Positions 1-64,000 of a DNA stretch of 64,000 bases are shown piece by piece. The stretch is from Komarekiella atlantica HA4396-MV6 (GTDB taxonomy: Bacteria > Cyanobacteriota > Cyanobacteriia > Cyanobacteriales > Nostocaceae). Within the stretch, counting starts at the first letter, position 1. Every line of letters starts with the position of its first letter. The notes beneath the pieces are model-generated. The model was not told where the DNA came from. It saw only the letters and a program-made list of their open reading frames with translations, and searched no databases. The position numbers were made by a program, and so were the translations under genes. The DNA lies in NCBI GenBank assembly GCA_019359395.1, contig JAHHHK010000010.1, positions 111,894 to 175,893 of the forward strand. Direction: 5' to 3'.

Positions 1-767
1 ACTTCTGTTTCACCAGATGTAATTAACTTACCTTTTGCCAAATAAATAGCAGAATCACATACATTTAATATAGAATGAGGATTATGAGAAACTAAAACAA
101 AAGCTGTGCCATTTTCCCGAAGTTTAGCTAGCCTTTTGTAGCATTTCATTCTAAATTTTATGTCGCCGACAGCCAGTACTTCATCAATGAGCAAAATATC
201 TGGTTCTATGTGAACTGCACAAGCAAATCCTAGCCGAGCTGCCATCCCAGAACTGTAAGTTTGCACAGGGGAATCAATGGCATCCGAAATTTCGGCGAAA
301 TCTATTACATCCTCAAATCTCTTTTTAATTTCTTTTGTGGGTAGTCCTAAAATGGACATATTTGCATAGATGTTTTCTCGTCCTGTCAAGATGGGATTAA
401 ATCCTGCTCCTAATGCAATTAATGGAGCCACTCTCCCGTTAACTTTCACAGAGCCAGTATCAGGTTTAATCAAACCACTAATGATCCGTAAAAGCGTACT
501 TTTTCCGGCTCCATTTGAACCTACTAGACCTATCGCTTCTCCTCGCCGTATTTGAAAACTAATATCTTTGAGTGCCCAAAACTCTTTAGGTCGCAGAGTA
601 TCGCTCTTTCTAATTCCTCCTGTTAACTCTGTGGCAATATCTTGGACACCGTAGAATAAAGACCGTTTTAAGTCTCTACAAAACTTCTTAGAAACATTAT
701 CAACTGCAATAACTATTTCAGTATTTTTGGATGGAACGGTAATCTCTCTATCTACTAAATTAGTCAT
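1..767 (-). CDS. wzt: Polysaccharide ABC transporter ATP-binding subunit (Wzt/RfbB-like), runs off the left edge
   Basis: Not in the ORF track; translated by hand from ATG at 767: MTNLVDREITVPSK...EFWALKDISFQIRRGEAIGLVGSNGAGKSTLL (Walker A)...YSSGMAARLGF (signature)...ILLIDEVLAVGD (Walker B). Starts 2 nt after the wzm stop. Confidence 0.93.
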   Translation of the reverse strand, partial: MTNLVDREITVPSKNTEIVIAVDNVSKKFCRDLKRSLFYGVQDIATELTGGIRKSDTLRPKEFWALKDISFQIRRGEAIGLVGSNGAGKSTLLRIISGLIKPDTGSVKVNGRVAPLIALGAGFNPILTGRENIYANMSILGLPTKEIKKRFEDVIDFAEISDAIDSPVQTYSSGMAARLGFACAVHIEPDILLIDEVLAVGDIKFRMKCYKRLAKLRENGTAFVLVSHNPHSILNVCDSAIYLAKGKLITSGETE

Positions 768-769
768 TA

Positions 770-1615
770 TTAAGAACTCACTCTCTCAACCACGAAAGGC
801 ATAGCAAGACGAAATCCAATCCAAGTAAATACTAAGCCAACTAGGGTAATTACACTTACCACCCAAAACCTATAAGGGTCTGAGACAACTCCTGTTGTTG
901 CTAACTCTCTAGCTGTTACCAGTAAAGGAGTAACAGGATTTAGTTTTACCAAAAAGCCAAAGGTTCCGCTACTAGGAACTGGATAAACTACTGGAGTCAC
1001 GAAAAGCCAAAATCCTGTAATCATTGTGAGTCCTTTGGAAATATCTTGATATAACACACCCAAAGGAGCTAATAAAACACCGATAAATGTCCCTAACAAT
1101 ACTAAATGAATTAATGCCACGATCGCTAAAATCGCCGTCCAACTCACAGACACGCCAAACCAGATAAACAAGGCAACAATCAGAATCAGCTTGATGGCAA
1201 AGTTGAAAAATACTTCCCCTAACTTTGCCAAAATCAGTGCTTCTCGCGGAAAATTAACTCTGGCTAACATGGGTTTTGCGGCTGTGACTGCTTGTACGGG
1301 GCCATTTAGAGCTTCGACAAATGTCTGCCACAAAGCGGTGCTGAACATGACATAAGCTGGATAAGGTAAATCTGTTGCTCCAACACTAATGACATTGGCA
1401 TCTTTAGCAAGGGTGAACCCAGTTGCCATGACAATTGGGGGTAAAAAAGCCCAGGCTACTCCTAAAAATGATTGACGGTATTGGGCGCTGATATCCCGTA
1501 CCATCAGTCGCCAAGTGAGTTCACGGGCAGCTAGCAAGTCTCGCCACATTTGTTGAAACAATCGCTTAGGATGCCTAAGTAGACTTTCAGGCGTGTAAAC
1601 TACCTTGGGCGACAT
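770..1615 (-). CDS. wzm: Polysaccharide ABC transporter permease (Wzm/RfbA-like)
   Basis: RDISAQYRQSFLGVAWAFLPP, VNFPREAL, LNPVTPLL motifs; about 6 TM segments; immediately upstream of wzt. Confidence 0.92.
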   Translation of the reverse strand: MSPKVVYTPESLLRHPKRLFQQMWRDLLAARELTWRLMVRDISAQYRQSFLGVAWAFLPPIVMATGFTLAKDANVISVGATDLPYPAYVMFSTALWQTFVEALNGPVQAVTAAKPMLARVNFPREALILAKLGEVFFNFAIKLILIVALFIWFGVSVSWTAILAIVALIHLVLLGTFIGVLLAPLGVLYQDISKGLTMITGFWLFVTPVVYPVPSSGTFGFLVKLNPVTPLLVTARELATTGVVSDPYRFWVVSVITLVGLVFTWIGFRLAMPFVVERVSS

Positions 1616-1787
1616 CGTAAACCCTCATTCTGCTGCATAATTTTTATCCTTCTTAACTAGGCAATCATAATTTTCATCGCAGCTTATCTGCAACTTTCTT
1701 GTAAACATACAACGGGTTGCGAGATAATTTAGTTGCGATCGCCTTGAAAATACCAAAATTAGGATTCTTGACAGTCCAAAACCACCA

Positions 1788-2876
1788 TCAACTATGCGAT
1801 GACGCTGTAGCAGATTTCTCTAAATTTGTTGGGGCTTGGTTTTGCACAGACAAAGTTTGAGTGTAGCGGGTAGTGATATAACGGTTGAGCGCCTTGTCCA
1901 TAAAAGTCAGAATTTTCCCAGCCGCCCGCGAACCGAATTTACCGACGGGCAATTTACTAGCAAAGGGATTGATGATTGCCATATTTCGCCGCCACCCCAA
2001 CCGTTTGTACTTATTTTTGAAGTATTCATCTTCGGTGAGGTTCCACTTGTCGCGCAGGCGTTTGAGACTTGCTAGTTCCCAGGCATCGCTCCAACGTAGC
2101 ATGTAGTAATTTAGGTCTGTCAGCTCTAATGGTTGTCCTGTCATGTAAGTCATCAGAGATTCGGGTTCCAGGTAGACTGTACCACCTGCTTCAGTTACTA
2201 GGATGCACAAATCAACGTGTTCTTTGGTATTTAGCAGTGCTTCATCTAGCAGACCAATTTGCTGAAATATCTCTGTGCGTACCATCATGCAGTGGAACTC
2301 TGCAAGCCCGGTTTTTTGCCGTTGCAGCTGGGGACGGACATCTGCTACCCGCCGACCTTGCTTATAAATCTTTTCAATTATTCGTCGTCTTGTTGTTTCG
2401 CCTTTAGTTTCCACCTTGACCCCAGATTCTCCACCTGCACAATGCACTTCTTCGTGTAGAGTTTTACCCTGGCAGATGAGGGGGCTAACGATGGTCGCGC
2501 CTGTTTCTTCTGCACACTGCACTAAGGACTTGAGCCAACCAGGAGTAACTACTACATCATTATCAATGAAAACAACATACTTGCTCGTAACTTGGCACAG
2601 ACCCATGTTTCTGGCACGGTTTGGCGAGAGATAATAATCAGTGCGAATCAACTGAAATTGTTTTTGCTTTGCTTGCTCTGCCAAGTAATCTTTGATGTGA
2701 CGAGGAGAGCCGCCATCTACGTAAATTAACTGAAAGGGATATTCAGTGTGCTCGTAGATGCTTTCTAAGGATTCACGGGTGTGGCTGAAACGCTCGCGTG
2801 GAGAGACAATAATTGTAACTTCTGGGGCTGCGGCTGACGAGTTCATATCTAAATCAATATCCTTGGGTAATTTCAA
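1788..2876 (-). CDS. Glycosyltransferase family 2
   Basis: VTIIVSPRE, IYVDGGS, ARNMG, VVFIDNDV (DxD), EHVDLC. The start may be the ATG at 2846. Confidence 0.85.
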   Translation of the reverse strand: MKLPKDIDLDMNSSAAAPEVTIIVSPRERFSHTRESLESIYEHTEYPFQLIYVDGGSPRHIKDYLAEQAKQKQFQLIRTDYYLSPNRARNMGLCQVTSKYVVFIDNDVVVTPGWLKSLVQCAEETGATIVSPLICQGKTLHEEVHCAGGESGVKVETKGETTRRRIIEKIYKQGRRVADVRPQLQRQKTGLAEFHCMMVRTEIFQQIGLLDEALLNTKEHVDLCILVTEAGGTVYLEPESLMTYMTGQPLELTDLNYYMLRWSDAWELASLKRLRDKWNLTEDEYFKNKYKRLGWRRNMAIINPFASKLPVGKFGSRAAGKILTFMDKALNRYITTRYTQTLSVQNQAPTNLEKSATASSHS

Positions 2877-3011
2877 TTGATGTAGTTGGGAAAGACTAAA
2901 AACAGAATGAAAGATGAAAATTTTAGCGTTCTACTTTTGCAATGAGGGTCTGTAGTTGGTATTGCATTGCTATTTCCATCTCTTGAGAAATGTATGGTTT
3001 AGTGCAAAACC

Positions 3012-4283
3012 TCATGTTGAAGCTACTAGCGCCAAATCTTGAGAATGTAAATCATTGAGCAATATTTGTCGATAAATTTGGACTAACTCATCGTTTAGCT
3101 TGTTCATGTCGTAGTTTGATTCTACATAAGTACGACCTGCTTGACCCATTTGTGACCAAATTTCTGGATGTTCTATGAGATAACTTAATTTGTCTGCGAT
3201 CGCATCAGCATCTCGTTCTGGAACTAAGAAACCAGAAATACCATCTTGCACAAGTTCCGGGATACCACCGTGGCGAGTAGCTATAACTGGCAAAGTCATC
3301 AGCATTGCTTCTTTTAAAGTATTGACGGGAGCATCTTGATCGCCATTTGTAGCTGTGACGCTGGGAGCCATGAATATATCGGAGTTGTCGAGAATCTCAA
3401 TAATTTCCGGCTGATTTTTCCAACCTAGAAGCTGGACTTTGTCTGCAATATTTAGTTCCTCAATTAACTGTTGCAAATTTTCTTTTAAATATCCATCACC
3501 AATGATATTGTACTGGATGTTTTGGTGCATTCTGGATACTTTAGCAACAGCACGAATGCTATATTCTATGCCTTTTTTTTCTATAAGACGACCAGTTGTC
3601 GTGATGCGAATCTTGCCATCAGGATGAGGATTTCTAAGTTTCAATGGAAATCGACTGCTATCTATCCCTGAACCATGCACGACAATTTTTTTCTCATCAC
3701 AACCTAGTTTGATAGCTCTTTTCTTGAAATACTCGCAATTCGCTAAGAAAAAATCTCCTTTAGCAAATAGTGAGTCATAAACATCTTCTCCACGCTGATG
3801 AACAACCTGGCTAATATCGTAACCTCGAAATGTAGTAATTAACTTTCCTTGAATGGCACCAATATCACGCAAAATCAGACCTTCTTGGGCGAATGTCCCA
3901 AATTGGCAATGTATGATATCATACGGCTGAGCTTTCAGTAGCCGGATAACTGAGTACAGTAAGCGCAAGCAAGTTGCTCGCCCACCATACTTGAAAAAGT
4001 TGAGCGATCGCAATAATACTAAAGGAGCTTTCGGAAAATTCGTAAGTACTAATTGCAGACCTTTGAGGAAGCGCAAAAAGTAATTTCTGGGTATTTCTGG
4101 TGGATAGTAGGTACGAGCTAATAGGTGATATTTTTCTACATCTGGATGAACTTTAAAAGTATCATCTGGTTGATAACCGTAAATGTCTACCTCATGTCCA
4201 CGAGAAATCAAACCTATAATTTGGTTCAGAACAAATGTCTCTGATAATACAGGAAACTTCCCGACTATAAAGGCGATTTTCAT
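3012..4283 (-). CDS. GT4 glycosyltransferase, WcaL-like
   Basis: KFPVLSETFVLNQI N-terminus; TTGRLIEKKGIEY; DGDQDAPVNTLKEAM; HGGIPELV. These are typical of the WcaL subfamily. Confidence 0.88.
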   Translation of the reverse strand: MKIAFIVGKFPVLSETFVLNQIIGLISRGHEVDIYGYQPDDTFKVHPDVEKYHLLARTYYPPEIPRNYFLRFLKGLQLVLTNFPKAPLVLLRSLNFFKYGGRATCLRLLYSVIRLLKAQPYDIIHCQFGTFAQEGLILRDIGAIQGKLITTFRGYDISQVVHQRGEDVYDSLFAKGDFFLANCEYFKKRAIKLGCDEKKIVVHGSGIDSSRFPLKLRNPHPDGKIRITTTGRLIEKKGIEYSIRAVAKVSRMHQNIQYNIIGDGYLKENLQQLIEELNIADKVQLLGWKNQPEIIEILDNSDIFMAPSVTATNGDQDAPVNTLKEAMLMTLPVIATRHGGIPELVQDGISGFLVPERDADAIADKLSYLIEHPEIWSQMGQAGRTYVESNYDMNKLNDELVQIYRQILLNDLHSQDLALVAST

Positions 4284-5140
4284 AGGGAAACACTTGAAAG
4301 CGTATTAACTTTTTACAGCCTGATGTGAAGTGAAGCCTACTTTTGCTCTAAATTTCTCTTTTGTTATAACAACATTTTTAAGTATATGTTTAGCCTTTAT
4401 TGAAAATAAATAAAACTTTCAATAAATCTTTTTAAATAACTAATTAAATAAGGTTATTTTCTCTGCTTTGGTATAATTTATACTTGACAAATGAGCAACA
4501 TATGTGTTCTAGTAGCAGCGCTGCTTTTGAAAATCTTAAGGAACACGCTTAATATCTCAAAAATTAGAATTGAATTTTTGCATTTAAGAAAAAGTTCTCC
4601 TATTCCGAAAAAGCCAACAGTAAGTGGTAAAAATCCTATGTATTTATCAAACCTTGGGCAAGCACTTTCAATACATCATAAACAACAGTATAGAGTCAAT
4701 TAAAAAACATTAACTCAGAGACATATTAGTAATCGCAATATTAGCAATATTCACCATAATACAAGGATAAAAAGCATTGATAATTATCGCAGACGCTCGT
4801 ACTAGTGCGGTTAAACTAGCTATATAAAAGTATTCCTTGCTACAGCTATTGCTATTAACTAACACCTTGCGTCTGGTGTTTGAGTGCATCGTCCCAGAAG
4901 CTTTAAATCGATGTTTTCTCTTATGGGTAAAACCCTCGTTCCAAATATGGGAGGAGAGATTTTCCCCATAGATAGTAAAAAACTAGGGGTTCTTACGACC
5001 GAAGTCAAAACAGATGAGCACTCTATGTAATTAGTGCTAGCGCTTGTAAATAACCTCAGTCAAGTTGTAAATGAAAAATCACGATATGAAATCTAGTAAA
5101 GATACGATCAGTAGTAGTAGTTCTGCTGAAATTAACTTTT

Positions 5141-6688
5141 ATGTCCTTAACTGAAGAGATTCTGTCCCAACTACCAGGCGATGTTTTAGGAGGATTGCGT
5201 CAAAGCGATCGCATTCTAACATCACTCAGAGAAAACACCGCACCATTACCAACATTAGTTAAAGAAAGTCAGCAACCTTTAGGTAATTTTGACTGGGATG
5301 TAATTATTTGCGGTGGCACATTAGGAATTTTAATTGGTTGCGCCTTAGCTGTGAAGGGGCTACGTGTGGCGTTAATGGAACGGGGTACTTTACATGGTCG
5401 GCAACAAGAATGGAATATCTCGCAAGATGAATTAAATGTATTTTTGAAATTAAACCTATTGACAGATGCGGAATTAGAGCAAGCGATCGCTACAAAATAT
5501 AACCCAGCACGAGTCAGCTTTCACGGTGGTACAGAAGTTTGGGTAGAGGATGTGCTGAATATTGGCGTAGATCCGGTTTATCTACTGGCTACCTTGAAAA
5601 CACGATTTCTGTCAGCTGGTGGAAAGTTGTTAGAAAATACACCTTTTACCGAGGCGGTAGTTTATCCAGATGGGGTGCTGGTAAATAACCAATTCAAAGC
5701 TAGGTTGTTAATCGATGCAATGGGGCATCTTTCTCCTATTACTCAGCAAGCACGCCAAGGAAAAAAACCAGATGCCCTTTGCCTAGTGGTAGGAAGTTGT
5801 GCCCAAGGTTTTCCGGAAAATCACTCAGGCGACTTGTTATTATCATTTACATCCTTGCAGAATCAATGCCAGTATTTCTGGGAAGCCTTCCCAGCTAGAG
5901 ATGGTAGAACCACTTACTTATTCACTTACATGGATGCACATCCACAACGCTTAAGTTTAGAAGCTCTATTTGAAGAATATCTGCGTCTCCTACCAGAATA
6001 CCAAGGTGTGGAATTGAGCCAGTTGAAGTTTCAACGAGCGTTGTTTGGATTCTTTCCTACCTATCGCCAAAGTCCCCTCAAAACCCCTTGGAGCCGCATT
6101 GTGCCAGTGGGAGATAGCAGCGGTAGTCAATCACCCTTGAGTTTTGGTGGTTTTGGTGCGATGGTGCGTCACTTAAAGCGTTTAACATTTGGCATCTTGG
6201 AGGCACTACAAACCGAACAATTATCTGCTGAAGCGCTGGCACTACTACAACCTTATCAGCCCAGCCTGACTGTCACTTGGTTATTCCAAAGGGCGATGAG
6301 TGTCGGTGTGAATCATAAAGTTGCCCCAGAGCAAATTAACCAACTGCTCTCTGCTGTATTTCAAGAAATGCAACAGCTAGGTACGCCAGTGCTAAAACCA
6401 TTTTTACAAGATATAGTGCAGTTTTCGGCATTGACACAAACATTGTTAAAAACTGGTTTGGCACATCCAGGATTAGTTACCAAAATAATTCCGCAAGTAG
6501 GTTTGGGAAGTTTACTAGATTGGATGGTGCATTACGGAAATTTGGGTGTTTATACTGCCTTATTTTGGTTAAGCCCAATGTTAGAAACATGGCTTAAGAA
6601 TCAACCAAGCGAACAACAATATTATTGGCATCGATTGGTTGATGCATGGAAGTATGGTTCTGGCGCTGATTATTCGGATGGAACTTGA
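5141..6688 (+). CDS. cruP: FAD-dependent oxidoreductase, CruP-type lycopene-cyclase paralogue
   Basis: DVIICGGTLG FAD motif, QEWNISQDEL, YFWEAFPARDGRTTYLFTY, VGDSSGSQSPLSFGGFG. The 515-aa size fits CruP rather than the longer CruA. Confidence 0.65.
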   Translation: MSLTEEILSQLPGDVLGGLRQSDRILTSLRENTAPLPTLVKESQQPLGNFDWDVIICGGTLGILIGCALAVKGLRVALMERGTLHGRQQEWNISQDELNVFLKLNLLTDAELEQAIATKYNPARVSFHGGTEVWVEDVLNIGVDPVYLLATLKTRFLSAGGKLLENTPFTEAVVYPDGVLVNNQFKARLLIDAMGHLSPITQQARQGKKPDALCLVVGSCAQGFPENHSGDLLLSFTSLQNQCQYFWEAFPARDGRTTYLFTYMDAHPQRLSLEALFEEYLRLLPEYQGVELSQLKFQRALFGFFPTYRQSPLKTPWSRIVPVGDSSGSQSPLSFGGFGAMVRHLKRLTFGILEALQTEQLSAEALALLQPYQPSLTVTWLFQRAMSVGVNHKVAPEQINQLLSAVFQEMQQLGTPVLKPFLQDIVQFSALTQTLLKTGLAHPGLVTKIIPQVGLGSLLDWMVHYGNLGVYTALFWLSPMLETWLKNQPSEQQYYWHRLVDAWKYGSGADYSDGT

Positions 6689-6710
6689 ATAATATGTATG
6701 TGAGGATAAC

Positions 6711-7415
6711 ATGATTGAACGGAAATCATCAGGAATTAAATACTTTGCAGTCCTGATTGAATTATTGCGCGATCGCAATGGATTTTTAGAGGAAGTTCGC
6801 CAAGGTACAAGATTACCAAATAAAATCATTTCTCTGCTAGTTTGTAGTTCCATATTCCTTGCTATTTATGGCGGAATTATTGGTGCATACCATAGCTGGA
6901 TGCAAGCTTTATCTTCCGCCATTAAACTGCCAGCCCTCTATTTAATCACACTACTGATTTGTATACCGACTTTGTACTTTGCTAATATTATTTTTGGTTC
7001 AAAGCGAACTTTTGGTCAACATTTAGCATTAGTGCTGACTGCGGTTTCTGTTACTAGTGTGCTTTTATTTAGCTTTGCACCAATCACGCTATTTTTCTTG
7101 ATTACTACTAATAATTACCAGTTTTTAATTTTATTAAATGTATTTCTATTTGCAATAACTGGATTCATTGGGATTTCGTCTTTATATCACGCTACAAGTT
7201 TGGTTTTAGAACAAGAGAATGAAGGGAGCAATACGCGCCAAAAGATTCTGCAATTTTGGCTATTTCTTTATGCTTTTGTCGGTAGTCAACTAGGATGGAC
7301 TCTCAGACCATTTTTTGGTACACCTGATTCTGTCTTTCAACTGTTTAGAGAGCGAGAAGGTAATTTTTATCTAAGTGTAATTCAAGCTATTAGCTATCTC
7401 TTAGGATTTCGTTAA
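6711..7415 (+). CDS. Multi-pass membrane protein, Yip1-like (paralogue A)
   Basis: About 5 hydrophobic segments; KLPALYLITLLICIPTLY and YAFVGSQLGWTLRPFFG; clearly homologous to the next ORF. Confidence 0.75.
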   Translation: MIERKSSGIKYFAVLIELLRDRNGFLEEVRQGTRLPNKIISLLVCSSIFLAIYGGIIGAYHSWMQALSSAIKLPALYLITLLICIPTLYFANIIFGSKRTFGQHLALVLTAVSVTSVLLFSFAPITLFFLITTNNYQFLILLNVFLFAITGFIGISSLYHATSLVLEQENEGSNTRQKILQFWLFLYAFVGSQLGWTLRPFFGTPDSVFQLFREREGNFYLSVIQAISYLLGFR

Positions 7416-7451
7416 TTAGTTATTAAAGTAAATTTCAAATCTCAAAAGTTT

Positions 7452-8162
7452 ATGCTAGAAAAAAATAAATCTCGCGGAATTCAACAATTTGGTGTATTGG
7501 TTAATTTACTACGCGATCGCCAAGGATTCTTAGAAGAAATTCGTCAGGAAGTACGATTACAAAACAAAATAAGTTCTCTGTTCGTTTCTAGTTCTATTTT
7601 TTTTGCAATCTATGGTGCAATTATCGGCGCATCTCACAGTTGGGCACAGGCTGTATCTGGTGCGATAAAACTCCCTGCTTTCTATTTATTAACACTCATC
7701 ATTTGCTTTCCAACTTTATTCTTCTTTAATGTTTTGTTTGGTTCCCGGAGCAGTATTCAACAGCATTTCGTTGTGTTACTCACATCTGTATCAGTGATTA
7801 GTGTGCTTTTATTCAGTTTGGCACCTGTAACACTATTTTTCCTGATCACTACTCCCGACTCTTATCAATTTTTTAAACTGTTGAATGTATTAATTTTTGG
7901 CATCACTGGTATTTTTGGCGTTAGGTTCCTTTATGAGGGAATGCAGTTACTTTCCCAACAAGATGAAGTCGGCAAAAAAACCCGTACCACTATTTTAAGA
8001 TCCTGGTTATTGCTTTATGCCTTTGTTGGTGTACAGTTAGGATGGTTTCTCAGACCGTTTTTTGGTGCCCCTGACTCTAAGTTTGAGTTGTTTCGCGCAG
8101 TGAAAGGTAACTTTTATCTTGATATTGTAGCGGCAATTTCAGAAATTTTGGGTTTCCGTTAA
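7452..8162 (+). CDS. Multi-pass membrane protein, Yip1-like (paralogue B)
   Basis: Colinear homologue of 6711-7415 (KLPAFYLLTLIICFPTL, YAFVGVQLGWFLRPFFG, GNFYL...LGFR). Confidence 0.75.
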   Translation: MLEKNKSRGIQQFGVLVNLLRDRQGFLEEIRQEVRLQNKISSLFVSSSIFFAIYGAIIGASHSWAQAVSGAIKLPAFYLLTLIICFPTLFFFNVLFGSRSSIQQHFVVLLTSVSVISVLLFSLAPVTLFFLITTPDSYQFFKLLNVLIFGITGIFGVRFLYEGMQLLSQQDEVGKKTRTTILRSWLLLYAFVGVQLGWFLRPFFGAPDSKFELFRAVKGNFYLDIVAAISEILGFR

Positions 8163-8173
8163 TCTCAAATTTG

Positions 8174-8206
8174 AGATTCCCGACTTTTCTAAAAAGTTGG
8201 GAATCT
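8174..8206. terminator. Hairpin between convergent genes, probable bidirectional terminator / REP-like repeat
   Basis: AGATTCCCGACTTTT-CTA-AAAAGTTGGGAATCT, a 15-bp stem with one G.U pair. It overlaps an 18-nt perfect palindrome at 8161-8178. Confidence 0.65.
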
Positions 8207-8213
8207 TGCGTTA

Positions 8214-8759
8214 TCAAGCCAACAATTCATCGACTGCCACATTGAAACCTTTTAACACAGTTTCAGTGCTGACAACCTCACCAGAAATAAACACAAGTCG
8301 CTGATTTTGGGTAATCACAATAATCCAACGATTTTCTGGAAACACTAACCATACTTCCTCAGCTTGAGATTGCAAATATTCTTGAGATTTGGCAATAATC
8401 TCTTCAGCAATATCTGTAGGGGAAACAATCTCAGCAATTAGTGGGAAACTTTGGGGTAACGCAGCGGGTTCGCCAAACTGAGTAATTAATTCTGGTGTGA
8501 GATAAGCAACATCAGGAACACGTCCTTGTTTGTTAGTGCGACAAGGTACTTCTGTATAAACTTGTCCCCCTTGTCCGCTAGATTCTTTGTAATTTCTCCA
8601 GTAATAAGCTACATTGGCTTGAATTCGACTATGCTTGAGCGTCACTCCATTTTTCTCCACTAATTCCCCATTCACCCATTCTGTATGCTCAGGAGGATTT
8701 TGCATCCAGTCTTCTAAAGAAAATGATGACACATTTGCAAGAACTGTAGCAGTTACCAT
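8214..8759 (-). CDS. Uma2 family (DUF820) putative endonuclease
   Basis: EWVNGELVE, KHSRIQ, RVPDVAY, LIAEIVSP, YLQSQAEEVWLV motifs. Confidence 0.9.
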   Translation of the reverse strand: MVTATVLANVSSFSLEDWMQNPPEHTEWVNGELVEKNGVTLKHSRIQANVAYYWRNYKESSGQGGQVYTEVPCRTNKQGRVPDVAYLTPELITQFGEPAALPQSFPLIAEIVSPTDIAEEIIAKSQEYLQSQAEEVWLVFPENRWIIVITQNQRLVFISGEVVSTETVLKGFNVAVDELLA

Positions 8760-8803
8760 AACTATCTATTCTCCTGGACAGTACATACTAATATTATTAC
8801 TAC

Positions 8804-11158
8804 TTATTTCTCAAAACATTCCATTGCTGTTTCTACTTTCTCAACTTGCCTAGGTGCTTGCATTTCGTTAAAAAGAGCGATCGCTTGAACAAAATTTTCC
8901 CTACTTTTGTGAATTTCACCCATTTTTTGATAAGTCAATGCACGTTGATAATAAGCCTCAGCTAAATCTGATTTAGCACCTATCTTATCCAGAATTTCTA
9001 TTGCTTCTGAATGGTGAAAAAGCGCTCTAGTAAATTCTCTCTGTTCTCGATATAACTCAGCTAGACAACTTATAGCTTTAGCCTTAATCTGCGTAAAGTT
9101 GTTATCGTCAGAGTGAAATATAGCTCTTTGGCACAAATCAAACGATTTTTTAGTATTTCCTAAATTTTTGTAAGTTAAGCAGAGAGTTATTAAACTATGC
9201 CCTATTCCCCATAAAGTTACTCTACTTGATAATGACATTGTAGAAAAAGCCTCTTCTGCAATATAAAAGGCATCTTCTCTAGTACCAGAACACGATTTGA
9301 TTAAAGCCAAACAACATTGAGCATAAGCCATGTAATCATCAAAGTGGCTATTTTGTTCAGCAAGGCTGCAAACCGAAACGAAACAATCTTCAGCTGCTTC
9401 TATTTCCCCCAGTTCGAGCTTACAAAGTCCTTTATTGAACAAAATAGAAATTTTTGTTGGTTTGATATCTAGATTATCTAATATTTCACCTGATTTTTCA
9501 TAACACTCTATAGCTTCTCTAATGCACCCGATAATTCGATATGTATAGCCCAGGATAATGTAAAGTTTAATTAGTCTTTCTTGGGACTTTATATCATCTA
9601 TTATCCGCTTAATCACAGAAAAATTTTTCTGAAGCAATCCTAGTTGATAAAACGAGGAACCTAAAGGTAATCCCGTACTCCACTGTTGACCTCGACCTTG
9701 TAAAATTACATCACCAGCTTGCTCAAAATCACTAATTTCTACATAATGATAATAAGCCTCTAAAGCTGTTAAAGCATCTGTAATATTTTTGACTACTTCA
9801 ACCTGTTGCGTCCAAAATTCTGCTGCTTTTCGATTAACTATTTCCCATTCTTCTGTTACCAACCTTAACCTACTAATTGCTTCATCACGAATTACAGGAT
9901 GCAGCCAGTATTGTCCTTTTTTAGCTTCTATTAAAGATAAATCTTGTAATGCTTTAATTACAGGTCTACGCTGTTGTTCGGGTACATCCCAAAGCAAGCA
10001 TAAAACTCCTTCGATAGGTATAGAACGAATATCTTGATAGCGATAGCATCCTAAACGGTACAGCAGGCGATAGGCTTCTAAATCAATTTTTTGGAGACGG
10101 GTAAATTGACTGGCGACTAAATCTTTTAACTCTCTTTCTATTAATAAATCTGTACGATTTTCTTGCCAATAAGCATTTATATCACCATTGAAATCCGTCA
10201 AGATTGCACCTCGGAGAATTTGCATTGCTTTGGCATTACCTCCATAAGCTCTGCACATTTCACTAAGAACAGTAGAATCACAATTTATTTGGCGACGGCT
10301 GAAAAATTGTCGCCATGCTTTATCATCTAATCCTTCTAGGGGGTAAAGATGAACTTCTATACTAGACTCACGCAAACGCTCACGACTTGTTACTAAGGTA
10401 ACAGAATGTACATCTGGATCTGCTAATACTCTTAATAACTCAACATAAGGCCGACGATATTCCAGGAACTTGCCATTTTTATCTAGAGCAGTTTCTAGGT
10501 TGTCGATAAATACCCCAATTTTGGGAGTATGCTCTCGCAACTTCCGCCGCAATCGCTCTAAGTTGATGCCAAAATCGCGTCCTGGTTCTTCGTTAAAGTC
10601 TCGCCGTAGCCACTCCTCCACCACACTCTCCACAGGAGTAAGGTTTTGAATTTCTGTAGCCATCCATAGTTCTAGAACAAAATCAAACTTTTGATTTTTA
10701 AAATACTTACGTGCTAAGGTTGTTTTGCCAACACCGCCTTCACCTTGGATGAGAATAACTTTTGCTTCTCGATCAACGAGGGTGTGGATCTCAGCTATTT
10801 CGCGATCGCGTCCTACAAAGCTAGAATCTATATCTTGAGATTTAGTATTGTTACTGCTTAAATTAGGGACATGGGATTTTTGTGATTGCTGGGTTGTCCA
10901 AAATCCCTGAACTACGCCTTGGAAGGTTGATTTTGAGACTTTCTCTCCTAAAACATCTGATAGTAAATGCCAAAGTCCTGCACCAACTGCTTTTAAATGC
11001 GCTTCCGTGTAACCAAGATTGTTGGCAATATCCTGATAAGTCCGCTTCTCATCCTCCCACAAATGACGCAAGATAATGCTTTGAGTTCTATCTAAGTGTT
11101 CCCTCGTCTTGAGAAAAACTAAGCTGTCTACAAACTCTAAGGCCTCTTCTGCACCCAT
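8804..11158 (-). CDS. STAND (NB-ARC-like) ATPase with N-terminal HTH and C-terminal TPR repeats
   Basis: N-terminal HTH-like segment (TYQDIANNLGYTEAHLKAVGAGLWHLLSDVLGEKVSKS); FVGRDRE; Walker A GEGGVGKTT; Walker B VFIDNLE; YWLHPVI; TPR-like C-terminus (AEAYYQRALTYQKMG). Confidence 0.85.
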   Translation of the reverse strand: MGAEEALEFVDSLVFLKTREHLDRTQSIILRHLWEDEKRTYQDIANNLGYTEAHLKAVGAGLWHLLSDVLGEKVSKSTFQGVVQGFWTTQQSQKSHVPNLSSNNTKSQDIDSSFVGRDREIAEIHTLVDREAKVILIQGEGGVGKTTLARKYFKNQKFDFVLELWMATEIQNLTPVESVVEEWLRRDFNEEPGRDFGINLERLRRKLREHTPKIGVFIDNLETALDKNGKFLEYRRPYVELLRVLADPDVHSVTLVTSRERLRESSIEVHLYPLEGLDDKAWRQFFSRRQINCDSTVLSEMCRAYGGNAKAMQILRGAILTDFNGDINAYWQENRTDLLIERELKDLVASQFTRLQKIDLEAYRLLYRLGCYRYQDIRSIPIEGVLCLLWDVPEQQRRPVIKALQDLSLIEAKKGQYWLHPVIRDEAISRLRLVTEEWEIVNRKAAEFWTQQVEVVKNITDALTALEAYYHYVEISDFEQAGDVILQGRGQQWSTGLPLGSSFYQLGLLQKNFSVIKRIIDDIKSQERLIKLYIILGYTYRIIGCIREAIECYEKSGEILDNLDIKPTKISILFNKGLCKLELGEIEAAEDCFVSVCSLAEQNSHFDDYMAYAQCCLALIKSCSGTREDAFYIAEEAFSTMSLSSRVTLWGIGHSLITLCLTYKNLGNTKKSFDLCQRAIFHSDDNNFTQIKAKAISCLAELYREQREFTRALFHHSEAIEILDKIGAKSDLAEAYYQRALTYQKMGEIHKSRENFVQAIALFNEMQAPRQVEKVETAMECFEK

Positions 11159-11205
11159 TTGCTGACTTGACGTATCATTTTTACTTCATTATAGCGATAT
11201 CTTTA

Positions 11206-11274
11206 GTACTTATTCCTACTAGTCATACTACAAACTACTTTTTCCTACCTAATATTAGACTACTTTATCCGACT
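11206..11274. promoter_or_regulatory. Three direct copies of a 15-nt motif upstream of the STAND gene (candidate operator array)
   Basis: GTACTTATTCCTACT (11206-11220), CTACTTTTTCCTACC (11235-11249), CTACTTTATCCGACT (11260-11274). Confidence 0.5.
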
Positions 11275-11533
11275 GCAAGCCATTGTAGATTGTATTACTC
11301 TTGTAATTAATACAGGCGAAGTTAGGTTAAGCGCCAAAAATAAGGTGGTTGAGGAGAGATTTTACCAGCGCTGCTACTGCAAGCTTAGTAAATCACAGAT
11401 GTTACTTGTTACCTTCTGATATTAATGACTCATGAAAGTGGTACTAAACAGGCAGTAGGTATTAACTAACTAGATTCTGTAGAGGCGTGTTTACAACCAT
11501 TATGTAAGTTTTCACCCTACAGGAGGTTCAATA

Positions 11534-11803
11534 ATGTTAGACAAAAATTGTCATCATGATTGCAATCCGAGTTATTGCCCCTTTGCCCAAGATACAGGTA
11601 ATCCCAATAGATATGTCTGCCTCAAATGTGGTATGGAGCGAGAAATAAATAAGTATCACTCTGGTTTAGGCTCGTTTTTGCTGTTGTTGTTTGTTTTGTT
11701 TATCGCATTCCAGCTATTAGCCAATAATGAAAAGCAAAATACTCAACAAAAACAGCAAGAGTCTATTTACTATTCGCCCAGTAAGGTGATTGGCTACCTG
11801 TAA
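11534..11803 (+). CDS. Small Cys-rich membrane protein (hypothetical)
   Basis: AGGAGG SD upstream; CHHDC...YCPF...CLKC followed by one TM helix (FLLLLFVLFIAFQLL). Confidence 0.75.
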   Translation: MLDKNCHHDCNPSYCPFAQDTGNPNRYVCLKCGMEREINKYHSGLGSFLLLLFVLFIAFQLLANNEKQNTQQKQQESIYYSPSKVIGYL

Positions 11804-11849
11804 AAAGATATTCACTACTAACAATTTAGCTACTTTTGTGAGTAAAATT

Positions 11850-12077
11850 ATGACTACCAATCAAGATACGCTTCTATTCCGCTTGACCTCTAAGTCTCTG
11901 AAATATTTCTTGTTGATGCTATTTGGCTTTGCGATCGCCTATGCTCTATCGAGTGGTTTACGTGTTTTTCACATTCTCCCCATACTGGTGTACCTTTTGC
12001 AACAGTTTATGCTGCCACTAGGAATTATCTTGTTATGTTTAATAACAATAACGGTAATTTTTGAGTCTTTGCGTTAG
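11850..12077 (+). CDS. Small membrane protein with 2 TM segments (hypothetical)
   Basis: Track ORF is 11790-12077; the ATG at 11850 (MTTNQDTLLFRL) avoids overlap with the upstream gene. Two hydrophobic segments. Confidence 0.65.
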   Translation: MTTNQDTLLFRLTSKSLKYFLLMLFGFAIAYALSSGLRVFHILPILVYLLQQFMLPLGIILLCLITITVIFESLR

Positions 12078-12147
12078 AAGTCAAGGGTCAAACCAATTGG
12101 CAATGGGCTACGTCTCCCAGTCACCAGTCCTAGACTCCTTAAAAACC

Positions 12148-12167
12148 AAGTCCACGCAGGTGGACTT
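12148..12167 (+). terminator. Hairpin / REP-like repeat after the small-gene pair
   Basis: AAGTCCAC-GCAG-GTGGACTT followed by ATTTATTTT. Confidence 0.5.
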
Positions 12168-12242
12168 ATTTATTTTGGTTAATAAAAATTAAAATAGGTT
12201 TACTATCCTTTAAAATCTTTTGCAGAGATTTAGGTAAGATAT

Positions 12243-12644
12243 ATGGCTGATATTGTTGATATTGCAGTTAATGCTGATTCTTTCAAGACGCTGGTAACGG
12301 CTGTACAAGCCGCTGGTTTAGTGGAAACATTAAAAAGTCCTGGCCCATTTACTGTATTTGCACCAAATGATGATGCTTTTGCCAAATTACCACCGGGAAC
12401 TATACAAACTCTGTTACAGAATATCCCTCAGCTAACGCGAATTTTAAAATATCATGTCGTTTCAGGAAAGCTATTGCAGGCTGATTTGGCAGAGCTAGGT
12501 ACGGTTAATTCTGTGGAAGGTTCACCCATTAAAATTGATTCTTCTGATGGTTTTGAAGTGAAAAATGCCACTGTTTTAGCAGCAGATATCGAAGCTGATA
12601 ATGGTGTGGTTCACGTTATCGATACAGTGATTTTGCCTGGTTAG
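12243..12644 (+). CDS. Fasciclin (FAS1) domain protein
   Basis: [36 protein letters not shown]1 motifs; no signal peptide. Confidence 0.95.
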
Positions 12645-12651
12645 TTCAGCT

Positions 12652-12714
12652 ATGGTGGGCGCTACCCACCATGCTCAGCAATTCATAATTCATAATTAAT
12701 AATTTATAATTGTT
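12652..12714. repeat. REP-like hairpin plus a short tandem heptamer run (STRR-like)
   Basis: ATGGTGGG-CGCTA-CCCACCAT (12652-12672), then AATTCAT AATTCAT AATTAAT AATTTAT AATTGTT (12680-12714). Confidence 0.55.
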
Positions 12715-12847
12715 AAAGATAAAATTTGCTTTAAATTATGTTACATTCACAGTGTGATTACTCATTTATATGCTAAGGTTAATGTCATTATTTGGAAATA
12801 AGTTAAATTAAATTACTAAGCAGCTAAACATTATCCCAACAAAATTG

Positions 12848-13183
12848 ATGCTTGATTTCAACGCCTTAATTGAGTTCTCTCGCACCAACTGCATTAGTAT
12901 TTGTGCCTTTCTTGTGCCAGCAAACTTACTTGTTACCTTATTGACGATTATCCTAACCGTACTACGTCGTCCATCATATCAAGTGTGGCAATCTGCCGGA
13001 ATAGCCAGCATTTTCGCTTTCGTGATGATATTGCATGTATATACTTGGTTCATGATTGGCGTGGTAATGCCTCCTACTTATATTTTGCTGTGGCTAGCAA
13101 TCAGCTGTTTGCTGACTAATTTAGCAGCAATTCTTTTTCAGAGACGCTACATTAACAATTTGAGTCTTTCCAATAACACCTGA
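12848..13183 (+). CDS. Small membrane protein with 3 TM segments (hypothetical)
   Basis: ICAFLVPANLL, MILHVYTWFMIGVVMPPTYILLWLA; ATG at 12848 (the track uses TTG at 12845). Confidence 0.75.
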   Translation: MLDFNALIEFSRTNCISICAFLVPANLLVTLLTIILTVLRRPSYQVWQSAGIASIFAFVMILHVYTWFMIGVVMPPTYILLWLAISCLLTNLAAILFQRRYINNLSLSNNT

Positions 13184-13276
13184 ACTGGATCGCAGAACGA
13201 TTTGGCAAAACACTCAAAGCCAATCTATGGCTTCTCTACGCTCTAATTTATCTTTGCGAGAACTATGAGATTACTA

Positions 13277-13304
13277 GGGAGAGAGATTCTATTAACTCTC
13301 TCCC
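13277..13304. terminator. Hairpin between convergent genes
   Basis: GGGAGAGAG-ATTCTATTAA-CTCTCTCCC. Confidence 0.5.
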
Positions 13305-13322
13305 ATCTTTGGGTATCAAGCC

Positions 13323-15233
13323 CTAAAACACAAAGTTGGTAGAGTTATTTAGGGTATCTGTACTTGTGACGTTCACCGTGATCAAAGATTTGAAGATGTC
13401 CTGACCAGTGGGGCCATCAGCGTCAATCTGCACGCTGAAATTCTTGGCACTACTACCTTGTACGACTTTCACATAGCCATCAGCTATTGCGTTGCTGCCA
13501 GTGTAACCTGTGGAAATTAGGCTGTCGAGTAACTGGGTGAAGACTATTTTGTCCTTGCCAACCTCGAAGTCAGTAATTGTATCACCGCGATCGCGTATAT
13601 TAGTGTAGATAAATTGGTCATTACCGCCACCGCCTGTAAGTGTATCTGCACCTTGTAAGCCAGTGATCCGTTCGTGGTTAGAAGTACCAATTAGAACATC
13701 TCGCGCTGAAGTGCCATTGATTTTGTCTATATTCGTCGTCACACCGCCAATATTTTCACCACCAACTTCAAACGCTCCAATATCAGGTCTACTATCACGG
13801 CTAAAACCGCGCTGATCGGTTACTGGTGCGCTTGTAATCCCTGCATTCATAGCGGGACTACCCGCCAGCAGCGGATGCACCAAAACACCATTCATGTTTT
13901 GCAGAGAACCTAATTTAGGGTCAGCAATAAGGGAGTTAGCCGTTACTCTAGGACTCTTGCTATTCGGTGGAGCTGGAAACTCGATATTTTCACCACCATC
14001 ACGTAACTGGAATGCGGTCTGTTGACCAGATCCCAACAGATTATTTGCTGTATTGTTGGCAACAATTGAATTGGTGAGGGTCACGGTTTGCTTACCAACA
14101 ACCCAAAACGCCCCGCCGTTATTTGCGGCGTAGTTATTGACAAGTGTAGAGTTGACAACGTTGAGCGTAGCAGATGCGCTGGGATTAATGGTTATTGCGC
14201 CACCATAACCTTTCTCGCTAGTTGCCTTATTCCCAGAAAAGGTACTGTTCTCAATATTGATCACCGCATTTTTTGAGGTTGTATCCCCATCTAACCACAA
14301 CCCACCGCCTTGTCTTTCGGAAGTGTTATTGGCAAAGGTGACATTACGAACCGTCACATTACCATTGAGTCGTGCTCCCCCTCCCATCGCCAGGCCTTTA
14401 TAATTGGCTGTCACCTTATTATTGAGAATCGTGCTATTTTCAACAATTGTCTTATCTTTACCGTAGGTATATAGATAAAGTGCTCCGCCTGCGCCAGCAC
14501 CCTCATTTCCCTCAAACCAGCTCCCACTTACCTTAAGTGTGCCACCTGGTGCGTCAGCGCTCGCTCTAGGGCCGCCATTACTGGCGCCATCTGCGAAAAT
14601 TCCCGCAGCTCCATCTTTTGAGCGGTTGTTGAGGAAAACGGAATTCTCTACAGTCAGAGGGCCTAATTGGGTGTAAATTGCACCACCTGTTTGACCACGG
14701 TTATTGGTGAATCGACTGCCTTTAACAGTTAGTGAGCCATTATTATCGTTAGCGATCGCACCTGCACTAAAGCCATTCTTGGTAATAGTACCATCGTTGT
14801 TGTTGAAGATGCTATCAATTACTGTGGCATCACTACGATAACCAACGTGAATTCCTCCACCTTGACCGCCAACATTATTGTTGAACTGAACATTGTCCAC
14901 AGTTATTTTACTGTAGGAACTGACTCTAACTGCACCACCTTTTCCTGTGTTGTATCCATCTTTAAGGTTCAAATTTTTCAGAGTAACGTCAGTTCCGTAT
15001 GCTGTGAAGAATATTCGGCTAGCTTTATTGCCACTGATAATTAAGTTCTCTGCTCCCGCACCATCGATTGTGATACTCTTTTTAACAGACAATTCACCAC
15101 TGGTAAGAGTAATCTTTTGGTTCGCTAGATTTTGTGCAAATGCGATCATGTCACCTGTTTTAGCCTTGGCGAGCGCATCTCTTAACGAACCAGCACCACT
15201 ATCTTTGGTATTGTTGACGGTGATAGTAGACAT
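13323..15233 (-). CDS. Secreted beta-helix surface protein (Pmp-like repeats, choice-of-anchor-Q-like segment, RTX repeat, T1SS C-terminal target)
   Basis: TITVNNTKDSGAGSLRDAL start; repeated FxNN/GGAI motifs; LLAGSPAMNAG...DQRG...PDIGAFE; GADTLTGGGGNDQF; DTITDFEVGKDKI...IDADG tail; no Sec signal. Confidence 0.8.
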   Translation of the reverse strand: MSTITVNNTKDSGAGSLRDALAKAKTGDMIAFAQNLANQKITLTSGELSVKKSITIDGAGAENLIISGNKASRIFFTAYGTDVTLKNLNLKDGYNTGKGGAVRVSSYSKITVDNVQFNNNVGGQGGGIHVGYRSDATVIDSIFNNNDGTITKNGFSAGAIANDNNGSLTVKGSRFTNNRGQTGGAIYTQLGPLTVENSVFLNNRSKDGAAGIFADGASNGGPRASADAPGGTLKVSGSWFEGNEGAGAGGALYLYTYGKDKTIVENSTILNNKVTANYKGLAMGGGARLNGNVTVRNVTFANNTSERQGGGLWLDGDTTSKNAVINIENSTFSGNKATSEKGYGGAITINPSASATLNVVNSTLVNNYAANNGGAFWVVGKQTVTLTNSIVANNTANNLLGSGQQTAFQLRDGGENIEFPAPPNSKSPRVTANSLIADPKLGSLQNMNGVLVHPLLAGSPAMNAGITSAPVTDQRGFSRDSRPDIGAFEVGGENIGGVTTNIDKINGTSARDVLIGTSNHERITGLQGADTLTGGGGNDQFIYTNIRDRGDTITDFEVGKDKIVFTQLLDSLISTGYTGSNAIADGYVKVVQGSSAKNFSVQIDADGPTGQDIFKSLITVNVTSTDTLNNSTNFVF

Positions 15234-15723
15234 TCAAGAATTCCTCTACATTATGCTTGGTTAACTGTTTCTTGCTACTCAGGAATCACGCAGACATAAT
15301 CTATCTGTTTGCTGAGAGAAAGATTCAAAACTAATTTTTCAACAGCACATCAATTGCCATAACAAAGTTGAGCAAGCATTGCTCCTCTAAAGGAACCACG
15401 CTGACTTGTCTTCTAAACCAATCTGGCAAATATTTCGCAAGCAAATCTTGCCTCTGATGCCTTCATCAAGGTTCTAATAGATGATTTGGCACGTTCATTT
15501 TCTCACCAAATAATGGTGGATATGTAACGTTGAATTTGGCTGCAAACTTTTCCTGTATTAAATAAGTCAAAAGGTAGAGTTTACGGTTGAGCTTGCTAAT
15601 TATAGTTGGTTAATTACCAATATTTTTTGATAACTATCTAGCTCACAACCCACTGGATGACTTAGCACTTGATGTACGTTACGCCCTATCATAAAAACTT
15701 TAAAAACGAATTGCCGTCAGAGC

Positions 15724-15866
15724 AAATACATAAAATAATTTAAATCTATGAGCAGAGGCTAGTCCGTAAATATCCTAGCTACCTTTGATGATTTTATCTA
15801 CTTATTATTAGGGAAAATACATAAAATAATTGAAATTATAGAACAGAAGTTAGCCTGTAAATATCC
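15724..15866. repeat. Two imperfect 52-nt direct repeats, period 91 nt
   Basis: 15724-15775 and 15815-15866 match at 42 of 52 positions; shared AAATACATAAAATAATT start and GTAAATATCC end. Confidence 0.7.
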
Positions 15867-16187
15867 CATATTTTGCTCATGAATTCAGATCTGAGGCATA
15901 AAAACTGTGTCAGCTTCCAAAGCTAATCAGTTGTCAGGGGGTTCTTGTATTCTGGCTTCTAGCTCCTGATTTCACCTTGTCTTCAAGAGTACATTGTTAA
16001 ATTAACAGCAGCGTAGATGATGCCACAACAAAGTTCTAGGGGCTGTATTTATACTTAGTGAATTTATATCTATTGAGCACAGTGAATAGGCTCAATTGTT
16101 AAGTATGATTTTTTGCTCAAGCAATGCATGACTACGGTGATTACTGAGCTGTATCTGATCAATTACTTATAAAAAAATATCTGTGAG

Positions 16188-16214
16188 TAGAGACGTTGTA
16201 ATCCAACGTCTCTA
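16188..16214. repeat. GTAGAGACG-type REP-like palindrome
   Basis: TAGAGACGTTG-TAATC-CAACGTCTCTA, 11-bp stem. Confidence 0.75.
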
Positions 16215-16274
16215 TATGGTCTGTCACATTCTTTTTTTAAATTGGTATTAGTTATCAGGGTTTGTAGTAAAGAC

Positions 16275-16312
16275 TTAACCTGGATTTCTCACTCGTGAGA
16301 AATCCAGGTTAA
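16275..16312. repeat. Perfect 18-bp inverted repeat
   Basis: TTAACCTGGATTTCTCAC-TC-GTGAGAAATCCAGGTTAA. Confidence 0.75.
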
Positions 16313-16418
16313 ATTCTGCGAACGCATATTCATCAATTTAAACTTGAGGCACAGAGCTACGCTTTAAGCTGACTTGATATTAGAGTGTGAAAATGATTTT
16401 GTTTGATGTCAAAACCTT

Positions 16419-16448
16419 TGTAGAGACGAGATATATCACGTCTCTACA
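16419..16448. repeat. Second GTAGAGACG-type REP-like palindrome, likely serving as the murF terminator
   Basis: TGTAGAGACG-AGATATATCA-CGTCTCTACA, 43 nt past the murF stop. Confidence 0.75.
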
Positions 16449-16491
16449 TTTGAGTTGATTATTTTTAATTCTTTTCTAATGCCTACAAAAT

Positions 16492-17853
16492 TTATCTGGG
16501 AAATTCTGCACACAACTGACTGACAACCCGATCTAGTCTCACTGAATGAGCAGCTTTGAACAATAAACGATCGCCTGCTTGCACAAATGTCTTTAATCTA
16601 GCCACCAAATCAGCATGAGTTGCAAAGCACTCAGATGGTATTCCCTCAGCACTAAGAGCGATCGCTTCAGCGTCTTGTCCATCTACTAAAACTAGCAAAC
16701 CGTCTAAATTCAACTTTTTGACTGTTTCTCCGACTGAGGAGTGTAACTGCTGCGATCGCTCGCCCAATTCTTTCATCGCACCCAACACAGCAATCTTGCG
16801 TTTTCCGGGGGTGTCTGCCAATAATTGCAACGCTGCTAACATAGCTTCTGGTGCAGCATTATAAGTCTCATCTAAGATTAAAACATCATTTGGTAAAGCA
16901 AATCGCTGCGATCGCCCTGTGGGCATATTCACCATCACACCTGCTTTTAGCGGCGACCAATCAATTCCTAATACCTTTGCTACAGCTAAAGCCGCCAAGA
17001 AATTAGTCGCATTGTGACGACCAGGCAATGGTAAGGGTAGTTGGATTCCTGCTACTTCCACAGTCTTGTTATCAATTAGTAGCCCTTGGATATCGCCGCC
17101 AGAAAAGCCATAAGTCACAACTTGTCCAGCCCAAACTTTCGCCGCCGTAGCGATTAATAGAGGATTATCGTGATTGAGAATTGCCACACTATCAGCAGGC
17201 ATTTCAGCCAATAACTCACATTTTGCCTCGGCGATCGCTTCTTCGGAACCCAGTAACTCAATATGCGCCGTCCCTACATTAGTTATCACGCCAATAGTCG
17301 GACGCGCTATTTGTGTCAATTCGGCAATTTGTCCTCTACCCCGCATTGCCATTTCAATCACGGCATAGTTATGTTCTGCGCCAAGTTCTAAGAGCGTTTT
17401 TGGGACACCAATTTCGTTGTTATAATTCTCATAAGTTTTGTGAACTCTTCCTTGTGTTGCCAAAACTGTGGTGATTAGTTCCTTTGTTGTGGTTTTGCCC
17501 ACAGAACCCGTTACCCCAACCACAGGAATCTCAAAGCGATCGCGCCACCATCTGCCAATTTTTTGATATGCCTGGAGGGTATCTTTTACCTGTAATACGG
17601 GGAACCCAGGATTTTCGTATTTAAAATCTACAATGGCTGCTAACGCACCCTTAGCGATCGCCGTTGGTACAAACTGATGTCCATCAAACTTTTCACCTCG
17701 TAAAGCCAAAAATACTTCACCTGGCTCTATTATCCGGGTATCTGTTTGTATACCACTGCTTACTTGAGCTAAGGCAACTTCAGATAAATTTACAGGTCGA
17801 GACAAAAGAATTTCAACCAGTTGGGTTAGGGTGGCAGAAAAAGGCATAAGCAA
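16492..17853 (-). CDS. murF: UDP-N-acetylmuramoyl-tripeptide--D-alanyl-D-alanine ligase
   Basis: DTRIIEPGEVFLALRGEKFDGH, VTGSVGKTTTKE, NYNNEIGVP, EMAMRG, DETYNAAPE, LGAMKELG. Confidence 0.95.
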   Translation of the reverse strand: MLMPFSATLTQLVEILLSRPVNLSEVALAQVSSGIQTDTRIIEPGEVFLALRGEKFDGHQFVPTAIAKGALAAIVDFKYENPGFPVLQVKDTLQAYQKIGRWWRDRFEIPVVGVTGSVGKTTTKELITTVLATQGRVHKTYENYNNEIGVPKTLLELGAEHNYAVIEMAMRGRGQIAELTQIARPTIGVITNVGTAHIELLGSEEAIAEAKCELLAEMPADSVAILNHDNPLLIATAAKVWAGQVVTYGFSGGDIQGLLIDNKTVEVAGIQLPLPLPGRHNATNFLAALAVAKVLGIDWSPLKAGVMVNMPTGRSQRFALPNDVLILDETYNAAPEAMLAALQLLADTPGKRKIAVLGAMKELGERSQQLHSSVGETVKKLNLDGLLVLVDGQDAEAIALSAEGIPSECFATHADLVARLKTFVQAGDRLLFKAAHSVRLDRVVSQLCAEFPR

Positions 17854-17958
17854 TTCAAAATAGTAAAACCGAATTGTAATAGGTAATTCTTGTGAGCAAA
17901 GAAATATAAAGTATTCTAGTTAATCTTTTTACACACAGTCACAATAACACTAAAAGTA

Positions 17959-17987
17959 GTGCCAAAAGAGCTTAACTCCTTTGGCAC
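17959..17987 (-). terminator. Intrinsic terminator of the TerB-like gene
   Basis: On the minus strand GTGCCAAAGGAG-TTAAG-CTCTTTTGGCAC followed by TACTTTT. Confidence 0.55.
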
Positions 17988-18039
17988 GCTTTGTTTATAA
18001 ACTATTTATATAGTTTGATCCAGCATGAAGAATGCTAAC

Positions 18040-18486
18040 CTATCCCCGGTTTTTAATCAAGATTACTTGTACAATTTGTATTGCTATCTCACTAGAAACA
18101 CCTAAAGCTTGATATAAATCATTTAAAAAGTTTTTTTCTTCTTCGTTCACTATACCCTCGGCTAAGACCAAGTCGGTGGCTACTGCAAAAGCCGCTTCCC
18201 GCAAGTCTTGAGACAGAGATTCTTTAGCTGCATTAAATAAGAAATTAAAATCATCCCGCTGGAGAATGCCCAAAATTTTGTCAAACAGCCTGTTCATCAG
18301 GTCACTGGAATAACTTTTAAAAAGTTTCATCCGAAACAGCACAGAAGTGATACAATTTGTTTGCTCGGTAGAAAGATAACCGTCTGAAGCTGTTGCAGCT
18401 AAAATAATTACAGCAAAAGCTTCCGCTGAATTGAGTGTTGCTTGGGCTTGACTTTCAGTGCCCAACACAGCGTCGAATAGACCCAT
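18040..18486 (-). CDS. TerB-like (tellurite resistance family) protein
   Basis: AEAFAVIILAATASDG, AAFAVATDLVLAEG, EEEKNFL; AAGGAG SD upstream. Confidence 0.8.
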   Translation of the reverse strand: MGLFDAVLGTESQAQATLNSAEAFAVIILAATASDGYLSTEQTNCITSVLFRMKLFKSYSSDLMNRLFDKILGILQRDDFNFLFNAAKESLSQDLREAAFAVATDLVLAEGIVNEEEKNFLNDLYQALGVSSEIAIQIVQVILIKNRG

Positions 18487-18661
18487 TGTAGTAGCTCCTT
18501 AGTTTGCGCCTCAATAGCGGTACAGCTACCTGTGTGTTCTGTAATGTCAGGTAATGCTGCAACGCTGTGAGACTTTCATAGTCTAGTGTTCCCAGGATTT
18601 CTTGATGGCGAACACTTGTACCCAATGGTTTTCGGCAATAAATACATTGCCATATATGAAG

Positions 18662-18799
18662 TTAGGGTTCTCCTGTCTTTTCCATTGTTTCAATTACTGC
18701 CAAACCTATACCAGAAGCGGCTATTAACAGTACTCCTGATACCAAATAAGCGTTGGCAAACATCCGTAGGGCTTCATCGAAGAAAATGTAGGTGGTCAT
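18662..18799 (-). CDS. 45-aa single-TM small protein (below the track cutoff)
   Basis: Hand translation MTTYIFFDEALRMFANAYLVSGVLLIAASGIGLAVIETMEKTGEP*; AAAGGTG SD-like sequence about 6 nt upstream. Confidence 0.5.
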   Translation of the reverse strand: MTTYIFFDEALRMFANAYLVSGVLLIAASGIGLAVIETMEKTGEP

Positions 18800-19210
18800 T
18801 GGCTTCACCTTTTGAGGTTTGTGCTGCTAGTGCTTTTTATTTCTCCACACCTCGATAGGTGAATTTCGCTGAGAAAATGCTAGCAATTGCATCTTAACAA
18901 AACTTTAGCTCTTTCAGAACACTCCTTAAACTTTTTATTTTTGAAGATTCAATGAATTTCACCAGTCATTTGTAAAAGAAAGTACTGAGGCTGAGATTAA
19001 TATCAAAGTTAACTACCCGAAACTTACGCAAGTTTAGTTATTAAGCTGGTATCAGTTACACAAAATTCCAATATAGTTAAGTTATTGATAAGCTAGAGCT
19101 GATGAGGAAGCGAAAATCTTATTCTTTCGTGATTTAATTTTCAGCTTATTGATAATATTATCAACTATCGGAGTTAAGGAAACCGTATTAACACATAAGC
19201 CGTAACAGAG

Positions 19211-19756
19211 ATGATGGAACTATTACTCTTGGAAATCTCCACCGAACGCCTATTGTTGCAACCTATATCGATAAAATACAAAGAAAATATTTTTAGAGAA
19301 TTTACTGACGAGATTACTACTTACATGCATCCTCGTCCACCTCAGTCGATTGCTGAAACGGAATTATTTATTACTGAATCGTTACTAAAAATCCAAAATG
19401 GGGATGACTTGATACTTGTAATTTTAAAGAAAGATTCTCAAGAATTTTTAGGGTGTAGTGGCATACACAAAATTAATAGTAAATATCCAGAAGCAGGTAT
19501 TTGGTTGAAAAAATCAGCACATGGTAGTGGCTATGGAACAGAGGCGATCGCAGCTCTGAAAGATTGGGCCCAAAGCAACTTAGATTACGAGTATCTTCTC
19601 TATCCTGTAGATCGGGCAAATATAGCCAGTCGGGGAATACCAGAAAGACTTGGTGGGCAAATTTTTAGGGAATATGAACAGACAAATTTGAGTGGTAAAG
19701 TTTTACATTTAGTAGAGTATAGAATTGCTTCTGCTAGTGCAAAAAAGAGTATCTAG
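19211..19756 (+). CDS. GNAT N-acetyltransferase, RimJ/RimL-like
   Basis: STERLLLQP, FLGCSGI, EAGIWLKKSAHGSGYGTEA, NIASRGIPERLGG. Confidence 0.9.
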   Translation: MMELLLLEISTERLLLQPISIKYKENIFREFTDEITTYMHPRPPQSIAETELFITESLLKIQNGDDLILVILKKDSQEFLGCSGIHKINSKYPEAGIWLKKSAHGSGYGTEAIAALKDWAQSNLDYEYLLYPVDRANIASRGIPERLGGQIFREYEQTNLSGKVLHLVEYRIASASAKKSI

Positions 19757-19934
19757 TAGTAAAAGCAAATTCTCAAATTTGTCTGAACATGAAAAATTTG
19801 TCTAGCGATCGCACTAACACTAATTAAATTAACAGCAATTATTTGCAATAAGTTGCCATATAACTTTTATTCGTTGATAATTCTTGCTTGCAAAACGGGA
19901 TTATGCGGATCTAACTAGCAAACTCAGGTAAGTT

Positions 19935-20855
19935 CTAAAGTAAACAGCGTTCAATTGTGGCGACAACTGATTGAGAAAGTGTATCAAAATCGTAACCGCC
20001 TTCTAAACCAAACAAAATTTTACGAGTTAGTCCCAGACAATAATCGGTAAATAAACCATAATCTGCTGGTTGCAAATTTACACTTGCCAAGGGATCTGCG
20101 GCATTGGCATCGTAACCTGCACTCACAATTAGTAAATCTGGTTGAAAATTTGCTAAAAATGGCACTACCTTTTTTTCCAGTAATGGCTGATATACAGAGA
20201 TATTACTACCAGGAGGTACGGGCAAATTTAACACATTATTATGAAAGCCGCGTTCTGTAACTCTCCCAGTACCAGGATAGCAAGGGTATTGATGTAGAGA
20301 ACAATAGGCAATTTGCGGATGAGTTTCAACGATCGCCTGTGTACCATTACCGTGATGCACATCCCAATCTAAAATGGCGACGCGATTGATTCCAGGTTGT
20401 TCTAGAGCAAACAAAGCAGCGATCGCCGCATTAGAAAACAAGCAAAAGCCCATCCCTGCATCACTTTCAGCATGGTGTCCCGGTGGACGCGCCAGCACAA
20501 AAGCCGGATTTGCTGTTGCTAGCACAGTTTCAACTCCATCCAGCCAAGCACTCACTGCTAACAATGCCACATCATAGCTGCGTGGGGAAACAGGTGTATC
20601 TCCATCCAAATAACTACCGCCAGTAGAGGCAATTTCCCCAACTTTCTTGATGTATGCTGGGGTGTGAGCCTTGACCAATACAGGCATTAATGACGGACTT
20701 TCTGCTACTGGTGTAGGCGATCGCCATTCAATGTTCTTTGCAAACACAGATGTTCTCAAGGCGTTAGCGATCGCCGTCAAGCGTTCTGGGTTTTCAGGAT
20801 GGTATTTTCCAGTCTTGTGATCCAGAAACTCATCAGAATAAATGACTGGTAGCAT
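19935..20855 (-). CDS. Histone deacetylase family protein (AcuC/HdaH-like)
   Basis: HPENPERL, RPPGHHA, GFCLFSNAAI, LDWDVHHGNGTQ, SAGYDA, LEGGY. Confidence 0.93.
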   Translation of the reverse strand: MLPVIYSDEFLDHKTGKYHPENPERLTAIANALRTSVFAKNIEWRSPTPVAESPSLMPVLVKAHTPAYIKKVGEIASTGGSYLDGDTPVSPRSYDVALLAVSAWLDGVETVLATANPAFVLARPPGHHAESDAGMGFCLFSNAAIAALFALEQPGINRVAILDWDVHHGNGTQAIVETHPQIAYCSLHQYPCYPGTGRVTERGFHNNVLNLPVPPGSNISVYQPLLEKKVVPFLANFQPDLLIVSAGYDANAADPLASVNLQPADYGLFTDYCLGLTRKILFGLEGGYDFDTLSQSVVATIERCLL

Positions 20856-20927
20856 AGGGCGAAAACGGTTGCTAGCAGGATACTGAATGTCATTGTATCC
20901 TCACTAGTATCTCTATTCTTCGCCAAA

Positions 20928-21131
20928 TCAGGTCATTTCATCGTTTGGTTCATCAAGCATTTCGGGTACTAAAGCTGGGTTACTCCTGCGTTCTGCTGGC
21001 GATTGCTCCCGAATAACATCATCCATTTTTGGAGGGTGTTTGATTTTGTCGAGTATCTCTGGGCTTAATTGCGATGCATCGCCTTCTGAATTCATCTTTT
21101 CAGCTTGACTCGGAACTGTTTCCTTATTCAT
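20928..21131 (-). CDS. Small acidic hypothetical protein
   Basis: 67 aa, GGAG SD upstream, hydrophilic and Pro/Glu-rich; fits between co-oriented genes without overlap. Confidence 0.65.
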   Translation of the reverse strand: MNKETVPSQAEKMNSEGDASQLSPEILDKIKHPPKMDDVIREQSPAERRSNPALVPEMLDEPNDEMT

Positions 21132-21231
21132 AACTATTTCTCCAAACTTCTACGCCAAGCTTAAATTGTTCTGTGGTAAGACACACACTACCTTGGGGCT
21201 TAAATTACTCCACACTGACTCATCAGTACAT

Positions 21232-22347
21232 CTATTTGTTGGTAGTCACAGGTAGGCGGATAGTGAATGTGCTACCCTGTCCCGGCTCAGATATTACATT
21301 AATTGTGCCTTGATGTGCTTCGACAATGCAGCGAGATAAATATAACCCTAAACCACTACCGGAACGCTGGTGTTTACCCTGGCGAAATCGCTCAAACAAT
21401 ATTGCTTGGTCTTGTTTAGAAATTCCTGGCCCTGTATCTTGAACATCAATGGTTATATTAGCTGGAGTGAGATAGCAGCGAATATCTACAGAACCTTTAT
21501 CTGTAAATTTGATGGCATTACCGATAATATTTGTCAGAACTCGTCGCATCTCTACGCGATCGCTCATGACAATGCTTCCAGTTTCGCTCTCATCGGTTGT
21601 TCCTGATGCCAATTCCAGATTTAGGGCTAATCCTTTTTCTTCTGCTAAGTGAGTTAACTCCTGAGCAACTTCACTAACTAACTCCTGAATATTGCAAGGA
21701 GAAATTTTTAAAGTTTTACAGCCAGCCTCATGACGATAAACTTCTAGTAAGGTGTTTACCATTTCTAGCAGGTCTTGGTTACTGCCAATCATGGTACTAA
21801 TGATTTCTTGCAATTGTGGTGAAACTTCGCAAAACCTACCTTCTATTAATAATTTTAAGATCCGGTTGGATGCTACCAGAGGTATACGTAAATCATGAGT
21901 AAAACGCGAGACAAAATCGGCTCGCAAGTTAGCCATCTGATCTCGTTCGTCGATACTATGCTTGAGGCGGAGGAGCGATCGCACCCGTGCATGTAGCTCA
22001 TCTGGATCGAATGGTTTACGGATGAAGTCATCTGCACCAGCATCGAGTCCTTCCACAACGCTAGACTCATAGTGAGCTGTAATTAGTAAAATGGGGATAA
22101 AGGGTAACGCCTGATTCTGTCGGATGCGTCGAGTGAATTCATAGCCATCTATTTCAGGCATCATCACATCTAACAGTATTAAGTCAGGCGGCGATTGCTC
22201 AACCATAGTCAAAGCTGTCTTGCTATCTTCCACTAAGCTGAGTTCATAGTCCTTATCCTCTAGGACTGCCTCTAAAATCAGCAAATTGTCAAAAACGTCA
22301 TCTACAACAAGAATTCTATCTTTTTTGGAAGTTTTAGTTAAAGACAT
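21232..22347 (-). CDS. Hybrid histidine kinase (REC-HisKA-HATPase)
   Basis: ILVVDD...LLDVMMP...FIRKP receiver; FTHDLRIP H-box; NIIGNAIKFT, DTGPGI, GSGLGL, GSTF. Confidence 0.93.
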   Translation of the reverse strand: MSLTKTSKKDRILVVDDVFDNLLILEAVLEDKDYELSLVEDSKTALTMVEQSPPDLILLDVMMPEIDGYEFTRRIRQNQALPFIPILLITAHYESSVVEGLDAGADDFIRKPFDPDELHARVRSLLRLKHSIDERDQMANLRADFVSRFTHDLRIPLVASNRILKLLIEGRFCEVSPQLQEIISTMIGSNQDLLEMVNTLLEVYRHEAGCKTLKISPCNIQELVSEVAQELTHLAEEKGLALNLELASGTTDESETGSIVMSDRVEMRRVLTNIIGNAIKFTDKGSVDIRCYLTPANITIDVQDTGPGISKQDQAILFERFRQGKHQRSGSGLGLYLSRCIVEAHQGTINVISEPGQGSTFTIRLPVTTNK

Positions 22348-22858
22348 GGTTAATAAAAAAAGAAGTGCTTGGCTATCCCTAGCAAATCTAGTAATAACTT
22401 ACTTCACCAGCGTTAAGATCATCATGATTCACATGTTCGCTTAAAGTTTTCGGAATTAAGGATATTCCTTTTATCAGTAATTACACTATAAAAAATATTA
22501 TTTGGTATAAAATAAACTTTTATCTCCAACTCTATCAGTTGTATAGCACAGAAGCACAAACTGCTATGTATTCATAACCATTATTGCTGCAAAGTCAACT
22601 TTAACTATAACTAATAGTCACCCATTCCTAATTGCTGCCTATCAAGATAATGTATAAAAATATTTTTTGAGGAAATTAAATTCTCATATTCAAACACAGC
22701 CTGAAAAAAAATTTGAAAATAAGGTCGTTTGTGACTGATGATAGATGAAGTTTTGTGAACAATACCAAACGCCTTTCTTTTCGGATAAAATCCCGAATAG
22801 AAGAACAAAGCTATTTTCATCTGTACTTTTAGATAGATAACAGTAAAGATAACCATCC

Positions 22859-23578
22859 ATGAGTGAAATAAAGATCCTCGTAATTGAAGATCACAACCTT
22901 ACCAGAATCGGCTTACGGGCTGCTTTACAAACCCAGTCAGAAATGAACATTGTTGGGGAAGCAGCTAATGCAGCAGAGGGAATAGAGCTTCTGAAAACTC
23001 TCAAGCCAGATGTCGCCACCATTGACATTGGTTTGCCTGACATGGATGGTATAGAACTGACACGCATATTTAGGCAATACCAGGCGGAAACAGAAGACTA
23101 TACAACAAAGCTGCTGATTTTAACAATGCAGAGTAGTGAGCAGGCGGTTTTAGCAGCTTTTGCAGCAGGTGCAGACTCTTATTGCATGAAGGATATCGAA
23201 AGTGAGAAATTAGTAGAGGCAGTGCAAACGACCTACTCAGGTAGCTCATGGATCGATCCAGCGATCGCAGATCTCGTACTGCGACAAATACGACAGGATT
23301 TTCCTGATGGTAATAGTGGAACAGCCGGAAAAAGAGTACTGATTGACGGTATTGACCCAGAAATTGAAAAAACTATAGAGAGCTACCCCTTAACTCATCG
23401 AGAAATGGATGTTTTGGAGTTGATTGTCGCTGGGTGTGACAATGCAGAAATCGCTAAAAGGCTCTATTTAACTGTCGGTACTGTAAAAACTCACGTTCGA
23501 GGTATTCTAAATAAACTCTGTGTTGCTGACCGTACGCAGGCTGCTGTACTTGCTTTACGTGCTGGGTTAGTGCAGTAG
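22859..23578 (+). CDS. NarL/LuxR-family response regulator (OrrA-like)
   Basis: IEDHNLTR, IDIGLPDMDG, SYCMKD; LTHREMDVLELIVAG...TVGTVKTHVRGILNKL HTH. Confidence 0.92.
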   Translation: MSEIKILVIEDHNLTRIGLRAALQTQSEMNIVGEAANAAEGIELLKTLKPDVATIDIGLPDMDGIELTRIFRQYQAETEDYTTKLLILTMQSSEQAVLAAFAAGADSYCMKDIESEKLVEAVQTTYSGSSWIDPAIADLVLRQIRQDFPDGNSGTAGKRVLIDGIDPEIEKTIESYPLTHREMDVLELIVAGCDNAEIAKRLYLTVGTVKTHVRGILNKLCVADRTQAAVLALRAGLVQ

Positions 23579-23671
23579 TGAACTAAATGCCTATCCAAGT
23601 TTAGATAGCAGTCACCGAAACAGTGCTGAAGCGCGGATAGCTATGGTTTAGTACTTAGCACTCCTGAAGTA

Positions 23672-24214
23672 TTAAGAATTCAATCTTTTCTTAATGGGCT
23701 GAGCAGGATTACCAGCATAAATAATCATTGGATCTAAAGAACGCCCAGTTACTCCACCGAGGGTGAGTACTGCACCTCTACCTACTGTCACACCTGGGCC
23801 TATTACCGACTTGGCTGCAATCCAACTACCTTCTTGTATGTGAATTGGGGCAGTAATTAGTTGAAAATTGGGATGATTCCAGTCATGATTACCAGTGCAG
23901 AGATAGACCCCTTGAGATAAGCAAACATGACTTTCTATGGTGACAGGAGCTAAGTTATCAATCCAGGTATCTTCCCCAACCCAAACGTAATCGCCTACTG
24001 TTAACCGCCAGGGAAACTTCACTCTGACTCCTGGTTTAACGCGGACGCCTTGACCAATTTGCGCTCCAAAGCAGCGGAGTATCCAAACTTTTAAGGCTGA
24101 TATCGGGAGCCAATAACTTTCTACTAAGGGCGACCCGATAAAATACCACACAAGTTGTTTCCAGTATGGCGCGCCTGGGGTGTAAGCACCTAAAGTGTAG
24201 CTATCTAAACGCAT
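23672..24214 (-). CDS. WcaF/HpsU-like hexapeptide O-acetyltransferase
   Basis: Real start is most likely MRLDSYTLGAYTPGAPYWKQL (ATG at 24214; the track extends over the upstream gene); KFPWRLTVGD, LCTGNHD, YAGNPA. Confidence 0.85.
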   Translation of the reverse strand: MRLDSYTLGAYTPGAPYWKQLVWYFIGSPLVESYWLPISALKVWILRCFGAQIGQGVRVKPGVRVKFPWRLTVGDYVWVGEDTWIDNLAPVTIESHVCLSQGVYLCTGNHDWNHPNFQLITAPIHIQEGSWIAAKSVIGPGVTVGRGAVLTLGGVTGRSLDPMIIYAGNPAQPIKKRLNS

Positions 24215-24215
24215 A

Positions 24216-24728
24216 TTATGGTGAATTAACAGCAGGCTTAAGACTCGCTCCTGTATGGCCTGTGAAAATCCACAGCAGAGAGCGGGCAATGTCACGAATA
24301 ATGGGAACAAAAGATTCTTTGGTATGGTTAGACGGTACAGAGAGTGGAGTGAAAGCAATACCTTGGCTACTAAGAATCAGGGTTGCGATCGCTTTGGCTC
24401 TGGGCATGTGATAGTTAGAAGTAATTAAATATAAGTGCTGTATTTTGTGTTGTTTGAAATCTGGAATCAGGGTAGTAAAGTTAGTAACTGTGTCAACGGC
24501 ACGATAGTCTAAGTAAACACGGCTATCTGGAATACCTGCATCTCGAAAAATTTTACGCGCTTTGTTGGGAACTACACCAGAAGAAATCCAAATTTTTAGG
24601 GATGGATACCAGTGAGCGAATTCGGCGGTGAATACTTCTCGTTCTCCTAATGATTCGCCGCCAAGGATGAGAATGGCTTGAGGTTGGGGAGCTTGGTACA
24701 GTGAGATCGCCACACGCACAGGAATCAT
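24216..24728 (-). CDS. YdcF/DUF218 family protein
   Basis: ILILGG, DYRAVDTVTNF, LITSNYHMPRA. The frame stays open upstream to 24800 (see findings). Confidence 0.88.
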   Translation of the reverse strand: MIPVRVAISLYQAPQPQAILILGGESLGEREVFTAEFAHWYPSLKIWISSGVVPNKARKIFRDAGIPDSRVYLDYRAVDTVTNFTTLIPDFKQHKIQHLYLITSNYHMPRAKAIATLILSSQGIAFTPLSVPSNHTKESFVPIIRDIARSLLWIFTGHTGASLKPAVNSP

Positions 24729-24908
24729 TAGCAGCAGGGAGAGGATAAAACCTACTAAAAAAAGTATCCAATGTTCTTTGATTTTGTAGAACGTAATAAC
24801 TTAACCTCCAAACAATAACTTTGTATATTTTTAAGATTTTCTCAAGTTAAGAAGTTTATCTCTGTTAGCCTATGTTTTTTATCCATTGATTTATTCACAC
24901 CACAATAA

Positions 24909-25676
24909 TTAAACTTTAATTTTTTCAGCTTCTATTAAACGAATAGCTAGAAGAATTTCTGCTAGAACGCGCTGAAATGTATAGTACCAACCATGCCAAC
25001 CATCAAGAATACCGCCTTTAAGGATGAGGCAGTAGACCAAAATGATGAAAGGAGCTAAAATTTTTTGTCTACGGATGCGATCGCCCCAATTAAGTTCACT
25101 CATCGGTGTTTCTAATAGTTTTTTTACCTCAATCACCATATAGCGATCCTGTGCCCACAGCCAGCGATTTAGAGGTTTGCGATCGTCATGATGGATATAA
25201 CCAGTAAGCGTTGCAGACTTACCAGCAAGTTGTAAAAGTTGAGTGTGACCATCATCTATGTATACAGCTTTATCTTTGCGAAAGAGAACTTGACGAGGGG
25301 GAAGTATTGTACCTCTGAGCGGTTTACCAAACACACAGTATTTAAATCTGGCAAAGTAACCATTTATCTGGCCATCTGCTGGCAAATCTATAATTTCAGT
25401 TCTCAAATCATCTGTAACAACATAATCTGCATCTAAAGAAAGCACCCATTTAGATTCAACTTGCTCTAAGCCGTAGTTCCATTGCTTACCGTGGGTATCA
25501 AATTTTCGTTGAAATACTTTAACTTGAGAATAAGAATGTAAAACTTCTAAAGTTTCGTCGGTGCTATAACTATCAATCACAATAATTTTATTGGCCCAAG
25601 TAAGATGCTGAAGGGTGCGCTCAATATTAAAGGCTTCGTTATAGGTAAGAATCAGTGGAGTAATTTCTTCTAGCAT
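24909..25676 (-). CDS. GT2 glycosyltransferase (beta-1,4-glucosyltransferase-like)
   Basis: ILTYNE, IDSYSTD, WVLSLDAD, ILKGGILDGWHG. Confidence 0.9.
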   Translation of the reverse strand: MLEEITPLILTYNEAFNIERTLQHLTWANKIIVIDSYSTDETLEVLHSYSQVKVFQRKFDTHGKQWNYGLEQVESKWVLSLDADYVVTDDLRTEIIDLPADGQINGYFARFKYCVFGKPLRGTILPPRQVLFRKDKAVYIDDGHTQLLQLAGKSATLTGYIHHDDRKPLNRWLWAQDRYMVIEVKKLLETPMSELNWGDRIRRQKILAPFIILVYCLILKGGILDGWHGWYYTFQRVLAEILLAIRLIEAEKIKV

Positions 25677-25690
25677 TCAATGTAAATTAA

Positions 25691-26932
25691 TTAATAACCA
25701 TAAAACTGAAGACAACTAGGCGGTTCACCTCCACCAAGAATCCAGTGGTAAACACTTGCCATATTTTCAGCGATCGCGTTCCAAGAGTATTTAGTTTCTA
25801 CCAGATTTTTCCCTCTCAAACCCATTACTTGCCGCTCACTTGCAGGCATTTTCATTGCCTCAACTAAAGCCATTAAAAGTGCTTGTTGATTGTCCTCAAT
25901 CCACCAACCACACTCATAGCGTTCTAAATCCTGCCAAGGAGTACCTTTTGTAGTGATAACAGGCACACCGTAAGCAAGAGACTCTGCTATTGCAATCCCA
26001 AAATTCTCTGAGTGAGTTGGCAAAACAAATAAATCAGCATTACAAAGTGCAGATATCTTGGCCTTTCCAGACAGCATACCCGTAAAAGTCACCCGTTGGC
26101 TCAAATTTAATTGTTCTACTAGTAGTTCTAACTTTGCTTGGTAGCCTGTTAAGTCAGGCCCAGCTAAAATCAGATGCCAGTCAGAAAATTGCGATTCTAA
26201 TTTTTGCCAAACCTGGAGTAAATTATCTATACCTTTTTTAGAATGCAGTCTAGACAGAAAAAGTAACCATTTTTGATCACTAAGTTGAGGAAATAATTGT
26301 GTTAATACTTCTTTTTTTGGTTGTTCATTGAAATCAGCAAGATCTACACCAGTTGGAATGAGTGCGATCGGTTGTTGAAAACCAAGACGACGAACAGACA
26401 TTGCTTCTTCAGCCGAAGTTACATGAAAAACAGTAGCACTCATCAAATTTTTCTGTTCGTACACTAACCAGGCAAGCCACTTCTTCATTCGACTATGCTT
26501 TAAAGACCAAGACTCTAGCATTCCGTGTGGCGAAATTACTAAAGGTAGGCGATTGTTTAATGCGGCTTGTCGAGCGTAAATATTAGGAAACAACCATAAG
26601 CCATGATTGTGAATCAAATCTAATTCTGTTGATGCTAAGTACTCCAGAGCATGATTAGCTTTGGGAGCAAATCCTTGCATCCTTTGAGCTAAGAAACTGG
26701 CAGGATAGCTATGTATTTTGACATCCTCAGTTGCAATTTGGCTACCGAGTTGTTGATAATCTAGTGTGAATAGATGAGATGTAATTTCTTGATTTGCAAC
26801 AATTGATGCTAGTCTAGCAACTAAAAAAGCAGTGCCACCTGTGTTTTCATTAATACTGTCAATTACATGACAGACTTGAGGTTTATCTGTGGCGGTTTTT
26901 AGCGGTTTTACTGCTAAAGGATTAAGTGTCAT
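25691..26932 (-). CDS. GT4 glycosyltransferase
   Basis: HNHGLW, ISPHGML, FLSRLHSKKG, PTHSENFGIAIAESLA. Confidence 0.92.
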   Translation of the reverse strand: MTLNPLAVKPLKTATDKPQVCHVIDSINENTGGTAFLVARLASIVANQEITSHLFTLDYQQLGSQIATEDVKIHSYPASFLAQRMQGFAPKANHALEYLASTELDLIHNHGLWLFPNIYARQAALNNRLPLVISPHGMLESWSLKHSRMKKWLAWLVYEQKNLMSATVFHVTSAEEAMSVRRLGFQQPIALIPTGVDLADFNEQPKKEVLTQLFPQLSDQKWLLFLSRLHSKKGIDNLLQVWQKLESQFSDWHLILAGPDLTGYQAKLELLVEQLNLSQRVTFTGMLSGKAKISALCNADLFVLPTHSENFGIAIAESLAYGVPVITTKGTPWQDLERYECGWWIEDNQQALLMALVEAMKMPASERQVMGLRGKNLVETKYSWNAIAENMASVYHWILGGGEPPSCLQFYGY

Positions 26933-26941
26933 TATTTAAAG

Positions 26942-28102
26942 TTATTCAGGGATAGCAAAAAAATGATGCATGAGTTTTGTCAGAGTTTGTTTGAATTGTT
27001 CAAAGCCAAATTTATCGATCGCCTTTTGCCTTAAAGCGTCAGGTTGATAAATTAAAGGATTTGGATAAGTACCTTGCAAAATTTGGATGAGAGTCTGAGC
27101 TATGGCATTCACATCCAAAGGATCGACCAAGGCCCCTAGTTCACCCTGACAAAGAGCATCAATTGCACCATCCTGATTACCACCCACTGTGGGTTTGCCA
27201 CATGCAAGTGCTTCTAGGTAGACTATCCCGAATCCTTCGCCTCGACTAGGCATGGCAAACACATCGCAAAGATTGTAGAAATCGCAGAGTTCGTTATCGG
27301 GAATAAAACCTGCTAGGGTAACGCTGTCTTGCAGGTTGAGTTGAGCAATCAGTTGCTCAATCCGGGGTTGGTCATCGCCTTTACCACCTAGTATGTAGTG
27401 AACATCTGGAATCTGAGACTTAATTTTCGGTAGCGCTTGAATAATTTTGTCGTATCCCTTATAGCCGTCTTCACTTGATAAACGAGTCACAGTGAAAATA
27501 ATCGGCTGATTAGACCTCAAGCCATAACGCTCTAGTAAATATTTTGGTTTAGAACTAGGCTGAAAACGATTCTCATCAAATGTAACTGGTAATATTTTTA
27601 TCTTATCGGTAGGGAGATTCTGCTCATTAATTAGGCGATCGCGTGTATACATGCTAATCGATATCACTATTTTTGCTGCATGTAGTGCTTTAATTTGCCA
27701 TTTATTTTGAATTTCCCAAGCATCAACCCCATAAACAATAACTCCGTAAGGAATACCTGTGAGCCGACGAATTAGGAGTGCTACTGGTGCAAAATTAATA
27801 TGGCCACATAAAATAAACTTTGGGCGACTAAGTATAGCTGTTTTGATTAAGTTAAAAGCAAAATGTTGTGTTCGTAAATACTTGGGTAGATGACCGCTAA
27901 AAAAAAATGAATAATTATTAGAATTAAATTTATCTTTTGGCTTACTTTTATCGAGCTTATCTAAAATCCAGAGAGAGGAATTAGGTAGTCTTTCTTGGAT
28001 GGTTTCCAATATGTCTTGTAAGTAAACTTGTATACCACCTTTGAACTCAAATAAATTAGGAAACCATAAATTTAAAGTACCTTTTTTCAGAGATTTTTGC
28101 AT
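26942..28102 (-). CDS. GT4 glycosyltransferase (PimB-like)
   Basis: KGGIQVY, YGVDAW, TRLSSEDGYKGYD, PSRGEGFGIVYLEALACG. Confidence 0.92.
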   Translation of the reverse strand: MQKSLKKGTLNLWFPNLFEFKGGIQVYLQDILETIQERLPNSSLWILDKLDKSKPKDKFNSNNYSFFFSGHLPKYLRTQHFAFNLIKTAILSRPKFILCGHINFAPVALLIRRLTGIPYGVIVYGVDAWEIQNKWQIKALHAAKIVISISMYTRDRLINEQNLPTDKIKILPVTFDENRFQPSSKPKYLLERYGLRSNQPIIFTVTRLSSEDGYKGYDKIIQALPKIKSQIPDVHYILGGKGDDQPRIEQLIAQLNLQDSVTLAGFIPDNELCDFYNLCDVFAMPSRGEGFGIVYLEALACGKPTVGGNQDGAIDALCQGELGALVDPLDVNAIAQTLIQILQGTYPNPLIYQPDALRQKAIDKFGFEQFKQTLTKLMHHFFAIPE

Positions 28103-28317
28103 GTTTAAAATCCTTTATATATTTACTAAAATGATTTATACACTATATTAAATAATATAAATTGCTTGTAATATGAATTCTATTTGAAAACTTTACTGAA
28201 ATTATGTTGATTAGTTCAAGATAATGCTTTTACAAGCATTCTGTAAAATATTATATTTGTTAAAATTTCTTTTTTCATTTATTAAGTATGATAAATTATA
28301 AAATTTATTAATAGAAA

Positions 28318-29454
28318 TTAGTTTGTAATTTTTGTTTTATATTTTTCCTCAATGGCTAGCTGATAAAGCTCAATATATTGATAAACCATGTTCTGTGCTG
28401 TAAATCTTTGTGAATTAATAAATCCTTTAGACTTGAACATTTCTAGTTTAGATAGAGATGAAACAATCTTTTCTACTGTATCTTCATGATTGTTTGGATC
28501 TATGTATACAGCTGCTTCTCCTCCTACATCATTCATTGGAGGACGATTTGAAGTAAAAACAGGACAACCGCAAGCTTGAGCTTCTATAATCGGCCACCCA
28601 AAACCCTCTTGTAAAGAAGGAAATAATAAGGCTGTTGCAGAAGAATAAAGAGCTCGCAAATTTTCATGTTCTATTTCCACTAGCTCTATTACCTTTTGAC
28701 TTAAGTTATGACTTTGAATAAACTTATGCATTTCATCAGTCATAGGTTTGCCTACCATCACTAGATACCATTCTGATTGTTTAAGTATTAGTTGATAAAA
28801 GATAGCTAAAACTCCCAAACGATTTTTATACCAGTGATTTGCCCCCACATGAAGAATAAAGCGACAATCTTGAGAGATTCCTAAAGCTTTTAAGCGTTGT
28901 TTAGCTTCTAAGGCTGCCATAGGGCTATAAGGATAGTTCAAGCCCACAGGAATTAAAGTTACAGCCTTCTCATCGAGAGTACTGAAACGGATCAAATCGT
29001 TTCTAGTCTGTTCGGAAATGCAAGCGACTTTTTGGGCTTGATTGAGTCCTTTCACAATCATCTGCTGTAATATTTTACCAGTCCATCCTGTTTTATACTC
29101 TAGAAATTCTCCCAAACCAGAACGAATTGCCAATAAATCATGACAAGTTACAATATGGGGTATGTTTTGTAGATATCTAGCATAAATGGCATTGCCATGA
29201 TCGCATATATGAACTACATCTGCCCAAGAAATTACTGAACGTAAATTTAACGGGAAAATGATTAACTTATCAATATAACCAAACCATTTTTTAAAGACAT
29301 TCGGGAATAGATGAAGACTGCCTAAGTATGGTATGGGGCGAATGACACGTACTTGATGACCAAACTGTATTAAATGATTTTCTAGCATGACTGAAAACAG
29401 ATCCATGCTTTGAATAGCATCTGGTTGGTAATTACCGATTAACAAAATTTTCAT
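28318..29454 (-). CDS. GT4 glycosyltransferase (MtfB-like)
   Basis: VTCHDLLAI, LHVGANHWYKN, FPSLQEGFGWPIIEAQACG. Confidence 0.92.
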   Translation of the reverse strand: MKILLIGNYQPDAIQSMDLFSVMLENHLIQFGHQVRVIRPIPYLGSLHLFPNVFKKWFGYIDKLIIFPLNLRSVISWADVVHICDHGNAIYARYLQNIPHIVTCHDLLAIRSGLGEFLEYKTGWTGKILQQMIVKGLNQAQKVACISEQTRNDLIRFSTLDEKAVTLIPVGLNYPYSPMAALEAKQRLKALGISQDCRFILHVGANHWYKNRLGVLAIFYQLILKQSEWYLVMVGKPMTDEMHKFIQSHNLSQKVIELVEIEHENLRALYSSATALLFPSLQEGFGWPIIEAQACGCPVFTSNRPPMNDVGGEAAVYIDPNNHEDTVEKIVSSLSKLEMFKSKGFINSQRFTAQNMVYQYIELYQLAIEEKYKTKITN

Positions 29455-29469
29455 TAAACTGAAAATATC

Positions 29470-30444
29470 TCAATGATTTTTAGGCGTTTTGCTGTGAGTT
29501 TTGAACTGCCACAACATGCGCTTTATATTAAGCACCACTGTACTAGGTATCAGAGTCGTTGCTACCTTTTTTGTCAAAGCGTTTAACATTTGAGGTAGCA
29601 ATTGCTTTTGTAAGCTGAATATGTCTTCAGGTGTCATGGTGGCAACTGAGGTGCTAGGAAATGCAGGATAACTTCTTTTGAAACCAAATCCCAAGTATTC
29701 CATGATCTCTGGATTTAGATTATCTAGATACTCTGTATTTATGAGATTTTTTTCGCCATGACCTATATATTCATTACCCACTTGATCGATTTGAAAAAGT
29801 AATGTTTTTCTAGTATATGTTTTATCTTGAAAAGGTTCAGCCCGATGAACTGCGTGTATATCACATAAAATCAGACTTCCTTTTTTCATAGAGAATGTTA
29901 ATATATCCTTTTTATATTTACTGTCGATAAAACTTTCAGTTAAGTAAATTTCGTGATCGAATTGAGGCGACCATATATGAGAATCTTTGACTAACTGAAA
30001 AGCATTCTTGGTGACATCAGACAAATAAAATAAAAACAATAAACCTGGCATATTGTGCTTGCTTGCTAGTTTTTTACCAATTTGGAGATTGTTATCAGTA
30101 TGCCATGGCATATTTCCTACTTTGCTAGTTTGATAAATTCTGTGATTTGTAAGTTTATACTTATCATTAAAGTACTGTTTGCAAATGTCTAAAACCTTTT
30201 GGGAAGTGATAATATCAAAAGATTTTTTTGAATTAGCTAAACAATGAGTTAAAAATTTCTGATTGTAAGCAATAACTGTACCAACATCATTGATATTAAC
30301 CAACATATTGTCGAAATCTACCTCTTGAAGTAGTTCTTCTACAAACTGCTCAGTTAAAGCTTGTTCACAAACAAAATATCCTTTAATTTTTAAGTCACTA
30401 ACTATTTGATTGGTACGACTATTTAAAAATGATAAATTAAACAT
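29470..30444 (-). CDS. PhyH-like Fe(II)/2-oxoglutarate dioxygenase
   Basis: GYFVCEQAL start; PWHTD (HxD); KKGSLILCDIHAVHRA distal His. Confidence 0.7.
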   Translation of the reverse strand: MFNLSFLNSRTNQIVSDLKIKGYFVCEQALTEQFVEELLQEVDFDNMLVNINDVGTVIAYNQKFLTHCLANSKKSFDIITSQKVLDICKQYFNDKYKLTNHRIYQTSKVGNMPWHTDNNLQIGKKLASKHNMPGLLFLFYLSDVTKNAFQLVKDSHIWSPQFDHEIYLTESFIDSKYKKDILTFSMKKGSLILCDIHAVHRAEPFQDKTYTRKTLLFQIDQVGNEYIGHGEKNLINTEYLDNLNPEIMEYLGFGFKRSYPAFPSTSVATMTPEDIFSLQKQLLPQMLNALTKKVATTLIPSTVVLNIKRMLWQFKTHSKTPKNH

Positions 30445-30885
30445 TATTTTTTTAGAGGTTTAGTAAATACAATATGGCATAAAAAGTTTAATTATTATTT
30501 GTTTTTTACTAATATTTAACTATTAGTACATTAAATTTAAAAACTCAGTCTTGGCTCAGTGATAAGCTTTAAAAGCTTAAATTTAACCTATTAAAATTTA
30601 TATAAAATCTAAAAACACGAGTTAAATTTAGACTTATTTGTTTGACACAATAAAGCCATTAAATAAAACATATTTCACCTTGAAAATGAGTATAGTAGTT
30701 TGTTGTCTGTTCGGTTAGATTGGAAAAATTTAACCGAACTTTTTATCATTACTCTAAAATTTCTGCTATTTAATATTTTTAACCGCTGTTGTTACTTGCC
30801 AGCATATTTTTAAGGGAAATTCATTAGTTTTTTATTTTACATATAATGAATGAAATATCCTCATTTCATAATCTTTTTATAAACT

Positions 30886-32145
30886 TTAACTGTGAGTTTT
30901 CAAAATATCTTTGACCTTGCTAGTTAGTGTTTGACGATATAAACTCCAATTGTACTGTTCAGCTTTGCGTCTAGCTGCTCGTCCCATTTCTGCTAATTCT
31001 TGAGGATGAGAGTAACACCACTCCAGTTTTTCCTTAAGCGTTTCTACATCTCTGATAGGCACTATAAATCCTTCCACACCGTCAGTTAAGACATCTAATC
31101 CGCCTGTGTTAGGTGTAGTAATCACAGGAATCCCACAAGCCATTGCTTCCAATATCACTAAACCAAAGCCTTCTACCAAAGAAGGGAAAACTAAAACGCT
31201 AGCACTACTGTAGTACTGATTGAGGAGGAGATGAGGTACAGAAGGGACATGACGGTAAATGTCTTTGTACTGTTCTAGCCAGCCTGAAGGGAAGAGGTTA
31301 GTCCCGACTAATACCAACTCTGCATCGCTTAGTTTTAATTCTTGCCAAGCTTGCATGAGGTAATGAACTCCTTTGCGGGGAGAAAGACGACCGACAAACA
31401 TAGCACGGAAGCGATCGCTAGTTTTTGGTTGGGGTTGGAATATATCTACAGGTGCGCCATAGGGAATGACAGTGATTTTTTCTGGCGCTATGTCAATCTC
31501 TATCAATGATTGTTTGGTTACTGAAGAAGCGACAAAGATATGATCTGCTAGTTTGATTTCTTGGTCTTTGCGCTCAAGTTTCCATGTAGGATCTTGAATA
31601 GTCTGAACTGCCGGGGCTAAAGCTGGAAATAACTCAGCTTCTTGCCGCATGATGCGATGAGTCATTTTATAAAAGGGAATAGGCAGATCGTACAAACAAA
31701 GAACGCCTTGCTGTTTAGCCTTGACAAAGGTGTTTGCAGCCAGATCCTCATAGGTGTAGATTGCATCTAAGCCGTCAAGGTGGTGTTTGGCTATTTGGCG
31801 ATCAAGAGATACATATACCCAATCCACTAACTGCATATCGCTGAAACCTAATCTAGGTGTTAGCTTGGTGAGAGATAAAAATATGCGGATGATTTCTTTC
31901 CACGGATATGTTTGAATTGGTACACCATTAGGAGAAATCCAAGTCCGCCTGCTCAACTCATTGGCGATAGTAGTTTTTAGATTCTTAGGCAGCAAATTCA
32001 AAAACTTCCATGTAGCTGCTTCTGGATCATAGGCGATCGGGGTAATTACCTCTTTCAATAAATTAGCCTCTGCTAAAGCTAAGGCAGCGTTGCGAGCAAA
32101 GGAAGGATTAATTTGATGAGCTAATGAAACGCTTTGATTAGACAT
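30886..32145 (-). CDS. GT4 glycosyltransferase
   Basis: VIPYGA, FVGRLSPRKG, FPSLVEGFGLVILEAMACG. Confidence 0.92.
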   Translation of the reverse strand: MSNQSVSLAHQINPSFARNAALALAEANLLKEVITPIAYDPEAATWKFLNLLPKNLKTTIANELSRRTWISPNGVPIQTYPWKEIIRIFLSLTKLTPRLGFSDMQLVDWVYVSLDRQIAKHHLDGLDAIYTYEDLAANTFVKAKQQGVLCLYDLPIPFYKMTHRIMRQEAELFPALAPAVQTIQDPTWKLERKDQEIKLADHIFVASSVTKQSLIEIDIAPEKITVIPYGAPVDIFQPQPKTSDRFRAMFVGRLSPRKGVHYLMQAWQELKLSDAELVLVGTNLFPSGWLEQYKDIYRHVPSVPHLLLNQYYSSASVLVFPSLVEGFGLVILEAMACGIPVITTPNTGGLDVLTDGVEGFIVPIRDVETLKEKLEWCYSHPQELAEMGRAARRKAEQYNWSLYRQTLTSKVKDILKTHS

Positions 32146-32201
32146 CCTATTGCTACCTTTAGTATCTGTAGGGTCAAAACTATTGAAAGACTTTGTATTA
32201 A

Positions 32202-33581
32202 TTAGATATCTTGTTGTTGCTGTCTCCAGTTTTTGGAGTATAAAAACTCTCTATATTCCAGTTCTGGAAGTAAGAATATAAAACCAGTTAAGAACCAGTA
32301 GTAAATTGCATAGGTATTGTTAAAGGCAAGTTGAGCAGGAAAGTTAATAGCTTGAAACAATAAAGAGGCAGTCCCTAACTGTCGTAAAAAGGGATTTTTT
32401 AGCTTCAGTAAAACTTGAAAAGTAGAAAAAAGTATAATTAAGCGTAGTCCATACCATAGTAGTAAGCCAAATGGCCCTAATTCTATTAAAACCCTCTCAG
32501 CATCTTTTTCTCCTATAGGAGGAGGCTCACCAATTGGTAATTTGAAAGCGTTACGTAAAGCACCCGATCCTTGATGAGTAGCTCCTATGCCATAACCATC
32601 AATTCCCTTTTCTTGCATTGCTTTCTCAGGTGTTGAAAAAGAAGATAAAGCGCGGCTAGAAAACTCTTGCTGAGCGCCTTCATCATTTAGACGCGAGGAG
32701 AATGTTTCTATTGCCTTACCAAAGAATCTAGGTACTAAAGCTGATATCAATATAATTGGTATTAATAATGACTTAACAGAACGAATAAATTCCGACAAAT
32801 GTGTAAAACTCAAGATACATACATATCCCAGTACAAACAAAACTTCAAACGCAAGTAAACCACGAGCGCCTGTCATAAAGGAAGTACCAACAACTAAAAA
32901 CGCTTCTATCAATGTCAAGAAACGCCAGATTGTTTTTTGTGGCAGAGTTAACAGAGGAATTAGTGTACTGAAACAAAATGACAGATAAGTAGAATAACCA
33001 GCAATGTAGGGGAAAGAACCAGTAACCCTAACAGCACCACCAGCAAGGGCATCTGCTCCTTTGCCGCCTGCATAAATGTTAATTGGACTTGATGGTGGAC
33101 TGAAGTATTGAACTGTAGCTAAAAGGCAAACTGGAATCACTAGTAACAAATAATTCCGTAAAAATTTGTATAGTTCTTCCTCCGACTGAAATAAGCTGGG
33201 TAATATCCACATTAAGGGCATATAAAAGAAATAGGCTTTAAGCCCAAAAATTCCAATTATTGGTGAGCCTAGGCTGGGATTAAAAGCTTGAAATACAGAC
33301 CAGCTAAATGCCATTATTAGAACAATATTTAAAATACTCCATTTAAATGGGTATTTTGGTTCAGAACTAAAATAATAGCTTAAATAAGCTATTAAAAGGA
33401 GTAAGTCTTTGAGAAAGTAAATCTGTTCAGTAGCTTGTGGTAGTACCCACTTTCGCAGCACGCCTTCAAAAATGATAATAATTAATGTAACTTTAACAGT
33501 ACGCCGCCAATTGAGAGCAGATAACCAAACTATGGCGATTAGAACTGTCAAAGCTATTAAAGCAACGAGCGGCTGCTGCAT
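32202..33581 (-). CDS. Wzy / O-antigen-ligase-like polytopic membrane protein
   Basis: About 10-12 TM segments; FEGVLRKWV; RVTGSF; TGARG; large loop with GYGIG and ELGPFGL, typical of Wzy_C-type proteins. Confidence 0.72.
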   Translation of the reverse strand: MQQPLVALIALTVLIAIVWLSALNWRRTVKVTLIIIIFEGVLRKWVLPQATEQIYFLKDLLLLIAYLSYYFSSEPKYPFKWSILNIVLIMAFSWSVFQAFNPSLGSPIIGIFGLKAYFFYMPLMWILPSLFQSEEELYKFLRNYLLLVIPVCLLATVQYFSPPSSPINIYAGGKGADALAGGAVRVTGSFPYIAGYSTYLSFCFSTLIPLLTLPQKTIWRFLTLIEAFLVVGTSFMTGARGLLAFEVLFVLGYVCILSFTHLSEFIRSVKSLLIPIILISALVPRFFGKAIETFSSRLNDEGAQQEFSSRALSSFSTPEKAMQEKGIDGYGIGATHQGSGALRNAFKLPIGEPPPIGEKDAERVLIELGPFGLLLWYGLRLIILFSTFQVLLKLKNPFLRQLGTASLLFQAINFPAQLAFNNTYAIYYWFLTGFIFLLPELEYREFLYSKNWRQQQQDI

Positions 33582-33758
33582 TAAACTATTATCCTCTTTA
33601 AAGTGCTAAGGTATATTTAATAATCAATGTCTTGATTGAAATGACTATATAAATGCAAGTTGACTATTTTCTGTAAGATATAATTAAATTAATAATGTAT
33701 TTGAATAAAAAATAAAGTTTATACTTGATATCTCAATCAAGGAATTATTATATAATTT

Positions 33759-34892
33759 TCATTTTGCGTACTCTCTATTTATAATATTTTCATAAATTTC
33801 AAGATATTTTTTAGTTAATTTTATATCATCAAATTCTTCTATTATCTTGTAAGAATTCTCTAAGAGCTTTTCATTTAAACTTTGGTTACTTATTAAATTC
33901 TTCATACACTCAAATAAAGATTGATAATCTCTATTTTTAAATTTTAGTCCGGCATCACCTATGCATTCTGCATGTCCACCAAACTCAGATGTTATAACAA
34001 TTTTACCTGCTGCTAAAAGCTCCAGAGATACTCCTCCCATTGGTTCTTCCCAGGCAGAGGGAACAACACCAATTGCAGCTTGACTCATCACTTCCATTAA
34101 TTCAGCACCATGTTTTGAACCTAAAAAATGTACATTATCAGATAGTTGTAAATCTGTAACCATTTTTTCTAATAACTTCCTCATATTGCCATCACCTACT
34201 ATCGCTAGATTAATATTTTGGAAATCAGATATTGAAACTAAAGCATGAAAGGCTTGTATAAGTTCTGGAAGTCCTTTTTCACTTACTAATCGACCAACAT
34301 ATATAAAGTAATATTTTCTTGGGTAAACTTGTTTTATCTGCTTAAATTGAGAAATAGGGTAAGGTGTGTATGCAACAACTTGGTTTTTTAAGGGTTGTCT
34401 TTTAGCAACCCAGTGAGTAGCAGCAATATTCAAATCCACATTTTCTGCAACATATCTCCTGATAGCCAGTTTTAAAGATTCTTTCAAAAAATAAATAAAA
34501 CCTTTTTTTTGCAGATAATAGCTTAAAGATGCTATGGGAGTCATAGGAGTTGGTTCACCATCGAACCAACCTAAACCATCTACACAAGAAACTTGATATC
34601 CGTTATGCGTCCATATAAAAGGTTTATTTGCTAATCGTGCAAAGGGATACATGGTAACGCTTGCTCCATTGGAGTGTACTAAAGAGCATTCACGAGTAAG
34701 ACTCAACCGCTCTCGAAATGTTGGTTGCCGAACTACCTGATAGCAACGGGGTTCTTCTCTGTTTGAAGGTGTTTCAGTGACAACTATACATTCATATCCT
34801 AATTTAGTAATATTCTCGGCAAGTGTAGCTGTGATAGTTTCAACTCCACCTAAAGATGGCCAGAATACTGAGGAATACAGTAGGATTTTCAT
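33759..34892 (-). CDS. GT4 glycosyltransferase
   Basis: FWPSLGGVET, YVGRLVSEKG, PSAWEEPMGGVSLE; ATG at 34892 (MKILL) preferred over the overlapping track start at 34922. Confidence 0.9.
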   Translation of the reverse strand: MKILLYSSVFWPSLGGVETITATLAENITKLGYECIVVTETPSNREEPRCYQVVRQPTFRERLSLTRECSLVHSNGASVTMYPFARLANKPFIWTHNGYQVSCVDGLGWFDGEPTPMTPIASLSYYLQKKGFIYFLKESLKLAIRRYVAENVDLNIAATHWVAKRQPLKNQVVAYTPYPISQFKQIKQVYPRKYYFIYVGRLVSEKGLPELIQAFHALVSISDFQNINLAIVGDGNMRKLLEKMVTDLQLSDNVHFLGSKHGAELMEVMSQAAIGVVPSAWEEPMGGVSLELLAAGKIVITSEFGGHAECIGDAGLKFKNRDYQSLFECMKNLISNQSLNEKLLENSYKIIEEFDDIKLTKKYLEIYENIINREYAK

Positions 34893-34902
34893 AGGGATTT
34901 TT

Positions 34903-35733
34903 CTATGGTTTTTTATATCCAAGAATTGCTAGCTCTAAAATACTTTTAAAAAAAAGCAAGATAAAATTAGGATACTGGCTTATTATTTGCAATCCGTTAT
35001 TCCTAAATAACCATAAACGTAAATTGTGCCTATAAATTTTATATTGAAGAGTGTTATGCCCGTAATAAGATGATTTATGGACTAGGTAAAAATAGCTTGC
35101 TTCTTTAAAAAATTTGACATCAAAATTATTAGAAATAATTGTAATAGCTAAATGTACATCTACACAAGGAGTATTATAAAATTTATGATTTTTAATAGCT
35201 TTTATCTTAAAAATATAGCCACTTGTTGATCCATAATATGTTTTCATTAATAAATGAAAACATTCCTTGCGATTTCTCCAATCGGGAGGGTCGTGTTCTA
35301 GTGAATTTCTAAATCCAATAATTTTTCCTTCTTCATTAATTGAAATACCGTTACTAATAGTAATTCCAAGATTTTCATTACTATCTAAAATTGCAATAGA
35401 TCTCTCTAAATGATTAGGCTGCCATATATCGTCATCATCTAATAATCCAACATAGGGAGTTGAAACCTCTTTTATTGCTAATTCTAAATGTAATGCTTGA
35501 GGAACACGAGAAGATTGTTGGATAAAGAATATTTCTTTTTCAGGAAACAAAGTTTTATATTCATTTATAACTTCTTTAATTTTTATTCGTTCCTGTAGAT
35601 TATCTGAGCAATCTGAAATAACAATTCTGTAGTATTTGTAGGTCTGAGCGCATACTGAAGCTAATGCTTTTGACAGGTAGTTACTTCGATTACAGGCTAG
35701 TATTAATACTGTCGTAGAACATTTGTTTTCCAT
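34903..35733 (-). CDS. GT2 glycosyltransferase
   Basis: VLILACNRSNYL, VISDCSD, YVGLLDDDD. Confidence 0.85.
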   Translation of the reverse strand: MENKCSTTVLILACNRSNYLSKALASVCAQTYKYYRIVISDCSDNLQERIKIKEVINEYKTLFPEKEIFFIQQSSRVPQALHLELAIKEVSTPYVGLLDDDDIWQPNHLERSIAILDSNENLGITISNGISINEEGKIIGFRNSLEHDPPDWRNRKECFHLLMKTYYGSTSGYIFKIKAIKNHKFYNTPCVDVHLAITIISNNFDVKFFKEASYFYLVHKSSYYGHNTLQYKIYRHNLRLWLFRNNGLQIISQYPNFILLFFKSILELAILGYKKP

Positions 35734-35831
35734 TTATCAAATCTTTCGTAAAAGGTAAAAAAGGCAAGCGATTAGCTAGTAGCAGGTCGTAAATGAAATA
35801 TGCAAAGAAAATTTGTAAACTTAAAGTCTGT

Positions 35832-36626
35832 CTATGATTTGAACGAAATATTTTTACATACTGTTAAATCACCATCTCTGGACAAATCATATTTATACAT
35901 AGACAAAGCTTTAAAAAATATTTTTTCACATTCTTCATCATGTAGTTCAATAATTATATTTTTGACTTTGTTAAGCCAATTCTCATAATTACGTGAGAAA
36001 ATTTCAATTTCTGCTCTTTCTACATCAATTTTAAGGATGTCAATATTTTCAAAACCTGATTTTTCTAATAAGCTACTGATATCTATCGCATATATATCTG
36101 GCTTTTCGTCGCCTTGATTTTCTCGTACTTGTGTAGACCACTCAAGACCATCCCTATACTGACCTCTACAAATTACAAGTCCTGCCTGATTAGACCAAAT
36201 AGCTGAATTAACCAATGAAACGCGATCGCTATAAGGTAAAAGGTTTCTTTCACAAGCTTTAAAGTTATTAATATCTGGTTCAACAGCAATTAAATGGGCA
36301 TTTGGATATTTATTGAGAAAATAAATAGCGGAATAACCTACATTTGTACCACAATCTATTATTAAACTAGGAGACTTTAAATCACTTAAAGAAGAATATT
36401 CTTGTCGAATAAAAACTTGATGAAATGCCCTAGAGTCACTTGTTCCATATCTAGACCAAATGGGATATTTAAAACCTTTGAGGCGTAAACGAATATATTT
36501 ATTTTTTGCAGTAATTTTAAATCTGTTTTCCAATAGATCAAAAAGTTTTTTACGTAGATAATAATTTATAACTGTCCAAACTCCCATCTCAGATGTCATT
36601 TCATGCAATTGCTTAAATAAAGCCAT
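35832..36626 (-). CDS. FkbM family methyltransferase
   Basis: IIDCGTNVGYS, AVEPD, LKIDVERAE; likely start MALF at 36626 after an AGAGGT SD. Confidence 0.88.
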   Translation of the reverse strand: MALFKQLHEMTSEMGVWTVINYYLRKKLFDLLENRFKITAKNKYIRLRLKGFKYPIWSRYGTSDSRAFHQVFIRQEYSSLSDLKSPSLIIDCGTNVGYSAIYFLNKYPNAHLIAVEPDINNFKACERNLLPYSDRVSLVNSAIWSNQAGLVICRGQYRDGLEWSTQVRENQGDEKPDIYAIDISSLLEKSGFENIDILKIDVERAEIEIFSRNYENWLNKVKNIIIELHDEECEKIFFKALSMYKYDLSRDGDLTVCKNISFKS

Positions 36627-36714
36627 TTTATTTACCTCTACAATCATTGTATAAACATTATTTACATAGTTATGCTACATTCTCAAATACCATTTATTAT
36701 TTATCTGAAACTTT

Positions 36715-37914
36715 TTAAGACTTGTGTGCAACAGCTTTTTCTAAAGCTTGCACTAGAGATTCTACATTTTCGTGAGGTGACCAAGTTTTCATTCTGTTAG
36801 AAGCAGCCGTTCCCATTTGTGTCAATAATTCGCGATCGCTAAGAGTAGTTTTCAAGATTTGTACTAAAGCATCCAAATTACCGCAGGGATAAACAAAGCC
36901 AGTTTTGCCCTCGTGAACCAGATCGTAACGAGCGCCTACGCGATCGCTGACTACTACAGGACAGCCACAAAGCATTGCCTCATTTACCACTACACCAAAA
37001 GGTTCATACTCTGATGGAAAGACTAATAAGTTAGCAGTGCAATAAATTGAAGGTAATTGGGACTGATTGACAAAACCAAGAAACCTAACTCGCTCTGTTA
37101 CTTCCAAAGCTTTGGCTTCTAATTCAAGTTCTGAACGCAATGGGCCTTCACCAGCAAACACGAGGTAGCTATCTGGTATATCAGCTTGGGCAAATGCTCG
37201 TAAAGCATCCTGTGGGCGCTTCCAGGGTTGGAGTTTAGCGCAAAAAAGGACAACTGGCGAATCTTCTGGAATATGCCACTGTTGTCGTACTGCTGCTCGA
37301 TTCACCTGCTTTGCCTGAGCTAACCACCATTCATTATTCACAACAAAAGGTGTTAATACTATCTGTTGCTCAGGAATTCCTAAAGAACTGATAAACTTTA
37401 CACCTCCAGATGAAGGAACAATGACAGTATTTGCTAATTGAAATATCTTGGGTAATATTAAACTCTTTACATACCTTTTCCAGACTGAGCCGCTTCGAGG
37501 AGTTAAATCTTGAGCATCTGTACTAAATAACAAATTAGTTCCACTAACTTTTGCTGCTGCTGCCAAAATCCAGAAACTAGCATAAGCGTAGCCTGTATAT
37601 GCAACTACAGCATCAAACTTTCCCGTTTTTATTTGTTTCCACAACTCCAGATTAATTAGACCAAAAAACTTACCCAATTTAGGTTGAGGAGATTGATTAG
37701 AAAGTTGAATCCAAGGATAACCATCTAACAATGGAATATCCCACTTTATTTCTACACCAAACTCAGAGTCAAAACCTAGCTCGGCACCTTGCAAACTACA
37801 ATACGCTACTAATATATCTAGCTTTGGGTGTTGTGCCATTAATTGGAAAAGCGGAGTAGAATACTGCACAGGATTAGCAGTAACAACTAAGACTCTATAC
37901 TTACGTGTATTCAT
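36715..37914 (-). CDS. GT4 glycosyltransferase
   Basis: FCAKLQPWKRP, PSEYEPFGVVVNEAMLCG; ATG at 37914 (track uses TTG at 37944). Confidence 0.92.
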   Translation of the reverse strand: MNTRKYRVLVVTANPVQYSTPLFQLMAQHPKLDILVAYCSLQGAELGFDSEFGVEIKWDIPLLDGYPWIQLSNQSPQPKLGKFFGLINLELWKQIKTGKFDAVVAYTGYAYASFWILAAAAKVSGTNLLFSTDAQDLTPRSGSVWKRYVKSLILPKIFQLANTVIVPSSGGVKFISSLGIPEQQIVLTPFVVNNEWWLAQAKQVNRAAVRQQWHIPEDSPVVLFCAKLQPWKRPQDALRAFAQADIPDSYLVFAGEGPLRSELELEAKALEVTERVRFLGFVNQSQLPSIYCTANLLVFPSEYEPFGVVVNEAMLCGCPVVVSDRVGARYDLVHEGKTGFVYPCGNLDALVQILKTTLSDRELLTQMGTAASNRMKTWSPHENVESLVQALEKAVAHKS

Positions 37915-37952
37915 ATTGGCTAAGGTTATAATAACCTCTAACAATTATCAGC

Positions 37953-39083
37953 TTAATTTTTCATAATTATTGAATTTGAACCATTAAGGTGAGTAATAAA
38001 AATATTGGTTTGTACAGACAGGCTATGGGTTTGATACCAAGCATAGGCATTGTCAGCAATTACTTGTCCTAATTTTAAAGATAACTGGCTGTTTTTATTG
38101 CTAGCAGACCAGTAATGCTTACCGCTTTGAAGACCATCTGTTGGCATTGCGTTATGAGTAACCATACAAGGAATTAGCCTATGGGCACAGAAAGCCGCAA
38201 AAATAGTTGATTTTGCTAGATATGCAGGTGGAGGAAAATTTAAAAATCCGGCAATAGAATTTAACATTATTTTGCTAATTTCTACTGTCTCAATGGCTCC
38301 TGTTTCCACAACAAGAATACCATTAATTTCAGATATTTCTAACCCAGTAGGAATGCCAATATCGTATATTTCTTTAATCTCCAAACTTTTACAAGCTAGT
38401 TCCAAAGCTTGACGACCTTGCTGATAAACTTGCAATTTACTGTTTTTATGTCCAAATAAAACTAGTCGTCGAGTACGTTCTCTTAGAGGTGGGTTACACT
38501 CTGGTTCTCCAATATTGGAAAAAACAGGCAGATGGGCAATTTGAGTTTTATTTCGACTCATTTTGGATAAAATTTCAGCATAACTCTGCTTGCTAGTGAT
38601 ACATTGATCGCTCATATTCACTAAGCGCTCGGCCAATTGTTTTTGTAAGGGTGATAACCAGAAAGAACTAGTCCATATTGGATATCCAGCGGCATAAACT
38701 TCATGAAACATTGTTACCAAGTGCGAGTCGGCACTGTTAGCTTTCCAGCGTTTTAAACCTTGAACTAGCCAAACTGGACAGCCTCTTTCGGCATAACCAT
38801 AACCTACATAATGTAGTAAAATTGGGATTGACTCATTCTGGTCAAATGATAATAGAGAGAACAATGCTTTAGCAGAATTAGCCGTTACTTGTTGTATCGT
38901 AAAATCTTCAATTTCTGTAGCTCCTTGCCAGTTGCGATCGCCAACAACAAACCGCGTTTCGATGTTGTACTCTTTCCGCAACTGACGAGCTATATTTAAC
39001 GCATAGTCGCCTAACCCATTGATTGATGGCGGTAGTTGAGGAACAATTTGAATAATTTGAATTAACTTATTTGTTAGCGTCAC
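37953..39083 (-). CDS. Putative GT-B fold glycosyltransferase (atypical)
   Basis: PQLPPSINGLGDYA, LHYVGYGY, VTMFHEVY, PVFSNIGEP, KSTIFAAFCAH; the canonical GT4 EGFG motif is missing. Confidence 0.65.
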   Translation of the reverse strand: MTLTNKLIQIIQIVPQLPPSINGLGDYALNIARQLRKEYNIETRFVVGDRNWQGATEIEDFTIQQVTANSAKALFSLLSFDQNESIPILLHYVGYGYAERGCPVWLVQGLKRWKANSADSHLVTMFHEVYAAGYPIWTSSFWLSPLQKQLAERLVNMSDQCITSKQSYAEILSKMSRNKTQIAHLPVFSNIGEPECNPPLRERTRRLVLFGHKNSKLQVYQQGRQALELACKSLEIKEIYDIGIPTGLEISEINGILVVETGAIETVEISKIMLNSIAGFLNFPPPAYLAKSTIFAAFCAHRLIPCMVTHNAMPTDGLQSGKHYWSASNKNSQLSLKLGQVIADNAYAWYQTHSLSVQTNIFITHLNGSNSIIMKN

Positions 39084-39144
39084 TTAAACGGTTTAATTTT
39101 CTGATATTTTTTAAAAAGTAACAATTGGACTTGATAAATCAAAA

Positions 39145-39957
39145 TTACTCACAACGAGAGAATAAAACAACCATACTTGTATGGAGTTTTCTTTGCAAAG
39201 CTAAAGGAGTTTTATTAGTAAAGATTTCTAAATTATTAATCCATTTCTTAGGTAGTAAGTTAAGTAGAGTCCCTAACTTTAAATAGCCGTTTGTCAGCGT
39301 ATTACTAAAAAGTCGAGTTTCTAAAATAGATAAATTGGTTTGCTGAGCTAGGGATTTAACTTCGTCTAGATGCAATAAAAAAATGTGACCATCTGAGTTA
39401 GGTTGGAATTGTATTGCTTCAAACTGACTGGGATCAGAGCATTCAGAAAACTTAGGCAAATTATTCTGAAAATATTCACCATTAGGTGTACTCATAACAA
39501 TGTATCCACCAGGTTTAACCATCTTGGCAATATTCTTTAAAAACTCATCAGGATGGGCAACGTGTTCAATAATTTCAGCAATTAGTATAATATCAAATTC
39601 TGAGTTAAAACCAAGTGTAAATACATCTCCCGCTACGTAATTAATATTCCCATATTCCCATTTCAGTTTTACATAGTCTATTAACTCCTCACGCATATCA
39701 TTCCAAGTAACTTCATAGCCCATTTCTGCCAGAGATAAACTAAAGTTTCCTTGAGCAGCAGCTACGTCTAAGACTTTTGCCCCTGGCTTGGCAACTGTTT
39801 TTATTAAGTCCAATATGTGTTTGCGACGATAAGCATAGGCATAGGCATATCCAAGATATTTAGGAAAATTTGTGTCTTCATATATTTCTAACAGATCGTA
39901 TTGATAGCTATATTGCCAACTTTCAGGCCAAGTTGATTCTGGTGTAATTTTTTTCAT
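39145..39957 (-). CDS. Class I SAM-dependent methyltransferase (UbiG-like)
   Basis: KVLDVAAAQG, FDIILIAEIIEHVAHP, VKPGGYIVMSTPN. Confidence 0.88.
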   Translation of the reverse strand: MKKITPESTWPESWQYSYQYDLLEIYEDTNFPKYLGYAYAYAYRRKHILDLIKTVAKPGAKVLDVAAAQGNFSLSLAEMGYEVTWNDMREELIDYVKLKWEYGNINYVAGDVFTLGFNSEFDIILIAEIIEHVAHPDEFLKNIAKMVKPGGYIVMSTPNGEYFQNNLPKFSECSDPSQFEAIQFQPNSDGHIFLLHLDEVKSLAQQTNLSILETRLFSNTLTNGYLKLGTLLNLLPKKWINNLEIFTNKTPLALQRKLHTSMVVLFSRCE

Positions 39958-40007
39958 GACTGAATATATAAAAAATTATTTTTTTTAATTTATAGAAAAT
40001 GTTTATT

Positions 40008-40868
40008 TCAAACTTTATTTTTTAAATGAAATCTAAAATATAACTTAAAAGCCATATATAAAAATGAGATATGCTCTAAAAAAGCTTCTTTAAAACCAGG
40101 GTAACTAAATTTTAATAATCCTGGAATTGTAGTTTTAATAAACCCACGTAAAGTATAACTAAGGTAAGTTTTATAGTTGATTTTAGCTAATTCTTCTGGA
40201 TGAATGGATAAGTAAATTAGTGTTGATTCTTGATGCTGTCTCAGCTTTTTCCAGCCTCCACTATGTCTCCACGGATGACATACAGAAGCAGATTGAATAA
40301 AGAAAAACCTGTTTCCCATTTTCATGAGTCTTAACCTCAGCTCTACATCTTCCATAGCAGCGTAGGGAAATCGCTCGTCAAAACCTCCTAAAGACTCGAA
40401 AAGTTGGCTTTGAATAGCAAAGTTGCATGACCACAAAAATCCTCCTGACTCATTAATAGGGGATGTTTCATCTAAAGTTTTTCTGGGACGATCAACATAA
40501 GTTCTACCCTCAAAGACTAAAGCAGAGGGTTGAGTAATTTTAGCTTGAGCATAACCTTCTAACCATTGAGGGTCAGGTAAGCAATCATCATCTGTGAAAG
40601 CCAGCCATTCACCTTGAGCATATTTAGCTCCATTGTTACGATTTGCCGCTGGGCCCTTGCGTGGGCCAGCTACCCACTTTACCCAGGGGTAGCGTTCTTG
40701 AATCATCTCCTCGGCAGTCGTTTGAGAGCTATCATCTGTCACAATTACCTCGTATTGCTCATCTGCTAAAGTCTGAATTCCAGGCACTAGGCAATCCAAA
40801 CATTTTGCTAGCAAATCATTACGATTATAAGTTGGAATAATAACTGTAAATAAAGGACTAGATTTCAT
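40008..40868 (-). CDS. GT2 glycosyltransferase
   Basis: VIIPTYNR, GPAANRN, LAFTDDDC, GGFDERF...EDVEL. Confidence 0.92.
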   Translation of the reverse strand: MKSSPLFTVIIPTYNRNDLLAKCLDCLVPGIQTLADEQYEVIVTDDSSQTTAEEMIQERYPWVKWVAGPRKGPAANRNNGAKYAQGEWLAFTDDDCLPDPQWLEGYAQAKITQPSALVFEGRTYVDRPRKTLDETSPINESGGFLWSCNFAIQSQLFESLGGFDERFPYAAMEDVELRLRLMKMGNRFFFIQSASVCHPWRHSGGWKKLRQHQESTLIYLSIHPEELAKINYKTYLSYTLRGFIKTTIPGLLKFSYPGFKEAFLEHISFLYMAFKLYFRFHLKNKV

Positions 40869-41740
40869 TGTTGTACAACAGTTTGAAAGGCGCGTTTAAA
40901 TCGACGACCTATTGCTCTTACGGATCGATTATTTCTTTGATAGGACAAACTCCACTGTCTAACCTGTTCATCCCATTCAGCTTTTTCTGCTTGGGTCAAA
41001 AAGTTATAGAAAATTTGATGAATTGGTCGAGGTACATCCATACGTATACCTGCCCAGTGAATTAAATAGGGTCGGCGTGATGGTTCACTCCAGTAATGTT
41101 CAAATTCATCTGGATAGTCTCCCGCCCATGTTGATTCCATGCTCAAAGGAGGTAATGTTAAGTTTGTCACTTGCACTCCAGATGCAAATACAAGCAAGTT
41201 AAGACCGGGTTGTTCGTGAAAACGATCTCGAATACAGGTATTTACAAAGTCCGATCGCATCGCTGTGTACTTCAGTTGTTCAATTTCAAAAATTGTGCGA
41301 TCGCAAGCAAATTGCCCGGTGTTAAATATATTCTTCTGCCAAATAGTACTTTTTTTTGCAATTATTTCTCTTGATTCTTGTGTTATTGTCTGTTCTGGAT
41401 TATGCCAATGTCCACAAGAAGTAATAAAGCCAGAATAAGGCTCTAATATCTCTTCTGGATTCTTTAAAAAACATACATCCGCATCTACAAACTGATAATT
41501 TGCTACTGTTAAACACTGATATTTTCGCATTACCGAATGAGATTTTTCACTCTTTAACCAACTCGTAATTTCAGGTACTTCCCACCAGGTAGATCCATTT
41601 GGCAGATCGAAAAGCTTGTCATCATACGGAATTACCAAAAGGGGAAGTTGGCAACCTGTTGCACGTAAGGAACGCTCCATTGCGAGAAAGCGTAGTCTTA
41701 CCTTATTATTAGCCAGAGTAATAATTTTCTCAATTTTCAT
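40865..41740 (-). CDS. Putative GT-A fold transferase (GT8-like, atypical)
   Basis: FVDADV (DxD), FNTGQF, EQPGLN, YLIHWAG, which parallel the GT8 motifs DxD / FNxG / DQ / HxxG. Confidence 0.55.
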   Translation of the reverse strand: MKIEKIITLANNKVRLRFLAMERSLRATGCQLPLLVIPYDDKLFDLPNGSTWWEVPEITSWLKSEKSHSVMRKYQCLTVANYQFVDADVCFLKNPEEILEPYSGFITSCGHWHNPEQTITQESREIIAKKSTIWQKNIFNTGQFACDRTIFEIEQLKYTAMRSDFVNTCIRDRFHEQPGLNLLVFASGVQVTNLTLPPLSMESTWAGDYPDEFEHYWSEPSRRPYLIHWAGIRMDVPRPIHQIFYNFLTQAEKAEWDEQVRQWSLSYQRNNRSVRAIGRRFKRAFQTVVQQ

Positions 41741-41858
41741 AATAGTCTATATATCAACCAAACTAACTGTGTTTAAATTATCAGTTTTTTATATTATGTG
41801 AAAAATTGTAAGTTTTTGGGCGTCAATCCAAAATTGATATTACTGCTTAGTATTAAGC

Positions 41859-43505
41859 TCAAAATAATAAGTTTTTCATCCGAGAGTAAAACCACTCAGG
41901 TAGCAGTAAGGTAAACCATTTAAACGAGTCAAAGCGACTAAAACCGTATTTTGTTATCAGCTTTATTAAGTTGTGCAAACGGTAATTGAATGGCATCTTC
42001 CTCATACGGCTTTGAATTATCCTGTCAAGATCAATGTCTTCTTGGCAAAAAATACGGGTTAATAGGGTGTCCGGCTCATTGCTAGACATCTGATCCGTTG
42101 TAGGTATCATAGATACACGAGGCAGAGTGACAGCACGGAAGTATATATCTTCTAAGGAGTGTTGCCAGTTTATGCCCATGTGTATCTCTGTTATGTCTGT
42201 TCTGGTTGCTTCACCAACAGATAGCCTGAATTCCAGATCTTCAATTAAATTAGATAAGATTGCTGTGTACTCTTCAAGATCCCGTGCATAGATAAGATTG
42301 GTAGTCAGACCTGGGGAATCTGCACCAATTATGCTGCACACATCGGAAAATGGATAGCGGCTTACCAGAGGCATACCATAGCTTCCAGCCTCTAACAAAG
42401 ATGTATTCGAGACAAAGGGAAATGTGTCAACATAGATATCAGCAGCCTGATAAAAAATGCTGGTATCTTGAGACTCTTCCAGTAGTCTGATTCTTCCTTG
42501 TGTTTGCTCAATGGCTACTGACCAATTTTCATCGTTATTGCCTGCACCAATGGCAATCAGAATGACTTGTTTGTATTTTTGCAACACAGGAAGATGTACA
42601 TCAGCATAACTGGTTCCATATATTGTTTTGAACTTAAGCGCTCTAGCGATGGAAAGCACTACAATGCTGTCTTCATCAAGACCAAGCTGCTGTTTTGCAT
42701 TTGTGCGAGAAAGGGTTCTTTGAATAGGATTTAAAATAATAGGAAGTAGTAAGTTACGTTCTACTGCAATACCTCTACGCTCTTGTGAGAGACGCTTACC
42801 AGATTCACGAAGATTAGCCACAACATCACTAATACTATATCCTAGCCAAAAGCATTGATCGGCTTGATTTACGTAGATAATCGGTGGAGATTGCTCCCTG
42901 TTAGCAAAGGCAATAATAGGAATAACATCTTCTTGGTGTGTATGTAGCACAACCACGTCTGCTAATGTGGCAATTTCTCGGAGTCGTTTTGCCCAAGAAA
43001 TAATGCTGCCAATGCTTTCACTTAATGAATATATCTTGCCTTGACTATTATTTACAGCTTCTTTAAGAAAACTGGGCACATTTTCTAGTTCCTGTCGAGT
43101 GATAGCAATGGAGTGTATCCGCTCACTATCCTGCTGAATCCAACGATAAAGCATTTTGGCATGTCCACCAATGGGTGGAAGATGGGTAGCGACATGCAGT
43201 ACTCTCTTTGGTGTTCCAGCTAATGAAGCAGTTGAATTGAGAGAATATAGGCTGTTTGGTATCACCTTTCGTCCAATTGTAAGCAGAAGTTGCTCTAGTT
43301 CTGGGCTAACAAAAAGACCGCAATGTTGAAAAGTCGCGTATAAAGCGGCAATTTCTGCATATACGGCTGCTGCACTGTAATCATTGCGTTGTACTAAATC
43401 TTTTGTTTGTGAAACAAGACTGCGGAACACATCGAAACGTTTTTGAATTAGGTGGTAGCCTTCTTTATGCAAAGTTTGGAGTGTATGGTTAGCTATTTTC
43501 TGCAT
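41859..43505 (-). CDS. Putative GT-B glycosyltransferase with helical N-terminal extension
   Basis: VLHVATHLPPIGGHAKM, ADIYVDTFPF...SLLEAGSYGMP. Confidence 0.65.
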   Translation of the reverse strand: MQKIANHTLQTLHKEGYHLIQKRFDVFRSLVSQTKDLVQRNDYSAAAVYAEIAALYATFQHCGLFVSPELEQLLLTIGRKVIPNSLYSLNSTASLAGTPKRVLHVATHLPPIGGHAKMLYRWIQQDSERIHSIAITRQELENVPSFLKEAVNNSQGKIYSLSESIGSIISWAKRLREIATLADVVVLHTHQEDVIPIIAFANREQSPPIIYVNQADQCFWLGYSISDVVANLRESGKRLSQERRGIAVERNLLLPIILNPIQRTLSRTNAKQQLGLDEDSIVVLSIARALKFKTIYGTSYADVHLPVLQKYKQVILIAIGAGNNDENWSVAIEQTQGRIRLLEESQDTSIFYQAADIYVDTFPFVSNTSLLEAGSYGMPLVSRYPFSDVCSIIGADSPGLTTNLIYARDLEEYTAILSNLIEDLEFRLSVGEATRTDITEIHMGINWQHSLEDIYFRAVTLPRVSMIPTTDQMSSNEPDTLLTRIFCQEDIDLDRIIQSRMRKMPFNYRLHNLIKLITKYGFSRFDSFKWFTLLLPEWFYSRMKNLLF

Positions 43506-43768
43506 ACAATTGTTTGCTAAATTCTGCTTAGCTGTAATGGATATCGGTATTGCTGAGTGAACACATAAATGAGCTTAATACAAAGACGTAAAAGCTGAGA
43601 ATATAAGAGTTTAAAATATTGCATTTTATAATTGTATGCTTATATTTTGTAACGTTTGGATACGATAACTTAGATCTAAAAAATAGCATTAATCCCAAGA
43701 GTTAGTATCAAATTATTCCTTTAATAAAAAGCAATTACTAAAGCGATCGCGCGACGGTTTTGATTCGT

Positions 43769-43800
43769 GCGATCGCCTCCGGCGGGGCGTAGCCCATCGC
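43769..43800. repeat. Short dispersed repeat (SDR) inserted at a HIP1 site
   Basis: GCGATCGC-CTCCGGCGGGGCGTAGCCC-ATCGC: a 24-nt unit with duplicated ATCGC. A second HIP1 lies at 43743. Confidence 0.7.
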
Positions 43801-43909
43801 ATCTAGTTACATCTCTCATTCAAAAGTTGATGCTTGTGAATTTCACCTATTTTCCACATGAACATGGAAGAATGTACAGCAGCAAATTATTCAAAGCTTC
43901 GTTGTAACA

Positions 43910-44902
43910 TTAGAGAGAGAACGCAAACTTTTCCGCGACAAAGCTCTTAACTAGACCCATTTTGCCAGTTTTCACGTCCACGGTAAACAAGGCATTGTTT
44001 TTGCCATTCTTGTCAGCAGCAAGCGCATACAATTGCCCAGAGGCAGAGAAGCCCAAGTCTTTAACATCGTTGAACAGAGGGCGTCCTTCAACGGTCAGTG
44101 GGGCCAGTCTCTTGATTTTGACTTTGCCGGTAACTATGGCTTTGTCCTGCAAGTTCATCGTGATTAAAATGGGGACATTTTCTGAGCCAATCTCAGTTGC
44201 GAAAATATTTCCCTTCTGATCTTGGCATAGGTTAGCGAATCGATGAGTGAGTGGTAGTGGAGGTAGGGCCAGTTCATCTTTAGAAATAATTTTACCTGTT
44301 CTGTAATCGAGTGTTTTGAAAGCAAAAGGTGGGATGCCTTCATTTCCAACCAAGCACAGAATTTGATTATTGGGAAGGCTGACCAAACTTTCAACAGTCT
44401 GATTAGATTTCTCTAAGCCGAGAATTTTTTTTGCTCTGAATTGACGGTTAGTAGCACCACCGATAGCAGATATGAGATGACTGAAATAACCATTTCTTGT
44501 ACTAGAGACAGTAGAAATTACAACAGTTTTATCTCCAAGCACTATCGCTTTCGTAACTCGATCAGAGTCAGGTAAGAAAAAAGCCCGAGGTTTTTTCGGT
44601 ACAGGTGACAGATTCTCAACAGATAGAACTGGCAAATTCACCTTAGAAAGAACCTTCAGATCTAGCAGCTCAGCAGAAATAACTTTTCCTACCGTCAGAT
44701 CAGCAGTGTTTAATTCCACTGGCGGAGTTTGGTCTTCCCGGTTTCGACTATTAGATGTCTTAAGGAGATTTATTCCATAAAGAACCTCTTTGCTCGGCTC
44801 ACTCTTCTGAGCAAGCGCCTTACTAGAGAGGTCGGCAACAACAGTGGTAGTGAAACTGGCTGCTACTAACTTGGCAAATTGTCGGCGTTGCAGTGGTGTC
44901 AT
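43910..44902 (-). CDS. Tat-exported hypothetical protein (possible beta-propeller)
   Basis: LQRRQFAKL twin-arginine motif, h-region, ALA|Q cleavage; repeated beta-rich segments (LGFSASGQLYAL...LFTVDVKTG); AAGGAG SD. Confidence 0.7.
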   Translation of the reverse strand: MTPLQRRQFAKLVAASFTTTVVADLSSKALAQKSEPSKEVLYGINLLKTSNSRNREDQTPPVELNTADLTVGKVISAELLDLKVLSKVNLPVLSVENLSPVPKKPRAFFLPDSDRVTKAIVLGDKTVVISTVSSTRNGYFSHLISAIGGATNRQFRAKKILGLEKSNQTVESLVSLPNNQILCLVGNEGIPPFAFKTLDYRTGKIISKDELALPPLPLTHRFANLCQDQKGNIFATEIGSENVPILITMNLQDKAIVTGKVKIKRLAPLTVEGRPLFNDVKDLGFSASGQLYALAADKNGKNNALFTVDVKTGKMGLVKSFVAEKFAFSL

Positions 44903-44925
44903 TCTTTTACTCCTTGTGGGATGCT

Positions 44926-47900
44926 TTAGGGAACAATCAGGTTTGCATTTGGTGCCTGGGGTCTAGCTCCCATGTCTGCTAAGATGTTGACAGTTATTTG
45001 CTTGACGCGAAGATCTTCCCGCGCTGGGCTAACATCGGCACTGTCTAAACCCCATGCCCACTGAATCGTGCCAGAGGCAAAGACTTTAGCCCCACTACTA
45101 GCGGTGTAGCGAGTTGAGTGGGCTTTGGTAAAATCCTGGTTAGCAGGGAGGGCTTGTTCTCCAGGCGGTTCGTCAAAGTTTGGCAATAAGGCAGCAGGCT
45201 GGACTGGTGACTGGGACAACATGACGAGGTTGGGAGGAGTTGACCCATTATTAACAATAAAATCCCATTCATAACCCACTAACAGAGCCAGCTGATCCCC
45301 ATTCTGAAGTCCCGTATTCGCATAGTAAGGATCGCTGCTGTTGGTGACAACAAAATTAAAACCACCGTAGAGATCCAGGTCGCTACCGTACATGACTCCT
45401 AACAAAGCGTTTTCCGGCCTTTGGTTCTGAACGCTGCGGAATTTATTAGTAGCTGCTGATGGCCCTTGCTGCTGGGCGACTGGATCTGATGCCCAATCTT
45501 GTTTGTAGCATGCCATCACCCGGTTGGGCTTCACTTGCCCAGCAGCGAGAGTGGAATTTTCAAACCTTACTCGCCAATAGCAAGTATTGGCAGAGAAAAA
45601 TCCCAAATTAATTCCGCCATTACGAGCAGCCTCAACGGCATCGTACATTTCCTTAGACCAATACTCATCGTGACCCACAGACAAGAATACTTTGTGATCG
45701 AGTAAACTTTGTCCGTTGGTGTGAACCTGCATGTTGTCGGTGTAGGTAACATCGTAACCTTGAGATTCCAGCCAGCGCACCATATTGTATTCCCATCGCA
45801 GGGGTGTGTCGGCCTCGTAGGACTCTTGAGAAGTTGCCTGGGATATGGGCCGGTCATAGGAAACCTTGAAAGCTCTTGGACCGTTGCTGTTAAAGTTGTA
45901 CAAGCTGTGACCTCCGACCGTGTTATAAGCCAGAACACAAGAAACGGCGCTCTGGAACAAGATATCGGCAGTGCTGCTATCATCACGGACGACAAACCAC
46001 ACGTGCGCTACTTTGCCACTCGCTTGATCAGTGAGCTTTGCTATATAAATACCACTAGTCCAGTTATTGCCTACCTGTAAGACGTAGGATGTTGTCCAGT
46101 TACACTCGACCAAGCGGGTATCAGGGTCTAAGGTAGCGGCGGATTGGGTTGTGCCATTGAGTGAGCCGCTGCTCGCCATCAGCCTGCCGCCCGTGCCACT
46201 ATAGTAGCCCAAGCGATATACGTCAATGGTAAACTGTCCAGCTTGTCCAAGAGAAACCTTGATGTCTAGCGATTCCCCTTTATTGACACTGGTTGCTGAG
46301 GCGTAGCCAGCAATCTCACCACTACCACGGTTAACAAGTTTCCAGTTAGTTGTACCGGGATTGAGGTTTTCCAAATAGATTGGATTGGGGTTCGCCGGAG
46401 TTGCTGAAGCAGAGAAGGTGACATTGCCGATGCCATCTGCTGTCGCGGTTACTACTACCCCTCCGGGTGCGGTAGGAACTGGCCCTAGGGTCAAGGTAGT
46501 ACTTGCTTGACCGCTACCATTAGTTACTACACTGACGGGTGAGACTGACCCCCCACCACTGCTAACGACAAAGTTCACCGTTACCCCTGACTGAGGATTA
46601 TTTTGGGCGTTTACAACTCGCACTACTAAGGGATTGGGCAGCGCTGATCCCGTTGTGCCAATCTGATTGTCTCCACTAACTTTAACCAAGCTACTGCCGA
46701 CGACAAAGGCGATATCGCGATAATAGTTAGTATTCCGGTAAGAACCAGTTGGGAAAGAATTGGGGTTTAAATTATATACCCCATTGTTGCCGTCTGCGAC
46801 TGAGCTAAGATCCCCCTGGACGATGGAACTGCCTAGTTCATCTTGGGTTGCCACATAATGGCTATTTGCGTTGACAGAGACTACATAAGTTGTATTAGAT
46901 AAGATGTTTACTGGCGTTTCTAGAAGCTGTTCTTGCCAACCAGAAGCAGTTTCGTTAGTAAAAGTGACACTTTCTAATAGGGTTCCCGTTGCCGTCCAAA
47001 GCTTACCGATATGAGTTCCTGTCTCGCTAGCGGCTTTCCAGAAGCGAATGGCGGTAATTTGTCCCCCTCTAGTACTGCGGAATTTCATGCCTAATTCATA
47101 GGAAACATTATCAGTGAAATTTGCAAGGCTCGGTACTTGAGTCGTCAAAACTGTTTGTGCGTTTCCTGATGGATTAGCTGTGGCTGAGAAAGTAACGCTA
47201 CCTATTCCGCTTGCCGTGGCACTTACATTATTAGTTACAGGACTTGTTGCACCAGGACTAGCTCCTAGCGTTAAGGTAGTACTAGCCTGACCGCTAGCAT
47301 TAGTTACTGCACTAGCGGGCGAGACTGACCCCCCGCCACTGGTAACGGCAAAGTTTACCGTGACCCCAGATTGGGGATTACCAGTACTGTCTTTGACCTG
47401 AACAACCAAGGGGTTAGGTAAGGTAGTTGCGACTGCACCAGTCTGATTGTCGCCGCTAACTTTAGTAATAGTCGGCAGGGCAACAGCAACAAAGTTGATG
47501 TCACGAAAATAGTTAGTATTGCGGTAAGAACCGGTTGGGAAAGCTCCAGGTGTTCCATTAAACACCCCATTATTACCGTCTGCCACTGAGCTAAGATCGC
47601 TATTAACTATGGGGTTGCCCAGTTGATCGTAAGTGGCGACATAATAAGCATTTACGTTAACGGAGACTACATAGGTCGTATTAGCTTGAATGTTAACTGG
47701 TGTTGCTAGAAGCTGCTCCTGCCAGCCGGAAGCTGTTTCATTAGAGAAGGTAACGCTTGCTAATAGGGTTCCCGTTGCCGTCCAAAGCTTGCCAGTATGA
47801 GTTCCTGTCTCGCTAGGAGCTTTCCAAAAGCGAATGGCGGTAATCTGTCCCCCAGTAGCGCTGCGGAATTTCATGCCTAATTCGTAGGGAACGCTATCGG

Positions 47901-47946
47901 TGAAATTTGCAATGCTCGGCGCTTGATTGGTAAAGAGGATAGTCAT
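44926..47946 (-). CDS. (DUF4082 + Ig-like) x2 fused to an N,N-dimethylformamidase beta-subunit-like domain
   Basis: Two ELGMKFRS...GQITAIRFWK...GWQEQ...YYRDI domains; two KVSGDNQ...PLVV...GQAST Ig-like domains; C-terminal IYRLGYYSG, SGIYIAKL, AYN...GGHSLY, VSYDRP, GHDEYWS, GYEWD, ASGTIQW. Confidence 0.8.
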   Translation of the reverse strand: MTILFTNQAPSIANFTDSVPYELGMKFRSATGGQITAIRFWKAPSETGTHTGKLWTATGTLLASVTFSNETASGWQEQLLATPVNIQANTTYVVSVNVNAYYVATYDQLGNPIVNSDLSSVADGNNGVFNGTPGAFPTGSYRNTNYFRDINFVAVALPTITKVSGDNQTGAVATTLPNPLVVQVKDSTGNPQSGVTVNFAVTSGGGSVSPASAVTNASGQASTTLTLGASPGATSPVTNNVSATASGIGSVTFSATANPSGNAQTVLTTQVPSLANFTDNVSYELGMKFRSTRGGQITAIRFWKAASETGTHIGKLWTATGTLLESVTFTNETASGWQEQLLETPVNILSNTTYVVSVNANSHYVATQDELGSSIVQGDLSSVADGNNGVYNLNPNSFPTGSYRNTNYYRDIAFVVGSSLVKVSGDNQIGTTGSALPNPLVVRVVNAQNNPQSGVTVNFVVSSGGGSVSPVSVVTNGSGQASTTLTLGPVPTAPGGVVVTATADGIGNVTFSASATPANPNPIYLENLNPGTTNWKLVNRGSGEIAGYASATSVNKGESLDIKVSLGQAGQFTIDVYRLGYYSGTGGRLMASSGSLNGTTQSAATLDPDTRLVECNWTTSYVLQVGNNWTSGIYIAKLTDQASGKVAHVWFVVRDDSSTADILFQSAVSCVLAYNTVGGHSLYNFNSNGPRAFKVSYDRPISQATSQESYEADTPLRWEYNMVRWLESQGYDVTYTDNMQVHTNGQSLLDHKVFLSVGHDEYWSKEMYDAVEAARNGGINLGFFSANTCYWRVRFENSTLAAGQVKPNRVMACYKQDWASDPVAQQQGPSAATNKFRSVQNQRPENALLGVMYGSDLDLYGGFNFVVTNSSDPYYANTGLQNGDQLALLVGYEWDFIVNNGSTPPNLVMLSQSPVQPAALLPNFDEPPGEQALPANQDFTKAHSTRYTASSGAKVFASGTIQWAWGLDSADVSPAREDLRVKQITVNILADMGARPQAPNANLIVP

Positions 47947-48092
47947 AAGCTATTGCCTATAAAATTTAATTACTACGGATCATAAAAAGTCACTTCCTTG
48001 ATTAGGAACACTGAGCAGCCTTGGAGTAAGCTGCTCGACGAATACTTGATGAACTTGACTAAAAGCAATTTCTACGAAAGGAATTATTTTCT

Positions 48093-49289
48093 TTAAACCT
48101 GACAAGCCATTTTTAAAACTTTTACTACATAGTCCTGTTCGTGTTGAGTCATCTGATGAAACAAGGGTAGTAAGATAGTACGATCTTGGGCTTGCTCACT
48201 TTCAGAAAGGCGATCGCAAGTTGCTTGTCCACACTGGCATTCTCTGCTCCCGCACAACCAAGCTTCAATTTGATAAGCAGGTTCTCGGTGAGCGCACATA
48301 ATTCCTCGTCTTGTGGCAACCCCAGCATCTAACATCACTTGCATGACTTGCCGTTGGTCGCATTTTTCTGGTAGGCGTACACAGTAACTTTGCCAGTTAC
48401 TTTTTACCCAATCTGGCTCTGTCGGCAATTTTAAGCCTGGTATATCCGCCAGCATTTGCTGATATTGCTGTGCCAAGTAACGTCGGCGTTCAGTAATTTC
48501 CGGTAGGCGTTTGAGTTGTTCCCGTCCAACTGCTGCTTGGATGTCGGTCATCCGGTAGTTGTAGCCCAACATCGGGTAAGACTCAAAGATGACTTGTTTT
48601 GCCCCGTGACGTACGGTGTCGGGAACACTCATTCCATGTTGTCGCCAGAGGCGAAACTGTTTGTCCCATTCGGGGTTGTTGGTAGTAAGCATTCCACCAT
48701 CACCAGTGGTAATCACTTTGCGGGGATGAAAGGAAAAACAAGCAATATCCCCGTGTGGCTTGCCGATTTTTTCCCACTCATTATTCCAGAGAATTTCACT
48801 GCCGATCGCACAAGCTGCATCTTCAATTACTGGTAGATTATATTGATGGGCAACATCTAAAATGGCTTTGAGGTCGCAAGGCATCCCCATTTGATGAACA
48901 ACGAGAATAGCGCGGGTGCGTTCGCTAATCACATCTGCAATTAACAAAGGGTTGATGTTATATGTTTGAGGTTCAATATCCACAAACACAGGTATCGCCC
49001 CACAGTAACGGATACTGTTGGCGGTAGCAATATAAGAATGGCTAACAGTAATTACTTCATCCCCAGGTTGCACACCTACGGTTAACAGCGCTAAGTGTAA
49101 TGCTGTGGTGCAATTGGAAACAGCGCAAGCATAGTTTGCTCCTACATAAGCCGCAAATTCCTGCTCAAAAGCAGCGACTTCTGGCCCTTGTGTAACCCAG
49201 CCTGACATAATCGCCCGGCTAGCTGCTTCAGCTTCGGGTTCACCCATGCACGGTTTGGCGATCGGGACATAATGGATTTTCTCAGACAT
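48093..49289 (-). CDS. DegT/DnrJ/EryC1/StrS aminotransferase (ArnB/PerA-like)
   Basis: SGWVTQGP, VSNCTTALHLAL, IEDAACA, SFHPRKVITTGDGG (PLP Lys), GYNYRMTDIQAA. Confidence 0.93.
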   Translation of the reverse strand: MSEKIHYVPIAKPCMGEPEAEAASRAIMSGWVTQGPEVAAFEQEFAAYVGANYACAVSNCTTALHLALLTVGVQPGDEVITVSHSYIATANSIRYCGAIPVFVDIEPQTYNINPLLIADVISERTRAILVVHQMGMPCDLKAILDVAHQYNLPVIEDAACAIGSEILWNNEWEKIGKPHGDIACFSFHPRKVITTGDGGMLTTNNPEWDKQFRLWRQHGMSVPDTVRHGAKQVIFESYPMLGYNYRMTDIQAAVGREQLKRLPEITERRRYLAQQYQQMLADIPGLKLPTEPDWVKSNWQSYCVRLPEKCDQRQVMQVMLDAGVATRRGIMCAHREPAYQIEAWLCGSRECQCGQATCDRLSESEQAQDRTILLPLFHQMTQHEQDYVVKVLKMACQV

Positions 49290-50256
49290 TGCTTGCTTCC
49301 TTTGTCAGCTTTTGTTCGCGCCACCAATTAACCAACCGACGCAATCCTTCTTCTAACGACACCTGTGCTTCAAAACCCAGCAGTTTCTTAGCTTTACTGA
49401 CATCAGCAAGTCGCCGTGGCACAGCGTTGACTTTGCGCTCTGGCCCGTATTCTGGTTGCAAGTCTGATTCCATCACCTTAGCCAAACTATAGGCTAAGTC
49501 ATTCAAACTGGTTTCGACGCTACTAGCAATATTAAAAACCTCATCAGTGACATCTGTTTTGGCTGCCAAGATATTGGCTCTAGCAATGTCTTCGATGTAT
49601 ACAAAGTCCATTGTCTGTTTACCATCACCAAAAATCAAGGGTGGTTGTCCAGCGACGATGCGCTCCATCCAACGAATTAACACCTCAGTGTAGACACCGT
49701 AAATATCCATACGTGGGCCGTAAACATTGAAGTAGCGCAACCCTACATAGTTCAGCCCATACATATCATAAAAACTACGTAATAAGCCTTCATTAAAAAT
49801 CTTGGCTGCACCGTAGATTGTACGGTTATTGTAAGGGTGGTGAGCTTCAGTTGTGGGGAACTCCTCCGCCATACCATATATTGATGCTGATGAAGCAGCA
49901 ACTACCTTTTTTACCTCAGCTTTTACTGCTGCTTCTAAAACATTGAAAGTACCATCAGCCAAAACTTCCAATGCCATACGCGGTTCTTCAGCACATTGAG
50001 TAATCCGAATTGCTGCTTGATGAAAGACTATATCCACACCTTGCATGACTTCTCCAAGAAGTTTTTGATCCCGGATATCGCCTTCTACAACTACTAAAGG
50101 GCCGTGTTCTTTTGCCCAAGCGAGGTTTTTCAGTTGTCCACGAGTGAAGTTGTCAAGAATGATAATCTCAGAAACTTCTTCCTTGACTAATAAATCGGCA
50201 ATATGGGAGCCAACTAAGCCTGCACCACCTGTGATTAAAATTCGTTTATTTTGCAT
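49282..50256 (-). CDS. NAD-dependent nucleotide-sugar epimerase/dehydratase (extended SDR)
   Basis: TGGAGLVG, ASSASIYG, YGAAK, RYFNVYGP. Confidence 0.92.
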   Translation of the reverse strand: MQNKRILITGGAGLVGSHIADLLVKEEVSEIIILDNFTRGQLKNLAWAKEHGPLVVVEGDIRDQKLLGEVMQGVDIVFHQAAIRITQCAEEPRMALEVLADGTFNVLEAAVKAEVKKVVAASSASIYGMAEEFPTTEAHHPYNNRTIYGAAKIFNEGLLRSFYDMYGLNYVGLRYFNVYGPRMDIYGVYTEVLIRWMERIVAGQPPLIFGDGKQTMDFVYIEDIARANILAAKTDVTDEVFNIASSVETSLNDLAYSLAKVMESDLQPEYGPERKVNAVPRRLADVSKAKKLLGFEAQVSLEEGLRRLVNWWREQKLTKEASNV

Positions 50257-50261
50257 ATTTA

Positions 50262-50957
50262 TTAAGTGTTATTTGATGGTTCATATCCTTCTCGCCAGCG
50301 TAAAAACTTAGCGGGTACACCAGCTGCGATCGCAAATGCTGGTACATCTTTAGTGACAACAGCTCCAGCGCCAACAATGCTTCCTTGACCAATTGTTACC
50401 CCAGGAAGGATAACTGCGTTCATGCCGATATCAGCTCCGGTTTCAATTTTTACTGATTTAATCTCTAGGTCTGTTTGGATGATTGGAACGTCAATTGGCA
50501 ATCCGGTATGTGTTGAACCCAGTACTTTTGCTCCCGGGCCCCATCCTACATAATCTTCAATAATTAAATTACGGGCATCAAAGTAGCTCTGCGGCCCAAT
50601 CCAAACGTTGTTACCTATAATACAAGTACCGTCGAACCTTCCTTGAATATAGCTTTGGGAACCAATAAATACTTGATTCCCAATCTCAAATGTTTCAAGA
50701 TGTTTAAAACCTACACTATTGCCAATCCGAACTCCATGACCGAATTTACGTGCTACTGCACGCCAAATAACTCGTCGCATCAGCGCATCAAATTCTCCAT
50801 CACTGACGGCAAAGCGTGCATACAATTCGATTAATGGTTGCAGTTCATACTGAGTATTGAGATATGCTGCTAGTTGAATTTCAAAGTCGGGGTCTGACTT
50901 TAATTCCTTTAAGCCGTGGACAGCTTTGATGATCTTAGTCATAGCTGGATCAGACAT
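50262..50957 (-). CDS. Hexapeptide-repeat acyltransferase
   Basis: LbH repeats; GSTH; DIGMNAVILPGVTIG; AGVPAKFLRWR. Confidence 0.88.
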   Translation of the reverse strand: MSDPAMTKIIKAVHGLKELKSDPDFEIQLAAYLNTQYELQPLIELYARFAVSDGEFDALMRRVIWRAVARKFGHGVRIGNSVGFKHLETFEIGNQVFIGSQSYIQGRFDGTCIIGNNVWIGPQSYFDARNLIIEDYVGWGPGAKVLGSTHTGLPIDVPIIQTDLEIKSVKIETGADIGMNAVILPGVTIGQGSIVGAGAVVTKDVPAFAIAAGVPAKFLRWREGYEPSNNT

Positions 50958-50972
50958 TAATTTTCTCAGCTA

Positions 50973-52091
50973 TCATAATGAGGTAATTACTGCCTTTGCG
51001 ACTTTATTTTGTGCTTCTGTTGTCAGTTCCGCATACATTGGTAAAGATAACACTTCTCTAGATGCTGCTTCTGAGTGCGGAAAGTCTCCGATTTGATAAC
51101 CTAAATCAGCATAAGCTGGCTGGAGGTGGACAGGAATTGGGTAATGAATACCTGTCTGAATTTCTTGCTCTTGTAGGCTCTGTTGCAGGGCATCTCGTTG
51201 TGGCGTTCGCGTAGCGTGCCCTACGAGCACTCGCACTGCATAAACATGGTAAACGTGGCGGCTATAAGGCATTATCCTAGGTAAAGTTAGGCTAGATTCT
51301 GCCAGGAGTTGATCGTAATTAGCTGCATGTGTGATTCTTGCTTCTGTCCACGCTTCAATGTAGCGCAATTTCACCCGTAAAATCGCTCCCTGGATGCCAT
51401 CCATGCGATAGTTATAGCCTTTTAGAACATGATGATATCTGCGTTCTTGACCCCAGTCGCGTAACATCTGCATAGTACGGGCATATTCAGGATTGTTGGT
51501 AACTGCCATCCCGCCCTCACCGTAGGCTCCTAAGTTCTTACCTGGATAAAAACTAAAACAACCAATGTCGCCAATACTACCTACTCGCTGTCCTTTGTAC
51601 TCAGCCCCATGAGCTTGGGCTGCATCTTCAATCACAGTTAAACCATGACGGCGAGCAATTTCTAGAATAGGTTCCATGTCTGCTGGTTGACCATACAAAT
51701 GTACAGGCAGAATGGCTTTTGTGCGATCAGTTATGGCTTGTTCAATTTGGTTGATATCTATTGTGTAAGAAACAGGGTCAATATCTACAAAAACAGGTGT
51801 AGCTCCGGTATAAACAATTGCTGCTACCGTAGCAACGAAGGTAAAAGGGACAGTAATCACTTCGTCACCAGCACCGATACCAGCAGCTAGTAACGCCAAG
51901 TGGAGGGCGCTAGTACCTGTATTCACAGCTATGCCATAATCAGCATTGCAGTAATCTGCAAACTCTTCTTCTAAAGATTTAACTTCATTCCCTAAGACAA
52001 ATTGAGTACTTGCCAATAATTGCAAAACGGCACTATCAATTTCATCTTTGATACTCAAGTACTGAGTTTTGAGGTCTACAAATGGAATCAC
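50973..52091 (-). CDS. DegT-family aminotransferase (WbpE/WlbC/GnnB-like)
   Basis: [45 protein letters not shown]; carries an 8-aa in-frame insertion (see findings). Confidence 0.93.
51207..51234. repeat. 24-nt SDR-type insertion inside the DegT gene, in frame
   Basis: TCGC-GTAGCGTGCCCTACGAGCAC-TCGC with a 4-nt duplication; gives [15 protein letters not shown]. Confidence 0.7.
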
Positions 52092-53125
52092 GCCGCTACC
52101 TCTGCTATATTTAGTTCAATTAATCGACCTTGCTTCTTCAAAGACTGGCTTGCAGCTTCTAGAATTCTCACTACATCCAGTCCTACTTTCCCATCGGTAA
52201 TCGGGCGATCGCTTTGTTGAATACAATTAATAAAATGCAATCCCTCTGTCCGCAGTGCTTCTGTCATATCTAACTTGGGCGACCACATATCCCCTGTACG
52301 ATAACCAATCATCATCTGGTAAACACTTTCAGAATTGCCATTAATAGTAATTCCCTTGTCGTAAATCTTGACTTTTTCGCTAGGTTCTAAGTCGTCATAA
52401 ACAATCATGCGTTGACTACCACCAATCAGTGTGCGACGAACTTTTACCGGTGCTAGCCAATTGACATGAAGATGAGCAATCAAGTTATTTTCAAAGAATA
52501 AGGTCAAATAAGCAATATTTTCTGGTTCTCCAGGTATATGGCTGATGCCTGTAGCGGATACAGCATAAGGCTGAGATGGCAATACATAGTTCATGATTGC
52601 GAGGTCATGAACTGCCAAATCCCAGATGACATTCACATCATGCTGAAAAAGTCCTAAGTTGACCCGTACAGAATCGTAGTAGTAAACATTCCCTAAAGTA
52701 TTAGTGGCGATCAAGTCGTGCATTTTACGTACAGCACCCGTATAGACAAAGGTATGATCGACCATTAATACTAGGTTACGTTTTTCTGCCTCTTCAATTA
52801 AGCGCATTGCCTGTTCTGAGGTGGTGGTCATGGGTTTTTCTACGAGCACGTGCTTGCCAGCCTGCAACGCAGCTAAGGCCAAGTCAAAGTGAGTAGAAAC
52901 AGGTGTAGCGATCGCTACCGCATCAATCTTCGGATCTTTAAAAACGTCTCGACAATCTGTCGTCACACTAATTTTGGGATATCTTGCTTGCACCTTGGTG
53001 AGCAACTCTGGTTTAAAATCGCTGACTGTTGTAACCTGCGCTCCTGGAATTTCCGAGAAATTTCTGACTAAATTCGGGCCCCAGTAACCATAGCCGATTA
53101 CACCGATATTAATATTACTTTCCAT
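52088..53125 (-). CDS. Gfo/Idh/MocA oxidoreductase (WbpB/WlbA/GnnA-like C3 dehydrogenase)
   Basis: [27 protein letters not shown]. Confidence 0.9.
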
Positions 53126-53379
53126 TGGTTTTAATTAATCAGAATTTATTTTTTATGAACTACTAAGCGGTGCTATTAAACAATAGCGATGGTTTTTTAA
53201 TTTAATAATATTAGGCTTTAACCTGACGAAATTTTAGTTTTTACCAAGCTTTAATTTAGTCAGTTTAGAAGTTGAAATGACCTAAAAATCTTAAATTCTT
53301 TGTTATTTACTGAGGTTCCTAACGTTGACAGACAGGAAAGTAGCTTTCGTGGTTTAACTTAGACTGGTAGTTGGTATTT

Positions 53380-53889
53380 CTAAGATTGAACTGCGAGTTC
53401 CTTCATTGTTCCATCGCGGACATCGCCAATCACACGAGCCGGCACTCCCACAGCAATCGCATAATCAGGGATATCACGAGTAACTACTGCTCCAGCCCCA
53501 ATAATGGCTTTTTCTCCAACAGTCACCCCTGGCAAGACGGTAGCATTGCTACCAATAGAAGCACAGCGTTTAACTTGCGTCTTAAGTACATACCAGTCGG
53601 CATCGGTTTTCAAACTACCATCTTCATTAGCGGCATGGGGGTAAAGATCATTGGTAAACATCACTCCATGACCGATAAAAACTTCATCTTCAAGGATGAC
53701 GCCTTCACAAAGAAAGCTGTGTGATGAAATCTTACACCGACTACCGACAATGACATTTTTTTGGATTTCCACAAAAGTACCAATCTTTGTCTCATCACCA
53801 ATTTCACAGCCGTAAAGATTCACTAAATTAGGATGGAAAATCTTGACGTTACTGCCTATTTTTACATCATCATTTACTGGCATAATCAA
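53380..53889 (-). CDS. Hexapeptide N-acyltransferase (WbpD/WlbB-like)
   Basis: [51 protein letters not shown]. Confidence 0.9.
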
Positions 53890-53968
53890 CCTATTGATAT
53901 TTTTTTGCTAACAAATATCTTTTATAAAATCTTGTAGAACTGCATTTGTAATTGGGGTGCTAATCAAC

Positions 53969-55249
53969 TTATTCAATTGTTTTCCAGATCGCATCTTCTA
54001 AGTAAGTACACTCATCAGCTTGCCAAGGATAATCTAGTCTCTCAAGTTGGTGCATACTAACTTCAAACTGACAAATTTCTCTAAGATTTTCTAATAGGGT
54101 TTCGCTGCTACGCTCGGCAAACCATGTTGTTAAGGTATAAGAACCCATGTAAAGTCGTAATTTAGGGATTTCACAGCGGAGAATATGAGTTCCTGCTTCT
54201 CGCTGAAACGGCACATCTTGTTCAAAAAACCAGAAAATAGCAATTGGCTGTTGCAGAGCACTGACTATTTGAAAGGAAAAACGCAGACTTTCATGAGGTT
54301 TTTCGATATGAAAAGCGAACTCAAAGGTAATTGGTTTTCCCCAACAGTGAATACCTTGCCCCTCTGAGGTATCTACTTTTGCCCAAGCTACGTAGTTGCC
54401 AGTTTTGTTAGTGGGTGCTTGATAATACGCAGATTCTACTGCATTATCTTTATGCCCAGCTAGATATAACTGTACAGCTTTGCTGGTATTGCCATCAAAC
54501 TGAATTTGACCTTTGGAAAGTAGGATACAACGTTTTGTGAGTTGGGCGATCGCCTGCATACTATGACTAACGAATAAGACTGTGCGTCCTTCTTTGGTTG
54601 CTACATCCCCCATTTTTCCCAAGCACTTCTTTTGAAAAGCAGAATCGCCCACAGCTAGAACTTCATCGATAATTAAAATCTCTGGCTCTAAATGAGCTGC
54701 TACAGAAAAAGCAAGGCGCACATACATTCCAGAAGAATAGCGTTTTACTGGTGTGTCTAAAAACTTTTCTACCTCAGCAAAAGCAACTATTTCATCAAAT
54801 TTCTTCCGAATTTCGACTCCACTCATACCTAGAACAGAACCGTTGAGGTAGATGTTCTCTCGCCCAGTTAGTTCTGGGTGAAATCCCGTACCTACTTCTA
54901 ATAGACTTGCCACTCGCCCTTTAATGGCAATGCGTCCTGTCGTTGGTTCGGTGATGCGGCTCAAAACTTTTAAAAGCGTCGATTTACCAGCACCATTACG
55001 TCCAATAACACCAATGGCTTCACCTTGTTTAATTTCAAAAGAAACATCGTTCAATGCCCAAAATTCTTCTCTACTAAAATTGGGCACTTTTTTACCAGCA
55101 GGCTTGATAAATTTTTGAGTGAGAGATTTAGCTCCATCAGCAATTACATCACGCAGAGCCTTATAGCGATAGCGACCAGAACTATCCTGCTGATGACTAA
55201 TAATATATTTTTTACCTAGGTTGTATACATTAATTACAGTATCAGACAT
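53969..55249 (-). CDS. wzt: Polysaccharide ABC transporter ATPase with C-terminal Wzt_C domain
   Basis: GRNGAGKSTLL, YSSGMYVRLAF, LIIDEVLAVGD, VSHS; about 150-aa C-terminal Ig-like extension. Confidence 0.93.
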   Translation of the reverse strand: MSDTVINVYNLGKKYIISHQQDSSGRYRYKALRDVIADGAKSLTQKFIKPAGKKVPNFSREEFWALNDVSFEIKQGEAIGVIGRNGAGKSTLLKVLSRITEPTTGRIAIKGRVASLLEVGTGFHPELTGRENIYLNGSVLGMSGVEIRKKFDEIVAFAEVEKFLDTPVKRYSSGMYVRLAFSVAAHLEPEILIIDEVLAVGDSAFQKKCLGKMGDVATKEGRTVLFVSHSMQAIAQLTKRCILLSKGQIQFDGNTSKAVQLYLAGHKDNAVESAYYQAPTNKTGNYVAWAKVDTSEGQGIHCWGKPITFEFAFHIEKPHESLRFSFQIVSALQQPIAIFWFFEQDVPFQREAGTHILRCEIPKLRLYMGSYTLTTWFAERSSETLLENLREICQFEVSMHQLERLDYPWQADECTYLEDAIWKTIE

Positions 55250-55264
55250 CTGCTTTGCTCCTTC

Positions 55265-56095
55265 CTAAATTACGTCAGCAAACGTCCGTTCCATTTTGCG
55301 GAAATACCAAATACCACTTATCAGTAAAAAGATCACCAATCCCATAGATAAGATAAATCCCGGCCAATAAATTTTTGAATCCCCACCTATAATTGCCCAG
55401 CGAAAACCATCAATTACCCCCACCATTGGGTTCAAAGAATAAAGCAGACGCCATTTTTCTGGTACAACGCTACTACTAAAGCCTACTGGTGATATATATA
55501 GGCCAAATTGCATAATAAATGGCACAATATACCGAAAGTCTCGGTATTCCACATTTAATGCTGCTAGCCACAGCCCTACTCCCATAGAAGCAGCAAAAGC
55601 AATAATAATAAATAACGGCAGTGTTAGTATCTGCCAACTAGGCACGAAATTATACCAAATCATCAATCCTAGCAGAATCATGCCAGAAATCATAAAGTCA
55701 ACAAAGCTGACGGTTACTGCACTGATAGGTACAATTAAACGTGGAAAGTAGACTTTAGATATCAAATTGGCATTACTAATTAGACTGTTACTGCACTCAC
55801 CCAAGGCATTAGAAAAAAATTGCCAAGGTAGCATAGCAGCAAATACCAAAATTGGATATGGTGCGTCTTTTGAAGGTAATTTCGCTAAATTGCCAAACAC
55901 TACTGTGAACACCACCATCGTCAAAAATGGCCGGATAAGTGCCCAGGCTATACCAACAAATGTTTGTTTGTAACGCACCAAAATATCACGCCAAGCAAGA
56001 AAATATAATAGCTCACGATAGCGCCACAGGTCTTTCCAATACTGCTGCTCTGTACGTCCAGCTTCAATCATTAATTCCGGCTGAGAATCTGTCAT
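55265..56095 (-). CDS. wzm: Polysaccharide ABC transporter permease
   Basis: YRELLYFLAWRDILVRYKQT, KVYFPRL, YRDFRY, LNPMVGVIDGFR. Confidence 0.93.
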   Translation of the reverse strand: MTDSQPELMIEAGRTEQQYWKDLWRYRELLYFLAWRDILVRYKQTFVGIAWALIRPFLTMVVFTVVFGNLAKLPSKDAPYPILVFAAMLPWQFFSNALGECSNSLISNANLISKVYFPRLIVPISAVTVSFVDFMISGMILLGLMIWYNFVPSWQILTLPLFIIIAFAASMGVGLWLAALNVEYRDFRYIVPFIMQFGLYISPVGFSSSVVPEKWRLLYSLNPMVGVIDGFRWAIIGGDSKIYWPGFILSMGLVIFLLISGIWYFRKMERTFADVI

Positions 56096-56127
56096 TTCAC
56101 TAGTTATTAAGTATCGATTGAAGACTT

Positions 56128-56562
56128 TTAATGTTGACTCAGAAGATGGAAATCCTTAATGCTTTTATAGCCAATTACTCTGGCTTGTCTGCGAGTAAAC
56201 TCTCCTACAGAAGGGTTTCCTTCAGGATTAATTACTCCTGTTACTTGCTGCCAAAGCTCTCGTGGTGCTAATGAAAGTTTATAGGTATGCTCATCGCACC
56301 TATGAACGTGATACCATCTTGTTTGCTGGCACTCGTCACACCAAAAAGCCTCTAACCATTCTCCCTCTAGCGGTACGCTACTTTGATTTGCTACTAAGAT
56401 CAGAGCATTTCGCCGACTTATACCTCGTTGCTGCAACTGTCTTGGTTGATTGGCAAACAGTTGATATTTTTGGCTGACGCTATCAATATAGCAGCCGTGA
56501 TATGGACAGTAGATATCACGTCGTTTTGAACGTTTCCGATTTCGATCACACCTTCTCTGCAA
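56128..56562 (-). CDS. Basic, putative zinc-binding hypothetical protein
   Basis: Arg/Lys-rich N-terminus (RRCDRNRKRSKRR), CPYHGC and WCDEC...WYHVH motifs; likely TTG start at 56562 after GGAGGT (track start 56580). Confidence 0.7.
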   Translation of the reverse strand: MQRRCDRNRKRSKRRDIYCPYHGCYIDSVSQKYQLFANQPRQLQQRGISRRNALILVANQSSVPLEGEWLEAFWCDECQQTRWYHVHRCDEHTYKLSLAPRELWQQVTGVINPEGNPSVGEFTRRQARVIGYKSIKDFHLLSQH

Positions 56563-57260
56563 TTTGACCTCCCACATCAAATAGACGATGAAAAAAGGTT
56601 ATATCGGAGGGACTGAGATCAATAAGACCATCAAAGCCCATCTCCCAAATAAAAAATAAATTATTCAATTACTCTTTTATTAGAGTTGCTTGGCTGATAA
56701 ATTATGTAAATCAATTTGCTCAAATTAATTTAACAAATTTTAATTGGCTTTTTTCAATAATTTTAGTTATTGATACTAAATAAACTTTGGTTTTACAACA
56801 TAATGATACTTACTTACAACATACATGAATATAACATATTTTTCCAATATTAATGCATGATTTTTAACATAAATCTTTTACTAGATTTTGCCAATCAACA
56901 ACAAGCTCTAAAATGCTTATTTTAGAACTAGTTTTCATCTAATTAGCATTTAAAACGTCCTTGGTTAAAGACTTTAACGTAACTATAGCTAATGCTGTTG
57001 TACGAAGGTCAAAACTTAAACATTAAAGTCAAAAATTTGAGTAATTATGTTTTTTGGCTATTTTGAATGCTCAGTTATTCTCATTTTGATCGATACTAGT
57101 ATGTACAAGCTTTTATTTAAAATGTTCTGGCATAGGCAAAACCTTTATATTCCAAATTTTCTGTTATAAATAAAGTGAGTACGACAGCAGAAAATATTTA
57201 TATTCAGCTAGTAAGAAGTAAAAGCTGATTGAATTATCTAGTTTCGGAAAATACAAATTT

Positions 57261-58610
57261 TTAGTTTGTATGACTTTCGGACATAGTTGCTACACCTTCG
57301 CGCAATATAGCTTTATGCAAAACATCGAGGTATTGTTTAGAAATAATTTTTGGTGTGAAATGCGATCGCAAATATTGACGACCCGCCTTACCCATCCGAT
57401 CCCCTAGTTGCCGATCATTACGGAGCAAGCGAATAAACTGAGCTAAACTATGACCATCTCCATTGTCAAATGTGCCTCCACAGTTAGCTTCTGCAATCAT
57501 TTCTCTTAAGTATGAATCTTGTGAACAAATTACTGCTATTGGTCGTCCTGATGCTAAAGCTGAGTACAGCTTGCTAGGAACGACCAGACTCTCTGTAGAT
57601 GCATCCACACTCACCAGTGATAGATCGCAAGCAGTTAAGGAATAGGGAAGCACTTGCTGATCTTGATACGGTAAAAACAAGAAGTTGCTCAATCCCAATA
57701 GCTTCACTTGCTCAATCAACTCGCTGCGTTTTGCTCCACCGCCAATGCAAACAAACTGAATTGGCTCATCTTGCAGATATTGAGCGGCTTCCAGGATAGT
57801 ATTGATGTCATGACAGCGACCCATATTACCGGAGTATAGTACGGTAAATTTTTTAACGAGGTTATACTTCCAAGCAAACCAGTTTTTATGCTTGGCAATT
57901 GGCATAATCCATTCTGGGTCTGCCCAACTATGAATCACAGATACTTTATCAGCTATTTGTGGACAATTTGCTACTACCTGTTGCTTCATACCAGGACTCA
58001 GAACTATGATCCCCTTGGCATTAAGCCAAATCTGCTTATTGAGTTTTTGCCAGAATCGCGTCATCCAATTATGTTTTGAGATTACCCCTAGGGCGATCGC
58101 AATATCTGGATATAGATCATAGAGTATACAGACATAGGGAAGTCGGAAAAAAATATAAGCTAGATAGCCGATGACTGGTAAAAATGGAGGAGCTGTAGTC
58201 AACAACAATAGATTATTGCGACGCCAGCCTCTAATTAGATAGAGTGCTGCACGCAAAGTATATAAGACACCGTTGACGGCTTTACCACGAATTCGTCCAG
58301 GCCAAAGTTGAGCTGTGCGCGATCGCTGAATTCGGACTCTACCCAAACGTTCAACAGACGGAGCATTAGCTGACTTAAACGCATACCCAGGTTGACTGGT
58401 AAAAACCTCAACATCTATTCCTTGTTGGTCTAAATGCCTCACTAGTTCTTCTACTAACTGTCCCGTAGCTGCATAGTCCGGGGGAAAAAACTGCGTGATT
58501 ACAGACAACTTCAAGGACTTCTGAGTCTTGAAAGAATGTTGATCCCTCGCTTCTAATTGAGTAGAAATGGATAAAAACAATTTTTGATTAATCCATTCAT
58601 TAAGTCTCAT
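57261..58610 (-). CDS. GT4 glycosyltransferase (WbuB/WcaI-like)
   Basis: TQFFPPDYAATG, TTAPPFL, YDLYPD, LYSGNMG, PSKLYSALASGRP. Confidence 0.92.
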   Translation of the reverse strand: MRLNEWINQKLFLSISTQLEARDQHSFKTQKSLKLSVITQFFPPDYAATGQLVEELVRHLDQQGIDVEVFTSQPGYAFKSANAPSVERLGRVRIQRSRTAQLWPGRIRGKAVNGVLYTLRAALYLIRGWRRNNLLLLTTAPPFLPVIGYLAYIFFRLPYVCILYDLYPDIAIALGVISKHNWMTRFWQKLNKQIWLNAKGIIVLSPGMKQQVVANCPQIADKVSVIHSWADPEWIMPIAKHKNWFAWKYNLVKKFTVLYSGNMGRCHDINTILEAAQYLQDEPIQFVCIGGGAKRSELIEQVKLLGLSNFLFLPYQDQQVLPYSLTACDLSLVSVDASTESLVVPSKLYSALASGRPIAVICSQDSYLREMIAEANCGGTFDNGDGHSLAQFIRLLRNDRQLGDRMGKAGRQYLRSHFTPKIISKQYLDVLHKAILREGVATMSESHTN

Positions 58611-58888
58611 CGGTTGTACCCTACAGTGTAAATCTTGCTTGAGGCGCTACTGAAGCCATTAATTCACATATCAAACCTACATAGTTTGATAACTATGTTT
58701 CAATTTGCTCCAGGTTGCTGTATTAATTAACAGGTGTAAAAAATATCTATGCATATACATACAAGTATGTCTTTGAGCTATGTGAATCAAATTACACGAT
58801 TAGCACAAAAAATATGCAATGAAAATAATTACACTCTACCCACGTTGCCAAGGAGGTAGGTTGAGCAAATTATTATTTACTAAATTTT

Positions 58889-59005
58889 CTATAGCAATCC
58901 AATTTGATTAATGAAATTACTTGCGTAGTGAGGACACAGGGAACACAAAAGAAGGGATATAGATGTGTACTGAGTTTTTTCAAAAATCAAACATGAGTTC
59001 TATAG
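58889..59005. mobile_element. MITE-like element of about 117 bp with imperfect terminal inverted repeats
   Basis: Left end CTATAGCAATCCAATTTGATT versus reverse complement of right end CTATAGAACTCATGTTTGATT (16 of 21 identical); non-coding interior. Confidence 0.55.
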
Positions 59006-60072
59006 CAAAAAACCGAATCCTAAATCAAAGAAAAATTTGAGTAGGAGAATTCTGTTTAATCTCAAAAAAATCTTTGCTAGGAATGCAATTTATTTTATAT
59101 TGTGCTCCTTATTTCTCTAAACTTTATAAAAGCAATCACCTACCGAATTATATATATACAGTAATTGCGGATTAAATTTTAATTTTGTTTTATTTATTTA
59201 CATCATTAGTCTCTGTTGAGTATTTTTGAATGAAAGTGAACAGAGAACAGCTTTCAAGGATAGGTATTTAGATTTCAGAAAAATAATTGGGAATATTCTC
59301 AATTATTGAACGTAGTTTTAAGTTTTTAGATAAGCATTGTAGTTCTAAAACTCAAAAAATAGACCTAATTTAAAAAAGCCTGCTCATGATAGACAGGGAA
59401 CACTAGATCACCCACGTTAACTTGAAAAGCGAAAGGTAGAAAGTAGGAAACAAGAGGAATACTGCATGCTTTCTGCCGTAATCACTTGCAGAAAAGGGTT
59501 GAAGTTTGACTCAAAATCAGAGATTCAGAGTTTTGCAATCAGTGTAGTACTGTTAGCAAAGTGGGCAAATAACACCCAAAAATTTACACTTATTGCAACC
59601 TTTTACTTTTTGCCTTCTGCCTTCTTCACCGTAGCAATCCTCTAGTCAGAGCGATTACCGGACAACGCTTCAATCTGTTCTCCAATACAAAGGTTCTTTT
59701 GCTCATAAATGAAAATTTATGTAAATAAGTTTCCCACGTCCTGGAAACTTTTCAAGAGGAAAGCAAGACTTGAAACTTTCACCTCCTTTGATAAATGCAA
59801 TTTTGACTCCAATGTTTGTTTCCAAACGACAATTACAGTTGCAGAAACTAGGTTTTTGATGTCATTAACAATTAATAAGCATTTACAAAGTTTTATAGAG
59901 CTTTGTGCTTTTAACTGCTTATTCTATTCGATATATTATTACAATACCATGTTTCCAATTTACTTGCGTACTTCATCATAAATTTATGTTTTAAAAAAAT
60001 TTTTGTATATAATCTTTATAAAAATATCATGCTCCTATTGATATATCTTACTTTAAAAAAAACCTTGTATTT

Positions 60073-60114
60073 GTATGAAAGATTACTGGTATTTAGACTA
60101 CACTGATTTATATT
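60073..60114 (+). promoter_or_regulatory. Candidate NtcA-activated promoter upstream of wzc
   Basis: GTA-TGAAAGAT-TAC (60073-60086), exactly 22 nt, then TATATT (TAN3T, 60109-60114). Confidence 0.4.
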
Positions 60115-60653
60115 TATGAAAATTGTCTCTTTGAATGCTATGCACTAAAGTAAATTTAAATGTCACACAGAATACTTTAGCAACATTTAATACTGAACTG
60201 TTACAGTTAATCGTTATATCCAATTATTTATATTTTTGACATATATAATGAGACTGAGAAAACTAATGTATTAATTTAGATAGTAGTGAACTATGATTTA
60301 TCTATAAATTCAGTAAATCAAAAAGTCTTTTCTGAATAGCGATGGCTACGCATACCGCAGGAATTACCAACAAATATCCACGTGTACTTAAGTATTAATT
60401 ATTACTGAGCATATAGAAATAGTTATTTCGTATATATATTAATCACTAGGAAAAACTAAACATCATAGGTTTATCAATACTTTGACATTGTTGTTGCCGT
60501 TTTCTGAAAAGCTTAAATCTAAACCGTTTGGAGTATGATGTATTAACTAAGCTTGGAGTTATTACATATTAAGTATTTGTTCAAACGATTATCTAAATCA
60601 TAGATAACTAAATTACTAAGTTTTAATACTAATTACTAAGTATCAATACAACG

Positions 60654-62816
60654 ATGGAAAATAATTCTTATCAATTTCCAGGTTATGACCGCAATAGTAA
60701 CTCTGTACCGACATCTCTCCAGCCACAACCTTTTGCGGGAACTGAAGATTCGAGAAATAGTTGGAGTTTTCGTGAATTTCTTGGTCTTGCAAGACGACGA
60801 ATGCTAGTAATTGCTGGGGTAACTACTGTTGTGATGGTAGCTTTTGTCGTTAATCTGAAATTGAACCAGAAGCAACCAGAATATGAAAGCAATTTTCAGC
60901 TATTAGTGGAACCCGTGAATGATGACAGCAAAGCAGTGGATGTTGTCAAAGATACTAACTCAACCACTAGCAGTGGTCTAGATTATGATAGCCAAATTCA
61001 GGTTCTCAAAAGTCCTGAACTAATGAATAGCCTTATTAAACAGTTGCAAGTATCCTATCCAGACATCAGTTATGATGAGCTAATTAATACTTTGCAGATT
61101 AATCGTTTAGGTGAAACCAAGATTATAGAAGTCAGGTATCGCAGCAACGATCCCAAGAAGATTAAAGTAGTTTTAGACAAAATTTCTGACGAATATATAG
61201 AATATAGCCAGGAAAGACGGCAAACTAAATTACGTCAGGGGATTAATTATGTTGAAAAACAACTGCCCTTTCTGCAAAATCGGGTTGATCAGATTCAAAG
61301 AGAATTACAAACTTTTCGGCTAAATTATAAATTTAACGACCCAGAAGCCGAGGCCAAACAGATTGATGAGCAAATTGCCATTTTGTCTGAGCAACGAGAA
61401 AAGGTTGATATGCAATTGGGGCAAACTCGCTCCAATGTCGATATTTTAAAGGGAAAAGACGGAGCTGCGGCTATACTGAACAATGCTTTGTTATATCAGC
61501 AGTTACTTACTCAGATTCGTCAGTTAGATTCTTTGATTGCTCAGGAGTCAACACGTCTGCAAGAAGACAATCCCACTATCCAAACATTGAAAGATAAACG
61601 TGCAAGCTTATTGCCCTTACTAGAGAATGAAGCACAGCGCTTTTTAGATGTAAAACTTTCTGAGACTGGTGCTCAAGTTCAGACTTTAGAAGTGCAAAGA
61701 CAAGAGATAGATAAAACTATACAAAAGCTTGAACAGAAACGTAAAAGATTGCCAGTACTAGCAAGACAATATAAAGCACTACAGCAAAAATTACAGCTCA
61801 CTACAGATAGCCTAAATCGGTTTCTATCTACCCGCGAAAACCTCCAAATTCAAGTATCTCAGACAGAATTAGGATGGCAGCTGCTTAAGAAGCCGATTCA
61901 ACCTGAAAAACCCATAGCTTCTTCTGACATCGGACGAAATTTACTAGTAGGATTGGTCACAAGTTTAATATTGGCAGTCGGTGTCGCCTTACTCATTGAA
62001 AAACTTGACAATACATACCATAGTGCCAATGATCTCAAGGACAAGCTGAAATTACCATTATTGGGAAATATTCCATTTGAAAGGCAACTCCAGATTAGTA
62101 AATCCTCTGCTTCCAAAGAAAATATTCCTCTAGTACGAATCTTAGATTTGCCACATGACAGTAATTTGGGATTGGCGACCATACAGGATCAAGACTACAG
62201 CAACCATTCTGTAAAATTTTTGGAAGCTTTACGGTTACTTTATACAAACATTCAACTTCTCAGTTGCGATCGCCAAATGCGTTCTATCATTATTAGTTCA
62301 GCTGTGTCTGGTGATGGCAAGTCTACTGTTGCCTTCCATCTAGCTCAAATAGCTACAGCAATGGGGCAAAGAGTGCTACTTATAGATGCAAATTTGCGTC
62401 ATCCTGTAATTCACACCCTTGCAGAGTTAAATAACTTATGGGGATTGAGTAATTTAATTTCTACAAATTTGTTACCAGGGGAAGTAATTCGGAAGTTTCC
62501 TTCTATGAGCCAATTATCTGTGATCACAGCTGGGCCCATACCCCCTGATCCCACAAAGTTGCTGTCGTCCGAAAAAATGAAGCGCCTGATGGCAGATTTT
62601 CATAATAACTTCGACTTAGTGATTTATGACACTCCCTCCCTACTGGAACTAGCTGATGCTAGTTTGTTAGCACCAAATACTGATGGGATTTTATTAGTAG
62701 TGAGAATTGATAAAACAGATTCTTCAAAAATACAACAAGCTTTAGATCACCTGAAAATTTCCCCGATGAATGTCTTAGGTATTGTTGGTAACGGACAAAA
62801 TAATTTTAATGATTAA
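60654..62816 (+). CDS. wzc: Wzc/GumC family polysaccharide co-polymerase with BY-kinase-like domain
   Basis: Two TM segments flanking a coiled-coil periplasmic region; LPLLGNIP; EALRLLYTNI; GDGKST; LIDANLRHP; VIYDTP; no C-terminal Tyr cluster. Confidence 0.88.
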   Translation: MENNSYQFPGYDRNSNSVPTSLQPQPFAGTEDSRNSWSFREFLGLARRRMLVIAGVTTVVMVAFVVNLKLNQKQPEYESNFQLLVEPVNDDSKAVDVVKDTNSTTSSGLDYDSQIQVLKSPELMNSLIKQLQVSYPDISYDELINTLQINRLGETKIIEVRYRSNDPKKIKVVLDKISDEYIEYSQERRQTKLRQGINYVEKQLPFLQNRVDQIQRELQTFRLNYKFNDPEAEAKQIDEQIAILSEQREKVDMQLGQTRSNVDILKGKDGAAAILNNALLYQQLLTQIRQLDSLIAQESTRLQEDNPTIQTLKDKRASLLPLLENEAQRFLDVKLSETGAQVQTLEVQRQEIDKTIQKLEQKRKRLPVLARQYKALQQKLQLTTDSLNRFLSTRENLQIQVSQTELGWQLLKKPIQPEKPIASSDIGRNLLVGLVTSLILAVGVALLIEKLDNTYHSANDLKDKLKLPLLGNIPFERQLQISKSSASKENIPLVRILDLPHDSNLGLATIQDQDYSNHSVKFLEALRLLYTNIQLLSCDRQMRSIIISSAVSGDGKSTVAFHLAQIATAMGQRVLLIDANLRHPVIHTLAELNNLWGLSNLISTNLLPGEVIRKFPSMSQLSVITAGPIPPDPTKLLSSEKMKRLMADFHNNFDLVIYDTPSLLELADASLLAPNTDGILLVVRIDKTDSSKIQQALDHLKISPMNVLGIVGNGQNNFND

Positions 62817-62874
62817 GAGCTTTCTAAAGCGGTTAGAAAACTTGAATTGCCTATTAGATCAAGCTTTTTGTTAA

Positions 62875-62946
62875 AGCGGGTGATGGGACTCGAACCCACG
62901 ACGTTCACCTTGGGAAGGTGACATTCTACCACTGAATTACACCCGC
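62875..62946 (-). tRNA. trnG: tRNA-Gly (anticodon CCC)
   Basis: GCGGGTG acceptor pairing with CACCCGC, anticodon arm TCACC-TTCCCAA-GGTGA, T-loop GGTTCGAGTCC, U73 discriminator; CCA not encoded. Confidence 0.96.
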
Positions 62947-63606
62947 AGATAGTTATTGGCTTTATTTAAACCAATAGTTATCATATCACTATTTGCGAAC
63001 TTACTGATTTAAGACAAAGCTTGATTGTGTTGACGATGGTAGCTGAAAAAACTCAATTAAGTACCGTGCTTTAATAAATGAGCTTATTGATACATTTACA
63101 CCATTAAACAAAATTTTATATACATTAATATTAAGTATATACCACGCCTTCATACAGGTTCGCAATAAAATACAAGTTATTTTTTATACTCAAACCGATA
63201 ATTTATTTATATAAATAATCTGGTCGCTTCGTCTACCCTTTATAAGTCACACAGCATGTGTATCTAGATCACCGTCAACCAGTGATTAAATATGAAAAAC
63301 TGATTAAGCTGATTAAGCTAATGTACATTTATGCAATTGGAGTAATACAGCAGTAATGTCTTTTGCTATACTAGCCTTTTATTTAACTTACTCACACCAC
63401 AATCCCTATTAAAGCTTTGCGCTACAAGGAAACAAGCCTATCATGCAATCTAAGTATACATAAAACTAGCGTCCACACCTATACCTGAGTTACAAATGAG
63501 CAATCTGTATTGTCTGAAACTCCAGCAAGGGCGATCCTAAGTTATGCAATTTTGAAATCAATCAATAAAATCAGTAAACAATTACTATCTACTTGAGTAA
63601 CCAGAT

Positions 63607-64000
63607 ATGTTCAATGCCACTGAAATTTTAATTGACGCCTTTGTAAATCAAATTCGTGAAGGTTATCGTCGCACCTATGGCTGCTTAAAAAACGAATATG
63701 AGGATATTATAGCTTGGGCTGGTAATATGGCTTTGGAAAACATTGCTAATAGTGACGCTCTCTATCATAATGTTGAACACACTGTATTAGTCACCCTTGT
63801 AGGTCAAGAAATTCTACGTGGCAAACACATCAGAGAAGGTGGTGTATCTAGTGAAGACTGGTTGCACTTTATCATTTCCTTAGTATGCCATGATATTGGC
63901 TATGTTAAGGGAGTTTGCCGACAAGACCGGGAGGCATCAGGCTTGTATGCCACAGGCAAAAATGGCAGAATGATTTCTCTGACTCCCGGCGCTTCTGATG
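63607..64000 (+). CDS. HD-domain metalloprotein (Npun_R2479-like), runs off the right edge
   Basis: Not in the track; hand translation MFNATEILIDAF...SDALYHNVEHT...LVCHDIGYVKG. Confidence 0.85.
   Translation, partial: MFNATEILIDAFVNQIREGYRRTYGCLKNEYEDIIAWAGNMALENIANSDALYHNVEHTVLVTLVGQEILRGKHIREGGVSSEDWLHFIISLVCHDIGYVKGVCRQDREASGLYATGKNGRMISLTPGASD

Follow-up and report, generated by a model that had tools for sequence, protein, structure and literature searches.

A widely conserved six-gene cassette in Komarekiella atlantica that may build a 2,3,4-tri-N-acylated sugar

Introduction

What sugar does a cyanobacterium make with two sets of genes for oxidation, transamination and N-acylation that stand one behind the other? 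The question is raised by six genes in a 64,000-nucleotide stretch (the window) of contig JAHHHK010000010.1 of Komarekiella atlantica HA4396-MV6, which a sequence-only reading had taken to specify either a tri-acylamino sugar or two different amino sugars. The first of these has become our leading reading: we put at about evens the proposal that the six genes are one cassette that converts a UDP-HexNAc to UDP-2,3,4-tri-N-acyl-2,3,4-trideoxyhexose for the glycan exported by the adjacent Wzm/Wzt pair. The logic of double amination is known elsewhere; what would be new is the enzyme that oxidises C4 in this version, and its product. The cassette is common to many bacterial phyla; most likely it equips a nucleotide sugar, destined for a surface polysaccharide, with additional acylated amino groups at both C3 and C4.

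Results

The cassette and its neighbors

Six intact open reading frames, all on the minus strand, occupy positions 48093-53889 of the window, and Pfam searches agreed with the order first read from the sequence (acyltransferase, Gfo/Idh/MocA dehydrogenase, DegT aminotransferase, acyltransferase, SDR, DegT aminotransferase). In order of transcription, with their neighbors, the genes are:

55265-56095, minus strand: Wzm (ABC2_membrane, 8.7e-19)
53969-55249, minus strand: Wzt with a C-terminal carbohydrate-binding domain (ABC_tran, 1.3e-22; Wzt_C, 9.2e-8)
53380-53889, minus strand: AcT1, LbH N-acetyltransferase, 169 aa (Hexapep, 4.5e-21)
52088-53125, minus strand: Gfo, Gfo/Idh/MocA NAD-dependent sugar dehydrogenase, 345 aa (GFO_IDH_MocA, PF01408, 1.4e-29)
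50973-52091, minus strand: DegT1, PLP-dependent sugar aminotransferase, 372 aa (DegT_DnrJ_EryC1, PF01041, 9.8e-130)
50262-50957, minus strand: AcT2, LbH acyltransferase, 231 aa (Hexapep, 2.4e-15)
49282-50256, minus strand: extended SDR, 324 aa (Epimerase, PF01370, 1.2e-53)
48093-49289, minus strand: DegT2, PLP-dependent sugar aminotransferase, 398 aa (DegT_DnrJ_EryC1, PF01041, 1e-110)
44926-47946, minus strand: DMFA2_C/DUF4082/Big_1 amidase-like protein (DMFA2_C, 1.1e-110)
43910-44902, minus strand: 330-aa partner of the DMFA2_C protein

Such an arrangement goes far beyond what chance would give. The genes are close-set, with overlaps of 4 nt between Gfo and DegT1 and of 8 nt between the SDR stop and the DegT2 start, and with remaining gaps of 5, 15 and 254 nt. 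Directly upstream lies the Wzm/Wzt ABC-transporter pair for glycan export (53969-56095), which is kept beside the cassette in other Nostocales loci (L014, L015, L024, L033-L035 and L113). Directly downstream are the amidase-like gene and its partner; a DMFA2-like gene also occurs no more than 9 kb from the SDR in 33 of 80 loci, in other phyla, and its product may remove an N-acyl group from the amino sugar at a later stage, which would parallel ArnD of the ArnA/ArnB pathway.

Module 1 resembles C3 enzymes

The first three proteins resemble enzymes of C3 oxidation, amination and N-acetylation. For instance, Gfo finds its best NCBIfam match over its full length in NF040723, the archaeal UDP-GlcNAc 3-dehydrogenase model (178 bits against a cut-off of 450), matches GnnA (7bvj; 3.7e-20, 75 bits) and contains EKP and D-x3-H motifs; a 6-DH/Gfo/AcT/DegT cluster in Nostoc PCC 7107 has a Gfo with which it shares 34% identity. 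We propose that it is the C3 dehydrogenase of a UDP-HexNAc. Similarly, DegT1 groups with C3 aminotransferases (7b0d, 421 bits; QdtB, 345; DesV, 332; WbpE, 299), carries the PLP-binding catalytic Lys in SFYPGK and is proposed to act at C3. The best PDB matches of AcT1 are WxcM-like 4mzu (97.8 bits), which we take to be a bifunctional 3,4-ketoisomerase/N-acetyltransferase, WlbB 3mqg (96.7) and QdtC (68), all of which presumably act on 3-amino sugars, so that AcT1 is a candidate 3-N-acetyltransferase.

The same three kinds of enzyme, for C3 dehydrogenation (Gfo/Idh/MocA), C3 amination (DegT) and N-acetylation (LbH), make up the trio of the WbpB/WbpE/WbpD (WlbA/WlbC/WlbB), GnnA/GnnB and archaeal UDP-GlcNAc 3-dehydrogenase routes, although the NCBIfam scores of module 1 all fall under the equivalog cut-offs. 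The first of these routes had been offered for the cassette; its type of chemistry stands, whereas the uronic-acid route as written found no support, since Gfo lies closest to the UDP-GlcNAc 3-dehydrogenase model and GnnA, no chain named WbpB or WlbA is among its 44 PDB matches at E<=1e-10, and the genome has no UDP-GlcNAc 6-dehydrogenase. The absence of a WbpA-type enzyme from the window had already been remarked, and a genome search for wbpA/wbpO extended it to the whole genome: there is neither a WbpA-type nor a WbpO/WecC-type enzyme, and the only PF03721 gene (contig C56) is Ugd/TuaD-like and adjoins a UXS-like SDR. Because WbpA is lacking, the pathway probably takes UDP-GlcNAc, not UDP-GlcNAcA, as its substrate, and UDP-GlcNAc is the most likely starting sugar.

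The SDR is epimerase-like by sequence and its partners point to C4

What, then, does the SDR do? Its motifs are SSASIYG and YGAAK, and its closest structures are UDP-GlcNAc/Glc 4-epimerases (6dnt, 189 bits, TM 0.88; 4zrm; WbpP), compared with 127 bits and TM 0.78-0.80 for the Psychrobacter oxidoreductase/decarboxylase Pcryo_0617 (8vr2). The ArnA model gives 55 bits against 150 for GalE, and the match to PF02719 is weak (64 bits). Where the SDR has SSASIYG, the UXS-like paralog of the same genome has STSEVYG and RmlB has STDEVYG; the SDR thus lacks the Asp/Glu carried by these and by the Gmd-like paralogs. An acidic residue here marks the SDR classes known for releasing 4-keto sugars, and none of the characterised GalE-like SDRs known to us releases a 4-keto hexose. 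By its motif and its 4-epimerase matches the SDR is not ArnA-like, although the sequence-only reading had pointed to the Ara4N pathway, and for the same reasons CO2 loss is not expected.

Membership of the family of UDP-hexose/UDP-HexNAc 4-epimerases (GalE, WbpP, WbgU, PelX, M. ruminantium 6dnt) would account for the fold and the Ser-Tyr-Lys triad, but the SDR subfamily has invariants of its own: AAIRITQCA, HPYNN ahead of the catalytic Tyr and a four-residue insert after GPRMD. It also has QTMDF where the SDR paralogs in this genome have QTRDF (or QTREF/QTRSF), and V-x-R-R-LAD where they have PGD. Moreover, an aminotransferase gene nearly always comes next, which is not so for generic epimerases.

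DegT2 keeps the PLP-lysine in SFHPRK, and its PDB matches place it among C4 aminotransferases (perosamine synthase, 209 bits; ArnB, 204; 8vr3, 201), the role we propose for it. AcT2, which has an N-terminal extension of about 100 aa, gave weak PDB matches (maltose O-acetyltransferase, 56 bits; WlbB, 54; 8vr6, 38) and no close characterised relative; we propose that it is the 4-N-acetyltransferase. Across loci the acyltransferase beside SDR/DegT2 is drawn from three families: a formyltransferase, a TIGR03570 type and AcT2 itself. In other cyanobacteria the AcT2 slot is occupied by p351 and a formyltransferase; among sugar enzymes the latter best matches the formyltransferase domain of ArnA (93 bits; NCBIfam, 128 bits), which acts on a C4 amine, and AcT1 is kept in both variants. 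In about 30 actinobacterial loci a TIGR03570 acetyltransferase (189.7 bits, cut-off 160.8) directly follows DegT2; it is of the PglD/VioB type, which acts on C4 amines.

Conserved gene order links the SDR with DegT2

A scan of species genomes gave 80 loci with SDR orthologs (63-94% identity) from Cyanobacteriota, Actinomycetota, Chloroflexota, Nitrospirota, Acidobacteriota, Myxococcota, Alphaproteobacteria, Verrucomicrobiota and others, and 77 of these have room for a gene after the SDR. A DegT2-like gene is directly downstream in 66 of the 77, across about nine phyla and with a gap of -6 to 317 nt, and lies within 9 kb in about 75. Synteny therefore supports a tie between SDR and DegT2 and, together with the homolog groupings, bears out the earlier view of two oxidation/transamination/N-acylation modules. 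Gfo and a DegT1-like gene are each present in 65 of the 80 loci, and genomes with SDR orthologs also hold Gfo orthologs. The cassette is found in 13 other cyanobacterial genomes and most of the 80 loci from other phyla, and the order AcT1-Gfo-DegT1-[AcT2 or p351+formyltransferase]-SDR-DegT2 is kept in 12 of the 13 cyanobacterial loci; L026, also cyanobacterial, combines Gfo, SDR and two acyltransferases with only one DegT. Near the SDR, an NDP-sugar 6-dehydrogenase occurs in only one of the 80 loci and a 4,6-dehydratase in only three, so no enzyme other than the SDR recurs that could provide a second keto group. Comparative genomics thus favors the SDR as the origin of the keto group at C4, and L074 has SDR and DegT2 with neither Gfo nor a dehydratase.

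Discussion

Given this gene content, these catalytic motifs and a cassette that is conserved yet varies by module, how might the sugar be made? The regiochemistry of both modules is deduced from homology; which sugar is the starting point, that the SDR catalyses a net oxidation and that both modules act on one sugar molecule are likewise inferences. Gfo would oxidise C3, DegT1 would transaminate it and AcT1 would N-acetylate the 3-amine. The SDR, which we propose to be a non-dehydrating, non-decarboxylating C4 dehydrogenase feeding DegT2, would then oxidise C4 and release the 4-keto sugar, DegT2 would transaminate C4, and AcT2 would N-acetylate the 4-amine, pulling an unfavorable transamination forward, the part that formylation plays in the Ara4N pathway.

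Could the modules instead make two diamino sugars from the same precursor pool for the same conserved glycan? Gfo, DegT1 and AcT1 would give a 2,3-diacetamido-2,3-dideoxyhexose, and SDR, DegT2 and AcT2 a 2,4-diacetamido-2,4-dideoxyhexose. The modules can work apart, since about five loci (L058, L071, L074, L087, L106) have module 2 with no Gfo or DegT1 within 9 kb; a Gfo/DegT1-like pair occurs without the SDR in L115, and glycosyltransferases are numerous in the K. atlantica cluster. However, the modules are together in 65 of 80 loci, are translationally coupled in cyanobacteria and are interleaved in Actinomycetota (Gfo-SDR-DegT2-AcT-DegT1), where nine loci have one phosphoglycosyltransferase upstream, which fits one sugar; in several loci the cassette is flanked by just one phosphoglycosyltransferase or just one ArnC-like GT2. 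We therefore regard two sugars as unlikely, if still worth serious thought.

Is the SDR simply a C4 epimerase, turning UDP-GlcNAc or UDP-GlcNAc3NAc, for example, into its galacto form, while DegT2 and AcT2 use a 4-keto-6-deoxy sugar from a dehydratase encoded elsewhere? The best matches in sequence and structure and the motif without an acidic residue suggest as much, and three Gmd-like genes, RmlB and a PglF-like gene elsewhere in the genome could feed DegT2. In addition, an epimerase role is plausible for a sister clade (46% identity, also SSASxYG) found in 6-DH/Gfo/AcT/DegT/SDR/AsnB clusters, some without a DegT after the SDR. Gene context speaks against it: SDR-DegT2 adjacency is near-universal and dehydratases are rare beside it, no dehydratase of this genome adjoins a DegT gene, and the Gmd-type module inserted in Nitrospira L045 and L053 has its own extra DegT. 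Furthermore, Calothrix PCC 6303, whose other cassette genes are 81-87% identical to those of the window, swaps only the SDR slot, for a non-orthologous SDR (40% identical; LegB 229, RmlB 194, GalE 167) with SSSEVYG, that is, with the Glu of the dehydratase and decarboxylase-like paralogs in the K. atlantica genome; an SSSEVYG-type SDR also precedes DegT2 in one Chloroflexota locus. Simple epimerisation, which the sequence-only reading had named as fatal to its proposal, thus agrees with sequence and fold and disagrees with context, and we consider it rather improbable.

Least probable, and in our view quite doubtful, is a route like that of Pcryo_0617, whose substrate is a uronic acid and product a pentose, in which the SDR would oxidise C4 of a uronic acid (from Ugd or an unrecognised 6-dehydrogenase) with CO2 loss to give an arabinose-type pentose with acylamino groups at 2,3,4 (or at 3,4): beta-keto acids lose CO2 readily, Ugd is present, 8vr2, 8vr3 and 8vr6 match all three module-2 proteins and in variant cassettes the ArnA-like formyltransferase gene immediately precedes that of the SDR, which is the order of the ArnA domains, but the genome lacks WbpA/WbpO/WecC-type enzymes, 6-dehydrogenases are all but absent from the loci, and the SDR has neither the Ser-Glu pair of the UXS-like paralog nor an ArnA score near that for GalE.

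Returning to the tri-N-acyl hexose, the closest solved analogue is the set of Psychrobacter cryohalolentis K5: Pcryo_0617 (8vr2), with an aminotransferase (8vr3/8vr5) and an acetyltransferase (8vr6) deposited alongside, of which 8vr3 and 8vr6, to judge from the consecutive entry codes, are presumably part of the Pcryo_0617 pathway. The earlier statement that 2,3,4-triacetamido-2,3,4-trideoxy-L-arabinose occurs in Psychrobacter O-antigen was correct (PMC8040287). The shared logic is that a UDP sugar already 2,3-di-N-acetylated is given a C4 keto group by an SDR, then aminated there by a DegT and acetylated by an LbH enzyme, at 127, 201 and 38 bits between the respective chains and SDR, DegT2 and AcT2. 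Pcryo_0617 is described as a decarboxylase, whereas cluster and genome here lack a UDP-GlcNAc 6-dehydrogenase, and the SDR is nearer to 4-epimerases, with no acidic residue after the catalytic Ser.

Two other pathways are instructive. With ArnA/ArnB (UDP-Ara4N) the cassette would share C4 oxidation by an SDR, ArnB-type transamination and N-acylation that drives the equilibrium, and the formyltransferase-SDR-aminotransferase order of variant cassettes resembles the ArnA domains followed by ArnB; the K. atlantica acylating enzyme, however, is an LbH acetyltransferase, not a formyltransferase. With PglF/PglE/PglD (di-N-acetylbacillosamine) it would share C4 keto formation, C4 transamination and 4-N-acetylation, and actinobacterial cassettes also share the PglD/VioB-family acetyltransferase and a Bac_transf phosphoglycosyltransferase. 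Unlike PglF, the cassette has no 4,6-dehydratase chemistry and its SDR no Asp/Glu or Asp/Lys pair; given also the weak PF02719 match, the C6 hydroxyl should remain.

Organization of the cassette

The six cassette genes occupy exactly the positions assigned to them in the sequence-only reading, and domain assignment confirmed the families it had named. In order of transcription they are:

53380-53889, minus strand: AcT1, LbH acyltransferase
52088-53125, minus strand: Gfo, Gfo/Idh/MocA dehydrogenase
50973-52091, minus strand: DegT1, DegT aminotransferase
50262-50957, minus strand: AcT2, LbH acyltransferase
49282-50256, minus strand: SDR, extended SDR
48093-49289, minus strand: DegT2, DegT aminotransferase

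The Gfo and DegT1 genes overlap by 4 nt and those of SDR and DegT2 by 8 nt, with 5, 15 and 254 nt at the remaining junctions, and the PLP lysine is present in DegT1 (SFYPGK) as in DegT2 (SFHPRK). Because wzm and wzt lie upstream, the wzt product having a Wzt_C domain, and a DMFA2_C/DUF4082 amidase-like gene followed by glycosyltransferase and methyltransferase genes (to ~23.6 kb) lies downstream, we place the cassette in an ABC-transporter-dependent glycan cluster. Between 43.5 and 58.8 kb a scan for promoters and terminators found them no more often than in shuffled sequence, and it is therefore uninformative on operon structure. There is a GC step within the window, from 32-37% over the glycosyltransferase/methyltransferase part (28000-42000) to 43-48% over the amidase gene and cassette (44000-52000).

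Module 1 and its probable substrate

The nearest PDB matches of DegT1 are QdtB (345 bits), DesV (332 bits) and WbpE (299 bits; 3nyu, 3.6e-88), which we take to be C3 aminotransferases, and those of AcT1 are 4mzu (97.8 bits), WlbB (96.7 bits; 3mqg, 1.4e-26) and QdtC (68 bits), presumably all 3-N-acetyltransferases. With the PLP-lysine motif, these matches give the pair the features of a WbpE-type C3 aminotransferase and a WbpD/WlbB-type 3-N-acetyltransferase. The Gfo protein belongs to PF01408 (1.4e-29), carries EKP and D-x3-H motifs, and has as its best model the archaeal UDP-GlcNAc 3-dehydrogenase, matched over its full length at 178 bits, below the cut-off of 450. It also matches GnnA (7bvj), and no chain named WbpB or WlbA is among its 44 PDB hits at E<=1e-10. 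Nostoc PCC 7107 has a Gfo with 34% identity to it, encoded in a 6-dehydrogenase/Gfo/AcT/DegT cluster; for the Gfo from a Peptococcaceae cluster the identity is 22%.

The sequence-only reading had noted the lack of a WbpA-type 6-dehydrogenase in the window while assuming a uronic-acid substrate for module 1 (Gfo, DegT1 and AcT1). The window indeed contains no such gene, and the same holds for the whole genome (99.9% complete), in which the single NDP-sugar 6-dehydrogenase (PF03721) is TuaD/Ugd-like (535 bits) and adjoins a UXS-like SDR; with the WecC/TviB-like dehydrogenase of Nostoc PCC 7107, which holds the WbpA position, as query, only this Ugd-like gene was found, at 25% identity. From the DegT1, AcT1 and Gfo matches, together with a Ugd/TuaD-like gene as the sole 6-dehydrogenase, we conclude that module 1 is, as judged by sequence, a trio for C3 oxidation, amination and acetylation, and that its substrate is most likely UDP-GlcNAc, not the assumed uronic acid.

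Elsewhere in the genome are two paralogs of DegT1 (47% and 44% identity) and one of Gfo (31%), unlinked to one another (contig positions C48:429922-430995, C62:226078-227139 and C23:73507-74580), which may be part of a lipid A route of the GnnA/GnnB kind.

An SDR that resembles epimerases

The best sequence matches of the SDR are 4-epimerases, namely the UDP-GlcNAc 4-epimerase of M. ruminantium (6dnt; 189 bits, 9.6e-55), T. maritima GalE (4zrm; 1.4e-52), WbpP (2.9e-43), WbgU and PelX, and its AlphaFold model (pLDDT 88) superposes best on those enzymes (TM 0.84-0.88, with 6dnt at 0.88). It has the GalE/WbpP-type features of an extended-SDR fold, GxxGxxG and a Ser/Tyr/Lys triad, as well as closest likeness to characterised epimerases, with motifs GGAGLVGS, SSASIYG and YGAAK. 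The catalytic Ser is followed by Ala-Ser, whereas Asp-Glu follows it in the RmlB of the same genome (STDEVYG) and Ser-Glu in the Gmd-like and UXS-like paralogs (SSSEVFG and STSEVYG); the SDR thus has neither the acid/base pair (Asp-Glu, Ser-Glu or Asp-Lys) of RmlB/Gmd/LegB/PglF-type dehydratases nor the Ser/Thr-Ser-Glu signature of ArnA-type decarboxylases. Its top NCBIfam hit is LegB, at 162 bits against a cut-off of 475, and it scores 54.6 bits with the ArnA model PRK08125 versus 150 with GalE. By itself the protein resembles an epimerase in both sequence and predicted fold, and database annotation of the subfamily currently reads "UDP-glucose 4-epimerase" or "epimerase/dehydratase".

Features invariant among 81 sequences of the subfamily are AAIRITQCA, HPYNN, GPRMD with a 4-residue insert, QTMDF and V-x-R-R-LAD. 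Residues specific to the subfamily include C88, H140/N143/N144, M216 and R281/R282. The SDR and all 80 orthologues carry QTMDF and V-x-RR-LAD where paralogs in the same genome have QTRDF (or QTREF/QTRSF) and PGD, presumably the canonical nucleotide-binding motifs; a sister clade has QAYDF or QTYDF at the first position. These substitutions hint that the subfamily may hold its nucleotide in a different way. The invariant Arg282 was considered as a carboxylate binder, an idea that we dropped because it aligns where the paralogs have PGD, which we take to be part of the nucleotide-binding site.

Conservation of the cassette

Orthologues of the SDR (76-93% identity) are patchily distributed in cyanobacteria, being present in 13 other genomes among the 301 sampled and in 8 of 35 in the strain's own family, and the order AcT1-Gfo-DegT1-X-SDR-DegT2 is intact in 12 of the 13. 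A wider scan, with a single genome for each species, extended the orthologues (63-94% identity) beyond Cyanobacteriota to about eight further phyla; neighbourhoods were counted at 80 SDR loci, of which 77 had room downstream. A DegT2-like gene lies directly 3' of the SDR in 66 of these 77 and within 9 kb in about 75; 65 of the 80 loci have Gfo, and 65 a DegT1-like gene. Near the SDR, a 6-dehydrogenase occurs at one locus and a 4,6-dehydratase at three of the 80. The Actinomycetota have the order Gfo-SDR-DegT2-AcT-DegT1, in which AcT is a PglD/VioB-family enzyme above its NCBIfam cut-off, often with a phosphoglycosyltransferase upstream and a DMFA2-like gene downstream. At one locus (L074) there are just the SDR, DegT2 and a DMFA2-like gene with a UDP-GlcNAc 2-epimerase, and no other dehydrogenase. 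We conclude that the cassette is genuine and conserved and that it moves by horizontal transfer.

Between the cassette SDR and DegT2, two Nitrospira MAGs (L045 and L053, about 9980-13000) carry a Gmd-like dehydratase together with another SDR and an additional DegT, in what looks like a perosamine-type module nested in the cassette. A reduced cyanobacterial cassette (L026:8690-9421, genome G104) has a single divergent DegT, AcT1, Gfo, AcT2 and SDR, after which a WbmS-like polysaccharide deacetylase (PF22537, 2.6e-54) replaces DegT2 and the DMFA2-like amidase.

Replacement of the SDR in Calothrix PCC 6303

In Calothrix PCC 6303 (locus L113, genome G144) identity to the window is 63-87% over the block that begins with the upstream GT4 and ends with the amidase partner, and 81-87% in the cassette genes, the SDR slot (L113:12211-13230) being the exception. 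This slot holds a non-orthologous SDR (40% identity, motif SSSEVYG), named GDP-mannose 4,6-dehydratase by NCBI, which scores higher with the dehydratase models LegB (229) and RmlB (194) than with GalE (167), and matches 8vr2, the Psychrobacter enzyme discussed below, at 160 bits versus 127 for the window SDR. SDRs of this SSE type form their own clade in our tree, in which the clade of the window SDR is sister to a 46%-identical clade sharing SSASxYG; the SSE type occurs in 1 of 301 in the cyanobacterial sample and also precedes a DegT2-like gene at one Chloroflexota locus. The simplest way to understand a swap of the SDR alone for one carrying a dehydratase-type Glu is that the slot serves to make a C4 keto sugar for DegT2.

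Besides Chloroflexota, SSE-type SDRs occur in Desmonostoc, Dolichospermum and Leptodesmis. The Dolichospermum sp. locus L116 (5886-7004 and 9008-14555) encodes AcT1, Gfo, a formyltransferase and an SSE-type SDR, with no gene called at the places of DegT1 and DegT2, and may be a decayed copy.

What does the cassette make?

DegT2 matches ArnB (1mdo, 3.9e-59), and the cassette shares with the Ara4N pathway an ArnB-like aminotransferase after the SDR and then a slot for N-acylation of the 4-amine, which holds AcT2 here and an ArnA-like formyltransferase in variant cassettes. The analogy drawn earlier with Psychrobacter proved apt: the window SDR, DegT2 and AcT2 match 8vr2, 8vr3 and 8vr6 respectively, 8vr2 (24th by structural rank for the SDR model) was identified through the fold search as an oxidoreductase/decarboxylase, Pcryo_0617, from Psychrobacter cryohalolentis K5, and the O-antigen of that organism contains 2,3,4-triacetamido-2,3,4-trideoxy-L-arabinose (PMC8040287). 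As in a Psychrobacter-type system, the SDR, DegT and LbH trio comes after a C3 amination module, here Gfo/DegT1, in the operon. The difference is that the window cluster and genome have no 6-dehydrogenase apart from Ugd, and that the SDR has no decarboxylase signature. A literature search for triamino or triacetamido sugars returned nothing beyond the Psychrobacter O-antigen. The Actinoplanes missouriensis wps-2 cluster, which has two DegT genes, was rejected as a homologue, being described without a Gfo or epimerase-type gene (PMC13390465).

The most likely function, at about even odds, is that one UDP-HexNAc is oxidised, transaminated and N-acylated first at C3 and then at C4, to give a tri-N-acyl trideoxyhexose. 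A more specific proposal, which we put forward tentatively, is that the SSASxYG SDRs are a new epimerase-like C4 dehydrogenase that releases UDP-4-keto-hexose without dehydration or decarboxylation, in a cassette that makes a 2,3,4-triamino-2,3,4-trideoxyhexose and has spread horizontally through at least nine phyla, including those of Streptomyces and Nostoc. We know of no glycan that contains this sugar.

Could the two modules instead supply two separate diamino sugars? This seems to us rather unlikely. Less probable still is an SDR that is an epimerase after all, with DegT2 fed externally. The sequence-only reading would have been overturned by a simple 4-epimerase, and sequence and fold do look epimerase-like; moreover, sister-clade SDRs sit in 6-dehydrogenase/Gfo/AcT/DegT/SDR/AsnB/Wzm/Wzt clusters with no DegT after the SDR (Nostoc PCC 7107, Pseudanabaena), in which C4 epimerisation of a diacetamido-uronic acid ahead of amidation is plausible, with the exception of one Sericytochromatia and one Peptococcaceae locus where a DegT does follow. 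The single divergent DegT of L026 also counts against a double amination. Against an epimerase that would keep its NAD bound, without net redox or 4-keto release, speaks the gene context, that is, the DegT2-like gene so commonly placed directly downstream. Dehydratases encoded elsewhere in the genome count in favour of an external feed; the gene contexts of these dehydratases and of its other three DegT genes showed no pairings, and therefore speak neither for nor against an external keto-sugar source. The least probable route is a decarboxylating one to a pentose; with neither a supply of uronic acid nor the signature of a decarboxylase here, a hexose is expected.

If a tri-N-acyl hexose is indeed the product, an SDR subfamily annotated as epimerases would form the keto group on which a C4 amination module depends, and the surface glycans of Nostocales, Streptomyces, Micromonospora, Frankia, Chloroflexota and Nitrospira, among others, would be predicted to contain a highly N-substituted sugar. 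The natural swaps, of acetyl- for formyltransferase and of SSAS- for SSE-type SDR, would make this chemistry directly testable. It would extend the well-known logic of oxidation, transamination and acylation and would not amount to a new principle. In the Ara4N pathway ArnD removes an N-acyl group to expose an amine, and the adjoining dimethylformamidase-like amidase might likewise remove one N-acyl group and expose a cationic amine.

Variants of slot X and of DegT2

Slot X of the cyanobacterial cassettes is filled either by AcT2 or by p351, a protein of 335-350 aa, together with a formyltransferase. The stop of the formyltransferase gene overlaps the start of the SDR gene, and the nearest relative of this enzyme is Met-tRNA formyltransferase and, among sugar enzymes, the ArnA formyltransferase domain. 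No match to p351 was found in Pfam or PDB sequence searches. Its AlphaFold model (pLDDT 85.6) bears a loose likeness (TM 0.5-0.6) to two-domain NAD(P) dehydrogenases, with dipicolinate synthase A, D-2-hydroxyacid dehydrogenases and SAH hydrolase as structural neighbours. It always accompanies the formyltransferase variant (L012:7891-8946 in Calothrix sp. 336/3, with homologues at loci L033, L035-L037, L040, L065 and L084). DegT2 has near its C-terminus (residues about 345-359) a four-cysteine insert, W-x-CG...C-x-C...C-x-RL, which may form a small metal-binding knuckle; it is missing from the actinobacterial orthologues examined and kept in the cyanobacterial, Chloroflexia and deltaproteobacterial ones.
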